64,000 bases of DNA. It comes from Podarcis liolepis. Taxonomy: Eukaryota. Below are positions 1 through 64,000 of this stretch, piece by piece. The position numbers were made by a program, and so were the translations under genes. The notes under the pieces were generated by a model. The model was given only the letters and a program-made list of their open reading frames with translations. It was not told the origin of the DNA and did not search any database. Numbering within the stretch: the stretch's first letter is position 1; each line of letters opens with the position of its first letter. The stretch lies in assembly GCA_965112155.1 (NCBI GenBank), contig OZ218105.1. One strand, 5' to 3'.

Positions 1-834
1 GCAGGCGATTATAGACAATTAGGATCGCCACATTTCCCCCCCTAGCAGTGCTCCTCTGCCTCATCACAGTTATTGGAGGCTTTCATTATCACTCCAAGCA
101 AGGGGGGGGGACTTCACTTGCAGAATTTCTGCTTTCATATACTTAAAAGGCACAGGTGATTCGCTATAAAAAATACGGACAATCGCACAGATTACTACAC
201 AGTTATCAAATCTGCAGGAGATCACTTATTTGGGAGAACAGGACTGCAGACAATTGTGTAAGAAAGCTAAAAATTGCAGATTTATTTCCATTTAAAGGGA
301 GCATAAGACTGGAGAAAGAGGTCTTAGGTCCTAGTTACTACTTAAGCAAATGCTTAGAAAATGCAGTGGAACTAGTTGAGGACTCGAGGACAAGGGCCGG
401 TGCCATGGATCAGCATTACTAGGCACCCACAGAGACCGAAGCCCCAACAGAAGAGGGTCCACCGCTAAATCCTATTCATTGGCTTAAAACCAATTTCTAT
501 ACTGCTCTTCAGTTAAGAGTTTCCAAGGAAGTATTACAACAGCTTGCAGACTGCAAAACACAAATCACCAATAAAATGGTTGAGAGAGCACAACAAACAA
601 TCCAAGCGGATATATAAAAATGCGCCAGAAGTTAAAAACCTGGGGGAATAAAAAGGTATTTGTCTGGCGCCTAGAAGATATTAACGTAGGCACTAGGCAA
701 GCCTCCCTAGGAGAGAGCCCCACCAGGGGTGCTACAAGTGAGAAGGCCCTGTCTGGCTGTTGCTATCCGGTCCTCTGCCACTCTAGGAAACACACAAGCA
801 GACACAACCCCAGGAAGCATCCAGTGATGTGAAG

Positions 835-910
835 GAATCATAGAATCGTAGACTTGTAGAGTTGGAAGAGACCCTGAGGGTCATCTAGTCCAACCCCCTG
901 CAGTGCAGGA
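835..910 (-). mobile_element. CR1 LINE 3' terminal fragment
   Basis: gaatcatagaatcgtaga...gtcatctagtccaaccccctgc is the reverse complement of a CR1 3' end with its (ATTCTRTG)n tail; a related copy lies at 36319-36398. Confidence 0.7.
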
Positions 911-3209
911 TTATGCAGCTGCCCCTATGAAGACTGAAATGGCAACCCTGGCATTATCAGCACCATGATCTAACCACTACCACAAATCAACAGGAGGTGA
1001 ACCACACCTGCCACTCCAAGCGTGTGAGCAGGGGCAAGAGCAAGGAGGAGGTGAATTCACAGAAACAGCAGCCACCCCCACCTCTCTCTTTCAGCAGTAG
1101 TGTGGGGCTGGACCCAAAGGAGGAGAGCAAGCAAATGGGCAGCACAGATGCCACCAAAGAGGATGTGGGCCCATCTTGTCCAATCTCCACTGCCTCTCCC
1201 AACCAAAAAGTCAACAGACAAACCCCTGAGTATCATGAGCCTCCCCCTCCCCATTTTTATCTACAAGCTTTGCTGAACTGGAGGCAGAAACAGTAGACCA
1301 AGACGAAATGAAATTAAACCACTGAGAATATACATTGATCGTGCCAAACACTGATCTAAAATTTGGAACTGGCCATATGTGCAACTGCTCAGGGGGGAAA
1401 ATCCTCCTGTGCCATTAACAGGGCTCTGACTGGAAGAAATCAGAAGTGAAGCTTTTCATGCCATGGAGCAAATCACCTGTTCACTGCTGTAGCTCAAACG
1501 GTTAAGGAAGAGCTAAAGGGACTGGTTGAAAAGTTGGCAGCTCTGCTGCTGCAGCAGCAGCAAGTCTGGACAACCAGGAAGCTCAAACTGAGCTTTTCCT
1601 TGAGGGCTGAAGAATGCTGCCTTCTATGATGATGTTGCTTCTAATCTAGGAACAAAAAGCCCTTTATCAAACACTCAGTGACCTATTTTACTACAGTACA
1701 GTATATTTACTGCATTCTGGATTGGAGTTGCCAACATTTTCTGGCAGATTTTCTGAGCCTTTAACAGGTGTGTAAGAAGATTTCTGCAAGTGAAGCCTTT
1801 CCCTCTCATTAGGCATCTGTGCAATTGGGAAAAGTTTCAACTACTGGCACTTTCCCCAATTATGCAGATGTGGTGATGAGAGCAAAAGGTTTCACATAAT
1901 GTATTCCTGCTTGTACAGCTGCAGTTCAGTTTGCAGAAGCCTGCTGGGACAAGCATCTCAGATCTATTCAGATGAAGGCATTACGTGCCTCCTTTTTTAC
2001 CCTAAGCTACCTCTTTAATATATTCCATCTTTTTAAGGATATTATTATTATTATTATTACTAAAAACAGCCAGGTGATTTATCCAATTTGCAGTATTTTT
2101 ATGAGTTGGGTGGACAGGGGGTGCAACACAACTCTGGTGGACACCAGCTTTCTTGTGTCAATTCCCTAAGCAAAATAAGAATATATCAGAATGTATATCC
2201 AGTAGATCCACTTTGTCTGTTCTCCTGCTCTGGAAGTTCTAAAAAACTCTGCTCAGGGACAGGTGTGTCTCCATTGTTGGTTTCGCAATCAAAGGACTGT
2301 CAAGTTCAATTGGCCAATAGATGCTTAAACATCTGTTACTAAATGCAGAGTTTTCTGAATGACAAAAGTAGGCATATTGCCATAATTATTATTTTTAATG
2401 GCCCAAGTTACTTCTTCCAATGTAATTGGGTACAAGGTGCGTTCTGATAACTAGGGTGACCACAATCGGTAAAGCTCACCCCACCATGAATATTTATGCC
2501 AGATATTTCTGTGTCAGGTTGATGTTAAAGGTACAAAGAGTAGGGGCAGAGATAAGAAACATCTGTACCAGTGCTCCACCTACATCGTTTTGATGTAATC
2601 CTTACAACACGTCTGTAAGTGTTAGCCTCCAGATTGCAGTAGCAGGTGGGTGGGAAGGCAGAGGATGAGAGCAAGGATGGCTTGCCTGGGGCTACTTTAT
2701 TATGACTTCATGGCAGAGGTGAGATTTGAACCAGGGTCTTCCTGAGTCAGCACTCTGTCTCTTTGCCATGGCTCTACATCAGCTTTTTTTAAAAAGCTTC
2801 TGATTACCCTAGTAAAAGACACTGGAGCAGAACCCTTTTTTAAAAGTGCGCAACCCTGCTATTGGCAACTTGAAAAACAAGTGCCTAGTTCTAGAGTTAA
2901 GACATTTGTGGCTCAGGGTCCATCTGCCCTTCCCTTTGTCTCATGATTTCAAGTGTCAGAGAGGGTTTATTTGGTCCTGCTGTTTTCCCCAGGAAAACCC
3001 GTTGCTTACTGCTTAATCAGAACAAACATCAATCTGCAGAAAACCCAAACATTTTTTTTTGGGGGGGGGGGCAAAGTGCCTCAGCCCTTAGGAGCTGGTG
3101 CCTATGGATGGAGGTGTCCAGGGGCACTCCAAAAAGAATGGGATGAGAGCAGTGCAACTTTGCTCCCACTTCTCAGTATTTCTGCAGCTTTCAACACCAT
3201 TGACTATGG

Positions 3210-3510
3210 CAGAGGTTTTCAACCTTTCGGAGTCCACAACTCCCTTAACCAACCACATTCTTTCTGCAGCACCCCTGTGAGGCTCAGGAGCCCAGTTGTG
3301 TCACTCCTTGCCCAGTTGTGTCACTCCCCTCCCCTCTCCTTGGAGTCCTCTGGGCAGCCACTGCTGCCACCCTTGGCCCCCTGCCCCAAAGAGAGGTGTC
3401 TCCCAGAGGCACCATTCACCTGCAGGGCTTTTGGCCAGGGCTGCTGCAACAAACAGCTGTGCAAATCTTTGGGAGGCTGAGACTTGAGAAGGCATCAAAG
3501 GAGGGAGGGA

Positions 3511-3562
<52 letters not shown>

Positions 3563-3623
3563 GGCCAGTGTTGCCCACAGCACCCCTGGGGTGCCACGGC
3601 ACACTGGACTATGAATACCTCTG
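3210..3623. mobile_element. Non-autonomous hAT-type DNA transposon (MITE)
   Basis: Terminal inverted repeats cagaggttttca / tgaatacctctg (11 of 12 match); 8-bp target duplication gactatgg (3202-3209) / gactacgg (3624-3631). Confidence 0.75.
3509..3560 (+). repeat. (GAAA)13 microsatellite
   Basis: Read directly; lies inside the MITE. Confidence 0.95.
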
Positions 3624-4319
3624 GACTACGGAATCCTCCTGGACTGGCTCTGTGAAGTGGGAATCTGGGGGCACTGTACTACAGTTGTCCTGGTCCCACC
3701 TATGAGACCAAGTCCAGAAAGGAGCACTGGAAAAGTGCTTTTTGGCTCCCTGGCAGTTATGCCACAGGCCACTGTTTTATCCCCAATGCTCTGAAACCAC
3801 TGGGAGTAGTCATTAGGAGTTTGGGGGCAGGATGCCATTTGTATGCTGATGATGCTCAGGTCTATTTTTTGAAAACATCTGAATCAGGGGAGCTCATGCA
3901 GGCCTGAATACAATGGTGGACTACATAAGGGAAAATAAACTGAGTTCGAATCCTGGCAAGACAGAGGCACTGTGGGTATAGAAATTTAATAAATAACAAT
4001 ATTTTTTGTAAACCGCTTAGAAGTTTTGTTTATAAACAAGCAGTATATAAATTTTGCTAAATCGATCAATTACAGTCACCTGAGTCACACACTCACATGC
4101 AACTTTCAATAAGGGGATAATAGTTTCTATTTACAAAGCTACTATATTCTCACCACTCTTTCCTTTGGAACTTTTGTTCATTTGTTACAACACCCCAAGG
4201 CTATTCATATTCTATATATTCAATTTATTTTGGACAATATTGAACTTGACATCCTTGATTAATAAGAGCACAGTTTTCTGAACTATAAGTGTGTTGGGTC
4301 CATAGAGGGAAGCAAAACC

Positions 4320-4410
4320 TACAAAAGGAGTCCTGTGGCACCTTTAAAAGCTATTGTGTTTGTTAATAGCAGAATCTTTTACAGGCCAGAGCCCAACTTT
4401 ATCACATGGC
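4320..4410. mobile_element. Penelope-like element terminal remnant
   Basis: aggagtcctgtggcacctttaaaag... resembles a common reptile Penelope-type terminus; related degraded copy at ~42620-42745. Confidence 0.45.
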
Positions 4411-4896
4411 GACAATGTCAAGGAGATTTCAAGGTGTTGCTTCATTCTAGCACAGTCTGTGGTTTGGGGTCCTGCTGGCTTTCTCCACAGCTATCTCAGA
4501 TATTCATTATCTGAGGGAGGCAGAAAGTGCTATCAGACCATGTTTTCATCATCCAGCACCCTCCTCCAATCTACATGACTGTGTATTCCAGGTTTTGGCC
4601 AGCCCCTTTAACTGCAATTTGTTCTGCAGCAAATTAATGGTGAAACACCTTGCTCCATACTACCACTTGATGACTTTTGCAGAGGCACAGGGGTGAGAGC
4701 TTCCTTTTTTGGCCAACTGGCAACCCTATTTTAATAATAACCAATTCGGCTCAGTTGGATTTGCTTAATAGCTTGACAAGAGATTGTTGGTAAGTCATTT
4801 AATCCTCTCATTTACAACCCAGCTTCTTCTTTTTTGGTAACAATAGGAAGAACCAGACAACCAGTATAACAAGAAGCTCAGGAATATGCCTTAACC

Positions 4897-5034
4897 CAGG
4901 GATAGGGTATCTGTGACCCTCCAGATGTTGTTGGACTCCAACTCCCATCAGTCTCAGCCAGGGTGGTCAACAGTCAGGAATGATAGGAGCTGTAGGCTGG
5001 ACACATCTGGAGGACCATGGGTTCCCCATTCCTG
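4897..5034. mobile_element. Short hAT-type MITE
   Basis: cagggatagg...ccccattcctg termini, internal inverted ccagatgt/acatctgg, flanked by near-perfect 8-bp duplication ccttaacc / ccttaatc. Confidence 0.7.
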
Positions 5035-5303
5035 CCTTAATCCATAGGTTGGTTCATTCACTGCATATGGAAAACTGAAGTGTGAGATAACATAGACTCA
5101 AACTCACACAACCCTTTTCCAAAAAATTTTTAGCACGATGTATTATAGAAATGGTGGCAGAACAGCTGTAGAGAAAGATCAGGCTGCTGTTGCCTCGGCT
5201 GCGCATCCATATATCCAGTGCATTTCCACAAGAGCACAGAACTGAAACCCATAGTTGGAACTTTGGAGCAGCTTTGCAGAAGATGAGAAAATAAATAACT
5301 CAC

Positions 5304-5362
5304 CCACTGGTTCCTGGTCTCTGGGCCTGAGAGAAACGCCAGTCTGTGTTAGGCTGTGCTTG
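5304..5362 (-). CDS. PCDHG: Protocadherin gamma constant exon 1 (59 bp), [19 protein letters not shown](G)
   Basis: Minus strand reads pyrimidine tract ...tttgtgtttctcttgcag | CAAGCACAGCCTAACACAGACTGGCGTTTCTCTCAGGCCCAGAGACCAGGAACCAGTGG | gtgagt; length and peptide match the mammalian gamma constant exon 1 ([20 protein letters not shown]). Not captured by the ORF track. Confidence 0.97.
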
Positions 5363-7739
5363 CTGCAAGAGAAACACAAAGAGAGGTTTAATGCTTCTAT
5401 TCCTAAAATGAAGCTCAGCTATAAAATACACACACACATGCACACACAAGCAGAGAACGCCATTATATGTTCCAAAATACTTCTAAAGAAGCGTGATTGG
5501 TTAACATGATAAGAAAGTAATCTAAATAATCTTGCAGAAGATAAGACAGTCAGAAACTATCCATGAATAATGAAGCATGAAATAAGCTTGAAGGGGCATC
5601 ATTTAAACCACAGAACACCAGAACATTAGGAATATTTTTTTTTGGGGGGGGGGGAGAAGAACAGAATTAATTGGTACTGAGAGAATACCAACATCTGAAA
5701 TGCTAATAGAATTTCCTAATTTATAATCTTTTCTGAAACAGGTCAGTGTTAGGGCTTTGATTTAATGTCTTCTGTTTCCTTTGATCTTTGGAGCTTTGCA
5801 ATCTTTTTCGCCCACTGAGATTAAAAATTCCATTTCCCACAACAATAATGATTTCTTTGAAGGCGCAACAGAAGACACTATATCAGAATAGACTGAGCCA
5901 TGTATTACTTTCCACCCACATTGTTGTATTATTAGAACAATGGACATTTTGTAAATAAAGGAGTACATAAAATGCCACTATGAGCAGCATGTCTGAATGG
6001 CTCTTTGTGATCACAGCTGAAAGACACAGTGTGGTTGATGCATGCTGCAAAACTCCAGATATCCTGTCAGTCTCCTCCATTAATCCTTCAGTAATAATAT
6101 TCCACACCATTAGAGAGATTTGCACCCGAACCGTTGTTTATGTGTTTTTTTCCTTAAACAAAATGGACAAACGTGTTTTAAGATCAGGATACAAGGGTGT
6201 AATCGACATCTTATTCAAGCAATGTCAAAATCAGAATTGATTCAGGTGAATCTGGACTCCAAGAACCCTGCAAATAAAAAACTATATGCCTGCAATCCAA
6301 ACCCCACTTGCCTGAGAGTAAGCCCAATTAAATTCAATAGGACTCATTTCTGAGTAGACATAGTTAGGGCTGAGACAATGTGTCCTACTACAATAGGAGG
6401 ATTCCAGCTTTTCTGATTATTGATCTGTGAACACTAAAGGATTAAAATATACTACTTGTGTCAGTTAAACAAGTTCGTAAATCTATTTATGTATGTGTAT
6501 GTGTAAAATTATCATATATGACAGTATATAGCATGTATAAATATACATATATTTCTCTGCAGACTAAATATGCAGAAACAAGCCTCCTCCTTTGAGTTAT
6601 TCATTGTGAACACTTACTTCCTCAGTTGCTTCAATAATTTGCAGAGCCAGAGGCTACAATAATCAAACCTTGAATCCTAAATTTAAACACCTAAATACAG
6701 GCAATTCTTTAAATATATTTTGAGCATCTTCAGCACAAAAAAACCCCTCACACACAACCTGTGGTTTTTCTGAAGTTTAGAAAATGGCACCTGTTTTTTT
6801 AAGTTTCTAAATGTGGATTTAGGCATTCCTAAAATGGTTAAGTTCCTGTCCCCAAGTCTCAAAAAGCTCAAATTTCAGCTATATTTCTTTACGAGGTGGC
6901 AAAAGCTGGAATGTGAAAGCTGTGTACGATAAGGATTGCAAAACAGAGTGTCATGTGTTGCAAAATACTGCATTCTTTCTGCACATAGTATCTTCATAGC
7001 GCCAGCAAAATTTAGAAGCAGGAAAGAAGCAAAAATGAAGTAAGAACAGTTTGTTAAAATTACTGATATGTAAATTTTGTGTTGTTGCTTTTTCTTAAAT
7101 AAGCTGAGCCTGCCCCTTTCACCAAGGGGTCACTGCTTCCTGTCCCTTGTGTTACCAATGGGAATTTTTTTAAAATTTTTTTATTTATATTTTAAAATGT
7201 ATTCTTGCTCACATTATAACACATCCAAGTAATTCAGTTAAAAATATACCTTCTCATTTGCAGTCACTCCTAGCTCCTGCCACTCTTATGGAAAGGGCTT
7301 GATGATGACCTCCTGTGCACTTCTGAAATGCCCATTCACTTCAATGGGACTTGCACAGAAGAACTTCCCAGTGAATGGTCATAAGATGTTTCCCCTACGG
7401 TGCTACTTAAGTGTAACTGTGATGTCACTAAATCATGTATTTATAGGACGTACTTGTTTTAAACGCTTGCAGGCTGCTTTTGGGGCAAAGACCCACTGAT
7501 GCAACATGTCAAAATTAAAACATGCTCAAAATGGCAAAGTAACACTAGCAGCTTCACAGTTTTCCCACAACATTACCTTAAGATGGTGATAGATCTGGAT
7601 TTGCCTGACAGTTTTACAGAACTCTGATAATGGTGGCAGTGAGGTGAGTAGGGAGTACTTTTTAAAATGAATCCAGCAACCCTCACCTTTTGACCCATCT
7701 CCTCACCATCACCACCATCACAGTCTCTTTTGCTAAAGG

Positions 7740-8140
7740 ATCCATTAAGCACATCTGTGCAAAACGATGCAGCTAAAGATGCCTCAACATATACACCCAT
7801 GTGGTCCCATTTCAGTCTCTTCCTTTGAACCTCTGCTCAGAGCTAACTTCTTCCATAAAGCTGTTGGTTTAAACCTCTGGCTTTCCTCTCCAGCCGAGAT
7901 GAGAGTGGAGTCAAAGTCTGTTCAGATCTGGCTTCTTCCCCAAATGTTTGCTGCACATGTAGAGAAGGTCTGGAACAGAGCTCGTTTGTAGCTGCATCTG
8001 CTCTCATTCATCCTTCGCTAAACTTGCCTCCCCCTTTTCTCTGACTACATTTAGGTCGAGAGCTGCTTGTGGCAGGGCCATGGCTTGTGCTCTTCTTTAC
8101 TCTGTAAAGTGCTGTGCACACGGGTGGCATAATAATAATT
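7740..8140 (+). mobile_element. Old L2-like LINE 3' end
   Basis: Ends tttaggtcgagagctgcttgtggcagggcc...ctgtaaagtgctgtgcacac...ataataataat, the layout of an L2-type 3' tail. Confidence 0.5.
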
Positions 8141-8855
8141 CTACTACTGAGTTTTTAAAAGCCTAACTGACAAGCAACAGTAGCAACCCAAACAGGACTG
8201 TGCATCCACCTGACATTATGTCCAGCATAGGGCTACCTAAACGTCCCATCAGCACATGGGTTTCCTCTTGCACAACAGGACTCCTCTTGCCTGTTGCCTC
8301 CCCCCTCCCCCTCCTGCTGTGACCACCTAACTCTGTCTGGAGGTTCCTCAACTCTTGGGAGCAGATTTGGGGAGAGTTTGTTGAACAGGTTGAGAGGAAG
8401 AATGGGAGGAGGGAAGCGGGCAGACCCCATTTCACAAGCAGAAATCCTTGCACGGATGGGATGCATGTGTTGGATTACCACCCTATATATTTGTTTTATT
8501 ATACCACCCTTTAATCATATTCCCAGGAGTCCCAGTCAAGAGCAACCACTGCACATGCATTCTCCTCTCACCCCAATTTACCACAGAACATCCTGGGGTG
8601 GGGGGAGGCAGCTGGAGAGAGTGTAGCATGGAAAGAAATGAAAGCCCTACATGCACCTTGTAAAAAGCATAACAGCTGCAAAATGAAGGAACCCCGGGAT
8701 GTCACCCTCCACAACATACACACGCATGCATACACACCTCATTTACCTCTTTACACCTAGCAGATGGAAGTCTATGGTAGATAAATATGGTAGATAAATA
8801 TGGATTTATGGATTGCAAGCAGAAATGTTTTAAGAATCACTTTAGTGTATCTTAC

Positions 8856-11291
8856 CCCATCAGAGGGACTCTGCAAAACACTGCCTGCCTGCTCAAAGGC
8901 AAGCATGCTTTCTGCTGTAGTGGAATGACTGAAAGGTTTAACAAAAAAGAATTCGCCCTGTTCAGACATTGGAGAGAGACAAGACTTGTAGTGCTGAGCT
9001 CCAGCTCCGCCCACTTCAAGGTATCTGATAAAGCCTTCGGGATGTGGGCGCCCAGTGAAATTTATGGTGGATTTCCTGTCTGTCCTCTTACTACAGCAGT
9101 GTGACATGAACCAGCTGGGGACACAGAGGCCAGATCTGAAGCACCTGGCCCCCACAATAACCAACATTACACAAGAGACCAGAGAGATGGCCACAAGAGA
9201 GATGATAAGGTAGAGAGTTAGGCTGGGGGCTCTGGAAGGTGATTTGGGGAGAAGGTCCAAGGACTTGGAAAAGTCCTGCACAGCATTATCCTCTGAGGAA
9301 ATCACAAGAACCAGTGAGGCTGAGAGAGACGGCACTCCATTGTCTCTTACTTCTATCACCAACCTGTGGGACACCCCAGGCTCCCTCAATGCCCGAACAG
9401 CCCGGATCTCTCCTGAGTGGCGTTCCACTTTGAACGGGGTGGCTTCATTGGCATCCTGAAGCAAACTATATGACAGCCAAGCATTGTGGCCACTGTCAGC
9501 ATCCACAGCCACCACTTTGGTCACCAGGAATCCAGGTTCCACCGGGAGCAGAACTGGCTGGTGAAAGGCAGAGCCCTTGGAGACTTGCGGGTGCACAATC
9601 ACCGGGGCGTTGTCGTTCTGGTCCACAACAAACAAGTGAAGAGTGGCTGTGCTGCTCAGGGGTGGGAAACCCGAATCCTTCACCTCCACTGCAACTTGAA
9701 AGACTTTCTCTTGCTCATAGTCAAGCATCCTGGATGTGTAAATGCTGCCATTCTCTTGGTTGATGTGGAAATAGGTCGAAATGGGTAAGCCATGATTTCC
9801 ATTGTCCACAATGGAATAAGACAGCTTGGAGTTGACACCTGCATCCGGATCTGAGGCTGACAGAGAAAAAACTAGAGTCCCAGGGGAAGTATTTTCCTCC
9901 ACATGGGCAGTGTATGAAGGGATGGAGAAAGTGGGTGCATTGTCATTGACATCTGAGACTTGAATAAATATGTTTTTGTGGGTGGATTTTTGAGGCATTC
10001 CAGAATCTGTTGCTTTAATTGTGATATTATATCCAGCAGCCTTCTCTCGGTCCAGGGGCCCATTGGTCACCAGTGAATAATGTCCCTTAAAGGAAGACAC
10101 CAGTTTGAACGGGATGTGCCTGGTAATCTCCAAGTGGACTTGCCCATTTTCCTCAGAGTCGTTGTCCTTTGCTTGGATCAGGGCAATGACTGTTCCTGTG
10201 GGTGCATCTTCTTGCACTGGGCTAGAGAGGGAGGTCAGCATAATCTCTGGGCGGTTGTCATTGACATCAACAAGTTCCACTCTGATGTTGCAGTGACCCT
10301 CCATGGCAGGGGACCCCTTGTCTTTTATGTAGATAGCTATCTCGTAAGCATTGGCTTCTTCGTAGTCCAGCAGAGCTTTGGTCCTGATCTCCCCTGTCTG
10401 GGGATCCAAGCTAAACAAGTCAAGGAGCTTGAGAGGTGCGCTATTGCTGGCTTTGAGGAAATACTCCATCTCTCCATTGGGACCTTCATCTAAGTCCGTA
10501 ACATTGAGCTTAGTTACAACAGTCCCCACCTGGACGTTTTCCTCCAAATAAACTTTGGACACTGGCGGGTCACACACAGGGGGGTTGTCATTTGCATCCA
10601 GGACGTGGACTGTCACCTGGGCAGTCCCAGACTGAACAGGATTCCCACTATCCAGAGCTGTCAGGACTAAGTGATGGACAGCGGCTTTTTCCCTGTCTAG
10701 AAGCTTCTCCAGCACAATTTCGGGCATTTTGACCCCGTCCCCCCTGACGTTAATGCTCAAGGCAAAATGTTCGCTTGGGCTGAGCTCATAGGTGGCAATG
10801 GAGTTGGAGCCCGTGTCCGGGTCTTCGGCGGCTTCCAGGCGCAAGCGGGTGCCCGGGTTGGCCACCTCGGTGATTTCCAAGGAAACCCTGTCCTTCGGGA
10901 ACCTGGGGGCGTTGTCGTTCACGTCCAGGATCTCCACCTCCACCCGGTGTAGCTGCAGGGGGTTCTCCAGCACCAGCTGGAGAGGGAAGGAGCACGTGGG
11001 GCTGGAGCTGCACAGAGCTTCGCGGTCCAGCCTCTCGTGGACCAGCAACATGCCGTCGGCGAGGTTGACATGGAAGTAGTGGCGCATCCCGTCGCTGACC
11101 AGCTGCAGGCGGCGAGCGGACAAGCTCCGCACGTCCACGCCTAGGTCCTTCGCCACGTTCCCCACGGAAGAGCCTGGGTCCCGGTCCTCTGGGATGGAGT
11201 AGCGAATCTGCGCGGGGATGAGCCCTGGCAGGGACAAGACGGCAGCCACCAGCGCCAGCAGCTGCCACGACCAGCTCTGCCCGCCGCCCAT
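8856..11291 (-). CDS. Protocadherin gamma C-type variable exon (last before the constant region; no mammalian positional counterpart)
   Basis: Intact ORF: signal peptide, six cadherin repeats (DRE, DxNDN, AxDxG), TM, variable cytoplasmic domain; first ATG 11291; phase-0 donor GATGGG|gtaaga at 8856. Confidence 0.93.
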
Positions 11292-11900
11292 GCCTGGCTC
11301 CTTTGCGCGCAAGGATGGCCGTCTCCAGCGGCTGCCTCTGCTCCAGGTATCCAGCCCGGGGGTGGCCGCTGCTGCCTCCGGACCCCGCCGCAGTCCGGTG
11401 CCCCCCGCCCCGCCCCCCAGGTCTGCTCCTGGCGGCTCCGGGGTGACCTGAGAGGTGCTGTGCAGCGGAAAGGCGCGGGCTGCAGCTGGAGAGGCGGGAG
11501 GGGGGAGCGGGGGGATTTTAAAGCGCTCGGATCAGCAGCAGCTCATTGGCAAAAGGAGCAGCAGAGAAAAGGGGTTGTGAAATGGATACAGACAAGCGGC
11601 AATTCCCTCCTCGGCGGCGGCGGCGGCAGCAGCAGAAGAGAAGCCCCTTCCCCGAAACGCACACACACCCTGCTGCTCCCCCCTCCCCAATCTCTCTTGC
11701 CACCAGTTTTCCCTCCCTGCGCTTCCCATTCCTTTCCCAGCGCAGCAGAGAGATTTGGAGGGCTGACCCAAGGGAGCCATTGGCCAGAAGAGCTCCCTTG
11801 ATGCCCCTCTTGGTGGAAAAGCAGGAATCGAAGGTGCAGAACGCAGACAGGGCGAGCTGCTGACGGCAGCTGTAACTCCAGGAGGGGGGAGGGGGCTACT
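10720..11900. promoter_or_regulatory. CpG-island promoter of the last C-type exon, with CCAAT box and (GGC)n(AGC)n tract
   Basis: High GC and CpG density over EC1-EC2 and upstream; sense-strand GCCAATGAGC at 11541-11550; no CSE-type GCCGCTGTTGRCC seen. Confidence 0.7.
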
Positions 11901-12160
11901 CTACCCTCCTGCAACCTCTTCACTTCAATCCCCTCCCTCCTCCCCTCCCCCTCCCCCCGCTCATAAAGAAAGAGAGGAAAATTAGGCACACAAAGCTTTT
12001 GAGCAGATAGGTTCAATGTATCACAGCCTATGCTTGAGACCACGCATTGATTCCTCACCCCCACCCCAGGCACTTCTCCTAGGTGCAGGGAAACTCAAAA
12101 GAAAAGGAAGGTGGTGCCATGGCTGGAACAAAATAGGGACACTACATGGAAAATCCTCAC

Positions 12161-14599
12161 CTTGCCAAAGAAGCTGGGTTCAGTGAGATTGCTGCAAGAA
12201 GCTGTCCTAAGTGTCAGATTAGGTTTCATGAATACAAATTCGCTAATGTCTGAGACAGGAGAAAAGCAGGATCTGTATCCACGGGCAGGGGGTCCAGAAG
12301 TGGCCACTTGCACTCCTATCATGGCATCTCCAGGGCTCAGCTGATAATGGCAATGTCCCATCACGTGATCCGAAGCATCTTGAAGCCCACCAGCTTTGCT
12401 TCCACAGCATCCAAAGATGGTAGATGTTGCACGTGAATCACGGCGGAGGCATCGAACTGCCAAGGCCACCAAAGCCATCAGCGAGATGGTGGAAATTGCT
12501 GCCAAGGAGATGATAAGGTACACAGTCAATGTGGGAGGTCCCTCAGTTTCCACTGAGTGAGCTGTTAACCCCAGAAAGGTTTCAGCGCTGCTCTCCTCCA
12601 AGAGCACCATCACAGTGACTGAGGTGGACAAGGAAGGATCACCTGAGTCTTTGACAACCAGGACAAGGTCCTGGGTAGGATTGTCTATGTCCTGCAATGC
12701 TCGCGTGGTCCTCACCTCCCCGCTACGGAGGGCCATGCTGAAAATACCAGGGTCTGTGGCTTGCTCTACATGGTAAGAGAGCCAAGCATTTCGCCCAGAG
12801 TCCAAGTCCACTGCCATAATTTTTGTGATTAAGGCATTGGCTGCAGTAGATCGTGGAATTCTGAACTGCACAACAGAATCTTTCCCAGTAAAGGGGAATC
12901 GAATCCAGGGTGCATTGTCATTCTGATCTAGGAGGTAGATGTGCACCATGATTCTGTTGCAGAGAGGAGGGGAGCCACCATCACATGCCTCCACCAGGAA
13001 CTGGAAATGATTCGTATGCTCGTAATCAAAAGGGCTCTCTGCAAAGACATCTCCATTTGTTGGGTTGATGGAGACATAAGAGGTGAGGTCCTCAATCAAT
13101 CCTTGCCCTGGGCTCGCCAAAACAGAATAAGACAAACGGGAGTTCTGGTCCTTATCAGAATCTGTGGCAGAAACTCTAAGCAGTACCACCCCCACTGGAT
13201 TGTTCTCTTCTATGACGGCTTCATAAAATGGCCTGTCAAAATGAGGTGGGTTGTCATTGACATCTGCCAGAGTTATGGAGAAAGAGGTGTGCTCAGAAAG
13301 AGGTGGATTCCCCAGGTCAAAGGCATAGATGGTGACGTTGTATTGCGGAGTGCTCTCACGATCTAGCTGCTCACTGGTGAGCAAGGAATACTGGTGCTCA
13401 AAGTCTTTCCGAAGTTTGAAAGGAAGGTTTCTGGGCAGATCACACCGGACTTTCCCTTGATCCCCAGAGTCTCTATCCTTGACATGTATCACAGCAACTA
13501 CAGTGCCAGGAGGCGCATCTTCACCCATAGAGCTGGAGAAAGAGGTGAGAATAACTTCAGGTGCATTGTCGTTGACATCTGTGACTTCTACCATAACACT
13601 GCAGTGTTCCTCCATAGTAGGGGAGCCCATGTCCTTAGCCTCCACTTCGATCTCATAGACATTAGCCTCTTCAAAATCCAGGCTCCCTTGGACACGGATC
13701 TCTCCCGTAGTCTCATTGATAGCAAATATCCTGCGCAAGGCTTCTGAGTTATGGCTGCTGAGGGAATACTGCACCTCTCCGTTAGGCCCTTCGTCCAAGT
13801 CTGTTGCGTTCAGCTTAATCACCAGGGTTCCTGGAGGAGAGTTTTCTACTAAGCGGGTATAATAAGTAGGTTTGTCAAAAACTGGATGATTATCGTTGGC
13901 ATCCAGAATGTGGACGGCAATTCGAATAGCGCTAGATTTGGGGGATATGCCCCCATCTTCAGCTGTCAGGACCAAGTGGTGGACAGCGATGTGCTCCCTG
14001 TCCAGGGGTTTCTCCAGTACTAGCTCTGGGAATTTGGTGCCATCTGTACGTGCCTTCACGTTGAGGTTGAAGTTCTCATTGGCGCTCAGGTGGTAGGTCT
14101 GTAAAGTGTTAGTTCCTACATCTGAATCCTGTGCGTGTGGGATGGGGAAACGGGCACCCAGTGCAGCCAGTTCATAGATCTGCAGAGATATTGTGCTACT
14201 TGAGAACACAGGCGCATTGTCGTTGATATCCAGAATCTCCACTTCGATGCGATAGAACTCCACTGGGTTTTCAATAGCAAGTTTGAGATGCAAGAAACAG
14301 CGCAGGTTCTGCCCACAGAGCTGCTCCCTGTCTATTCTGTCATTGACTATTATGATTCCAGTGTTCACATTCACAGAGAAATACTGGGAGTCAGAATCAG
14401 AAAGCACCTGCAGATTGGCAGCTGCAAGCTTTGTCACATCCATTCCTAAGTCCTTAGCAACATTTCCTACAAAGGCTCCTCGAGTGAGTTCCTCTGGGAC
14501 AGAGTAACGGATCTGTGCAAAACAGTCACTCAGAAACAGACAGAAGGCAAAGGCATGCACGAGTCCCAAACGCCAGGCAGAGTTTTCTGTTCTGAGCAT
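12161..14599 (-). CDS. Protocadherin gamma C-type variable exon (extra, downstream of gammaC5)
   Basis: Intact six-EC ORF with TM; first ATG 14599 (MLRTENSAW); phase-0 donor GGCAAG|gtgagg at 12161. Confidence 0.93.
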
Positions 14600-14829
14600 C
14601 TTTCTGAAATCCACAGCAGGAAGCTCTAAAACTGCAAAACAGGAGCTAAATATAGCAGGCAGTATCTCTTTAAACCTCTGGAGGATTCACCACCTATCTC
14701 GAAGAAATATGAAATATACGAGAGGAAAAGGGTCTGTGGTCAGTGTTTACCTCTCTCATTCATTGTTTTGGTTTGAGAGAGATTGACACAGGAGGGGAGT
14801 GGTACACACCGCAGATCTTCAATGCTAAC

Positions 14830-14915
14830 CTCCTGCTCATTGGCTGAGACTGCCTTTCTATTTATCCAATCAGCAGCCTCCTTCCCAGGACAGCAACACA
14901 CGCACCAATCCAAGT
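14830..14915 (-). promoter_or_regulatory. CCAAT-box cluster upstream of the 14599 exon
   Basis: gctcattggc 14835-14844, ccaatcag ~14866, ccaatcc ~14905, about 240-310 bp upstream of the ATG. Confidence 0.5.
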
Positions 14916-15724
14916 CTGGAAGTTGCTACTGTGTGAAAAAGGACCGCGTAACCTGCTGTTTTTAACCTAGAGACACCAGGCTAAACGGCAGACAATGGAA
15001 AACAAAGCCCAAAATCTTGTCTGGTTTTGGCTTCTGTGCTAGCTATAGGACTCTTAGAAGCATACGCTGCAAAGAAATGTTTGCTCTAAAAGCACACTGA
15101 CTCCTCACGTATTACATCCACAACAGAACAGCTGATTTGTCATTTTTATGAGCAAAGATAATTCAATGAATTCTAGGAAACAATAGTTCCTCTTACCCCA
15201 TCCTAAGCTTCCAGATCAATCTCTTTTAGTTATTTCTAGGCTACCAAATTAATATCTAGCTTTATTTACTGGTATTTCAGAAGCCTTAGACTCCACCCTT
15301 CCAATGTAAAAACTCAAGGGAGTGCTTGGTTTTTCTCAGGGAAAGAAATCTAATTGTATGGGGGGGGGGACTTAGCAGTTGCAAAAATATGAAGAGCTAA
15401 CTTTGTGACAGGCAGCATTTGAAGGATGATTTTAAATTATCATTTTCTTATTGTTCACATCCTAGTTCCAGTCCCTGCTCCCCTACCCACTTTCTCTCAT
15501 TAAAAGGCAGCAATTTGTGGGAAGAAATCAATGTAATTTCCCCCCCTCTCCTGCTCTCTCTTTCCCAAGGCGTTATGACTATGTGGTGCAGGGTTAGGTT
15601 ATGAAGAAGGAGGCCCCACCCTATTCTGATAACCGATGAATCAGCCCTCAGTCAAGTTTCAAAGTGTTACTGGAGATACCAGTTTCATGTGGGAAAGGAG
15701 AAAAAGGACAAAATGCCACCTCAC

Positions 15725-18175
15725 CTGCCTGGGATGGTTCAGTGTATCAGTACGAGATAAGAAAGTGTCAAAGTCTCTCGTCAGAGTACTTGGTTGAGGA
15801 TAATCCACAGGCCTCATAAAGGTGAAATCACTTCTGTCCGAGCCGGGAGAATAGCTGGCTCTATAGCCCTGGCTCTGGGAGTCTGTGGGCCTGAGTGTGA
15901 CCTCCATGTATTTCAATGTGCCATCTGAGTTCAGTTGAAGCTTAGGGCTGGCTTGTTTGAAAACATCCCTGGCAGGAGCACCACTCAGGCTGCAGCAAGA
16001 AGAACCCCTGGCTTTTTTATTCCGAAAGCATTTTGCAGACAAGATGATGAACGTAACGAGGGACACAATGCTAACTGCCACCAGCGCAATAATCAGATAG
16101 AGGGTCAGGTCAGATTTTTCTTTGGGGTGAGTCAGGAAATCACGAGACTGGGGCCTTTCCTCAGTTACTTTATCCTCCAATGAGACCACGATGGTGACGG
16201 TGGTAGACAAAGGTGGTTCTCCATTGTCCTTCACTAGTACAAGGATTTTCTGTGCTGGGAGATCTGTTTCCTGGAACTCCCGAACAGTCCAGATTTCCCC
16301 AGTGTAGGGAGCCACTCGGAACAAGGAGGGGTCAGTAGACTGGGAAAGCAAGGAGTAAGAAAGCCAGGCATTGTGGCCAGAGTCTGCATCCACGGCAGTG
16401 ACTTTGGTGACCACATAGCCTGCCGATGCAGACTGAGGGATCCTCTGGATTGCAGACAGTTCCCGACCAGTCACTGGGTGCAAAACAACAGGCGTGTTAT
16501 CATTCTGATCCATTATGAAGAGGTAGACAGTGACACTGGAGCTCAGTTGGGGTGACCCAGCATCATGCACCATGATGGGGATTTGCAGCACCTGCAGCGT
16601 TTCATAGTCAAAAGAGTGCTGGGCATAGACATTCCCATTGTCTGGGTTGACGTAAATGAAAGAAGAGACTGGAGCATCTTGAATGGGGCTTCCTGCCACT
16701 GAGTACGTGAGCCGGGAATTGTCCCCCTCATCAGGATCAGAGGCCGCCACAGTGCATAGCAGAGAGCCAGGTGGATTGTTCTCCTTCAAGAAGGAGTTGT
16801 AGAAGGGCTGAGAGAAGTACGGGGCATTGTCATTAACATCTGAAATGTTCAGCAAGATGGTGACATCTGTGGTTAGAGGTGGGGACCCTGAATCTTGGGC
16901 CGTCAACTTGATAGTGTATCGAGAAACTGTTTCTCTATCCAGTTTCTCAGAGGTAATCAAAGAATAGTGGTTTTCAAAAGATTTAATTTTAAAGGGCAAG
17001 TTTGGTGATATTTGTAAGCTCACCTTTCCATTGGCACCTGAATCTTGGTCTCGCACATTGAAAAGCCCTACCACTGTCTCTAAAGGGGTGTTTTCTGGCA
17101 CGGGGTTTACCAGAGAGGTAAGGAGAACCTCTGGGGGGTGGTCGTTCTCATCTTCAACTTCCATTTGGATTACACAATGGCCTTCCATTTGAGGAATGCC
17201 CTTGTCCCTGGCCCTTACATGAAGCTCATAAAAATGAGATTCTTCGAAATCCACAACTCCTTGGACCCGGATCTCACCTGTGTGGGGATCCAAGCCAAAC
17301 AACTTCTGGATGGAATCAGGTGTGTGGATTCCAAAGGAATACTGTATTTCCCCATTAGAACCCGCATCAGGGTCAGTTGCATTAAGTCTGAAAAGCAAAG
17401 AGCCTACAGGGATGTTCTCCGAAAATCTTATCTTGTACAAAGGAAGGTCAAATGCAGGCTCATTATCATTATTATCCAGGACCACAATGGTGATCAGAGC
17501 TGTTCCTGACAGTACAGGGTCCCCCCCATCACAGGCAGTCAGGATGAGCTGGTGTTCCGATTGTTGCTCTCGGTCCAAAGGTTGCTCTAGCACCAGCTCA
17601 GGTAAAAGCTTGCCATCGTTCACATTCTTTACATTAAGTGAGAAGTGGGGGTTGGGGCTGAGTCGGTAGACACTGACTGCATTGGTCCCCACGTCCGCAT
17701 CATGAGCGCTCTCCAGTGGAAAGCGAGACCCTGTGGCGGCAGACTCTGCTATCCTCAGCACAAGCTTGGGGGTGAGGAAACCGGGGGAATTGTCATTTAA
17801 GTCCAGGATCTCTACCTCCAGGTGAAAGAGCTCCAAGGGATTTTCTATGACTACTTGGACTGGCAAAATGCACCCCGAGCTTGCTCCACACAGGGTCTCT
17901 CGGTCTATCTTTTCATTCACTATCAGAGCACCGTTGGCCAAGTTAACTGCAAAGTACCTCTTGCTCTCCTCAGAGCCCAGCCTCAGCCTGCGCCGGGAAA
18001 GGTCTGCCACCGTTAAGCCCAAGTCCTGAGCCACCTTTCCCACCACGGTGCCCAGCTCCGATTCCTCCACCACGGAATAGTGGATCTGTCCTGTAACCAA
18101 CGCCCGGCTGAACAGCAAAAACAAACCCAGTACTTGCCATTTGAAAGAGGGTTGCCGGGACAAATGTGGCTCCAT
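15725..18175 (-). CDS. PCDHGC5: Protocadherin gamma C5 variable exon
   Basis: KWQVL..GQIHYSVVEESELGTVVG.VAQDLGL..RRLRLGSEE and DGTLKYMEVTLRPTDSQS match human gammaC5 as recalled; donor AGGCAG|gtgagg at 15725, phase 0. Confidence 0.92.
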
Positions 18176-19704
18176 TTCAGAAAAAAGTCCCCTTCCAGAA
18201 GGAGTCTTTGTGATATCCCAGGGATAAGGAGGCTCCAGGACCTGGATGAATGCTGTTTTTCAAATCCCTCGGTATTTCCTTCCAAATGAGTTAAAGTAGC
18301 TTTTGAGCTTGCCTAGCTGCAGCAACAGAATGTTAGTCAGAGAGTTGAGGGGGTGGATTGGGGGAGGGAAGCTGAATTACAGCCATAGCGACGGAGGAGG
18401 AAAGTCAAGGCAGAAAGAGCTGATCCCCCCTCCCCCCAAAATCTGGATCAGCACCTGACTAGATGACAGCTCCATCCACTCTCCACCAGTGACAAGTCCA
18501 CCTACACTCTTAAAGCTGCTGCAGCACATGAAGTTGGGAGACCAGGACTGATCACCCCCATACCTCAACCCTAAATGTAACCAAGAGGCTGGTTTGCCAC
18601 TGGTTTTGGCAGCTAAGTTTAGCAGCTCAGATTCTTGTTCTCAAGGAAACAGCACGTCCGGGAAGCATGAACGGTACAAATCCTCATTGTTCACATTAGC
18701 TAGATTCATTCCATCTCATCTGAACAAAAGACAAACTCTCAGCTGTAGGGGATACAGAACCATAGTCTCTCTGGCAAACAACTGGTCCGATTTTTCACTT
18801 GCAGTGAAAAAGGTATTTGTTACAGTCGAAAAGACGAAAGATAGGGAGAAACTCTCACAGAAAGTGCTTTAGCATTTTGCGACGCAGCTTCAATAAATGC
18901 ATTTAAAACTCTTAGTCATTACCAAGGCAAAACAGACCCTTTCAGAATGTTCATTTTCAAATGCAGACATGGGAACCTCCACCACACAGTGAAGAATGCA
19001 CAATCTTCAAAATTGCTTAAGGCCTCCCAGCTCTATTCATTGGCCTTTCCAAAATTAGAACACCACAATCAATGCAGCAGTATTTCTAAGTAGAACCATT
19101 GTAACCCAAAGACCATGGTGTGGCTTTGAATGTCAGGGACCCACATACCAAGTAGTTTTTAAGCTGTGGTGTTAAGGCACTTTCCAATAATGAAACACCC
19201 AAGTACAGATTCACAGAACTGTGATGGACTCAGTGAGTGGACCATTTTTCTTAAGATGGGGTGCCTCATTCTTGATGCATTCCCGACTTATGATGCTCAG
19301 CACTTTTTCTTTCCCCTCTTTCCACCAAGCTTTCAAAAACATCAGAAAAACAAATATTTGACAACCTCCCCTGGAAAATCATTTAACTGCTGGATTTATT
19401 TTTCGGTTAGAAACTTTTTGCTGCTTGTTAACCTAAATCTAAGTACCAGTAGTTTAAAAGCATTACTTCTTGCCAAATATCCACAGGGTGAACAATTGCT
19501 AATCTTCCCAAGCTTCTTCTAAAATAGCCTATCTCCTTGAAGAATCTCAAATCCAACAAAATGCTTTTTAATTTACAAACTGACCACCTTAACACAAAGG
19601 CTGCCTGACATTGCCATTGCATCTGTGACCTCTATCCCTGGAGATTGTTACAGAATCACAGGGTGCTACACGACATAGTTATAGAACAGTATTTCATGCC
19701 TCAC

Positions 19705-22155
19705 CTCGTTTGGCTCTCGGGAAAGGCTGCAGGCCAGAAGTGTGCCTGTGCTGTTGATATCCTGCTGAGTGACTGGTGTAGCTATCCTGAAATTCCTCCC
19801 TTCTGAAAAGTGGGTCTGGCCAGGCCTTAGGAGGGTAAAAGGAGAAACAACATCTCCCCCAATGAAGGCTGTAGGGAATTCCATTTTTTCCTCCTGGCTC
19901 AAGCGTACTGAGAACGTGTCAAAGTGTCCTCCCACAGGAATAGAGTTCCTACCCTTCAGGTCGCTGGTCCAACCCACATCTGAGTGTCTTCCTTTCAATC
20001 TTTTAAGACACTTCATAGCTAAAAACACAAAGGCCAGAGCAGAAAGTCCTGAGATTGTGATTAGAGCAATAATGAGTTGCAAGGTCAGGTGAGACAGCCC
20101 TTCTTGTTCCATGCTGGACTCTCTGAGGTCTGCTGCGCCCAACTCATGCTCATGCTCTAGATTAAGAATCAGAGTGGCTGTGGCAGACAGAGGTGGCTTC
20201 CCATTGTCCAAGATCTCAACAACCAACTCTTGGGAAGGGGCGTCTTGTTCCAGGAGGGCTCGGACGGTTCGGATCTCTCCTGTGAACGCTGAGACTTGGA
20301 AAAGGCTTGGGTCTGTGGCTTGCTGCAGCTTATAAGAAACCCATGCGTTCTGCCCAGAGTCTGCATCCACAGCTGTGACTTTGGTTACCAGGTAACCTCC
20401 TTGTGCAGAAAAAGGAACTGGCTGCTGGGCTAGGACCCCCTTCTTGGTTACAGGGTATACAACGAGAGGAGCATTATCATTCTGGTCTATGATGAAGATG
20501 GAGACAGTCACATTGGCACAGAGTGGAGGAGAACCATTATCCTTAGCTTGAATCTGGAAAACCAGTTGCTGGGTTTGCTCATAGTCAAATGAGCAGCCAC
20601 TGTAGATAGTACCGTTCTCCATAACATAGACATAGGAGGAAATGGGCATTCCATTTATGATATGCTCCACTAATGAATAAGACAGGTGTGAGTTCTGCCC
20701 CAGATCAGGGTCAAAGGCAGATATAGAAATGATTGGCAGCCCCAGAGCATTGTTCTCAGTTACGAGGGTCTCATATGCAGGCTGTGAGAAGTGGGGTGGG
20801 TTATCGTTCAGGTCAGATATATTTACAAGGAAGTTTCTTTGACTGGAGAGAGGCGGAGAACCAGAATCCGTAGCTGTGATCATAACTTTGTACTGTGAGA
20901 TTTCCTCCCGATCTAGGGGGCCACTGGTGATCAAAGAGTAGTGGTTCTTGAAGGAAGGTACAATCTGGAAGGGGACATCTGCAGGGAGATGAAGCTGTAC
21001 TTCTCCATTTTCCCCAGAATCTGCATCACTGACTCTGAGGAGCCCTGCTGTGGTACCTGGGGGAGCATCTTCTGGTATGGTGGTGGTGAGGGAAGTGAAC
21101 CTAATGATAGGCTCATTGTCATTCACATCCACTACCTCCACTAAGATGTTGCAGTGTGCATCCATGGAAGGTGACCCTTGGTCTTTGGCCCTCACATCAA
21201 TTTCATACAATGTGTCATCTTCGTAATCCACACTTCCCAGGACTCTTATCTCCCCAGTCTCCTCATTAAGGCTGAACATTTTCCGGATTTTCTGTGGAGT
21301 GTGGCTGCTGAAGGAGTAGGAAACTTTCCCATTTGCCCCCTCATCATTGTCTGTAGCTTGTAAAAGTATCACAAGGGCCCCCACTGGGGCATTTTCTAGT
21401 AGGCTAACTTTGTACACCGACTGGTTAAAGACAGGTGGATTGTCATTGGCGTCTATGACTGACACGAGAATCTTTGCTGTCCCGGATTTAGCAGGAACTC
21501 CTCCATCCAGGGCTGTAAGCACCAGGGGGTAGCGCTGCTGCTGTTCTCTATCCAGCGCCTTCTCTAACACCAGCTCAGGTTTGCTGCCGCCTTTATGTGA
21601 CTTAACACTGAGGCTGAATTGTCCACGTGGACTCAGCTGGTAGGTGCTGACTGAATTCATGCCAACGTCCAAATCTTCAGCACTTTCCAGGGGGAAGCGG
21701 GCCCCTGGCATTGCAGACTCTGCTATCTCCAAATGGGTGAGACTGGTAAGAAAAACTGGGTCATTGTCATTCACATCCAAGAGCTCAACTTCCACACGAT
21801 GGGAGGCTGTTGGGTTTGCAAGTAGGAGCTCCAGATAGAGCAGGCAGTGTAAGCTGGGCCCACAAAGCTGCTCTCGGTCCAGCCGTTCTTTCACGACCAA
21901 GACACCATTTGGCACCTTGGCTTCGAAGTACTTTTCAGCAGAGCCAGCCATGATCTGCAGCTGTCGGGAGACCACCCGGGCAGCATCTAGACCCAAGTCT
22001 TTAGCCACATCCCCAACAAAGGCCCCAGGAGCTAACTCCTCAGGAATCGAATAACGGAGCTGGGTCATCTCTCCAGCACACTGGAGAGAGACAGAAACCA
22101 AAAGCAAAGCTCTTACTTGCCATGGCAGGAGTAGTCTTTCTTCCAGAGACAGCAT
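19705..22155 (-). CDS. Divergent C-type gamma variable exon between the gammaC4 relic and gammaC5 (orthology uncertain)
   Basis: Intact six-EC ORF; first ATG 22155 (MLSLEERLLLPWQV); donor AACGAG|gtgagg at 19705, phase 0. EC1-EC2 lack gammaC4 hallmarks, though EC5-TM has some C4-like words (FDYEQTQ, DLRESS). Confidence 0.9.
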
Positions 22156-23039
22156 AATGTCGCCAGAATTTCCTCTTCCTTTGCTGGACTTCTGTCCTCT
22201 CTGATTCCAGCACAGCCAAGGAAACAACACAGAATCCCGGGTTAGATCACGCAAGGGATGAGAAAGCGGCGCACCATCTGCATCTTTTCTCTGTTTTTCT
22301 TCCACAGAAAACAGCAGCGGTGCCTAGTCCGTATCGGAATCAAGAGGGGAGGAGCTTTGTTGTCCATCAAAGCAGATACAGGGCTCCTGGAATCAAGGAA
22401 GCGCCTGGCTGTTTGCAATGGACCACTCATTCTCCCCCTCCCCAGCTCCAGCAATGGGGTGGGGGAGGTCTTAAAGCGCCAGTGCAAATGTTGAAGAGCT
22501 GGGAGCCCATTCGCCAGCTGTCAGTGACTGGATTTCCCAAGATAATTATATGAACAATAAATCCTATGTCATTACAAGCTTTTGAATTCATTAATGAATG
22601 TCACAAGCATTTAAATTCAATAATGAACACTCTTTGTTTGGAATGGTTGGGGTTATAAGCTAAACCAGCAAACTGCATATTTTGCAGATTTTTTAAAAAA
22701 TAGAATGCAACAAACACCAGTGGCTGCACAATTAAGTGATATACTGCCATTTGCTGGATATAAGATCATGTTAAAAGATCCATTGACTGTCTGCCTGAAT
22801 TTCCTTTAAATGAATGGCATTCAATAATCGATGCAGGAGAGCTCTTCAAAGCTCATTCCAAATGGAGTATACTAGAGTCTCTCCATATACCCTTTCCTGA
22901 ATTTCAGGAGTTTTGCAGCCAGTGCACAAAACAGAATAAACCATGACATCACAAAGGAAATTTTTAAGCCTCTGGAGTGAAAGGTTAGGAGGAGCAAGGT
23001 TAAAAAGAGTTTTATGAGCAAGAACCTGGTCCCTGATGT

Positions 23040-24350
23040 TCCCAACAAACAGCTTCCATAGTGGAGACAACTAAGATAATAGTTAGGGAAGGGGTCAGGT
23101 CAAGGAGATTCATGGACTTCCTGGAAAAGATGAAAGAAATCTAGGAATAGAAGTATTTTCTCTCCCCTAAAGGTAGACAATGCCTTCTGAATGTTGTCAT
23201 GGTAGACTTCAGTGAAGAGGTAGATGAGGCACACTGCTGTTGAAAAAGTGGTGTCCTCTGTCTTATGTGCTTGCACTGGAAGCACCTGGATTTGCTCCTA
23301 GTGGCATCATGTGTGGTTGAGAAGCTGGGCACCTCCCGTGTGTGAGATTTCACAGTAGAAATGAAACAGACAGAATGTATTTACGGTGATGGTTCTTCTC
23401 CAGGAGTACTGTGCAGATAATATAGGTTGTTCGTATTGCATTTGTTATTCTGTTAGCTAGATTGGTCTTTACTGTCCAGAGGAGTATTTGTGACTAAAAC
23501 CTGGTTTTGAAACACGGCCCATGGCTTTAAACGCAAGCATCTGGGAATACTGGCAATCACTGCTGCTCCACTGCCTCTGGAGTGAGCTGCTTGCTATGTG
23601 CAGAGACATGCTCTCTGGCACGGACAAAGTTTGTTTTGACCAAAAACAATATCTTTTGGGTATTTGGGGACATAAAAAATGTGCACCACCATATGTTCCA
23701 TGGCAAAGACGTCCACCTCATTTTATCATTAAACTTATAGCTTCTATTTTATAGGCAAGCCTCCTTTTCACCACAGCTGTGACTTCCCAATAGTCACATA
23801 TGACCCAGCTGGAGTATAGTTGCATCGGGTGGAGTCCCCCTATATATGGAATTGCCATACTAAGTAAGGTGTTGCTCCAATATAGAGCTTTCAGGACCAA
23901 GCAATGCTCAACTTCCTTAATTCCCGGTCAATGTTTTTCAAAGACGCAAGTTCAGATCTCTTCACATCAACAGACAAGAAAGTCTTAACAAGTAAGTGAT
24001 GATGGAACTGCTGCTTGTTCTACTAACCAAGGAATGTTAATTTCTCTGATTCTAAATATCTCTCTGTGTCACAGGCCCTGGAGAAGGTAGGAATCGTCAG
24101 CACCTGCATTTCCCACTTCTGCCTGATACATTTCCATGGATCTTCTTACATCCATTTTGACTCCATGAAGGAGCTTGACTCACATGTACACAGGGACTCA
24201 CAGTTTACAGGTGCCTTTCAAAGAAGTAAAAATCTATTTCCACAGTTATCATCTCACTAATCAACTATTATATAGCAGTCGTTTGGGGATGCAATTTCCC
24301 GTTCTTTGCTATGATTTCTATGTAACCTAAACTCACCCTTCTAGTCCACT
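23040..24350 (-). pseudogene. Decayed gammaC4-like variable exon (frameshifts, stops, large deletions)
   Basis: Colinear minus-strand motifs: SLGYI (~24330), PVNCESLC (24188-24211), EMYQAEV (24114-24134), DVKR (23957-23968), DRE..HCLVLKAL (~23885-23930), YKFND..GG..AMEH (23693-23739), VPES (~23615), FQNQVLVTNTPLD (23474-23512), TM-like LTPSLTIILVVS (~23065-23100). Confidence 0.75.
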
Positions 24351-27300
24351 TGGACTAGTGATGGTCAGGGATTGGCACAGTGCCTGGGCAGAGAGCGCAG
24401 AACAATTAGCAGCATCCACAAAATTCCTGCAGGGTGGAAGTACCTTGAGATTCTGGACTCAGGCTACATCAAGAGCAATTTTCTTCAGCTCAAGAGTTTG
24501 TATTTGTATATTACAACACCAAAAATCACAATATCAAATACATTCCTTGACTTACTGATTCTGCCTTTTCTAATGCCTGAGAATACACATTAAAAAAACT
24601 TAAGGATACTATTCTTTATAATGAATGTTCTTATCTTGATAATACCAATGTCTTTATACACTCTTGCTTCTCTTGAATTCACCTGCACATAACATTCAAC
24701 TTTGCAATCCTATTTATTTTCAGAATCCATTTAGTCGCAAATAGCACGCATACTGTACAGATATTTCTAACTAGTTATATACAGTCTTGGTTCACAGAGC
24801 TACGAACGCTGCATAGCAAGCTAAGTGGCTTTGAAAGATGCAAAGCCACTTGGCTTGGTTTAACTAACACACATGAATTATACTACAGGACACTGTGCTA
24901 AACTTCACAGGAAACAGTATTTGATGAGAAGCATTCAAATCAGTTCCTAATGCACACTTGTGCCATTTAACTTAATGGAATGGAAAAGAAATTCTGTATT
25001 CTAAACCCTTGTCTTTAATGAAATCACAATAAATATTTGGTGCACAGGAAAACATTTCAACAATGGAAATGGGAAACCTTGTAATTAGGATTTGAGAGGA
25101 GTGGGGAGACTGAAATCTCACTTCAAAATCCGAAATATGATTGAGTTTGATTGCTTTAGACTTTTTGGACAGTTGATGACTATTTTCTAGGTTCAAGATT
25201 GTAGACAAGCAAGCAAGAGGGAAATTTTAAATGTTGGGGGTCAACATACAGTAAGTTTCATTACATGCTCCCATCCCCCTACACTAAACTCATTTGTGAA
25301 AGGCACCATAAGATCTTGAGTGGGGTCTCTGGGCAGGGATTGTGTATGTTTATTGCTGTCAAATCTCATCCAGTGGCAGATGGCTAGACAGCGTGATGTT
25401 AGCCAGCTCTTTCCGCTCTTTGTCTTCCATTATCTTTACAGAAAAACAAATATGGTTACTTTCTTGCATTGCTCTAGATTAGATGATAAAGTTTCTGATC
25501 TTGGATTCTCCTGTGTTGCTTTGGCTGCATATATGCTCATCTTAATTTTCAAAGTGAGATTTCTTCTTTCCAATCTCAATGTTCTATAATTCAGGGATGC
25601 TTGTTACAAACTAGAAGACCAGTGTGTTTGGCAGTAAACCCCACAGCATATGAAGCTGTCGCCTGCATTTATTTCCGTGCACAAAGCGCAGCAGGTCCTG
25701 GCCTCTTGCAACATATTTTCAAGCACATATGATTTTAATAAGTACAGCCTCCTCAACTGAAAATGTAATGAACACACTAAATGTTCACATTGTTTCAGTA
25801 ATACGTGAAGGAGCCCTGATTATATTTGGTGAGAGTCTGCCCTGGCTTTTGCATATTTTAGAGCCAGATGGCCTACTAATGAAAAGCCTCTGTGCATCAT
25901 TCTAACTTTTGTTAAAAACACTCAAGAAACTAATGGTTCTGCCTGTACAGATTAAGTGTGGGATCTGGTGCAGCTTTAAGAGTACGTCAGCTTAGGGTCA
26001 TCATATTGTGCTGGAATTGCTAATGCCTATTGACAGGACACACACGGACACACAAACACACCTCTCCTCCGCTGTCTCTTTTGCCCGCCCTATTTTTCTG
26101 ATCATAGTCATTTTCTTAACAATCTCCCCAGACTATGTAATTTTGGGTAGGAAAACGTAGCTAAAACAATTTCCAAGGATCTCAGGGTTCACATGTCAAC
26201 CATTTCAAGCAAAGCAACACGTATGGAAGTTAAGAAAGCCTAATTATGAATTGATAACAGCAATGCAACCCTTTTAGCATCAAAATAGTACTAATAAACA
26301 ATAATAATTTAAATCTCAACAACAAATTAAAAGTACAGATGAAATCACTAATCAGTTATCGATGAATTAACATCATCATCATCATTATTATTACATTTAT
26401 AAGGCTGCCATATAGCAGTTTTCTGGGTGGCTCACAAACCAAACCAAGCAGTAAAATACAGCATATTAAAAACCTATGATGAATTAATTAAAAGTTGATG
26501 CACAATTTAAAACTCAAGGTATAAAATCAAAGGAAGCTACATACAAAATATCAATTACTGTTGAGAATGTGTATATATATTTCCCACACAGCCGAAAGGT
26601 TAGGTACCACATTGCTCTAAAACATGTTTGGATATCAGATGCCAAATACTAAATGCCAAATTAACCAGGTACAAAGACTCAGAACCAGTTCACTGAAATG
26701 ATGGCCCTGAAAGCTATTCACAAACTATCAGGGGTGAGAACTGGCCTGGAGCCAGACTCTTTCTTGCAACCTCTGCTTCACCCTTGCAATCTCTGGGCTT
26801 CCTGGTCCTTCTTCCAGCACCCTCTCCACATAAAGCTGCAGTTTATCACTGTACCCTAAAACAACTTCCTGCCTATAGCATCTAATTGTGTAGCAGAATG
26901 CACCCTGAGCATGTATCTACACTGCAGATTCAAACTGGTGCAGCAAAATCATTCCCAAGGAATTATAGGAATTGCGCTTCTGGCTCAGATCTCATTGAGG
27001 TTGTACAGCTGAGTCTGGGCTGTACCACTTCAGACTGCAGGTGGGGACTCAAGATGGCTGTATGCTCCTCCATGCCAGCCACCCCACGGTTAGGATCCAT
27101 CTTCCTGACATCTAGCTTTGACAGAGCTCTGAATTCTTTGTACGCAGGAACATTCAAAGATGTGGGTTTCATCTGCAATCTGCAATGGTACAGCCTAGAA
27201 ACAGATTAACCATCTTGGTGAGAACTGGGCCTCTGTGAGGAAATCTTACAAACAAGACACACAACGTGCTCTCTTCAGAGTGAAAATGTTCATGAATATT

Positions 27301-28152
27301 TCAAAGGAAACTAGCATGTACATACAATCCCAGCAATTAACTTATTCACTGCCAGCCTTCTGCTGTTACACAATAACAAGATAAAATGAGTGTCACACGA
27401 GTGCTACCTAATGTTATCAGTGATCAGAATATGAGAGGAGCCTGGGAATGAAGGGAATTTGATGCCTCCTGGGCAGTTTGCCTATGCCTGGTATTTTAGG
27501 GGGGAAGACTGTTGGACAGAATGGGGATGGGGTGCAAGACAACAACATTTAAGTCAAGCTGAAAGTAGCCTGCCACCTGTGATTCCCAAAAGAAAGCTGA
27601 AGCCTGAAACTTTAGGTAAAACCTTGAGACTCAGAAACCCTAAAGCACAATAGCTTTGTGCAGCTGGTGGATGAGTCAGAAAAAAGCTTACCTATGTAGG
27701 TGTTGGCCAATGTGCTTTGTAGGCATTGTGAGAAAGAACCTGGCTATTGTTGTTGTTATTACTCCTCCTTCTCCTCTCTACACAGTAGCTTTTCTGGATT
27801 GCAGGCAAAATCTCTAGTTAATATTTACTTTCATACAATAACATATTGCATTATCTTTTCACTTATTGACTTTTGATATGAACTCTATGATGGGGCTGCC
27901 TATGTTTCCCTGGACATTCAAAAGGGGACACATTATCTTAGTATCGTAGCATCTCTACTATCTCCCACCTGATCAGGGACAACATGGGGGGGGGAGCTGA
28001 GCCCCTCCAATTAAGCAGGGGAATGGGCCCCCTCAATTTTATGCGGCCTGCAAGCCACCAGAAGGCAATCCTGTATAGGGAAGGGAAGTTTTTTATATAT
28101 GTTGGAAGCTGCCCAGAGTGGCTGGGGCAACTCAGTAAGATGTGTGGATATA

Positions 28153-28411
28153 CCGTATTTTTCGCTCTATAAGACGCACCAGACCACAAGATGCACCTAG
28201 TTTCTGGGGGAGGAAAACAAGAAACAAAATATTTTGAATCTCAGAAGCCAGAACAGCAACAGGGATCGCTGCGCAGTAAAAGCAGCAATCCCTCTTGCTG
28301 TTCTGGCTTCTGGGATAGCTGCACAGCCTGCATTCACTCCATAAGACGCACACACATTTCCCCTTACTTTTTAGGAGGGAAAAAGTGAGTCTTATAGAGC
28401 AAAAAATATGG
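28153..28411. mobile_element. Tc1/mariner-superfamily (pogo/Tigger-like) MITE nested in an older repeat
   Basis: TIRs ccgtatttttcgctctataagac / gtcttatagagcaaaaaatatgg with TA duplications on both sides. Confidence 0.8.
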
Positions 28412-30111
28412 TAAATAGTAAAATTATCATTATGGAATGGGACGTCCCTATTTTCATTGGAGAAATGTTGGTATGACAGAATGCACAAGCCTCTTTGCAT
28501 ACTTTTCACATTTTGCACTTGCTATAGGGTGGGGTATTCTTTAACATCTACCCACACTTATTGTGTAATAATATTTACAGAAAATAACTTATAGTGAGTA
28601 CCTGATCTTAGACCAACTCACCACAGGAAAGATGCATCGTGTTTTGTAGAAAGAACAGATTGGCTAAATAACAGAAATTCCAAGGACTAGAAAATGAAAC
28701 AAGCAGGGCAGAAAAGTGCACTGGATGGAAGAGGGAAATGGCAGCTCTTTAAGACACCAGTTATTCTATAGCCTGGTGTCCAAACAACTTACTCATCAAC
28801 CACAGCTCAGACGTCACTCATTTGCTAAAAACACTGAAAGGTGGGGATAGCTGGGCTGGCACACTCACTCACTTAGAAGGGTACTCACACATTTTCCTTG
28901 ATAACTTCATTTCTAGAAGGGCTAGGCTCTTACATTTTTTCAATGAAAACTCAAAGTCTGGGTCCTCTGACAAGCATAGGCCCCAGAGCAATATCCGCAA
29001 CCCCCTCGATTTCTTAAAATAACAAGCACAGGGCCCTTCATTGGGAACAGAAGCACCAAACCAGGTGGCAACAGCTGCCACCTTCTCCAACGGTCCCAGG
29101 GCCTCTGGGCCTCACTTCAACATAGTGGTGCTATATTGGGGCCCAGAAGCACTGAGGGGAAATGAAAACGGCATTTCTCAGCATCAGGGCAAGGGAGCAC
29201 CATCTCTCCTCACCACCCCCATGCTGCTGCCCATCCTTGCCTCCACCTGCTGCGGCCTCCAGGTAAACTAATTTGGGGGTGCACACCTGGTGGCTGGTCC
29301 TGTGTGTAGGCCTCCTTCTGAAAGGCATCCATGCTCAGGCTCTTTCCCAGAAGTCTCTTTTGTATAGAAGAGCATCTTCCCTGGAAGGCTGCTGCCATTG
29401 CTTACATAGAAAGTGCCATTTCCCCCTACCAAATTAGTCTGAATGAGAAGCCATCAGAGCCCTGTTCTAATGTCTCTTCTTCTGCTACTCCTACTCCTAC
29501 CCCTACTCCTACTCATGTTTGGCTACATAGAGAATAGGTTCAATTCCACCATACACATAAGGAAAAGGAATAAGTCTTACATTTCCACCCCATCATAGAT
29601 GAATATCAAACAGGCATACATCAGAGGCTAGGCCCCCAAGGAAATGTTGAAGGTGATCTCCCTTTAGCGTCTTGAAGAAGCACCCAAGTCAAAAGGCCTC
29701 CCAATACATATCCAACCCACTATTTACACAGCATTACTGTTTCCTTGCGTATGATTTTTCGTAAAACATAAACTTACTGGGAGCTATCATTCTTCAGAGG
29801 CAATGACTATGCAACCCCACAACAGCTGACCACATTGATCTGACCCAGAGCAGAAAGAACAAACCACCCAACTCCATGTAATGTAGGAAGGAAACAACAC
29901 ATGCACAGGAGTTAAACAGGCGGGGCTCGTAATCATGCTATTAAATGACACAGCACTAGATGGAGACAGAAAACAGGGGGGAAAAATGTGTTCTACAGGA
30001 ACTACCCTGTTTCCGGGTAGAAAGACATTGAGTGGTCTGCCTTTAAGTCAACTTAAGCTCAGAGCTGGGATTTCCCAACTTTACTGGAGAAGGACAACAA
30101 GCATACATTAC

Positions 30112-32556
30112 CTCAGAGGGCACCAGAAGCCTCTTATTTGTGCTTATTAGCTGGTTATATATTGCAGGGTCACATCTTGTGATAGTGCTCTGGCGGCTCC
30201 CCATAGGGCTGGGAGCAAAGGGCATTTTGTACAGAAGTTCACTCTGGCGAGAGTCCGTGGTGAGGACCTGCTGGTAGAAGTTTGGAGGAGTAAATCCACT
30301 CCGCACAGTGTCTATGTGGTTGAAAGGCCCCGGGGTTCTATAAAGGGAGCTTCTGGAGGCTTTGAATATATCCTTGGATTGCCTCCACTTGTAAAATTTA
30401 TAAATCCCCACCCCAACCACGGTGACAAAGAAGGCCACTGAGATCAAGATGACAGCAATGATTAAATAGAAAGTCAAGTGCTTCTTTGTTTGGGGTGTAG
30501 TGGACACAGCAGTCAAGTCTGTCAGTGTCTCCCTAGATGTCTCTGCTACATCTACAGCAAGGGTCACTGTGGAGGACAAGGCAGGCTCCCCATTGTCTTT
30601 TATTAAGATGAGCAATGTTTGCTTGCGAGAATCTTCCTCTTGCAGAGAACGAGCTGTGCTTACCTCCCCAGAATGCAGCCCCACAGTGAACAGCCCTGGG
30701 TCAGTGACCTGAAGGAAGGAATACGAGAGCCAGGCATTGTAACCAGAATCTGCATCCCAGGCCACAATTTTTGTGACCATGTAGCCAGGGCTGACTGTGG
30801 GTGAGATGACTTCTGAGAGCGAAGAACTGTTGTTTGAGTTTGGGTATAAGAGCCTGGGTGCATTGTCATTCTGATCTGTGACAAAAACATTGACAGTGAT
30901 GTTAGTGGCAAGAGGCGGGAGGCCAGCATCACGAACCTGGACCACTAGCCTGAACTCCATGGTGCCCTCATGGTCCAAGGGGACTAGGACATATATGCTG
31001 CCATTTTCCCGGTTAATAGAAAAATACCTGCCCGCCAAGTCTCCCGAGGACATGGGACTATCCAGGATGGAGTAGGAAAGGTGGGAATTCCGGTTCAGAT
31101 CCGGGTCAGAGGCACTGATGTTAAAGATCAGGGTCCCTGGAAGGTTGTTTTCCTCCACATACACATCATAGGAGGATTGTGGAAATTTAGGAGGGTTGTC
31201 ATTTACATCAGATACTTTAACCAGTATTTGCTTCTCTGCCATGAGTGAGGGTGTGCCTGCATCCTGAGCTGTGATGGTGATGTTGTACTCAGAGACAAGT
31301 TCCCTGTCCAAGGGTCCTTTGGTCTGTAAGGTATAATAGTTTTTAAGGGAAGAGCTGAGGGCAAAAGGGATCCCAGAAGGTATAAAGCAATTTACTAGGC
31401 CATTGTCACCAGAGTCCTGATCCGTGACACTCAGCAACGCAATCACAGTCCCTGGAGCCGCGTCTTCTGGTATTGGGCTGTACACCGACGTCACTGTTAT
31501 TTCTGGGGTGTTGTCGTTCACATCCACAATCTCTACCAGCACTTTGCAATGAGCGACACCAGGATTTGAACCCTTATCTTTTGCCTGGATATAAATCTCA
31601 TAAAATTTGGCTTCTTCAAAATCCAGCAACCCCTTCAGCCTCAGTTCTCCAGTGGCAGAGTCTAGGGCAAAGAGCTGTCGGATTCTGGCAGGGGTGTGAC
31701 TGCTGAAAGAGTACACAATCTCCCCATTGGGACCTTCATCCAGGTCGAAAGCTCTGGTTTGGACAACCAGGGTGTTCAAGGCTGTGTCTTCTTTCACGCT
31801 GGCTCTGTAGATGGACTGGTTGAAGACAGGGGCGTTGTCATTTGCATCCAGGACGTCAACCAGCACCTGCAAGCTGGCCGATCGGGGTGGGGTCCCTCCA
31901 TCCATCGCCGTGAGAACCAGCTGCACTTCCCGCTGCTGCTCCCGGTCCAGCTCTTTCTCCAGCACCAGCTCCGCATACTTCGTCCCGTCGCCTCGCGTCT
32001 GCACGTCCAGCACGAAGTGCGGGTTGGCGCTGAGCTGGTAGGTCTGCAGAGAGTTGCTTCCCACGTCGGGGTCCTGCGCGCTCTCCAAGGGGAAACGCGC
32101 TCCGGGGGTCACCGACTCGCTGATCTCCAGCTTCATCTGCTTGCTCTGGAAAGCCGGGTCGTTGTCGTTGACGTCCTGGATCTCCACGGTCACGCCGTAC
32201 AGCACCAGCGGGCTCTCGGCCACCACCTCCAGGCTCAGCGCGCATGGCGAGAGGGCCCCGCAAAGTTCCTCGCGGTCGATGCGCTCGCTCACCAGCAACT
32301 TCCCGCTGCCCAGGTCCACCTCGAAGTACTTTCGTCCGCCGCCCGACACCACGCGGAGGTTCCTGGCGGGCAGCTGGGCGAGATCGAGGCCCAGGTCGCC
32401 CACCACGTTGCCCACCGAAGAGCCCCTGGGCATCTCCTCGGGGATGGCGTAGCGCGTGGCGGCGAGCGCCCGCTCCGAGACGCCCAGCCACAGCCAGAAG
32501 CCCACGACGGGCAGCCATCGCGCTCTCGGCCGGCTCCTTCCCGCGGCGCCTCTCAT
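30112..32556 (-). CDS. PCDHGC3: Protocadherin gamma C3 variable exon
   Basis: EIYIQAKDKG.NP..AHCKVLVE, ITVTSVYSP, SSLKNYY, VAWDADSG and YKWRQS..SSLYRTPGP match human gammaC3 as recalled; first ATG 32556; donor TCTGAG|gtaatg at 30112, phase 0. Confidence 0.95.
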
Positions 32557-33450
32557 CTCCCGGCCTCGCAAAGTTTCTTTCTTTTCGCGGGAGCGGCGGG
32601 GAGGTCCCTCTAAAAGTTTTCAGCCGTCCCTTCCATGCGGCCGCGACCCTGCCCGGTCCAGGCTCGCCTCGCGCGGACTTTGGGGGTCGGGCATTGCTCG
32701 GCGGCGCGGCGCTCCGGCGGCGGGACTGCGCTCCGTCTGGTGCTGGCGCTCAACTCGCGGCGGCGGCGGCGGCGGCAGCGTCCCACTTCGCGCTGCTTCG
32801 CCGCCAGCATCGCCGGGTCAACAGCGGCGCGCAGAGTCGCGACCATTAACTGCAGGAGAGGCCGCTCCCGCTCCGCCTCCCCGGCTCGCCGCCGGGACTC
32901 CGAGGCACGAGGCGCACGGCTCCATCCAAGCTGGGCTGGCGGGGCCCGGTGACTTCTTTTTTGGGGGCTGGGGCGGGGGTGTTCCTCGGTGAAAGGCTTG
33001 CGGAGGCTGCCCCCTAGGCTGCACAGCCCTCCCCGCTCCGCCGCCGCGAGAAGGAGCGAAGGGAAGCGCGGACCAAGGAGGCAGCGAGGGCTCATTGTTC
33101 TCGCTGGGGAGCGTGGAGGAAGGGCTGGACCCCGGACGCTTCCGAGGGATCGGGAGAGAGATGCCTGCCTGCCTGCCTCCGGTGCCTCCGCCTCTGGCTC
33201 CCTCGCTTACGCTCTCCCGGCGTGGCTGCTCTGTGGGGCAGCCCAGGGCTCCCCATGCACGGCACTGCTCAGGGAGAACCCGCAAGCCCCCCAAGGCGGT
33301 GTAAGCTTCCCCTCTCCCTCTGCTCCCCACAGTGGCGTAGCGTGGGTTGGGGTGCAGGGGGGCCCGGCCGCACCGGGCGCAACATCTGGGGGTTAGGGTT
33401 AGGGGGCGCAAATTACTTGCCTTGCCCCGGGTGCTGACAACCCACGCTAC
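31840..33450. promoter_or_regulatory. gammaC3 CpG island
   Basis: Very high GC and CpG over EC1-EC2, 5' UTR and promoter; (GGC)n tract at ~32759-32776. Confidence 0.85.
32815..32855 (-). promoter_or_regulatory. CSE / CTCF site of the gammaC3 promoter
   Basis: Sense strand TGCAG...ctctgcgcGCCGCTGTTGACC, the Pcdh conserved sequence element with its upstream TGCAG module. Confidence 0.8.
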
Positions 33451-34846
33451 GCCACTGGCTCCCCAATCTGCTGCCCAAAGGGAAAGGGGTGAGCAGGAAG
33501 AGGGCAGGTTATTTTATTATGATTTTGTTACAGGAATTTCTATACTAACCTTCACTGGAAACCCCCAGGATAGTTTGTGTGCGCGTGTGCATGGATTAAA
33601 GTACAGGCAATATACAGCAGAACAGTAATAAAAGCCAGGGATCTTATGCAAGCAGGCAAAGAATCCACAGGGCTAAAATCAGCTCTAAAAGGGCTGGGGA
33701 AATGGAAAAGTCTACCTGGTGCTGGAAGGATGACAAAATAGGTACCAAGTGGACCCCTCTACAGATTGCACTTCACAACTGAGGCACCACCACTGAGAAG
33801 GCCCTTTCTTTGGGGAGCAGCTGACTTGTTTCAGTTTGTGGGGCTGCCCCCAGAAGACGTTCTGTTGAAGTTCTGAATGTCTCGGCTGACACATAAAGTA
33901 TCCTGGGTCCTAAGCTGGAAAAGGCTTTAAAAGTCAAAGCCAGCACTTGGGTTCAGAAATTGGAAGCTAATGCAACTGGCATATAGCACCAATGTTACAT
34001 TATCCTAATAAGCCTACCTCAGTTGGTGATCAGCAGCTGCATTCTGAACTCGCAGCAATTTCCAAGCCATATTTTCAGAGGCAACCCCACAGAGAGTGTA
34101 TCACAGTAGTCTAACCTGGTACAATCACAAGACATGGAACACACCCACCATTTCAATGACAATGCCTTTGAGGGGCCCAGTCCCCTCAAATATTTTAGGG
34201 GAGCCTAAGGGACCTCAGTCCCTAGGAGTTGGCTCCTATGAACCTGGAAGTTATCAGAGTACAGATCATTGATGCTAAGCTAAACTTACAATTGCTGCTT
34301 GCCCTCAACTCCCTGCTACACTGGCCAGAGACAGAAGGTGAGGGGACCTGGGGAAGCAGTGTCTTTTCCTTTCACTTGCCTTTGCTCTCACCATAGGTGG
34401 TGGGGTTTGGCTCCACAGGGAGAGCACAGGCAAAGTGCAGAAGCAACCATTACCCTGCACCAAAGCTTGCTTAGCTCTCTCTCTCTCTCTTAGGAGTATG
34501 GCAAGAAGGTTTAGGCCAGTGATCGTAACAAGGAGAAGCCACTGCTGCTTCAGTTTGCTCACCTGCAAACCCCACCCTAGAAGAGAATGAGTGAGAGCCA
34601 GGGCATGAGACAGTCTAAAGAAGTCACCTCAAGTGGTGGAATCCCTGCAGAGACGTGTCCCCCCCCCCCGTTGCCACCAGAGTAGTGAGGAGAAGTGGCG
34701 GCAGTGTCTTCCAAGTTCCAGTGAGGTATCGCAAGAGCCCACAGAGGCCTCCAGAGGCCTTCTCATGGGGCTCTCACTAGAACAGTGCCAGATTAGGGCA
34801 GTGCAAGCAGTTCTCTTGTACAGGACTCTGAGCCAAGGGGGTGCAA

Positions 34847-34913
<67 letters not shown>
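34847..34913 (+). repeat. (AAT)n microsatellite, about 22 units
   Basis: Read directly. Confidence 0.95.
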
Positions 34914-34914
<1 letters not shown>

Positions 34915-35622
34915 ATTTATTTATTTATATGGGTTCCTACTAAGAAGATCAGTAAAAAAATACAAAAAGGAATTATTGTGAAGATAAGAAATATTTTTTT
35001 CTTGGGGTGGGGTGGAGAGACACCCCCCCAATTTTGTACTTGCTCAGGGCACCATATTATCAAAGTCCGCCCCTGGCTGGAACCCAGAAGCCACATCTAC
35101 ACAACCCCATAAGTGAGCCTTGGGTGGGGGCAGCAGGTGGCACATATGTAGGGGCAAAATGAGATGGGCCACCTCTGGTGGGGGCCTGTACTTGTTTGCT
35201 TACCCTTCCTCTTGATCTAGATGGCACAATGGGGAGGATTGGCTCCAATCTCCAGCATTGCACCATCCCACAGAGTGCAGGGGAGTTAATGAAAGGAAGA
35301 GGAGGCTGCTTCTGATATGAGCAACCACTTGCACATTTCTGCTCTGAGTTTGGACACTGTGAAGACTGGGGCAGCCAAGCTGCACCAGCTAGAGACTGCA
35401 AGTAGACAGAGAGCTGTTCTTCTCAGACAAGTGGGGTCAGAAGAGCCAAGTCTCAGGATACTTCCTTTTCTTTCCCTGTGTTGCTGATAGAACAAGTAGC
35501 TTCAGTCTAGGTTTGTGACTATAGGACAGGAATAGTAGTTATTCCAGATGAATGAACCTGAAGTAAAAAGGATGCAAATTTGGTGTTATATGATGCAAAC
35601 CATTAAACAGTGTTGGGAGGTA

Positions 35623-35880
35623 CAGTGTTACCTTGGGTTAATAACTTAATTCGTTCTGGAGGTCCATTCCTAACCCGAAACTGTTCTTAACCTGAAGCAC
35701 CACTTTAGATAATGGGGCCTCCTGCTGCTGCCGCGCTGCCAGAGCACGATTTCTGTTTTCATCCTGAAACAAAGTTCTTAACCCAAGGTACTATTTCTGG
35801 GTTAGCGGAGTCTGTAACCTGAAGCGTCTGTAACCTGAAGCGCCTGTAACCTGAAGCGTATGTAACCCGAGGTACCACTG
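35623..35880 (-). mobile_element. Tigger/pogo-like MITE, copy 1
   Basis: TIRs cagtg(t)tacct(t)gggtta / taacccgaggtaccactg with TA duplications; closely similar copy in opposite orientation at 55977-56218. Confidence 0.85.
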
Positions 35881-36318
35881 TACACTGATGTACAACAATT
35901 TCTAGGATGGAGCAGTGCTTAAGTCGATCCCTTTCCTTCTTCAGCTGAGGCTAAATCATAGATTTACCTTCCAACGGGTTGAGCAACAGTCTCAAAGCAT
36001 TGCTCTTGCCCTTGCTTGCCCCTACTTGCTCACTCCTGCATCTCTACCCACCCTGTTCAACTGGCCAGCGCTCAAGGCAGCTGATCACCTACCTATCCTG
36101 CTTCCCTGCCAATGGGAGTTCTTAGCAGCTGGTATTGGAAACATTATACACATCCCATTTATGATCACAGGTAGCTGTTTCCATTATGCAACAGTAGAGT
36201 GCCTATCAGTTAAATAATTGCTGGAATATGTAAAACTGGCTGACAGTGTATCAGACCATTAGCCCATCACTGACTACTCCAACAGGCAGCAAGTCAAAGA
36301 CCTTGGGAGAACATCTTT

Positions 36319-36398
36319 CATAGAATCATAGAATCAAAGAATTGTAGAGCTGGAAGGGACCCAAATGGTCATCTAGTCCAACCCCCTGCAAAGCAGGA
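36319..36398 (-). mobile_element. CR1 LINE 3' terminal fragment
   Basis: catagaatcatagaatc...gtcatctagtccaaccccctgc, same family as 835-910. Confidence 0.7.
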
Positions 36399-38281
36399 GC
36401 CACAGTGGGAGGAATAGGAATGGAGGACCTTCCATATAAAAAGTACCAAAGACCCCATATTTCTTCCTGTCCACCAGCAGGAAAACCAGGAAAGTTGGAC
36501 TTTGGTCAGATGAAATGTCTGTTCAGGGATGCTTTTTTATAGACTTGAAGAAAGCAAGTTTGTACTGAATCTTAGGCTTAATGTGATACTCTTCCAAATC
36601 CCACTTTAACAGAATTTCCCACCAAAGGCCTAGTTTCTAAAGAACAAAATTAAATGGCCAGAAAATGGCATGGGCGTTAATGCCAATGCTAAATACAGGA
36701 ATGGAGAAGCTTCTTCATAAACATTAATAGCGCAGAAAATGGAGCTGAAAGACAGATTATTTGAAGTGCAGCAATTTCATAAGGCACATCGAAGGATGGA
36801 CAGTTCAAAGATATAAAGTCTGAAAATCAATTGAGGCTGCACCATGTTAATGGTGTAAAAGAGCTTGTGTCTGTGGGCATTCCACACCACACTGGACAGT
36901 ACCAGAATGACCGTTATTTTCACATCTTCTCCCTTTTTAAACATTCTCTCACTCTCTTCTTCTGCTTTAAACAACAAACAAAAAGCCGTCCACCTTCTGA
37001 CCCAAATAAGAACCCCCAAGGTGGCATACACTTAAAAGGATGGAATGTACACCCAGCATAATACAAGAGAGAGCACAGAAAGCACGTGGAAAGAACAGAA
37101 TGGTGCAGCAGGGGGTAAATATTCAGCACAGAGGAAATGTTAATGCTAACAGCTCGGCTATCCAAGTTCCATGACAAGGCAAAAATGTTACTTTCCCCCC
37201 ACAAGGCCACCAGATAAGACTTTTTGCAGCGGATGTGCTTCTATGTACCCCAGCCTGTTGATTCTGAATTGAAGGTCAACAACAATGGAAAAAATTAGCA
37301 AGCAATAGTGATAGCATATGACTAGCCAAACTGAGCATTCAATGGGAGATCTGTGATTGGATCACCCCATACACTTTGCTTTTCCTAGTTTGGATCAGTG
37401 CCACAGAATGGGAGCAAGACCTAAAAATCTTTATTGTGGCCTTATGGCTCTACTCAAACTTGCCTTCCTGGAACAGCTGTATTATGACAGCATGCTTTCC
37501 CCCTCTTTGGTTACTGGCAGCTTGGCTACTGGCCCTGATCCAAATGTCCCCACCCCACCCCACCCCGCTGACCTAGGCCAGTAAATTTATTGGTGAGAAC
37601 CAGTCACACTCCTATCACACTGCGAGCAAACGCTAAGCATCTGATTCCCATCACCACTGCAGCGAGTTCTATGCAGGCCTATCCTTGAAGCCACAGCAGA
37701 ACCATGTGGCTTGTCTCCTGAAAAGGAACGAGGCCCTTCAGTTCTGTCTCAGTTGCCCTAGGCACTGTTTGCTTGCAAGATAAATGCTAGGTCTTTTCTT
37801 TAAAGCGCCACTGTGGGGCACCTATACTATTGAACCCCTTACCAAGGAAGCCCACATGCCACCTTCATGAGTGCCCCATATATATTTGTTCCAAAAGGCC
37901 TTTGTTGGCAGCTGGCACTGCAGTTTTGGTTAGCAGCCTTAATGCCACGCACACTCTCTGCTTTTATAGGCCATTGCTCTTACTTTTGCATTGTTTTTAT
38001 GACTATGCTTATTGCAGGAGCTGTGGCTTATGCTGAGGGGTTTTATTGTCTGCATTATGACAGGTTGCTGCCGCTGCTGTGACTTGGATTATTTATTCTA
38101 TTTTTTTGGTGCTGTTTTCATATTGTAAATTACTAATGTAATGACAACAACAATTCCAACCAGTGCTGCTCACAAACCTTTGAACTGAGCCAAATTCTTC
38201 GTCAGGCTACTTTTTATGTTTCTGAATGAGGCACATAGTGTTGATCTCTGACTGCAATTTATTTCAGTCTTAATTGAGAAA

Positions 38282-38283
<2 letters not shown>

Positions 38284-38319
<36 letters not shown>
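38284..38319 (+). repeat. (GT)n microsatellite
   Basis: Read directly. Confidence 0.95.
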
Positions 38320-38322
<3 letters not shown>

Positions 38323-39652
38323 AGTCTTGAATGGACCTTTGCCTTGTGCAAATGTATCAGGTTGCATAGAAGGCAAAGAAGTAACGGAGGAACACCTACT
38401 GAAAATATAACAGGTTGCTAGCCGTGGAGGAAATTTATATCAGGAAAACACCACAGGCTAAAATATCTTTCCATATTCTATGGGTCATTAGACTAAAATC
38501 AGTCATGTTAAAAGGTCTGTGTGGGTGTGCAGCAAATATCCTTTGGAAACATATGCTTGAGGAATATCCCAAATCTGATGCAACCATGCAAATCTATTCA
38601 TGATTAGCTCTTGACTTCTTACCTAGTCTCTCTGGATTGTGTGAGAGAGAGCCTCCTGGGTGACAAGCAAGCTTCTACCTACGTACAGCTTCTCCCTGAT
38701 ATATGCAGCTGGTAGCAGGGAGGAGCGCACTATTTTCTGCACTGCAAGGGATCTTTGCCTTTGCTTTTTCCTATGGAGACATGAGCCCCACCTCAGCACT
38801 CACAAATGACATTTCTTTCACAATTTAAAGTGGATTTTCATTGTCTTCTTCCTAAAAATAGTGTCAATCATATCTATTTTATTAATATTTTTGTGATTTA
38901 TGAACAGCTTTTTGGCCACACAGAGGCAAATTTTAACAACCTCAAGATTATTTAGAAGGAAATGATAAAACCAAAATTTTGAACGAATTCTAAAGACACT
39001 GTAATATGCAGTAGAAACAGTCTTAGAAAAAATTAAGCACTTTGGATGGGAAAGGTAAGCGTATGTTTAATCTCTCCGACTGAAGTCAAAATAAGGTTGT
39101 CTCTGTAGCCTTATCTGTCAGGTTTTCCTGGATTCTAGACATGCCACCCATTGTCTGTTTGAATCCTTAACTGGCCATGTTTCCCAAATTTCAATTTAAA
39201 ATAAAGAAACAAGTCTCTAGTCCTCATTGAATGGGGTTCTGGCTCTGGCATGGGTGGCTTAGGCTCTGCGAAGGGGGAGAGGCTATCTGGTTATTGCCCT
39301 AAAATGCTCAACAACTTTTTGGGTCTGGATTTTTACCTCTTGAAATATGGCCACCCCATTATACAACCTTTAGAAGATATCTGAAGGCAGCCCTGCATAG
39401 TGAAGTATTTTTTATGTTGTATATGTTTTTATATATATTGGAAGCCGCCAGAGTTGCTAGGGCAACCCAGTCAATTGTTGTTGTTGTTTTGTTGTTGTTT
39501 TGTTGTTGCATCAGATTTGGGATATTCCTTAAGCATATGTTTCCAAAGGATATTTACTGCACACCCACACAGACCTTTTAACATGACTGATTTTAGTCTA
39601 ATGACCCATAGAATATGGAAAGAATATTAAATAGGACGTCCCTATTTTCATC

Positions 39653-39994
39653 CATAGGCGCCGACTCCATGGGGCTTGAGGGGGCCCGAGCCCCCTCAAA
39701 AATTCGTTTGGGGGGGCTCCGCCCCCCAATAATCTCCTGCGCCCCTCCAGCAGAGCGCCATCGCCGCCCCTCCCCCAGCCCAAAATGCACAGGGTCCGGC
39801 TGCATGCCTCCTGCCCTCCCTCCCGAGCAAAAGCTCCACCCAATTTCCTTCGGAGCTGATTAATAGGCTCAGCACACTCTCCCCTATTCGCTCACGAGGA
39901 GGAGGCGCCACTTTATTTGCATATTCATGAGCTTATTTATTATTCATGAGCTTTCCCGGGCCCCCCCAATATTTTTTATAAGTCCGCGTCCCTG
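39653..39994. mobile_element. Young GC-rich hAT-type non-autonomous transposon
   Basis: Perfect 8-bp duplication ttttcatc (39645-39652, 39995-40002); imperfect TIRs cataggcgccgact / agtccgcgtccctg; CpGs retained. Confidence 0.8.
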
Positions 39995-41019
39995 TTTTCA
40001 TCAGAGGTATATTGGAGGGTATGACACTAACTTCTTCCCCCCACCACATGAGACAATAGGGGGAGTGCTGTGGGAGGGGGGCGATTTTGATTACAAAAAG
40101 AATTAGAAGGGAGAATGTTAATCACTCCTTCCTCCTAAGTCTCTTTCCTGCAGTCAACTTTTAGTCCTTTGACCGCATTTCCCTAACAAAACAAAATCTT
40201 CAGACCAAACCACCATGCATACTTTGAGGCTCAGCACATGGTTAAACGTTGCCTTAAAATGATGCAGTATATATCATTAATCTCACCACTGTCCTGCCCC
40301 ATCATTTTCCGCTGATGGTTGGATTGGATTTATAGTCATATACATCCCACACAAAATGCAACTCAGAGCACAGCAAAAGTCAGTCTGGTTAACGGTCCCC
40401 TCACATCAACTACCAGCCAAAAACCTGTTCATATGAAGTAGTATCATCACATCCTTTGCCCTCTTGCCTTTTGTGGGCTAAGACCATACTTCTTAGGCCC
40501 ATGATTGACAAAACCTCTCTCAATAGCTTGTATGTGAAGTGCATTATAGCTACCTTTAAGTGGTTAACAGCCAAATTCTGCATAGATTCTGCACAGGCTG
40601 TATGTAGATAAGTACATTGAAATTTACGAAACAGGGCTGTAAGGTTGCAATCCTGTGCACATTTACTGTTGGGAGTAAAATCCATTGAACTTGTGGGAAA
40701 GAAGGACCAAAACAGAGAACGACAACGGCATGTTCATGATTGTTTTTTGTTTACTAAATAATAAGTATAGGAAAGCCCAATCCAGACTGGGGCTGGGAGA
40801 GAGAGAAGATTCAAGCCTTTGCTCCTGTTGTGGTCCTGATCCAGATCACTGCCCCCAGCAGCTGCTTACAAATTGATCACCATTGTGTCTATTTTCACCC
40901 TTACTTCCAAGTAAACATGTATAGGATTAGGCTATTACCCAACTAATGACTACAATAGTTTCAGAATTACCCTCACCTGGTGGCTTTTTCAATTTTCTAG
41001 TTTATCGTTGACCAAGCTA

Positions 41020-41550
41020 CTGTACTTTTCTGTCTATAAGACGTCCCCTTGTATAAGACACACACCTCTGTTTAAGAAAATGAGGGGAGATGGCCCAAAG
41101 TTGTTCAGCCTCTCCCCCCACGCAGCTGTGGGCAGAAAACACTCCCTAGATCATTTCCCACACGCAACGGCATTGGGTGAATTTGCGCTCCCTCCAGCCA
41201 TCCGGTTTGCAGGAGATCAACCTCCCCCAATGCCGCCATGCATGGGAAATGATCCAGGGAAATGATCCTGTGCGCAGCGGCATCGGGTGAATTTGCGCCC
41301 CCGTCAAAGAGCTGGCTGGCAGCACGCTGCTTCTCCCCACCACGCAGCTGTGGGCAGTAAACACCCCCCAAATCGCTCCCCGCTCGCTGCAGCATCGGGG
41401 GAAGCCGCTCTCCAGCCCACCGAATGGCTGGCGGTACACCACCCTTCTCCCTGCTCCCAATACATGCTACTATCCATGTATTGGACGACCTCAGTTTTCT
41501 GAAGTGATTTTTGAGTCAAAAACCCTCGTCCAATACACGGAAAAATATGG
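41020..41550. mobile_element. pogo/Tigger-like MITE with internal repeats
   Basis: Termini ctgtacttttctgtctataagacg / cgtccaatacacggaaaaatatgg flanked by TA; internal duplicated cacgcagctgtgggcag and gggtgaatttgcgc blocks; termini related to 28153-28411. Confidence 0.7.
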
Positions 41551-44089
41551 TATCTTGTTTTACACCTGTGTGCATAATAATAATTCATAATAAAAATGTT
41601 CATTTCCCTGGAACATTCACAAGTCACTTGGGGTACCTAAGATCAAGAGTTGCCTTGCTGAATCAAAGCAAAATCCATCTAGATCAGCATTCTGCTGTTA
41701 ATATCAGAAAGCAAAGACCTCTGCAAGCTGTCAAGCAAGGAATAGAAATGAAAGGCACCAGCTGTTCCTTTGAGGTATACTGCCTTCATCTATGCAGGTT
41801 CAACCATTTTTCATAAAGCAATCTCATCACATCTTAGGATGCTGAGTTAATTATTAACTTTGTACAGAAGTATTTTCTTATGTCAGCCTTGAACTGTATG
41901 CAGACCACTTCTTTGAAGACCTTGAATTATGAGATGAGAGGTAGGGGGAAATTCGCTCTCTACCCATGCTTTGCCTAGTGATAAGAACATAGCCTCAACT
42001 GAAGCAATAAAATACATAACCTGTATGCCACAATAAACCTTTAAGGTAGTCATTGTGGGTTTTGCTGCAACAAACAAAAAACTGCTGACATTCTGGAGTA
42101 AGCTAGAGAGCAGAACATTTTCTATGTGAATTCTCAGCTACATAGAAGAGATAATAACAAATATATCAGGAATCCACTAGTTTGCTTTTCATGCCTTTGG
42201 TATCATATTCCATTATTCTTTGCAGAGTGGTTTTAATTAAACCAACTTGTGATCTTTCAGATGAAGGGTGGTATACAAATTTTAACAACAACAGGCCATT
42301 CAGTAAATGCTAATTTACCATTGTAGATATAACTTTAGAAATTGGTTGCCCGTAGTTCCTGCCAAAATCTGAGAAGCATTTTAAAACATGTTCAGTCAGA
42401 AAGCATCGTCCTGTGTTAAGCTGCCACCTCTATTTGTCCACTGTTGCAGCAACTGATGACTCACATTTATCTTAGGATCAACTGAGTAACACCCAAACTT
42501 GGCTGCCAAATGTCTCCTTTTGCCTGCCATTTTTAAGTGGCCTGCCTTTATATCAAAAAGTTGGTCCTGATACAAAATTACACATGTGATTTGATGATTC
42601 AAGAGAAGCCCATAAAAAGAACAAAATGTCTTGTGGCACCTCAAAGACTGAAATTTGTTGCCCGAAAACAACAGAGTCTTTTTAAGCCTAGCAAATTTAT
42701 TATGGCGAAAGTTTTTGTGGGCTAGCGTCCATCATGAAAGCTTATTCCGCAATACATATGTTAGCTGCCAAAGAATTCTCTTGTTTTCGTACTATGAAGC
42801 AAATCAATTGATTCAGCTGAGCCAGAACAGAACAGTGTGAAACTTGCTGAGAAATTCTAGTACAGCAACTCCAAGCTGGAACTGCCTGTTTAAGTCTTTT
42901 TGCCAGAGTATTGTTAATTTGGGGTCACCAGCAGGGAATCCTGCTCTTCCATTGAATGTTGCCATTTTTTATATCAGATTTGTGTTCTTTAGTACAAATG
43001 GCCTGTTTATGGGCCAGCCTAATACTTTTTGGCACCTGAGGCAAACCACAAAATGGCACCCCCTCCCTGCCAGGGAAGAAGGGGTGAGTGAATATCTACA
43101 CCAGGAAAAAGGGAGGAATAAAGATCTATTTTGGGATCTGCTGCCCCTGTAGATCCTGCCACCTGAGGCTGTTGCCTCTCCTTGTCTCATGGGTGATCCA
43201 GGCCTATTCAGACAAAGGCATTGTTGGTAATGGTGTTTTATGGGCAGGTGAATGCACTCTGTTGGCATGGCTGATGTTATTAGGTCCTGTCTCCTGCTTG
43301 AAACCTTATTTGATAATGATAATGATAATTTATTATTTATACCCCGCCCATCTGGCTGGATTTCCCGAGCCACTCTGGGTGGCTTCCAACAAAATATTAA
43401 AAATATTTTATCACTGCCTCTCCTTTCTCAGTCAATTTCCCTAGCTTACAGATGACTTAGTCCTAACAGATGACAAATATTATCTTTAGCAGAGTCAATC
43501 CATTCAAATGAGTCTTATGCCTCTTTACAATTCCTATAATCCAATTTTAAGAAGGCAGAATCACATTTCAAGATTATTATTTTTAAACAGATGCAATGTG
43601 CAGAAGGGAGTAGTAGACACTGATCAGTCTGTAAGATCTTCTGGATCACAAGGGGATAGATGGATGCTGGATGCACACATACTAAAAAAAAAATGGAGAT
43701 AGGTGCTGCTTCTTAGTATTTGTCCCACCTGTGTGGAGGAGACGCTCTCTGGGTGTGGAAGATAGTAACATGCAATATCATATCCCATTTATAGCATGCT
43801 TTGATCCAGCATCTTCCCTCCATCACCCTTGATAGCCAATATCCTTGCAAAACCCTATCACTGATCATAACACTTTAAATTCCGTGTTATACAGTTTCAC
43901 CTGTGTTACAGAATGTAAGTACCCTGCGTGCCATATACACCATGTTGGAAAAACGAGGGCAGACCTTTGTTACAATTTCAAAAAATCACAAATGAGTAGT
44001 CACACACACAAGCCTTGAAAAACCTGTTGCCACTTGCTTAAACGAGCACAGCCTTTCAGATTTGGAAATATAGCCAAAAGGAAAACAAA

Positions 44090-44270
44090 CAAAACTCATG
44101 TACTACTCATATTGCATCTGAAGAACTATGCCCAGTCCTGGACATCACATATTTAGAAGAATTTAGATAAATTGGAACAGGCTCAAAGGAGGGCAACGTA
44201 GATATGGTCCATGGTATGAAAGACAAGCCCTACGACTGGGTATGTTTAGCCTGAAGAAGAAAAGATTGTG
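44090..44270 (+). mobile_element. CR1 LINE ORF2 C-terminal remnant
   Basis: ttggaacaggctcaaaggagggcaacg...ggtatgtttagcctgaagaagaaaagattg reads LEQAQRRAT...GMFSLKKKRL, typical of CR1 ORF2. Confidence 0.65.
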
Positions 44271-44279
44271 ACAGTATTC

Positions 44280-44281
<2 letters not shown>

Positions 44282-44322
<41 letters not shown>
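44282..44322 (+). repeat. (CA)n microsatellite
   Basis: Read directly. Confidence 0.95.
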
Positions 44323-44325
<3 letters not shown>

Positions 44326-44910
44326 GCAACAAATAAGACAAGGTATTTAAAATCAACACAAAGTAAAACTGATTTGTAGCTACATATTATTAAGTTGGTT
44401 GCGCTTGTAATAAAGTCTAGGAACACTATGCTAAACCCAGAACTGCAGTATAACATCTGATCAGTAGAGGGCAGACATAACCCAACAAATTTGTACCAAA
44501 GAAGAAATTACATTCTTGCGATAGAATGATTGTCCTGTTACCTTTGAAGAATAAAGGGACAATTCTGACATTGTTAAATGTCTTCTTGGGTCCATTACCC
44601 TCAAATCTAAAGGAAAGTTCAAGCTTACCAGGTTCCACGAAAATATCTCACTTTATGGAAACACCCATACCTTATAGGTGCAGAAGACTACTGTATATTC
44701 TATGCCAAGATACTACCTTTTGCTTAGATTATTCATCAGGGTTCCTCCCCCCTAAAAAAGAAGGATCTTAACTAAGCAGTGTTCGAAATGCAGGTGAATT
44801 CTGGGTGCCACCAAGCTGCTTTTCTTCACTCTGAACAAACAGGTTAGAAAACGGAAATATTACAGCCTTGCAGTCTACAGTATGTCTTAAAATGTATCTG
44901 TGATTCTCAC

Positions 44911-47457
44911 CTGTACACTGTTATCAGGGATGAGATTTTCACCCAGAGATTCATTCCCAATTCCAGAATCGTCCTTCAGAATGGGATCATCTGTGGCCAC
45001 TGAGGGGTTTGGTTTCAGAAAGGCAAACTCATTCCGGTCTGCCTTAGACGCTAAGCACACTTCATATGAATAGGGCAATGTCAATGTCCCATTATTGTAA
45101 TTGCAGGAAAATTTGTGTCCCAAGCTAGAGTACAAGTCAGTATTGTAGGATCCAAGCACTGTTGGGCTTCTCTGTCTCCGACATTTAAGTATTAAAACTG
45201 TTAAGACTGTAAAAAGGAATAAGAATGAGACCAAAGCCAAGGCTATAACTAAAATGGCATTCATATCAGACTGATACTTAGAGTCAATGGCTGGTTTGCT
45301 CATTTCTGGAAGTGCCTCTTGGAAGTTCTCGGCAACCACGAGGTTGAGGACCACAGTAGCTGAGAGCGGAGCCTTCCCATTGTCCTTCACCAAGATGACC
45401 AGCTTCTGTTTCACAGCATCTTTCTCCAGAAGGGCTCGTGACGTCCTGATCTCTCCCGTGTGGGTCCCAATGGTGAAGAGGGCCGGCTCCGTGGCCTGCA
45501 GCACTTGGTAGGAGAGCCAGGCATTGTGCCCAGAGTCCGCGTCCACAGCCACCACTTTGGTCACGAGGTAGCCTGGCTCTGCTGAGTGAGGAACCATCTC
45601 AAACAAGGCAGAGCCCTCAACACCCGGGAGAGGATACAGAACGCGAGGGCTGTTATCGTTCTGATCCAAAATGTACACCCACACGGTGGCGTTGTTGCTG
45701 AGAGAGGGAGAGCCGCCATCTTGGGCCTTCACTTGGATGTGAAACTCCCGGAATTGCTCATAGTCAAAGGAGCGCTGTGCATAGATAGTTCCCGTCTCAG
45801 AGTTGATGGAGACGTAAGAGGAGAGAGGCAGCTCCTCCATGTTGCTGTTGAGGATGGAGTAAGTGATACGTGAGTTGCGGTCCAGATCCGGGTCCGAGGC
45901 TTTGAGGGCAAAAATGGAGGCACCTGAGGGATTGTTTTCAGGCACAAAGACACTGTAAGTTGATTTTTCAAAGGTAGGGGGGTTGTCATTGATATCTGAA
46001 ATCTGCAGGGAGATGGTTTTATTGGAGGAGAGAGGGGGACTACCTTTGTCAGTAGCTGTGATTGTGATGTTGTACCCTGAGGCTTTTTCTCTGTCTAGGG
46101 GACTCTCTGTAAGTAGCTTGTAGTAACTGTTAGATGAAGAAAGAATTTTAAAAGGCAAATTATATTGTATGTGGCAAGTAACCTTCCCATTTTCTCCTTC
46201 ATCTCTATCATCCACATTGATCAAAGCTATCACAGTTCCTGGTAGGGAGTCTTCGGGAACTGGACTAAACATAGATGTTAGCAAAATCTCTGGAGCATTG
46301 TCATTCTCATCCAGAACATCAATCTCAACTTTACAATGTGCCAGTAGTCCACCACCATCTTTGGCTTCCACTAACATCATATAGCTTCTGGATTCTTCGA
46401 AGTCTAAAGTCTCCCTAACTAGAATTGCTCCACTTTCAGGATCCAGGCTGAATTTCTGTTTTGCTTTAGTGGGGATATTGCTAAAACTGTATCTTATCTG
46501 TGCATAAGGACCTTCATCTGCATCTGAGGCTTTCACCTGGATCACTAATGATCCTTTTGGTGCACTCTCTTTTAGGCTGAGTTTATAGACTTCCTCAGTG
46601 AAAACAGGTGGGTTGTCATTGGCATCAGTGACATTAATCCATATCTGGGCTGTTCCAGTTTTTCTTGGTTCTCCACCATCCAGGCCTGTAAGGATCAAGT
46701 GGAGGCTGTGCTCACTTTCCCGATCCAGAGATTTGCTTTGCACTAAAATAGGGTATTTATTTCCATCTGGAGTTTCTTTAACTTCCAAGGTGAAGTACTG
46801 ATTACTGCTCAGCTGGTAATTTTGCAGAGAATTTATCCCAACATCAGGATCTTCAGCACCTTCAAGGGGGAATATGGCTCCAGTCAAGCTAGATTCACTT
46901 ATTTCTAGCTTGATATCATCTTTTAAAAATTGTGGTGCATTATCATTAATATCCTCTATGGTGATGCTTATATGATAAACATTTAGAGGGTTTTCAACCA
47001 CAGTTTCAAAGTTAAGGACACAACTGGGTGATTTCCCACAGATTGCTTCTCGATCTATTTGGTCTCTGACATAGAAGTCTCCATGTTCCTCATTCACAGT
47101 AAAGAACTGAGCATTAGCTGCAGAAACAATACGGAGCTTCCTCTTCACCAGGTCTCTCTTACTCAGACCCAAATCCTTGGCCAGATTTCCCACAAGAGAA
47201 CCCTTCTCCCTTTCCTCAGGAATTGAATACCAGACCTCTTCCGACATTGTCAGGCAGAACAAAGAGAATAACAAGGAAAGCTGTACTTGCCGCCGGAGTG
47301 GCTCCCTGCTCCCTGTGATCTTCAGCCATTTCCTCGGCTGCTTTGTTTGCATCTTTTCTTTTCTGATTCGGGTCTTCAAGTTTCTTTCATGCTGCAAGAA
47401 GTTGTTGTCAGGAGCAGGCATCATTCCGTGATGCAGTCTCAACGGGGAGGGATCCAT
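44911..47457 (-). CDS. gammaB-like protocadherin variable exon (last before gammaC3); start at 47457 or more likely 47352
   Basis: Intact six-EC ORF; [17 protein letters not shown] is gammaB-type; donor GTACAG|gtgaga at 44911, phase 0. Confidence 0.92.
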
Positions 47458-47581
47458 TTTTGGTAGGATGCTATATTGTTGTCCCTCAATTCCAGCTCCT
47501 TCAGATTTGCAGAACTTAACTCAGTAATTGTTACAGCACAGGAAAAGTGAATGGACCCCTGATTTCTATCCTTATCCCGTA

Positions 47582-47624
47582 TTGGCCAACAGCGGCACTC
47601 TGAGTCTCTGCTGGAAAACTGCAG
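47582..47624 (-). promoter_or_regulatory. CSE / CTCF site
   Basis: Sense strand TGCAG...cagagtGCCGCTGTTGGCCAA. Confidence 0.85.
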
Positions 47625-48764
47625 GAGCACCTACTGGCACAACATGCTGATAAGAGTTCAGAGGCTGACAGGGTAGCAACATTTCTCACGAGATGTGCAC
47701 AGGTTTATGCAATTATTAGTTGTGTGTGCATTTCACAATTCTCCCTATGTGCAAGAGTGAACACACATATGGTGCATACAGGAAACACTCTGAATTTATC
47801 ACCTTAACTATAAGTGGGCTTTGTATCAAGAACTTCATAAACAAAGTTTCTGAGGCAGAGATATAGCACTCAGCACTTAATTTGAGAGGGTTTCCTTCAC
47901 AATAGCCCCCCAAAGCAAAGCCTTAAATTCTTCAGAAGGTCTAAAGGCGATGCCCATAGTACCAGCTTTTGTGCCAAACTGCCAACCTCTTTTTATGATT
48001 AGAGGAAGAAACTGAGGCAGAAAAGTGGTGGGAGTCATTATGAAGAGCTGTTGTGTGGGGAACAACTACAAGTGCTGGGCCCTTGCTCCCCACCCGCTAG
48101 AATTTCTGAATCCACAATACTTCATTTCATAGGGCAGGAATGGGCAGACATCAAGTTAATCTATCAGTCAGAACCAGGTGCAAAAGACATAGGGTTGTAG
48201 TCAACTAAGTCCTACCCTGAGGTAGACTCAGTGACATAAGTGAACCTAAGTTTGTCATGTCCATCAACTTCAGTAGGTCTGAGTAGGACTAGCATTGAGT
48301 ACCACCCAGAGAATTAAACAACAGGCTTCTTCTGAGCACATTCTGAGCCAAGGAATGTGTTTTCAGTACCAGAACAGAACTGTTCCACAATCATTCTACA
48401 CAAAAGTTCACTCCTGGTTAGTTTTCCTCATTTCAGCAGCCTAATTTAGGTGAAAAAAAGTTTTTTGTTATTGTTAAGCTGGGAGCCAGAAACCCTTGCC
48501 ATTCTGCTGAAAATCACCCAAAGATCTATCGGTGGATTCTGACCCACCGCCTGCCCATCTCTGTCTAGGATACTGCATGCGATACTTCTGCAATAATTGC
48601 AACAATTTTGTTTTTTAGTCTTATAACCTATTCAGTCTATAGAGACTGATGACAGGCAAGAATATTATATAAACAGACAAGTTGCAAACGATAATTGTAG
48701 TCACTGATGACAAAATCACAGAGTTTGAAATATGTTCCTAAAATCAGTATGGGCCATACAGGAA

Positions 48765-50320
48765 GTATATGTCTGAGTCCACATCCATGGCCACTACCTT
48801 AGTGACCAGGTAGGTAGCCTGGCTCTGAGGAGCGAGGGGCCAGCTCTATCCCTATGGAACCATCAGTGGGAGGGAAGGGGTACAGGATTTGGGGAGCACT
48901 GTCATTTTGGTCCAGGATGAAGAGAGTCACTGAGACCGTGGAGCTGAGTGGTGGAGAACCTCCATCCTTGGCTCTCCATGGAACTTAATCTCCTGGAAAT
49001 TTTCATAAATGAAAGAACATCAGGCATAAATAACCCCACACAGAATTAATAGAGTTATATAGACAAATTACTGGTCTCATTTTTAATAAGTTATTCTCGG
49101 TCTGGATACGTTGTTCTTCATGGACCTCACAACCCTGCCCCAGGACTGGATAGCTGAGATCCTGGCTGGCTCTCAGAATCTTCCTCATCTCTTGGGGGGG
49201 GGCACAGGCTGAGAGAAGAAGGTGAACCAGGCAGGAACATAAGAGTTGCCACAGTGCCTGGATAGCCGCTGCAGAGGCTACTCATGAGAAGCAATCAAAT
49301 GGAAACAAGTCCTGCCTGAGATCCTGGAAGGGATGGGTCCTCTAGCTCTTGTATAAGCTCCAAGTCTAAGTTCCTTCACTGCTGAAGCAACAGCTCCCAT
49401 CTCCTCTTCAGTCTGCCTGACGCACAGAAACAGCCACCACCTGACACCAAACTGTAATGATTGCTGATCGATTTCTTCAGTTTGAAAGGGAGACTGTCAG
49501 AACCAAACACAGGATTTCTCCATGGATTCTTTAATCCTGATTTTGCATGTTTAGGAGGGCTTCTGTTGTCATCTTGAGAGAGATTTCTTTGGGGGATATC
49601 TTCTTTGGCAGGACAATATGTGAGGATATAGCTAACTAAAGAGCATAGCCATACACAGGTAACAAGGATAACAAATCTTGGCAATCTCCATATTGAGCCT
49701 GGACTCACTGTATAATGGAGGCTTGTTTAAAGCCCAAGGCACTGTCATTGCATCAAGGTTTTTGAAGTACCAGACCTGTCATTGCATCAGGTTTCTGAAG
49801 TACCAGACCTTTCTGACTCTCCTCCTTAATATACTGTGAGGAGCGGATGGTGAGCAGCTTCCTCTTTGTGGTTAAGAATTCTTTCTACCACCAGTTCAAC
49901 ATATCTGGCACCTCCAGCTGCTATTTTCATGTCCAGGAAAAAATTATTCTTTTAGTTGATTTTGTAGTTCTAGAGAGAATTGGTTTCCAAATCAGTGTCT
50001 TGTGCCTTATAGATGGCAAATTGGAGTTCTCTTGCTTTATTCTCACCAACTTTTGTTTCTGGTTCTTCTGATGGGAACCTGGGCCCATTGTCATTAATAG
50101 CTATCATTTCAGTTTCCACTCCATAAATTTTCATTGACCCCTCCATATATAAATCACAAAATTCATGACACACTTCTCTACATGGCCACAAATTCCTCTC
50201 CATGTATTTGGTCTGTGGTGTGTAAATGACCAACTTCAGAGTAAAATACTGAGACCTATATTATGAAAACTATGTACACCTCTCTCTGAAAGATCTGTTA
50301 TATCCAGTCTCATCTCATTT
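48765..50320 (-). pseudogene. gammaA-like variable exon pseudogene
   Basis: Fragments [105 protein letters not shown]; stops, frameshifts, deletions and foreign sequence at ~49090-49440. Confidence 0.85.
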
Positions 50321-52830
50321 GTGCAGAAGAAGCATGCACTCTGCTACTGATGCCACAATTCTCCCTTTAATTACTGTTAGAGCTGACCATGATTTGGCCA
50401 CACCATTTTAAAGAACCCCAGAATATGAGGAACACACTTTTGAGTATGTGTAGACTGCCTGTTTTTTGTTGCTAAGTCACCGCAATAAACTTTCACGGGT
50501 CTGATGTTGGTGGAGTATAACAGGGCACAGGTAAAGTTGGGTTCCAAAATATTGGTTGGGGTAGTACACAAAGCGTTCTAAAATATGAACAGATTATTTC
50601 AAATAGATTTTACGCAAGTACAGCATTGAAAATGTCTCCTGATACTATCTTCTTCAGAGACTCCTATTTCTATGTGGAGGTTTGTGGCCCACATCAATAT
50701 ACTATTAATTAGCAAGAAGAGATCACTTCCCTATCTCTTGACAGCTAAAAAAATAGTAACTTTTTAAAAAGCAATGCTAATCAAGTAAAATTGCTACCTT
50801 ATTTAATGAAAGTGGATATAACAAACACGCTTCTCAGATTGTTATGAGCTCCTATTTGAATGGCAGTACTTCGTTACTTCATTCTGCTTAGCATAATTAC
50901 ATGTCAGGCAGTCCAATAGATTTTAGTGAAGCATACTTCCGAGTACATATGATCATGAGAGCAGTCAATGAAAATCAAAGTTATTACTAGGAAACAAACC
51001 TAAACAGAAACAATGATAAAGTAAATGATTCACAGTGAGCTCAGTGGTCTAGATAAAGGAAAATGAGTCATTTCAGCAAGAGATGTCCACCTCATTGCCT
51101 CTTTCTATGGTTGTTCACTGATTATTCCTTCATGTGTAGAATTCATGCACATCCCCCAATGTTTGTGCTGTCTCTGGCCCTGTCCAACATCTGCATATTC
51201 AGTGGAGCATTGGGAAGAAGAACCTACACGTTTACAGCCGTATGTGCATAGGTTTTAACCTGGCTTGGGTGTTATGACTGAACAAGGAATTGCAGTATTG
51301 TAAGGGTGCTTCATTATCAGGGTTCTCAATTGTGAGGAGGCTTCTAAGAGCTCAATGCAGTGGATGGAGTCAGCTGACTGCAGGGCTGGCAAACAGGACC
51401 CCAATGCGCCTTACTTGTGCTACGATGCTTTTCAGGTATAATAAAAAAATCTCTTTGTACTCAGTTTCTGTTGCATGGATTCAGCCTCTCCTGCACTGAA
51501 GCCATTATGCCACACCCTAGGCATCTCTTTTGTGTTACATCACACCTCCATGGCAGCCACTTTGTGTCAAGACATGCCCCTATAGCAGCCATTTGTGGCT
51601 GGTGCCCACAACACTCTCTCCAAATTCCAAATGTGCTTACTGGACAAAAAAGGCTAGCTACCCTGCTTTATATTCACTATGCAAGAAAGGCCATTATTTG
51701 ACTTGAGCATTATCAGTTTGGACATTGTCCTGTGCAACTGTCAGAAAAAGTGAATGCATTACATATCTATATCTGTATCTAATCATCTATATCATTTGTA
51801 TCTATATCTATATCTATATCATTCTGCCAATTCACCTTGGATGAATGGCAGATTTTAAAAAACCTATGTTTATTTTAAGATAGGTTTCCTTTCATTTGGA
51901 GCTCAAAGGTCAAACCCTGAGGAAGATAAGGAAAGAGGATTGAGGTGGTCTCCTCAGGTGAAGTACAAAATGCAACATGAAAAGAATCCCAGGCTCACTA
52001 GATTTTTACTCCATTCCCATAAAAGCTCACTGGAATTCCTCGAACATATTGGGTTGAAATGAAGTTACCTTTTCTTTTATCAAGGTTTTATTCCATATTC
52101 TGATTGTAAAACATGCCACAGGGAATGTGAACATGGATGGCTCTCTTGCTAAGGAGCATATTTCATAGTTCTTTTCCAGGTGCTGTGATCCCAGCACACA
52201 TATGATCCACACAATATCTGTTGTTGACACATGAACAGCCCAGACTATTCTCAATCACAGCCATGTGGTTGTGTGAACCAGCAATGTGTGAACCAGCAAT
52301 AAATGCAACCAAACAAAATGTCCATGATAAGGGAATGTCATAAAATGCTGACTTCTATATTTGTGTATTACTAGTTCACAACATGTAGTTATATTATCCA
52401 TGCTTCTGCTAGGATGGCATATGTGTGGGAGAATGCTATTCTATTAGATGCTATTAATTTTCGGGGATAGAAAACCATATGGATAGAATTAATCTACTCA
52501 ACAGACTGGTAAAAAACAAGGGAAATTATTCAATCTATAGCTACACTGATATAGCCAGATCACAACAAAGGCAGACAAATAAGATGCTCAGCTTAATTTA
52601 GGAATGACTCACTTGTAAGAGTGCCGTGAATCCAAGTACCAGTTGGATGTGCTAAGTAAGCATGTTCAGAATGCCTCAGCGGCACGCCATTCAGGCAGGT
52701 CTAAGTACTGGTTCTTCCCATATAAAGCATCAGGCAGTTGAGCAGATAATGATCTAAAAACAGTAGCTCATAGTACCTACAAGGAGCAAGCCTCTGCTGC
52801 CAACATCACAGATCCGAAAGCAAAGCTTAC

Positions 52831-55263
52831 CTGCTCACCAACCTCCTCTTTGGCACTGGCATCCCCACTGTTGCCATCCACAAGAACCACCTGAGAGCTA
52901 TCATTGCATAGCAAGTTTTCTGCCACCTGGATATGGGGTTTGGGGAAAGAGATCTGCTCTTTCCTCATCTCTGACGATAGGCAGAGTTGGTAGGAATAAG
53001 GTAAAGTTCCTTCTTCATAGTTTGGTGGAAATATGACCTGGGCCTTAGAAAAAGCATTAGGTTCAAAGCATTGGAATAATTTGGGATTTCCTGATTGTCG
53101 AAGTTTCATGACAATGACCAGTATCACCGTCAGGAGGAACATAAATGAGATCAATGCCAAAGCCAGCACCAAGTAAAACTGGAGGTCAGAATGATGTTCT
53201 GTGTCACTGGATTGCCTAGTCATTTCCGGAAGTGCCTCTTGGAAGTTCTCGGCAACCACAAGGTTGAGGACCACAGTAGCTGAGAGTGGAGCCTTCCCAT
53301 TGTCCTTCACCAAGATGACCAGCTTCTGTTTCACAGCATCTTTCTCCAGAAGGGCTCGTGACGTCCTGATCTCTCCGGTGTGGGTCCCAATGGCGAAAAG
53401 GGCCGGCTCTGTGGCCTGCAACACTTGGTAGGAGAGCCAGGCATTGTGCCCAGAGTCTGCGTCCACAGCCACCACTTTGGTCACCAGGTATCCTGGCTCT
53501 GCTGAGTGAGGAACCATCTCAAACAAGGCAGAGCCCTCAACACCCGGGAGAGGATACAGAACGCGAGGGCTGTTATCGTTCTGATCCAAAATGTACACCC
53601 ACACGGTGGCGTTGTTGCTGAGAGAGGGAGAGCCGCCATCTTGGGCCTTCACTTGGATCTGAAACTCCCGGAATTGCTCATAGTCAAAGGAGCGCTGTGC
53701 ATAGATAGTTCCCGTCTCAGAGTTGATGGAGACGTAAGAGGAGAGAGGCAGCTCCTCCATGTTGCTGTTGAGGATGGAGTAAGTGATACGTGAGTTGCGG
53801 TCCAGATCCGGGTCCGAGGCTTTGATGGAGAAAATGGAGGCACCTGAGGGATTGTTTTCAGGCACAAAGACACTGTAGGTTGATTTTTCAAAGGCAGGGG
53901 GGTTGTCATTGATATCTGAAATCTGCAGGGAGATGGTTTTGTTGGAGGAGAGAGGGGGGCTACCTTTGTCGGTGGCCGTGATTGTGATGTTGTATCCTGA
54001 GGCTTTTTCTCTGTCCAAAGGACTATCTGTGAGAATTTTGTAATAATTGTTAGATGAGGATAAGATTTTAAATGGTACATTACCTTGTAGATGGCATGTA
54101 ATTTTTCCATTTTCTTCAGAATCTTTATCCTTTACACTGATAACAGCAATTACTGTCCCAGGAACAGAATCTTCAGGAATTGGACTAGATAAGGAGGCCA
54201 GAATGATCTCTGGAGCATTGTCATTCTCATCTATAATCTTTATTTCAATTTTACAGTGAGCCACTAATCCTCCTCCATCTCTTGCTTCAACTGTCATAGT
54301 GTACTTCTCTGTTTCCTCAAAGTCAAGAGCTTTTTTAATTGTAATTGTACCACTTTGTGGTTCTAGTTCAAATATTTGGTGGGCTGTTTCTTGGATGTTA
54401 TTAAAAATATAACTAATATGTGCATTTAGACCTTCATCCCTATCAGAGGCTTTTACTTGGAGTATGGGGGACCCCACAGGGGAATTTTCCCTCACGGTGA
54501 TCTCATAGACCTCTTGATTGAAGACTGGTGGGTTGTCATTGGCATCTGTGACATTAATCGATAACTGGGCTGTCCCAGTTTTTCTGGGCTCACCCCCATC
54601 CAGGGCCGTAAGGATCAACTGAAGGGAGTGATCATTTTCCCGATCCAAAGGTTTTTGCAGCACCAATTCCGCATATTTATGTCCATCCACACTATCCTGA
54701 ACCTCCAATGTGAAAAACTGATTTGGGCTTAACTGGTAGTCTTGAAGAGAATTCTTCCCAATATCAGGATCTTCAGCTTTCCCAAGGAGAAATCTGGCAC
54801 CTGGCAATGTGGATTCAATTATTTCAAGCCTTATATTGTCATTCAGGAAATGTGGTATATTGTCATTAATGTCCTGAATCGCTACACTTACATGGAAAAC
54901 ATTTAATGGATTTTCAACTAAGGCTTCAAAATTAATGAAGCACTGTGTGCTCTCTCTGCACATTCCCTCACGATCTATCCTCTCATTCACATACACATTT
55001 CCATTTTCTGCATTGATACTGAAATATGGTTTTTTACCTTCAGAAATGATATGCAGGTTTCTATTCCTCAGTTCTCTGGTATTCAGTCCCAGATCCTTGG
55101 CAAGATTTCCCACAAAAGATCCCTTTGCCATCTCCTCAGGGATGGAATAGTGAACTGACTCTGAGATCTCCCAGCAGAGGAAAAACAATAATAGTAGAAG
55201 CAAAGTGTGGCTTCTGAATGCCCTGAAGCTTTCTCTAGGAATAACTTCCATCCTCATCTCCAT
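52831..55263 (-). CDS. gammaB-like protocadherin variable exon
   Basis: Intact ORF; [14 protein letters not shown] and [16 protein letters not shown] are gammaB-type; donor GAGCAG|gtaagc at 52831, phase 0. Confidence 0.93.
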
Positions 55264-55480
55264 TCTTCTGCTAATGAGCAGGTGAGCTAATATATATTTT
55301 TGTCCAAAATACAGGTATTCAGAAGAATAAGTTGATTCCTTTGATTTCCCTCTCAGTTTGCTTGTATCACATTTGTTTCCTCATCTCAGTAACAGCAGGC
55401 AGGTCTTTGTAGTCTGTTCTTTCTGCAGCTGGTAAGTAGCAATCTGACAGCGGATCCCTAATAGCTCTTTGATTCCCAAA

Positions 55481-55523
55481 TTGGCCAACAGCGGCACTGT
55501 GAGTTCCAACTGAAGAACTGCAA
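55481..55523 (-). promoter_or_regulatory. CSE / CTCF site
   Basis: Sense strand TGCAG...cacagtGCCGCTGTTGGCCAA, about 220 bp upstream of the ATG; same spacing as the 47582 site. Confidence 0.85.
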
Positions 55524-55976
55524 GTGAATCAGCTCCAAGAATAAACCGGAAGAACTGAAATATATGCTTTCCCTCTCCATAAAAAAACACATTTTAATAC
55601 TTTGAAAGCAACATTTAGTGACTAAAAGCAATTGTGTTACAGTACTAAGTTCTTGACCATATTGATGGATGTGTACAACCCCTTCAGACTTTTAATGTTT
55701 TCAACAAAATATCCCTCACAGGCCATTTGCAAGAAAATCACTTTATATACATAAAATATTATATTTTAATTAGATGAAAGTTCTGGATTTCATCCCTTAT
55801 ATTCCCTTCTTTTTTGAAATAACAATTGTTTTTTTTAAAAAAATCCACACTTTTAACATTCCTTATTTTTTTAAAAAAAGTATTTGTAAAAAAGTATTTT
55901 TTTAAAAAACAGGAAAGGATCACTTTTTTGTAGATTCAGTCCAGTAAAGATGGTCTGTGTTCATGGGATTCTTGTA

Positions 55977-56218
55977 CAGTGGTACCTCGGGTTACATATG
56001 CTTCAGGTTACATAGGCTTCAGGTTACAGACTCCGCTAATCCAGAAATAGTACCTCGGGTTGAGAACTTTGCTTCAGGATGAGAACAGAAATCGTGCTCT
56101 GTCGGTGCGGCAGCAGCAGGAGGCCCCATTAGCTAAAGTGGTGCTTCAGGTTAAGAAGAGTTTCAGGTTAAGAACGGACCTCCGGAACAAATTAAGTACT
56201 TAACCCGAGGTACCACTG
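55977..56218 (+). mobile_element. Tigger/pogo-like MITE, copy 2
   Basis: TA-cagtggtacctcgggtta...taacccgaggtaccactg-TA. Confidence 0.85.
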
Positions 56219-56439
56219 TACCTGAAATGTTTGATGCCAATGGACAGTTTTCTGAAACTCTTCCCTCAATACCAGTAGATTTTTTTTACTTTGGCTACTC
56301 ACAACAATGTTTCAGTACATTTTCCAAATAAAGGAGGAAATGTGCCGCTAACAATTAGGCATGTAGATGCATATGCAGAGGATACAACAGCTTGCCAATA
56401 GGGCAAAGTTGAAAACATTTATACTACATCTATCACCAA

Positions 56440-56635
56440 TGTATTGATCCCCACAAACTGTGAGATGGGAGCACCACTGAAATTCACACTCCCCGACTCA
56501 ACCAGCTGAGAATTTCTCCATTTGTGCAACCTGATGGCCAGTAACACAAGGAGGAAGATGAGGAACAAGCAGGAGACAAAAGCCACTGCAAGGACCAGGT
56601 AGAAGGTGAGGTTAGATGGAGGAGCAGATGATGGA
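56440..56635 (-). pseudogene. Isolated gammaA-like transmembrane and juxtamembrane fragment
   Basis: Reads SSAPPSNLTFYLVLAVAFVSCLFLIFLLVLLAIRLHKWRNSQLVESGSVNFSGAPISQFVGIN, matching the gammaA pattern LTLYLVVAVAAVSC..RLRRW...SHFVGVD; ectodomain absent. Confidence 0.85.
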
Positions 56636-57496
56636 ACTGTCTGTGCTAACTTAGAGAAACAAAGATAGAGAGAGGAAACAAAGTCAAATTTCAGAACTAT
56701 GTTAGAAAAAAAGAAGGTTCAGCACCAGAAGAGAGCTTTATGGTGAACATTTCCAGTTGTAGGAGCAATTCAGACATTGTATAGAACATTGTGCCGTATC
56801 ATTCTTTGGATATTTTCATGAAAAAAGTTATAAAACAATCTATTAAGGAGTCTTTAAGTCTGGGGTACATTGTCTTAGATTAGTTTGCTTTCTCTTTCTC
56901 TTTCCTACAATATGATATTTTGATTCAGTGGGGGAACACTGGTAGGAGCAACACAGAAAGTAGAGTGGCCCAGATACATTGCATGGAATTCATTCTCTTG
57001 CTGATCAGGAGGGGTGGAAATGTGAGAGGAAAGAGCACCTTCTCAGGCCACAATACTCCCTTATATACACATCTCCTAAAAACACAGAAACCTATGCTTG
57101 CACCATATAACCTGCTGCTTCTGGTTAGTTAATCAGTTAATCCTACTTCTTTACTCATAAGCACTGATAAATTAAGATCCTCACTACAAGTAACACACAG
57201 AAGGAATGTATAAGAGAGCATTTTTAGATTACAACTCTGAAAGTGTGTTTAGGGGCAACATGTTTATGTTAAGTGCTCTTAAGTATCTGCTATGAGAGAA
57301 TGGCCAGGATTGGGATGAGATGGTGGTTTCATTGGTATGATGTTGCCTCTGATTCCTGGAATAGGATGGGTGTAGTAATCATGTGATCTGATATTTTGCT
57401 GCCATAAAAATGCTAAGTTTTGTCATAGTGCATTCAGGTTGTATGCAAAAATTACTACAGTAAGTCTGGAACGCATCTGGAGAACAATTGCAAATC

Positions 57497-58356
57497 AAGC
57501 TAGATGACTTTCAGGCAAAATTTTTACGATCTCTGCTGCAGGTACCTAACTGCGTCCCCAACTCCGTACTTCTGTTAGAAGCTGGTGAATGCCCAATTTC
57601 AACTAAAGCATGGTGGGCTGCCCTAAAACATTGGCTCAGGATTTCAGTGCTTAATCTAGGGAATGGTTTGTACCAACACCTGACCAATGAGGAATTTGTC
57701 AGCAAATGGCAGAAAACCATGGCTAAAAAAGCCACCTCTATTGGTCTGTCCCCCCCCCCAACTGTATTACCTGCGTTATGAAGGTGCCCAAAAGATTTTA
57801 AAGCAAAGATTATAGGACAATGCACACAGTGACTTGCACAGTGACTTACACACACAGTCTGTAGTCCACTGGCAGTAGGAGTTCAATATGGGTATGTCTT
57901 TAAGTTAACATCTTACATCAAAAACCTGACAGTACCTAACTACCGAAGGCTTTTCACCAAAGCCAGACTAAATGTCTTTCCCTCTGCAGTGTTGGATGGT
58001 AGGTTGAGAGGAGTTCCCTACCAGGACAGACTTTGCTCGTGTGCTCAAGACATCGATTCCATAAATCATATTTTGTTGCATTGCGCAAAATATGAGCAGG
58101 CCAGGGCTGAACTGATACTACCCTTGCTGGTACCTTTCCCGGGAAAATCAGAGGCTCACTATGTCAGGTTCCTACTGGAAGACCGGACAAATGCTAGAAC
58201 ATTAGCAGTGGCAAAGTTTTTATCGGTGGTTGCAAGAACAAACGAGCCCTATATTCTAAACAAAATGCTTGATTAACCTGGAGGTAGGCTGTATGAATTG
58301 TGTATTGATTTGTAATGATTTGTTGGGTCTCTGGACCGTAATAAAGATTGATGATG
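57497..58356 (+). mobile_element. 5'-truncated non-LTR retrotransposon (RTE-X-like; clade tentative)
   Basis: ORF remnants FQAKFLRSLLQVPNCVPN and RLCSC...HILLHC..Y (zinc-knuckle-like); tail aataaagattgatgatg; 13-bp duplication acaattgcaaatc at 57484-57496 and 58357-58369. Confidence 0.8.
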
Positions 58357-58497
58357 ACAATTGCAAATCCAACCAAATGACAGGTTTGAGCAGGGTTTTA
58401 AAGACAGGCTTTAAAAGGAAACAGTTGTAGATGGTCTACACAGAAACCTAGGAGGATGCAACAAAGAAATAAAAGAAATAAAATTGAATCCATGTCA

Positions 58498-58650
58498 TAG
58501 GGTTGCCATATGTCCTCTTTTGCCAGGACATGTCCTCTTTTTCATGGGTATGTAAAATGAGAGTCATCATTTTACATACATTAAAACATTAGTTAAAAGT
58601 AGAGGTTAGTAAATGTGTCCTCTTTTTTCTATTCAAAATATGGCAACCCA
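58498..58650. mobile_element. hAT-like MITE
   Basis: TIRs tagggttgccatat / atatggcaaccca with repeated internal tgtcctctttt. Confidence 0.65.
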
Positions 58651-59932
58651 GGAAGATAAAAAAATGATAAGAGGACCACAAGAAACAAATGAATGGAACA
58701 GAGATGGATCAGGTGGACTGAGTATTTCAAGGAGAAGAATAGTTGACAAAGTGCAAATAGAAGAATGGCAATAGAATGAAAAATTGTAAAACAAAATTAT
58801 AATTTAATGGCAGCATGCCATAAATAGAACTTCCGGTATAGATGAGATGTGTCAGAAAATGGAATCACAATGTGTAGTTTTTGTTCTCACTCTTACATTT
58901 AGCCTTATTTTGATTTACAGTATTTATAGCACACTCTTCATTGAATATTTCCAGTCCCAATGACTTGAGTCCACTAAAGTTTGTACCATAACAAATATGT
59001 TTGGGTTGCATCCAATGCTCATGTTTCTTCTCCTCTCCCCTCCCCAGTTGTCCTAATAAACAGTATTTAAGAGATCAGCTTGGCCCTACAACACGGAAAA
59101 ATGGCAAAGCCCAACCCCTACCACAAATGAGGAAGCAACTGCAAATGAAGAAAGAAATTGCCAGTTTGCATCTAAAGCAGCATGCTGGCCATTACTTTTG
59201 ATGGGAATCCCATAAAAACTTCCCCTATACTTTTCCAGCCCCCAGAGCTCCAGTTTACAACTAGAAGCTCTATAGAGCTTAGATAATTTGAAGGCTGGTG
59301 ATGGGAGAAGAGAGGGGGCAGGAGAAGGCAAAGCCACATATAAAAAGATGGCCAGCACATTGCCATTTGTGTGCACCTGAGGGTATGGCAGGAAAGAGGA
59401 GTGGAAGCAAGCAAGAAGCTTGCAGACAGATGCATCCTAAATATAATTATTCTTAAATCGTTCAGCACTTCTGCACACTACTTCTGGAAACCTCAATAAA
59501 GCTACTCCTTACGGACATCATTACTTTGAAAGTCCAAGACACTGAGACTGCAGTCTTATACATGTTCACTTCACCTGGAGTTCCTTTTGAGTAGACATGC
59601 ATGGGATCCTACTGTAAACTTCCAACGTCATAAATACCACAGAACTGGTTTAGTAGTCCAACTGAGTAAAGCAAAGCTACTTGGATCCAATGCTTAGATA
59701 TTTCTGCCTTGACACTGTAAACCTTACTCTTTTATCGTGCATAAATCAGTAGACGGTTCATGAGGGGCCCAATAAATAAGCCTGAGCTACTGCTTTCCAG
59801 ATTTAAATAACTCATTTTTCAGTAAACATATATGTCAGAGAAAATGAATTCTCCTCCATATAATGTTTCAGTGTCAGTTATGGTAAAAGATCATGCAGCG
59901 TGCAAAGAAAAATATTCTGGAATAAACCCTAC

Positions 59933-62353
59933 CTTATCATCACTTGCCATCTCAGAAATTAAATTGTTTCCTCCGTTGCCTGTAAAAGGCACAGCAGGTT
60001 TTTCACTGCCAATAATATTGTCTACCATCTGAACACTGGGTGTCAGGAAGGTAAACTCGTTCTTCCTGGACTCAGAAGACAGACACAGCTGGTAGGAATA
60101 GGGCAAAGTCCCATCTTCAAAGTTGGGTGGGAAGATGGCACCATTCTTGGAATGGGGAACAGGACCAAAGCAGTGTAGGAACCTGGGATGCCCTGACTGA
60201 CGGAGCTTCATTGTAACGGCCAGAATGACAGTCAAGAGGAACAAGAAGGAGATCACAGCTAAGGCCAGGACCAAGTAGAACTGCAGGTCAGACTGATAAT
60301 CCAAGCTGCTGGGTTGGCTCTTCATTTCCGGAAGGGCCTCCTGAAAGTTCTCAGCAAACACCAGGTTCAGAGTCATGGTGGCCGAGAGAGACGGCTGCCC
60401 GTTATCCTTCACCATAATGACCAGTCTCTGTTTCACAGCGTCTCTCTCCACAAAGGCCCTGGCGGTCCTGATCTCTCCAGTATGAGAACCAACCGTGAAG
60501 AGTGCCGGCTCAGTGGCCTGAGTCAGGTGGTAGGAGAGCCAGGCGTTGTGTCCAGAATCTGCATCCACGGCCACCACCTTGGTGACAAGATAATCCGCCT
60601 CGGCCGAACGAGGCACCATCTCAAACAAGGCTGAGCCCTTGGCTTCTTGTGAGGGGGACAGGATATGAGGGCTGTTATCATTCCTGTCAAGAACAAAAAC
60701 TCTGACGGTCACATTGCTGCTGAGAGGCGGAGAACCCCCATCTTGGGCCTTCACTTGCAGCCGGAACTCTCTGAATTGTTCATAGTCAAAGGATCTCTGG
60801 GCATAGATGGTGCCGGTCTCTGAATTAATGGAGATATAGGAGGAGATGGGAAGCTCCTCAATGTTGCTGTTGAGGATGGAGTAAGTGATCCGTGAGTTCT
60901 GGTCCACATCGGGATCAGAGGCTTTGATGGTGAAAATGGAGGCACCTGAAGGATTGTTTTCTGGCACATAGATGTTGTAGGATGGTTTCTGAAAAGTAGG
61001 GGCATTATCATTGATATCTGAGATTTGTAGTGAGATTGTTTTGTGTGTGGAAAGAGGTGGAGTTCCTTTATCAGTGGCTGTGATTGTAATATTGTATGCA
61101 GGAGCTATTTCTCTGTCCAAAGGACTGTCTGTCTGGAGCTTGAAGTAATTGTTAGATGAGGGCAGAACTTTGAAGGGTAAATCATTGTTTAAGTAGCAAG
61201 TAACCTTTCCATTATCACCACTATCTTTGTCATTCACATTAATCAGAGCAATAACAGTTCCTGGCAGAGAATCTTCAGGAACTGGGCTGAACATGGAGGC
61301 TAATGTCACTTCTGGGGCATTATCATTCTCATCAAGTACAGTTATTTCAATATTGCAATGTGTCAACAATCCACCACCATCTTTTGCTGTAACCATCATT
61401 GTATATTTTTCAGTTTCCTCAAAGTCCAATGGATCTATAAGAGTGATTGTACCGTTGATTGGATCCAGTCTGAATTTCAATTGGACATTTGCTGGTATAT
61501 TGCTGAAATGATACCTGATTTGGGCATTTGTACCTTCATCTTTATCTGAGGCTGCAACCTGAAGCACAGGAGATCCAAGGGGAGCATTTTCACTTAAACT
61601 GACCTTGTACACCTCTTGAGTGAAAACAGGTGGGTTGTCATTCACATCAGTAACATTAATCCGTATTTGGGCTGTTCCAGTTTTCCTAGGCTCACCCCCA
61701 TCCAAGGCTGTAAGGATTAAGTGAAGGGTCTGTTCATTTTCCCGATCCAGTGGTTTATTTAGCACTAATTCTGCATAACTATTTCCATCTTTTCTCTCTC
61801 TCACTTCCAAAGTGAAGTACTGATTGGAGCTCAGCTGGTAATCCTGGAGTGAGTTCATCCCAATGTCAGGATCTTCCGCCTTCCCAAGGAGAAACTGTGT
61901 ACCTAGCAAAGTGGATTCAAGGATCTCTAAACTGATATTGCTATTCAGGAACTGGGGCGCATTATCATTAACATCCTGGATTTCTACTGTTACATGGAAA
62001 ACATTCAGCGGGTTTTCCACCACAACTTCAAACTGAACAAAGCAAAGTGGATTTTTGCCACATATCCCCTCCCTATCAATCCTGTCATTTACATAGAGGT
62101 TTCCATTCTCTGCATTGATACTGAAATGCTGCATTTTAGCCACAGACACAGTGTGCAGATTGCGATGTTTTAGTTCTTTGGTGCTCAGTCCCAGGTCCTT
62201 GGCGAGGTTCCCCACAACGGAACCCTTTGCCATCTCCTCAGGGGTTGAATAATGAATCTGCTCTGATGCAGCCCAACAGGTAAAAGACAAGAGAGAGAGA
62301 AGCAGTACTTGCCTTGTGAGTGCCCTGCCATTCCCTGGGTGCCTTCTCTCCAT
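59933..62353 (-). CDS. gammaB-like protocadherin variable exon
   Basis: Intact ORF; [32 protein letters not shown]; donor GATAAG|gtaggg at 59933, phase 0. Confidence 0.93.
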
Positions 62354-62625
62354 CTGGCTGGTTCTCTCAAAAACAGGCTGCTTCCTTTTCTCAGTTTCCT
62401 ATGCTCAAGCTCTCACAGTGATGAAGGAAACAACATGAGGTATCACTGAAGAAGAATAAACTGCCCTTGTTCTTATATTTGTGCAAAGCAAAAGAGATTT
62501 TTCCTTCTCTGCAACAGTTCCCTGTCTCTGTGCTCTTCAGCTGGCCTGATCTGAACAACAGTGATGGGAGTTACTGCAGTCTAGGAAGCATCAATGGATG
62601 TCTATCCTCTCTCTGGCTGTCATAC

Positions 62626-62667
62626 TGGCCAACACTGACACTTGGAGGACTACTGAAGGAACTGCAA
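62626..62667 (-). promoter_or_regulatory. Variant CSE with altered CGCT core
   Basis: Sense strand TGCAG...caagtGTCAGTGTTGGCCA; same geometry as the other CSEs but GCCGCTG reads GTCAGTG. Confidence 0.7.
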
Positions 62668-62909
62668 GGAAAACCATGTTCACCATAACATAGAAAGATG
62701 GAGCTAAAATAATGCACGTTTCCACAATGTGAACTTTTTCTTTAGCCAATTGCAAGTGGAGAATTTGAAAAAGTTTTTCCTTGTTTCACCTTCGTTTAGC
62801 ATATTACTTTTATTGTCCACACCTTCAGCAACAAAGGCTTCCAGGGTGGGGTACAGGTCCAAAAAAGCAATATAAATAAAACAAAAATAAAACAAACTAC
62901 ACTCATAAT

Positions 62910-63078
62910 AGAGACCAACTAAGTTTGTTATTGGTATGAGTTTTCGTGTGCATGCACACTTATTCGTGCATGCACACGGAAGCTCATACCAATAACAAAC
63001 TTAATGGGTCTCTAAGGTGCTACTGGAAGGATTTTTTAAATTTTGTTTTGACTACGGCAGACCAATATACCTACCTGT
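62910..63078. mobile_element. Palindromic Penelope-like insertion with 15-bp target duplication
   Basis: Inverted arms 62911-62957 and 62966-63012; direct repeat aactacactcataat at 62895-62909 and 63079-63093. Confidence 0.7.
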
Positions 63079-63539
63079 AACTACACTCATAATGTTTGGT
63101 TATGAATAGATTTCATTTATTTTCTAAGTGGCCTCAATCCAGCTCCCTTTCAAAATGGGATTGGTGGCTCTGGCAGATTTTCATTATTCCCCTTACACAT
63201 ACATGCAAAAGAAGCACATTTTAAAATGCAATAGAAGGCCCTTTGAGATACTAGGTGTGGATAAACTTATGGATAATTCCCCCCCCCCCGCTTCACTCAG
63301 TTCCCTTCAGTAACAAAGTGAAGTATGGGCTCTCTTTTCCCTGCTACTCTTCTCAGTAACCTCAGTTCATGGTAGATGTGGGCAGAGATGGCAGTTAGCG
63401 TTTTGCAGACATATTCAAAGGAAGATTCCTCTTTTGCCTTCCTTGTCAATAATGGGTGTAGCTTCTTCATACACTAGGACTTTGACTGAGGAGGCTGCAG
63501 CTCCCAGAGGAGACCAGTGGCTCTCTCCAAGGTCTTCAG

Positions 63540-63970
63540 CAAAGGGATCAGAAGACAGCAGAGGAACACAGAGGCTAGAGCTACTTTCAGTGGCTTTTTA
63601 GATAGTACTGTGAAAATTGAGATTGCATCTGGGACTGCAGTTTCGCTTACATGAAGATGATACTCATGTCCACTTTTTATTGGTAATATGGTGACATTGT
63701 TAATATATATACTTGTGTGCAGTTATAACCAGTATATTTAACGTTCCCCCACCATATTACATATCTGTGTTGCACAAATAAACTGTGCCATTAATTTGAA
63801 GCAGAGAATTGAATCCTGTCATGGAAAACAGTGTGGGGTGGTTTTATGGTTTGAGAGTTTCATTATCACCAGTAGTTGCTGATCCTTGGTGATACTTCCA
63901 AGTAAAGAGCCTTCCTCCATTTCCTCAGGGAAAAAGTGGCGAATCTTCAAGGAGTGGTAATGACTTGCCA
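63540..63970 (-). pseudogene. Highly decayed clustered-protocadherin variable exon relic
   Basis: IRHFFPEEMEEGSLLGSITKDQ (63880-63944; compare [22 protein letters not shown]), LHVSETAVPDAI (~63625-63660) and TM-like VALASVFLCCLLI (~63545-63585). Confidence 0.65.
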
Positions 63971-64000
63971 ATGTTAACAGATAAAAGAGACAGAGTGATA

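Follow-up and report, generated by a model that had tools for sequence, protein, structure and literature searches.

Two old C-type variable exons, gamma-c6 and gamma-c7, in the protocadherin gamma cluster of a lizard

The gamma protocadherin cluster of the lizard Podarcis liolepis contains two variable exons, gamma-c6 and gamma-c7, between gamma-C5 and constant exon 1. Our reading, to which we assign a probability of about 0.93, is that both represent old C-type isoforms: related lizards transcribe them, and they are likely spliced to constant exon 1 and likely lost in mammals. Both exons were described and named in Anolis carolinensis by Jiang et al. 2009 (PMC2764143; GenBank TPA DAA06629 and DAA06630) and are therefore real but already known, which bears out the caution of the initial annotation that extra C-type exons might have been reported before.

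Results

Two complete exons upstream of constant exon 1

In the window analysed here, a 64-kb stretch of genomic DNA, c6 and c7 lie in tandem, both on the minus strand and both ahead of gamma constant exon 1 (Table 1). Both had been annotated as complete exons ending in a phase-0 donor, and both frames are indeed open from start codon to donor, over 813 codons in c6 and 812 in c7. Both frames are intact, with signal peptide, EC1-6, one membrane helix and variable tail. Pfam recognizes Cadherin_2 and five Cadherin repeats in each exon, together with Cadherin_C_2 in c6 (36.1 bits); the corresponding match in c7 reaches 30.4 bits, slightly below the cut-off of 31.5 bits. Signal peptides were called by eye from the N-terminus, and each exon encodes one hydrophobic helix near residue 694.

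Table 1. Features of the gamma cluster in the window (positions are those of the whole stretch).
Feature	Position	Strand	Details
Gamma constant exon 1	5304..5362	-	59 nt; inferred common acceptor ...CTCTTGCAG; acceptor and donor read from sequence
Gamma-c7 variable exon, coding part	8856..11291	-	ATG 11291; phase-0 donor GGG|GTAAGA after 8856; 812 aa
Internal phase-0 donor of c7	9345..9353	-	GAA|GTAAGA; after codon 647; last exon base 9351
Likely c7 promoter / 5' region (inferred)	11292..11800	-	GC 0.66; CpG o/e 0.57; three CCAAT-type boxes
Gamma-c6 variable exon, coding part	12161..14599	-	ATG 14599; phase-0 donor AAG|GTGAGG after 12161; 813 aa
Likely c6 promoter (inferred)	14600..14920	-	three CCAAT-type boxes at -244 to -310
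Gamma-C5 variable exon, upstream landmark	15725..18175	-	ortholog of mammalian C5 (identity, clade 99/99)
Reptile-type gamma-c4 variable exon	19705..22155	-	not ortholog of mouse gamma-C4
Gamma-C3 variable exon	30112..32556	-	429 bits to mouse Pcdhgc3 (4zi8)

Over the whole variable exon, c6 is identical to anole gamma c6 (DAA06629.1) at 722 of 813 positions (89%) and c7 to anole gamma c7 (DAA06630.1) at 739 of 812 (91%), compared with 43-47% identity to the remaining C-types of the window. On this best whole-exon match and a common clade, the two exons are the orthologs of anole gamma-c6 and gamma-c7. The anole c7 TPA model has 821 residues, whereas the c7 donor of the window lies 9 codons earlier (812), in agreement with the ends of the probable transcript contigs discussed below.

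Constant exon 1, the only one of gamma constant exons 1-3 contained in the window, encodes a product that agrees in 20/20 residues with the first part of the constant region of Podarcis. The ectodomain of the neighbouring C5 is 64-67% identical to mammalian C5 versus 46-52% to other C-types. Strong divergence of the two exons from each other, from C3 and from C5 had been claimed at the outset, and the ectodomain identities agree: only 47% for c6-c7, 48% for c6-C5, 47% for c7-C5, 48% for c6-C3 and 50% for c7-C3. A profile search of eight inter-exon intervals found no exon relics in those between c7 and the constant exon, c6 and c7, C5 and c6, c4 and C5, or C3 and c4; relic matches were confined to intervals among gamma-b exons.

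The separate promoters first annotated are putative: CCAAT boxes precede both exons and a GC-rich stretch precedes c7, where one contig of run X1 also lies in the likely 5' region (11646-11807). The motif CGCT[GA] has no match in the likely c6 promoter. In the cytoplasmic tails, Y.SC.SP.S...EF.F.KP does occur in both exons, as first annotated, and in 0 of the other 6 intact window exons, but it is not special to the pair, since a looser form is present in C5 of lizard, bird, turtle, mammal and coelacanth. The strict form was found in 7/8 c6 rows and 2/9 c7 rows of the tree set described below; with this distribution we rejected the tail motif as a sign of c6-c7 kinship.

Phylogeny and age

Our ectodomain tree comprised 46 rows (8 window exons, 30 fetched proteins and 8 units cut from longer models) and was computed under LG+G4 without site mixture; chimeric public models were excluded and the set held no mammalian C4 row. 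In this tree c6 forms a clade (100/100) of eight rows from lizards, turtle, gharial, birds and Pleurodeles, c7 a clade (100/100) of nine rows from lizards, tortoise, crocodile, birds, caecilian and axolotl, and C5 a clade (99/99) of ten rows that includes mammals and coelacanth. Neither exon belongs to the gamma-a/b clade (100/99), and both are placed with c4 and C5, at a weak node (87/66); besides this weakly supported C-type grouping, they share with C-types the 3'-terminal position and single copy. Fused gene models preserve the order C5-c6-c7 in partridge, rail and skink, and parts of it elsewhere, as C5-c6 in alligator and sea turtle and as c6-c7 in snapping turtle and gecko.

Position directly after C5, together with the loose tail motif held in common with C5, could suggest that c6 and c7 are recent squamate-specific duplicates of C5 that diverged fast. 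We give this explanation almost no credence: a tree in which C5, c6 and c7 of squamates are constrained to a single clade is worse by 974 log-likelihood units (AU p 2.3e-10), and amphibian orthologs exist separately for c6 and for c7. A single clade of all tetrapod C5, c6 and c7 without coelacanth C5 is rejected more weakly (AU p 0.015). The phylogeny proposed as a check of great age thus returned separate 100/100 clades and AU tests that reject squamate duplication, and it is supported that c6 and c7 are old C-type isoforms and not recent duplicates.

The orthologs in Pleurodeles date c6 to before the amphibian-amniote split. Deeper in the vertebrates, neither the tree nor a similarity search recovered a coelacanth c6 or c7 ortholog from a set of sequences that did not include Lm-gamma24. 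For a query with the C-terminal 246 residues of c6 against representatives at 50% identity, most of the 150 matches listed were fused multi-exon models or Fat-like proteins; 27 new models from among them, screened together with 7 earlier ones, added no c6 or c7 unit of ortholog level from coelacanth, lungfish or fish.

Transcripts and splicing

Contigs from three runs of related lizards, whose status as RNA is a tool's guess, were placed over positions 5600-15200, a range outside which the acceptor at 5362 lies. They end exactly at the c7 donor (8856) in 3/3 runs and at the c6 donor (12161) in 2/3. Outside the exons they show nothing but short matches of a repeat-like kind and a single piece of 151 bases (5753-5903). 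Four of the five donor contigs carry 27-29 unaligned ("loose") letters at the donor end and the fifth carries 8; counts this similar are expected where a single downstream exon serves several exons. In the RefSeq models for Zootoca, Podarcis and Pogona, the c6 and c7 donors are each connected to constant exon 1. If the runs are RNA, as guessed, both phase-0 donors are used in transcripts, and we consider it likely that c6 and c7 are spliced to the common constant exon 1. The RT-PCR of Jiang et al. 2009 (PMC2764143) covered "selected" variable exons, which are not stated to include c6 or c7.

It is very improbable that the two exons are intact but unspliced or silent, or that they are beta-like single-exon genes reading through the donor to an intron stop. 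Both frames do continue past the donor to a stop, as in every variable exon of the window, and several public models end so. Furthermore, depth over c6 is low and patchy, with none at its donor in run X4, and a raw-read RNA run (X23, other species label, ~12% read) has almost no depth on either exon, though it is uninformative. Against this, the predicted donor base is the exact end of five contigs from three studies, the bin just past the c7 donor (8489-8809) has zero depth, and the c7 donor sits at the identical position, residue 812, in bird, turtle and crocodilian models.

Splicing from the variable exon may take a second route in c7, whose internal donor sits inside EC6, ahead of the membrane helix. 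RefSeq models of six lizard and five turtle species join this donor to constant exon 1, and contigs of run X1 (lacertid) break at exactly 9351. The form so produced, of 781 aa, is predicted to be devoid of the membrane helix. That c7 also yields a secreted protocadherin in this way, with EC1-5 and part of EC6 joined to the constant domain, seems to us unlikely. If it does, the internal donor may date from before the lizard-turtle split, and soluble c7 may act as a competitor or ligand in c7 self-recognition, a form that mammals would have lost with the exon. Internal donors are not mentioned in the accessible text of Jiang et al. 2009 (PMC2764143), and literature searches on such donors or on secreted forms gave a single paper.

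Probable loss in mammals and the identity of gamma-C4

The initial annotation proposed that both exons were lost in mammals. In support of this, no c6 or c7 ortholog was present among 47 fetched mammal proteins (annotated proteins, among the matches listed), and loss was also argued by Jiang et al. 2009 (PMC2764143). We therefore judge loss on the mammal line likely, as seen in annotated proteins as distinct from genomes. The usual automatic name, gamma-C5, was rejected for both exons, as identity to the mammalian protein is 47-49% (paralog level) and the clades are separate.

Could c6 or c7 instead be the displaced ortholog of mammalian gamma-C4, leaving one isoform lost in mammals? The tree contained no mammalian C4 sequence, and gamma-C4 (7jgz) is the best EC1-4 structure match for c6 and c7 (442 and 437 bits). 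However, 7jgz scores alike against all five window C-types (437-468 bits), with c6 and c7 lowest and the other three at 460-468, whereas true orthologs score at least 120 bits above the rest: 429 bits for window C3 against mouse Pcdhgc3 (4zi8) versus 295-309 for the other four C-types, and 465 versus 317-342 for C5. In addition, Jiang et al. 2009 (PMC2764143) could identify no human counterpart of c4, c6 or c7. By this score test we rejected c6 and c7 as gamma-C4 orthologs, and a displaced gamma-C4 strikes us as highly unlikely.

Discussion

By inference from the family, each exon would be read from its own promoter, and the c6 or c7 donor would be joined to constant exons 1-3. The product would be a receptor on the neuronal surface that crosses the membrane once. 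Its EC5-EC6 would mediate side-by-side pairing, its EC1-EC4 would bind the same isoform on the opposite membrane, and its common tail would signal (review PMC7811963). Given that each is only 47-50% identical to every other isoform, c6 and c7 may each add a separate recognition specificity. As with mammalian C-types, expression of c6 and c7 is likely broad or cell-type-specific, as opposed to randomly chosen.

The value of these exons as a discovery is small, considering that the set of five gamma-c exons, with a history shaped by loss, was already published for the anole in 2009. They are useful as annotation, because public models label c6 and c7 inconsistently ("gamma-C5-like", "C4-like" or "C3") and many are chimeras that fuse neighbouring exons. 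Literature searches with the names gamma-c6 and gamma-c7 gave only unrelated papers among the matches listed, and a search for turtle, bird and salamander gave no protocadherin paper among those listed; the evolution of C-types as a topic led to Jiang et al. 2009, a Xenopus paper and a review. Mouse neurons need one isoform, gamma-C4, for survival (PMC6957209); since no window exon scores as its ortholog, c4, c6 or c7 are candidates for the survival role in reptiles and birds, and the question is sharpened to which of their isoforms does the job of mouse gamma-C4.

Among known systems, the coelacanth also has five gamma-c exons, Lm-gamma20-24, of which Jiang et al. 2009 (PMC2764143) paired Lm-gamma24 with anole c7, Lm-gamma23 with c5 and Lm-gamma22 with c4. 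In our 46-row tree two adjacent Latimeria pieces pair with c4 (98/98) and C5 (99/99). The coelacanth differs in that no c6 ortholog is known from that paper or was recovered here. Mammalian gamma-C3, C4 and C5 share with the lizard exons the same design, constant exon 1 and a place at the 3' end of the array of variable exons. The mouse has three gamma C-types and the window lizard five, with only two in common, C3 and C5, each of which has a one-to-one ortholog in the window. The closest counterpart is Anolis carolinensis, an iguanian, whereas the window species is a lacertid: both lizards have five gamma-c exons, and their c6 and c7 orthologs fall in the same clades. For the anole set, Jiang et al. 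2009 (PMC2764143) favoured differential loss over duplication and found no c6 ortholog, whereas here c6 occurs in salamander, turtle, crocodilian and birds; the salamander orthologs of c6 are an addition to the 2009 account.

Layout of the locus

The window covers the 3′ end of a minus-strand clustered protocadherin gamma locus, with eight intact variable exons plus constant exon 1. In the order of transcription, these are three gamma-b-like exons, C3, c4, C5, c6, c7 and constant exon 1. The gamma-b-like exons are 72-77% identical to each other and cluster with bat gamma-B5 in the tree (support 100/97). Judging by c6 protein identities (Podarcis muralis 810/813, P. raffonei 809/813, Zootoca 804/813), the source animal is a lacertid lizard.

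The C3-c4 gap (22156-30111) spans 8 kb, the other C-type spacings being far shorter (0.9-1.5 kb), and a profile search found no cadherin relic within it. A broken gamma-b-like pseudo-exon lies at ~48774-50200, with cadherin matches in three frames and ~700 bases between pieces. Between two gamma-b exons, a short minus-strand stretch matching the profile's membrane-helix region (E 3.6e-06; ~55900-56660, estimated from frame position) is possibly another exon relic.

C-type variable exons, constant exon 1 and the internal c7 donor
Feature	Position	Strand	Details
C3 variable exon	32556-30112	minus	
c4 variable exon	22155-19705	minus	
C5 variable exon	18175-15725	minus	
c6 coding exon	ATG 14599 to phase-0 donor after 12161	minus	813 aa
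c7 coding exon	ATG 11291 to phase-0 donor after 8856	minus	812 aa
Second phase-0 donor in c7, GAA/GTAAGA	last base 9351	minus	after codon 647, inside EC6
Constant exon 1	5362-5304	minus	

Two intact exons downstream of gamma-C5

The initial annotation described two complete variable exons with phase-0 donors after gamma-C5, which is borne out by their open frames and domain content: c6 and c7 each encode a single membrane helix preceded by six cadherin repeats, and their tails match a cadherin domain. The exon directly before them is a true gamma-C5, with an ectodomain identity of 64-67% to marsupial and whale C5. It scores 465 bits against PDB 4zpn (printed title 'MCG133388 isoform CRA_f'), which we take to be mouse gamma-C5, compared to 317-342 for the other four C-types of the window. 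The strong divergence claimed for c6 and c7 also holds, as they are 47% alike and either is 47-51% alike to the remaining C-types, C3 and C5 included. Candidate promoters, recognized from sequence only, lie 5′ of both: three CCAAT-type boxes each, accompanied by a GC-rich stretch in the case of c7. The cytoplasmic-tail motif Y.SC.SP.S...EF.F.KP is present in both exons as proposed, but a looser version also occurs in C5. The C5 tails of lizard, goose, turtle, coelacanth and three mammals carry this loose form, which makes the motif an old shared feature. The c4 tail lacks the motif common to C5, c6 and c7.

Age of c6 and c7

Maximum-likelihood analysis of the ectodomains (46 rows, 641 columns, LG+G4; public chimeric models screened out) places c6 and c7 in separate clades, both supported at 100/100. 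The c6 clade (8 rows) comprises lizards, pig-nosed turtle, gharial, rhea, junco and the newt Pleurodeles; the c7 clade (9 rows) comprises lizards, tortoise, crocodile, duck, emu, caecilian and axolotl. A third clade (99/99) is C5, including mammals, amphibians and coelacanth, and the branching order among the three is not settled by this tree. An axolotl c6 was also found (60% across 790 aa). Since both clades reach amphibians, the two exons are older than the amphibian-amniote split, ~350 million years ago. A squamate-specific duplication is rejected (AU p 2.3e-10). A scenario in which C5 gave rise to c6 and c7 only once coelacanth had diverged is also rejected, more weakly (p 0.015). The ectodomain phylogeny agrees with the initial annotation, which inferred that these are ancient exons, not recent duplicates.

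Fused gene models of partridge, rail and skink keep the C5-c6-c7 order. Chimeras with a C5 or c6 front and a c7 back account for dozens of public models labelled 'PCDGM' or 'gamma-C5' in birds, turtles, snakes and monitors, an annotation artefact that conceals c6 and c7 in databases.

Probable transcripts and the internal donor of c7

Four of 24 listed runs were compared with window positions 5600-15200: one raw-read run, which was uninformative, and three contig runs from three studies with three species labels, whose RNA status is an automatic guess. Contig depth in this region falls on c6 and c7, the exceptions being short repeat-like matches, one 151-base piece at 5753-5903 and one piece upstream of c7. 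An intronic short interspersed repeat (~6290-6370) is matched by many unrelated contigs and reads. Contigs end exactly at 8856 in all three contig runs, with 29, 29 and 8 extra letters, and exactly at 12161 in two of the three, with 27 and 28. If these contigs were assembled from 31-letter words, an exon converging on a common downstream exon would be expected to carry 30 extra letters minus the number of last bases shared with others. The expectation is then 29 for c7 and 28 or 27 for c6, and four of the five contigs fit. The c6 and c7 donors are probably joined to constant exon 1, whose acceptor lies outside the 5600-15200 covered. The same join is modelled by RefSeq in Zootoca, Podarcis and Pogona.

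The internal donor of c7 is joined to constant exon 1 in RefSeq models of six lizard species (780-781 aa; 6 of 15 cluster members listed) and five turtles (769 aa; 5 of 15 listed). Two more turtle models (803 aa) combine the codon-647 donor with an acceptor 34 codons short of the exon end; the window has a CAG at the matching spot, ending at 8958. The internal-donor product has no membrane helix (top 19-residue hydropathy 1.46 vs 3.05). In contig run X1 two contigs meet exactly at 9351 (overlap 9351-9380), as a branch would give, and in runs X4 and X5 the contig is continuous through this position. Nonetheless, we consider it improbable that the donor yields a conserved, functional soluble form of c7. 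The cut interrupts a folded domain, codon 647 is used by none of seven crocodilian members and no bird members listed, and internal sites differ elsewhere (631 in Zootoca, 630 in Rhineura, 536 in two owls and a flycatcher). Moreover, c7 adjoins the acceptor most closely, where leaky donors are easiest used and detected, and the gene models are automatic and may have only few reads behind them. Mammalian gamma-C3, too, gives short transcripts from an internal donor, a precedent that we also count against such a function. No account of the c7 internal donor was found in the literature searched.

In the anole c7 TPA model (P0245), the variable part runs 9 residues past the donor of the lacertid contigs. 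Models of other species, one Anolis RefSeq model among them, have the same earlier donor; the donor of the TPA model is probably mis-set.

Possible function

As reviewed in PMC7811963, every variable exon is driven by a promoter of its own and joined to three constant exons by splicing. Clustered protocadherins pair in cis via EC5-EC6, their trans binding is to the same isoform via EC1-EC4, and C-types show constitutive or cell-type expression. By analogy, c6 and c7 would follow this family mechanism in promoter use, constant-exon splicing and both modes of binding, and would likely add two fixed recognition specificities.

Comparison with other vertebrates

Among 47 mammal-named proteins (marsupials, platypus and echidna included) there were no c6 or c7 orthologs, the maximum being 48% to c6 and 47% to c7; five of the 47 reach 62-65% to C5. 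These proteins were picked from three match lists (best 120 of 4075, 5468 and 7931), two of which ranked a capped set of candidates. Judged from these listed proteins, the proposed loss of c6 and c7 in mammals is likely. Frog orthologs of either exon were likewise absent from the best 120 of each list. An enlarged C-type-like group is reported for Xenopus (PMC4978886).

The single critical isoform in mouse is reported to be gamma-C4 (PMC6957209); PMC13096477 contributed nothing further. The window exon in the C4 position scores 460 bits against gamma-C4, not above C3 or C5, and by score it is not an ortholog of mouse gamma-C4. By this measure the window has no ortholog of gamma-C4, which is essential in mouse. 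The exon in the C4 position groups with a coelacanth exon (98/98), the same pairing as in anole (Jiang et al., 2009; PMC2764143). Fused models of rail (P0380) and alligator (P0421) pass directly from C3 to C5 and lack a c4-type unit at this point, which suggests that c4 is missing from birds and crocodilians too; automatic models may skip exons.

Among the matches listed, the top non-lacertid match of c6 is DAA06629.1, 'protocadherin gamma c6 isoform' of Anolis carolinensis (722/813), and c7 matches DAA06630.1, 'gamma c7 isoform' of the same species (739/812). Both originate from Jiang et al. (2009; PMC2764143), who counted five gamma-c exons each for anole (c3-7) and coelacanth (Lm-gamma20-24); the suspicion that extra C-type exons had already been described was thus right. 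No published statement of c6 orthologs outside lizards was found in the literature searched, which covered few subscription journals, and these orthologs are an advance on the 2009 paper, in which c6 has none. There, anole c3 and c5 are orthologous to human genes, c4 to Lm-gamma22 and c7 to Lm-gamma24, and the gamma-c group was shaped by differential loss rather than duplication. The two exons are real and were read correctly, and the same interpretation has been known since that comparison of anole and coelacanth.

Follow-up and report, generated by a model that had tools for sequence, protein, structure and literature searches.

An intact C-type gamma-protocadherin exon in the gammaC4 position of Podarcis liolepis belongs to the anole gamma-c4 lineage and lies beside a probable gammaC4 remnant

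Among the gamma-protocadherins of mice, gammaC4 alone is indispensable for the survival of neurons and for viability (PMC6957209). Lethality is incomplete with one hypomorphic allele (PMC13096477), and biallelic gammaC4 variants cause disease in people, a recessive neurodevelopmental syndrome (PMC8553613). In the gamma array of the lizard Podarcis liolepis, the position of this isoform is held by an intact exon that lacks gammaC4-type words in its first two cadherin repeats, which raises the question of what this exon is and what became of gammaC4. The window analyzed here is a stretch of 64 kb (64,000 nucleotides) without any N. We put at about 80% the probability of the following reading: anole gamma-c4 has its lacertid ortholog in this exon, which would function like other clustered protocadherins and likely lies next to a decayed true gammaC4. 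The exon itself has been known from anole since 2009, and the probable gammaC4 fossil next to it is the added value. The parts of the exon and its flanks are as follows.

19705..22155, minus strand: intact C-type gamma-protocadherin variable exon, 817 codons, stop-free; it begins with a signal peptide
about 22062-20152, minus strand: cadherin repeats EC1-6
about 20088-20011, minus strand: transmembrane (TM) segment
20010-19705, minus strand: variable cytoplasmic domain, 102 residues
19698..19704, minus strand: splice donor GTGAGGC, its phase matching that of the C5, C6, and C7 donors
22156..22513, minus strand: likely promoter and 5' region (predicted), with CGCT occurring four times in the 330 nt nearest the ATG

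The exon was called intact in a first-pass annotation, and this proved correct: it is a single open frame that ends at the GT donor at 19704. Pfam recognized six Cadherin stretches and Cadherin_2 (the EC1 model), and calcium-binding motifs were found in all six repeats. The structure model of the protein (mean pLDDT 72.8, 17-row alignment) has six beta-sandwich repeats, a TM helix, and a disordered tail. This is the layout of a gamma-protocadherin variable exon, namely a single large exon with a signal peptide, six cadherin repeats, a TM segment, and a short cytoplasmic segment. All sequence words previously quoted for it (IAESAMPGARFPLESA, NPTASHRV, KSHKGGSKPEL, YVMENG, FDYEQTQ, AWVSY, DLRESS, and LTLQL) are present. 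The loops KSHKGGSKPEL in EC2 (as measured against paralogs) and YVMENG in EC5 are indeed shortened, each by one residue, and both deletions map to strand-to-strand turns in the structure model.

Read in the order of transcription, the window has three exons of gammaB-like type, then five of C-type, and finally the first constant exon. The exon under study is the second C-type exon, 7.7 kb downstream of C3, so that its label of C4 by position is right; it stands in a tandem array upstream of the gamma constant exons and has an in-phase donor. Its neighbors are listed below.

30043..32619 (ORF limits), minus strand: gammaC3 exon, 430 bits to mouse gammaC3 versus 296-310 for the other four C-type exons
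15659..18259 (ORF limits), minus strand: gammaC5 exon, 461 bits to chain 4ZPO versus 316-343 for the other four
12095..14686, minus strand: fourth C-type exon, anole gamma-c6 by position, with orthologs in turtle and bird
8772..11531, minus strand: fifth C-type exon, anole gamma-c7 by position, with an ortholog in turtles
5303..5362, minus strand: first constant exon of the gamma cluster, to which splicing is predicted

The C6 and C7 exons (8772-14686, minus strand) have turtle orthologs at 72%–75% identity; C6 is also found in birds, and neither is found in mammals. Databases label the orthologs of both as gamma-C3 or gamma-C5.

The closest relative of the exon is that of Podarcis raffonei (98% identical). 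Over all 817 residues, it is 81% identical to DAA06627.1 (D0IQ77), "protocadherin gamma c4 isoform [Anolis carolinensis]," which occupies the same slot in a five-exon C-type array, has the same EC2 and EC5 deletions, and is 69% identical in the cytoplasmic segment. The lacertid exon differs from it at the TM start, where Gln replaces His, and in the stalk, where Glu replaces Lys. The array order C3-X-C5-C6-C7 is identical in the window and in anole. According to cluster look-ups, 12 named lizard species, ranging from geckos to iguanians, carry it (two Podarcis, Zootoca, Sceloporus, Pogona, two Anolis, Elgaria, Tiliqua, Sphaerodactylus, Euleptes, and Gekko). A search of ESM Atlas returned family-level names only. 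Identity, position, and tree (see below) all place the exon in the anole gamma-c4 lineage. RefSeq names the Podarcis muralis ortholog "gamma-C4," and automatic annotation mislabels members of the lineage as gamma-C4 or gamma-C5.

Jiang et al. (2009; PMC2764143) described five C-type gamma exons of anole, c3 to c7. According to their text, c3 and c5 are orthologous to human genes, and c4 and c7 to coelacanth gamma22 and gamma24. A direct counterpart in human is missing for c4, c6, and c7, which was explained by differential loss. The "human gamma-c2" listed there as unmatched is taken here as a slip for c4, since c4 is among the labels of Figure S1 of the same paper. In Xenopus, one-to-one gamma orthologs are likewise absent (PMC4978886). 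The first-pass annotation had regarded the exon as an ancient C-type paralog, C4 by position and not the ortholog of mammalian gammaC4; the bit scores given below agree with this, and the core point that a positional C4 is not a C4 was already published, as it was reported for anole c4 in 2009 (PMC2764143).

Trees were built from 32 rows with no mammalian C-type sequence among them, a full tree for EC1-3 and a quick tree only for EC4-6. In the EC1-3 tree, seven lizard and two turtle rows formed a clade with support of 100/99, and its sister was coelacanth XP_014343526.1 (P0119) with 87/80. The quick tree of EC4-6 returned the same lizard-turtle clade (100) and the same coelacanth sister (87). 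Thus, the domain trees proposed in the first-pass annotation were concordant for EC1-3 and EC4-6, in a data set without mammalian gammaC4 rows. Two bird rows, which are stitched gene models, shift between the half-trees, and the clade of the exon is unaffected. The support for the putative coelacanth sister is moderate (87). P0119 is possibly, on our assumption, the gamma22 of the 2009 paper. It is 49%–63% identical to the exon per repeat and shares NP-x-x-S-x-R in EC1 and Asp at the D290 position; it differs in having kept ordinary C-type cytoplasmic motifs (13% identity to the segment of the exon) and full-length loops. The exon lineage is common to lizards and turtles and is likely older than amniotes.

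None of the turtle gene models P0027, P0029, P0053, and P0108 is complete: three are stitched to C5 or C6 at varying points, and that of Caretta shows gaps and altered calcium motifs. This may reflect decay of the exon in turtles, but stitched models are also seen for other exons in birds. Among the matches listed, there was no ortholog from snakes, birds, crocodilians, or mammals; snakes may have lost the exon, although annotation gaps could explain this pattern. The lungfish P0122 contains a run of about six related C-type-like exons, and the three placed in the trees form a clade of their own.

The concordance of the half-trees bears on the suggestion that the exon is a C4/C5 chimaera, which had been based on a C5-like EC2. 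The exon is the neighbor of gammaC5 (15659-18259; with turtle and gecko orthologs) and is 60% identical to it in EC2 and 57% in EC6. However, EC2 identity is nearly as high to C3 and coelacanth (58% each) and to a teleost exon (59%), so the supposedly C5-like word is ancestral. Both halves place the exon identically, and C5 forms a separate clade in the EC1-3 and EC4-6 trees alike. On chain 4ZPO, which we take to be gammaC5, the exon scores 343 bits versus 461 for the lizard C5, and it lacks C5-type cytoplasmic motifs (Pfam Cadherin_C_2 14.9 bits with a cut-off of 31.5). This rejection covers chimaeras with C5, and those with gammaC4 only if younger than the turtle-lizard split. Relaxed selection, the other possibility raised, could be suspected from the two one-residue deletions, the polar residue at the TM start, and a cytoplasmic segment that evolves faster than that of C5 (68.6% versus 83.3% identity from lacertid to gecko). 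Against it, 28 variant sites in the exon comprise 19 synonymous and 9 nonsynonymous changes (pN/pS 0.157, p=2e-6), the variant contigs, which are shallow and may represent a sister species, coming from two related runs. The deletions are fixed across whole clades, and the odd features are common to lizards and turtles by clade. Both a chimaeric origin and relaxed selection are thus very improbable.

The ectodomain evolves at an ordinary rate. From lacertid to gecko, EC1-6 of the exon are 83.4% identical versus 85.9% for C5; from lacertid to turtle, EC1-5 are 74.6% identical versus 73.5%–79.5% for C5, C6, and C7. The NP-x-x-S-x-R motif of EC1 is common to the exon, turtles, and coelacanth. The EC5 deletion (about 20615-20625, minus strand) is present in all lizard rows and absent from turtles, and the EC2 deletion (21570-21590, minus strand) is present in lacertid, iguanian, and anguid rows and absent from skinks, geckos, and turtles. 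At the TM start, turtle and the paralogs have Tyr and other lizards have His, Gln being restricted to the Podarcis rows, while Glu of the DLRES word is confined to lacertid rows and replaced by Lys elsewhere. The odd features of the exon are best read from these alignments as inherited lineage marks, save the lacertid-confined Gln at the TM start and Glu of DLRES. The cytoplasmic segment is 68%–77% identical in the four non-lacertid lizards scored and 12%–17% identical to the paralogs of the window. As a separate observation, the EC2 and EC5 deletions are two clean phylogenetic markers.

The similarity of the exon to mammalian gammaC4 was at the paralog level. The EC1-4 part of mouse gammaC4 (chain 7JGZ) scored 463 bits on lizard C3, 462 on the exon, 469 on C5, 444 on C6, and 438 on C7, these being whole-sequence scores with weak cross-repeat matches included. 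With mouse gammaC3 and with chain 4ZPO, the true lizard ortholog exceeds the other exons by about 120 bits; no lizard exon does so with gammaC4. The scores being flat over five C-type exons, the window is therefore without an intact true gammaC4. Sequence searches and motif scans returned no gammaC4 from the collection searched, and the 17 best of 79 metagenome loci resembled fish or bird exons of other types, not gammaC4. The exon also lacks gammaC4 EC1-EC2 words, as had been noted at the outset, and gammaC4-specific words of this kind sit in the upstream remnant described below. The words FDYEQTQ, AWVSY, and DLRESS were put forward as gammaC4-like words in the first-pass annotation. As C4 marks, the first two failed: coelacanth P0119 and turtle C6 contain FDYEQT as well, and AWVSY is found in bird C3 and in exons of fish.

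Some features are nevertheless shared with mammalian PCDHGC4 (7JGZ; PMC6957209, PMC12559083, PMC8901172): both are C-type gamma exons between C3 and C5, and the lizard exon has equivalents of E78 and D290, some similar EC3 words, and a cytoplasmic segment of similar length. The length of 102 residues was considered as a gammaC4 mark and dropped as not diagnostic, paralogs being similar in length. The common EC3 words and the E78/D290 equivalents suggest that the exon and gammaC4 may be sister paralogs. Adhesion of mouse gammaC4 is very weak because E78 is without a basic partner, and the S344R substitution strengthens it (PMC8901172). The exon has Glu (E109) at the E78 position and R374 at the 344 position, where lizard rows have R or K and turtles have S; the weak trans-dimer signature of gammaC4 is thus missing. 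Since E109 would be paired with R374, the exon is predicted to bind better than gammaC4.

Could the exon still be a true gammaC4 ortholog that diverged fast, the upstream words being due to chance or to a dead duplicate? Its position between C3 and C5 and its RefSeq names would fit, and mouse gammaC4 is its best clustered-protocadherin match among the solved EC1-4 chains. But that match is no higher than for paralogs, the rate of divergence from turtle is ordinary, the 2009 tree separates anole c4 from human gammaC4 (PMC2764143), and the gammaC4-specific EC1-EC2 words are in the remnant rather than in the exon. We regard this origin as improbable. Judged by the bit scores and the 2009 paper, with trees that lack mammalian gammaC4, the exon is not the ortholog of mammalian gammaC4, in agreement with its assignment to the anole gamma-c4 lineage.

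The first-pass annotation also spoke of a dead gammaC4 next to the exon. The candidate is the following feature.

23200..24380, minus strand: probable heavily decayed true gammaC4 exon, with collinear EC1-EC2 words, an EC5-like patch, and 23-29 stops per frame

It was found by eye, by comparing the three minus-strand frames with mouse gammaC4 chain 7JGZ. Words lie at 24375, 24217, 24134, 23994, 23968, and 23929, and the EC5-like patch at 23302-23204 (minus strand). Residue 5 of 7JGZ corresponds to 24375, residue 58 to 24217 (KAPVNCESLC versus KNPIDREALC in the chain), and residue 86 to 24134 (EMYQAEV versus EMYRAEV), with spacings of 158 nt (159 expected) and 83 nt (84 expected). Residues 141, 152, and 172 correspond to 23994, 23968, and 23929, where the lizard sequence is short by a net 25, 7, and 21 nt. 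The EC1 words are absent from all five intact C-type exons. The two best segments score 34 and 33 (BLOSUM62, computed by hand). In a shuffle null with eight paralogs as stand-in queries, 3 of 1,200 trials produced a comparable pair lying within 3 nt of a single diagonal, and on the real gap such a pair was obtained in none of the eight paralog queries. Single segments of such a score were common under the null (3.4 per trial), and looser pairs occurred in 88 of 320. In addition, nhmmer gave two gap hits with sub-threshold E-values of 7.5 and 2.1, on the same strand, in order, and at the EC2 and EC5 patches.

Other searches of the gap stayed at background. Tblastn with 8, 121, and 267 proteins found nothing significant, the best E-value being 0.011 at 22436-22344 among 267 queries, which was taken as chance. 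The protein HMM search gave no row in the gap, and frameshift-aware alignments of paralogs scored 38-48 in the gap versus 33-50 in shuffles, and 15.8 versus 12.1-17.1. Pfam found nothing significant in the three frames, and single-frame PDB searches with candidate gap stretches yielded no cadherin hit. As a control, the decayed variable exon at 48.8-50.5 kb scored strongly in all four methods run on it. The claim of a dead gammaC4 is thus supported by the collinear word matches to the mouse chain, together with their shuffle null, and not by any paralog-based or PDB search. We consider the upstream words to be probably a fossil of true gammaC4; the 23-29 stops per frame would then indicate that the loss is old. 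Another candidate noticed by eye at about 27,150-27,050 was dropped, having no support.

In the literature, we found no report of a lizard gammaC4 remnant and no link of a lizard loss to the essential role of gammaC4, subscription papers and Figure 1 of PMC2764143 being outside the scope of the search. No gammaC4 remnant is described in the text of PMC2764143, the part of that paper compared here; pseudogenes are marked in its Figure 1. In the squamate gene-loss survey PMC13005343, protocadherins are absent from the text, and the rows PCDHGC3, C4, and C5 of Table S2 are names only. With a fossil in place, the mere absence of an ortholog would become a loss, pinned to a site, of an isoform essential in mice.

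Expression of the exon is weakly shown. Two true RNA runs gave four reads each on the exon, from 12% and 6% of the run, and the reads are sense-consistent in run X23; the stretch used in this comparison excluded the first constant exon, hence there was no junction read. Two runs guessed to be RNA cover the exon and little beyond, with an X2 contig ending exactly at 19705 and an X1 contig reaching 22513. None of the sequencing runs listed as containing the exon is recorded as RNA, and the RefSeq models of its orthologs are spliced. By analogy with the family, a promoter of its own would drive transcription of the exon, and splicing would join it to the three gamma constant exons; the donor is observed and the junction predicted. 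Made rigid by calcium, the ectodomain would engage identical molecules on the opposing membrane via EC1-4 and pair in cis via EC5-6, as is known for other members (PMC7811963, PMC8901172, PMC5106212). Signaling would proceed via the disordered 102-residue segment with a putative partner. The segment is conserved in lizards, is shared by no paralog (12%–17% identity in the window), and lacks the usual C-type motifs, which suggests an intracellular partner of its own. The ancestral amniote array likely had at least six C-type exons, of which mammals would have kept C3, C4, and C5, and lizards C3, the exon at 19705-22155, C5, C6, and C7, having probably lost C4 long ago.

If lizards lost an isoform that mice cannot do without, the adjacent exon might have replaced it: as a sister paralog of gammaC4, it would supply the neuronal-survival signal through its own conserved cytoplasmic segment, letting lizards lose gammaC4 and leaving the fossil in place. 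The gammaC4 cytoplasmic segment alone rescues survival, and the activity maps to this segment without a known motif (PMC12559083). Ectodomain words therefore do not decide the matter, because the survival activity lies in the cytoplasmic segment. The true gammaC4 is probably dead next door, although mice depend on it as on no other gamma isoform (PMC6957209), and the exon is kept from geckos to iguanians in the 12 named species. Its cytoplasmic segment is conserved and unique and, by the boundaries chosen, has the 102 residues given for mouse gammaC4 (PMC12559083), and the EC3 words and D290 are in common with the mouse protein. On the other hand, the lineage predates the loss, as seen from the turtle orthologs and the coelacanth sister, so it was not born as a substitute. 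The EC1-4 part is no nearer to mouse gammaC4 than C3 or C5 are, and Arg at the S344 position removes one gammaC4 signature (PMC8901172). A search with residues 640-817, word-seeded and weak, gave 10 hits among 1,003 candidates, all lizard orthologs or close relatives with no mammalian gammaC4. No snake ortholog was listed though snake protocadherins are in the collection, a weak argument as monitor and leopard-gecko orthologs are unlisted too. C5, C6, and C7 are equal candidates for the role, or the dependence may be mammal-specific. Replacement by this exon is accordingly an unlikely scenario.

The preferred reading, an anole gamma-c4 ortholog with a probable gammaC4 fossil at its side, offers material for the existing rescue assay. 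Lizards provide five natural cytoplasmic segments (C3, the exon at 19705-22155, C5, C6, and C7); one of them rescuing would point to the motif, and none rescuing would mark the dependence as a mammalian novelty. Were the exon a replacement, a comparison of its segment with that of gammaC4 would expose the survival motif. The gammaC4 protein also requires a carrier isoform on account of its EC6 (PMC8901172).

Remnants of other variable exons were observed elsewhere in the window. A decayed gammaA/B-type exon at 48774-50461 (minus strand) contains stops and frameshifts; one EC5-EC6 piece of it is 89% identical to a Zootoca exon, and the remainder is far more decayed. A further variable exon, probably broken, is represented at 63882-63995 (minus strand) by its signal peptide and the beginning of EC1, and an isolated gammaA-type fragment at 56443-56631 (minus strand), comprising the TM segment and the cytoplasmic start only, is 76% identical to a Zootoca exon.

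Follow-up and report, generated by a model that had tools for sequence, protein, structure and literature searches.

A putative, nearly erased protocadherin-gamma variable exon downstream of gammaC3 in a lacertid lizard

In mice, gammaC4 is the sole gamma isoform needed for neuronal survival and viability, and among the PCDHG genes of humans it alone is constrained (Garrett et al. 2019, PMC6957209). Biallelic human PCDHGC4 variants lead to a neurodevelopmental syndrome (PMC8553613), and the survival function maps to the variable cytoplasmic domain (PMC12559083). A first-pass annotation of the DNA analysed here had cited the mouse and human biology, correctly so (PMC6957209, PMC8553613), and had proposed that a dead gammaC4-like exon lies at the C4 position of this cluster. 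In Xenopus, a 1:1 gammaC4 orthologue is not reported (PMC4978886). According to the available text of Jiang et al. 2009 (PMC2764143), the anole possesses gamma-c3 to c7, of which 'c4', c6 and c7 are without a human orthologue, and human gamma-c4 is without an anole orthologue. In the anole tree, coelacanth gamma-22 is the partner of Ac-gamma-c4 and gamma-24 that of Ac-gamma-c7; human gamma-c4, anole gamma-c6 and coelacanth gamma-21 are left without direct orthologues, from which a differential loss of C-type genes was deduced. The same text counts 14 pseudogenes at varied stages of decay in the anole clusters, describes tandem duplication followed by decay as the rule in protocadherin clusters, and reports that C-type genes seldom duplicate. 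The lack of a gammaC4 orthologue in lizards is already published in that text and is not new. The further statement that this lineage 'must' cover the survival function otherwise is something that we can only infer, and it already followed from the 2009 anole result.

Layout of the array

The window, that is, the whole 64,000-nt stretch of DNA that was analysed, carries on its minus strand the 3' end of the Pcdh-gamma cluster of a lacertid lizard (Podarcis). Eight intact ORFs of ~820-880 aa lie on this strand, each of which is a clustered-protocadherin variable exon. Along the minus strand, gammaC3 is followed by the flagged stretch, four intact C-type exons and constant exon 1. The five-gene arrangement from gamma-c3 to c7 is identical to that of the anole in the available text of Jiang et al. 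2009 (PMC2764143). The features of this part of the array are as follows.

30043..32571 (ORF limits), minus: intact gammaC3 variable exon, upstream neighbour of the relic; bird and ostrich gammaC3 are 68-80% identical
23040..24350, minus: putative eroded protocadherin-gamma variable-exon relic; chain alignment z of 3.4-7.5, piecewise searches all negative
19705..22155, minus: intact C-type exon of the anole 'Ac-gamma-c4' type, downstream neighbour of the relic
15659..18175, minus: intact gammaC5 orthologue; 465 bits over only 320 residues against mouse gammaC5 EC1-3 in the PDB
12095-14614, minus: intact C-type exon of the 'gamma-c6' type, with orthologues in turtle and bird
8772-11312, minus: intact C-type exon of the 'gamma-c7' type, with orthologues in turtle and bird
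5303-5365, minus: gamma constant exon 1; tblastn with an exon-protein tail, 95% over 21 aa

The position of constant exon 1 at 5303-5365 means that the window includes the 3' end of the variable array in full; this exon follows the last variable exon at a distance of ~3.4 kb. The first-pass annotation had claimed that no intact gammaC4 remains here, and in the complete 3' array down to constant exon 1 an intact orthologue is indeed absent. The four C-type exons match mouse/human gammaC4 EC1-4 with 436-468 bits at about 50% identity, the level of paralogues, and hmmsearch found no cadherin-like match between gammaC3 and the constant exon beyond the intact exons. Motif searches among 370 retrieved proteins and 1003 exon-like domains found no gammaC4, and the ESM Atlas gave generic protocadherin clusters only. 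A region of GC 0.65-0.72 at 31,800-33,000, spanning the gammaC3 5' end and promoter, is CpG-island-like, and the relic has nothing comparable.

The downstream neighbour, exon 19705-22155, is 98% identical to Podarcis raffonei 'protocadherin gamma-C4-like', 78-86% to counterparts in other squamates, 66-73% in turtle, 54-57% in coelacanth and 52-54% in fish and sharks; the ray-finned fish and shark counterparts are annotated 'protocadherin-10-like'. The matches listed for it comprise lizard and turtle orthologues, fish and shark C-types, fused predictions and giant cadherins. It is an ancient exon, with no bird or mammal orthologue among the matches listed. Its splice donor at 19705 joins constant exon 1, and a few RNA reads of a relative map to it on the expected strand. 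Equating this exon itself with gammaC4 was rejected, given its paralogue-level identity of about 50% and a contradicting anole tree in the available text of PMC2764143.

Exon debris is also present elsewhere on the minus strand of the window.

~48,770-50,190, minus: better-preserved variable-exon pseudogene between intact exons 44887-47457 and 52777-55263
56,500-56,682, minus: isolated juxtamembrane/TM-like protocadherin fragment, 22.8 bits
63,867-63,992, minus: isolated EC1-like protocadherin fragment at the window edge, 17 bits

The pseudogene gave a tblastn E of 1e-16 at 28-45% identity and collinear hmmsearch matches of 48.5, 45.6 and 13 bits. The two fragments are likely further exon debris.

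Signal and decay in the stretch downstream of gammaC3

The stretch at 23040-24350 lies on the cluster strand inside the tandem array, between exons 30043-32571 and 19705-22155 and upstream of the constant exon. As had been described, it is without a long ORF, the longest stop-free piece being 82 aa. The words that had been read from it by eye, namely SLGYI, PVNCESLC, EMYQAEV, SSSIITY, DVKR, DRE..HCLVLKAL, TIGK, YKFND, AMEH, VPES, FQNQVLVTNTPLD and PSFSTTHD, all occur on the minus strand at or near the places and in the order reported, distributed across all three frames. The gammaC4 words given for comparison (PIDREALC, EMYRAEV, LDVKKRS, YEFDVRARDGGSPAMEQH, LPES and FRNQFSLVTAGPLD) are genuine and readable in the alignment to PDB 7jgz; a further one, HLGYV, occupies the signal-peptide position of gammaC4, outside the 7jgz crystal construct. 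A signal-peptide reading of SLGYI in the relic is not supported, because this word overlaps the EC1-aligned piece at 24292..24324.

Taken singly, the pieces of the relic do not exceed chance. In tblastn, the eight intact exons of the window gave a best E of about 4 against the relic and no match with E below about 0.03 against 22306-30042. Searching six-frame fragments with a 128-sequence cPcdh profile (hmmsearch) yielded at best 4.3 bits in the relic, which is the noise level, and Pfam (E<=10) on 10 stop-free pieces reported no cadherin family (PF00028, PF08266). Three pieces submitted to phmmer against the PDB returned nothing or chance matches to SCAP and Sel1, and none of them found 7jgz (gammaC4). 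Among calcium and linker motifs, one IDRE and one PLD are left, and the DxNDN Ca-binding motif is absent. A repeat or transposon was also rejected as the identity of the relic, which shares no repeat with the rest of the window and shows no transposon domain in the Pfam run on 10 pieces. The piecewise tblastn and hmmsearch runs readily recover the pseudogene at 48.8-50.2 kb and miss the relic. Thus, the relic, if it is a pseudogene, is far more decayed than an ordinary one.

The collinear whole moderately exceeds chance once frameshifts and deletions are permitted. This result depends on our own script, a local profile-versus-DNA alignment that allows frameshifts and free forward jumps, with the remaining intergenic DNA of the window (both strands and reversed copies) and dinucleotide shuffles as controls. 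Aligned with the 128-sequence profile, segment 22600-24600 scored 34.1 on the minus strand, against a mean of 17.8 (sd 2.8, maximum 26.8) for 224 genomic controls and a maximum of 23.9 for 150 dinucleotide shuffles; with looser penalties it scored 54.7 against a control maximum of 51.9. The plus strand of the same segment stayed at the null mean (17.6 and 27.0). An independent tetrapod-only profile of 18 sequences gave z=5.4 on exactly 23040-24350, with 0/164 controls as high, and z of 4.3-5.4 on the 500-nt EC1-EC2 part, with 0/304 as high. A second algorithm, HSP chaining with a diagonal-shift penalty, gave z of 3.5-4.25. Overall, z ranged from 3.4 to 7.5 across two profiles, two algorithms and three window sizes (100-304 genomic controls and 150 shuffles), and the relic was the top or equal-top window in 12/12 combinations of profile, parameters and method, with z up to 7.5 against shuffles. 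In two parameter sets, one control matched the observed score (1/100 and 1/132). The pseudogene at ~48.8-50.2 kb, as a positive control, scored 279/241/219 against null means of 80/33/18 in three parameter settings. The Gumbel tail per window is about 4e-5 to 3e-3, which after multiplication by ~60 pickable windows yields a family-wise p of only about 0.002-0.15; the stretch had been chosen by eye for the tested property, and significance is inflated accordingly.

The best path requires at least 12 frame changes or stops, with about 30-45% of the exon length gone, and comprises the following pieces.

24292..24324, minus: YIEIIAKNGKL, aligned with the EC1 strand consensus YFEVNLENGHL in path tracebacks, 14.7 bits
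24114..24208, minus: VNCESLC...EDP, a frameshift, then MEMYQAEV, aligned with the end of EC1 (IDREQLCG...ENP LELYRVEV)
23883..24018, minus: EC2-like block with TSSSSIITYLL, (VDV)KRSELASLKNIDRE and KEVEHCLVLKAL in the path alignment; EC5 by one method
23693..23742, minus: YKFND, a frameshift, then VDVFAMEH, likened in the first-pass annotation to the EC3 motif YEFDVRARDGGSPAMEQH; a weak match, and the profile path puts YKFND elsewhere
23459..23512, minus: FQNQV-LVTNTPLDSKDQS, aligned with the EC4 motif F.N..SLVT.GPLDRE, 14.2 bits
22920..23294, minus: weak juxtamembrane and TM-like matches (..TEDTTFSTAVCLI; KISFVMSWFILFCAL), singly at noise level

In the EC1-EC2 part, the DNA spacing of the matched motifs agrees with the protein spacing; the 80 nt from ..CESLC to EMYQAEV, for example, fit the 26 residues that separate the two in gammaC4. 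The assignment of pieces to EC repeats varies between methods, as for DNA 24004-23921, which is placed in either EC2 or EC5. Such path instability is unsurprising when the signal is weak and the protein consists of repeats. The TM-like stretches match no better than noise, and a cytoplasmic domain is not detectable in the relic.

The stretch evolves free of coding constraint. We compared contigs of two close relatives over 19600-25500. At 22925-25500, they differ from the window by 1.6% substitutions and seven indels (1, 3, 14, 1, 2, 1 and 1 nt), whereas the piece with the intact exon differs by 1.0% and has no indel within the exon. Frame-breaking indels thus accumulate in the relic and are absent from the neighbouring exon, as expected for a stretch that is released from constraint. 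At 23,423, both relatives carry 14 additional bases (AGGGCAATGAT[T/C]AC), which represent either a recent deletion inside the relic in the genome of the window or an insertion in the relatives. The RNA reads, six in total and all on the intact exon, are too shallow to inform on the relic. The GC content of the relic equals the intergenic level. In simulations of neutral decay of three intact exons, the observed score was reached once 45% of the length was deleted and about 0.4-0.5 changes per site had accrued, and the signal vanished at 0.7 changes per site or more; this calibration is rough, as the simulated exons themselves belong to the profile. The relic would accordingly stand at the limit of what can be detected and be very old, with an age of very roughly 10^8 years.

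Taken together, we favor the reading, with a probability of about 0.7, that the stretch is what is left, almost erased and without function, of a single protocadherin-gamma variable exon. The source, formerly a full exon, would have followed gammaC3 in the ancestral array and preceded the next C-type exon. Coding constraint may have been lost at about the age given above, after which substitutions, frameshifts and deletions would have piled up until the GC content reached background and no piece could be recognised singly. Judged by its position, the exon may correspond to coelacanth gamma-21, to mammalian gammaC4 or to both.

Isoform identity and alternative readings

The proposal of a dead gammaC4 at the C4 position stands in part: a dead, eroded protocadherin-like exon is probable given the collinear signal, but its gammaC4 identity is not supported in particular. 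Reading the gammaC4 residues off the printed alignment to 7jgz, we scored them manually on paths optimised without gammaC4. On the path of the first profile (136 positions, EC1-EC4), gammaC4 reached a BLOSUM62 score of 215 with 46 identities (about 34%), against 171-203 for the eight intact exons of the window; on the tetrapod-only path it reached 177, against 149-175. Hence gammaC4 does match better than any intact exon here, as had been claimed, in this hand scoring. However, 217 is reached on the former path by fish 'protocadherin-10-like' proteins and by a single squamate orthologue of exon 19705-22155, and C-type proteins of skate and chimaera, which are absent from the tetrapod profile, reach 199 and 194 on the latter. 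Only on six blocks that the first-pass annotation had itself picked for their match to gammaC4 does gammaC4 lead all comparators, its words scoring 143, whereas 302 other exon sequences average 87 and reach 118 at most. Nor are the words specific to gammaC4, as had been stated, for each has a near-equivalent in another isoform: EMYQAEV is equally matched by skate ELYQAEI, a DVKK-type word is found in turtle gammaC5 (LDVKKLK), and gamma-c7 carries GSPAMEGH and FQGQYSLVTAGPLD as well as SLVTAGPLD. In free-path pairwise chaining, z was 3.0-4.65 for gammaC5, 3.2 for gamma-c7 and 2.6-3.0 for skate, and 0.7 for gammaC3 and -0.7 for the downstream neighbour 19705-22155. The low values for both neighbours indicate that the relic is not a recent copy of either, and an origin as a neighbour's copy was rejected. 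Regarding synteny, the relic does lie between gammaC3 and gammaC5, in the order gammaC3, relic, 'gamma-c4-type' exon, gammaC5; the extra exon leaves the slot ambiguous. An assignment of the relic to gammaC4 on these sequence comparisons is accordingly not established.

Among more specific readings, the relic might be the dead orthologue of mammalian PCDHGC4, a gene that would have been present in the amniote ancestor and lost on the way to lacertids; we consider this possible but doubtful. It is consistent with the slot after gammaC3 and before gammaC5, as in mammals, with coelacanth gamma-21 standing at the same slot without an assigned orthologue, with the lead on the six blocks and with the hand scores above all eight window exons. 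It is weakened by the selection of those blocks, by the fish, skate and chimaera scores on the unbiased paths, by the near-equivalent words in skate, turtle gammaC5 and gamma-c7, and by the failure of any relic piece to retrieve 7jgz in the PDB. Furthermore, 1:1 orthologues are unreported in Xenopus (PMC4978886) and anole (PMC2764143), to the extent of the text available from these sources, which implies that gammaC4 as such may be a form of the mammalian lineage. Should the PCDHGC4 assignment hold, squamates would have given up the one gamma isoform that is indispensable to mice and humans, and another C-type isoform, such as the ancient exon 19705-22155, might conceivably carry the neuronal-survival function, a suggestion that we hold as tentatively as the assignment itself.

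That the stretch is ordinary intergenic DNA, in which a reader primed for protocadherins spotted cadherin-like words by chance, appears rather unlikely. The uniformly null piecewise searches, the inflation of significance by selection by eye, the control windows that equalled the observed score in two parameter sets and the instability of the path between methods all speak for it. Chance accounts poorly, however, for a top or equal-top rank in every one of the 12 combinations with z up to 7.5 against shuffles, for the confinement of the signal to the strand of the cluster, for the protein-like motif spacing in EC1-2, and for its location in an array known to shed exons. Quite improbable is a dead lineage-specific duplicate, either of the gamma-a/b type or copied from gamma-c5 or gamma-c7, in place of an ancient C-type gene: it would agree with the highest pairwise chain z for gamma-c5 and gamma-c7, with the gamma-b-type exon 52777-55263 equalling C-types on the profile path, and with the usual tandem duplication and decay of these clusters (available text of PMC2764143), but all intact exons show similarly low identity (24-29% on the path), none of the exons resembles the relic at the DNA level, the level of decay implies an age comparable to or above that of the squamate radiation, and C-type genes are reported as little prone to duplication in the same available text.

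The relic is thus probably a real, almost erased dead protocadherin-gamma exon, in a position compatible with a lost gene of the gammaC4/gamma-21 type. As it stands, it is one more very old pseudogene in a cluster already known for many. If real, it would provide physical evidence for the 'differential loss' of C-type protocadherins, so far deduced from trees only. A firm link to gammaC4, if one could be made, would put a date on the disappearance of a gene that mammals cannot do without and make the lizard C-type isoforms candidates for the survival function; lizards would then represent a natural experiment on how the neuronal-survival function is encoded.

Comparison with known systems

The closest described system is the anole cluster, which resembles the window in its five intact gamma-c exons in the same order and its many variable-exon pseudogenes at varied stages of decay (available text of PMC2764143). 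Between gamma-c3 and 'gamma-c4', the available text of that paper mentions no relic, and the decay of the Podarcis relic goes far beyond that of the single-indel pseudogenes stressed there for anole. Within the window, the pseudogene at 48,770-50,190 is similar to the relic in being a dead cPcdh variable exon on the minus strand between intact exons; it differs in being detected by plain tblastn and hmmsearch, whereas the relic falls below both. Coelacanth gamma-21 is likened to the relic by position only: in the available text of PMC2764143 it stands between gamma-20, the orthologue of gamma-c3, and gamma-22, which is orthologous to the lizard 'gamma-c4' exon, and it is intact, unlike the relic. 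Mammalian PCDHGC4 (7jgz; Garrett et al. 2019, PMC6957209) and the relic both lie downstream of gammaC3 and have the residues EMY.AEV, DVK.RS, AME.H, PES and F.NQ..LVT..PLD in common, with about 34% identity over the 136 hand-aligned positions, which is no higher than for fish and shark C-types. In PCDHGC4, the survival function resides in the cytoplasmic domain (PMC12559083), the very domain of which the relic retains no detectable trace.
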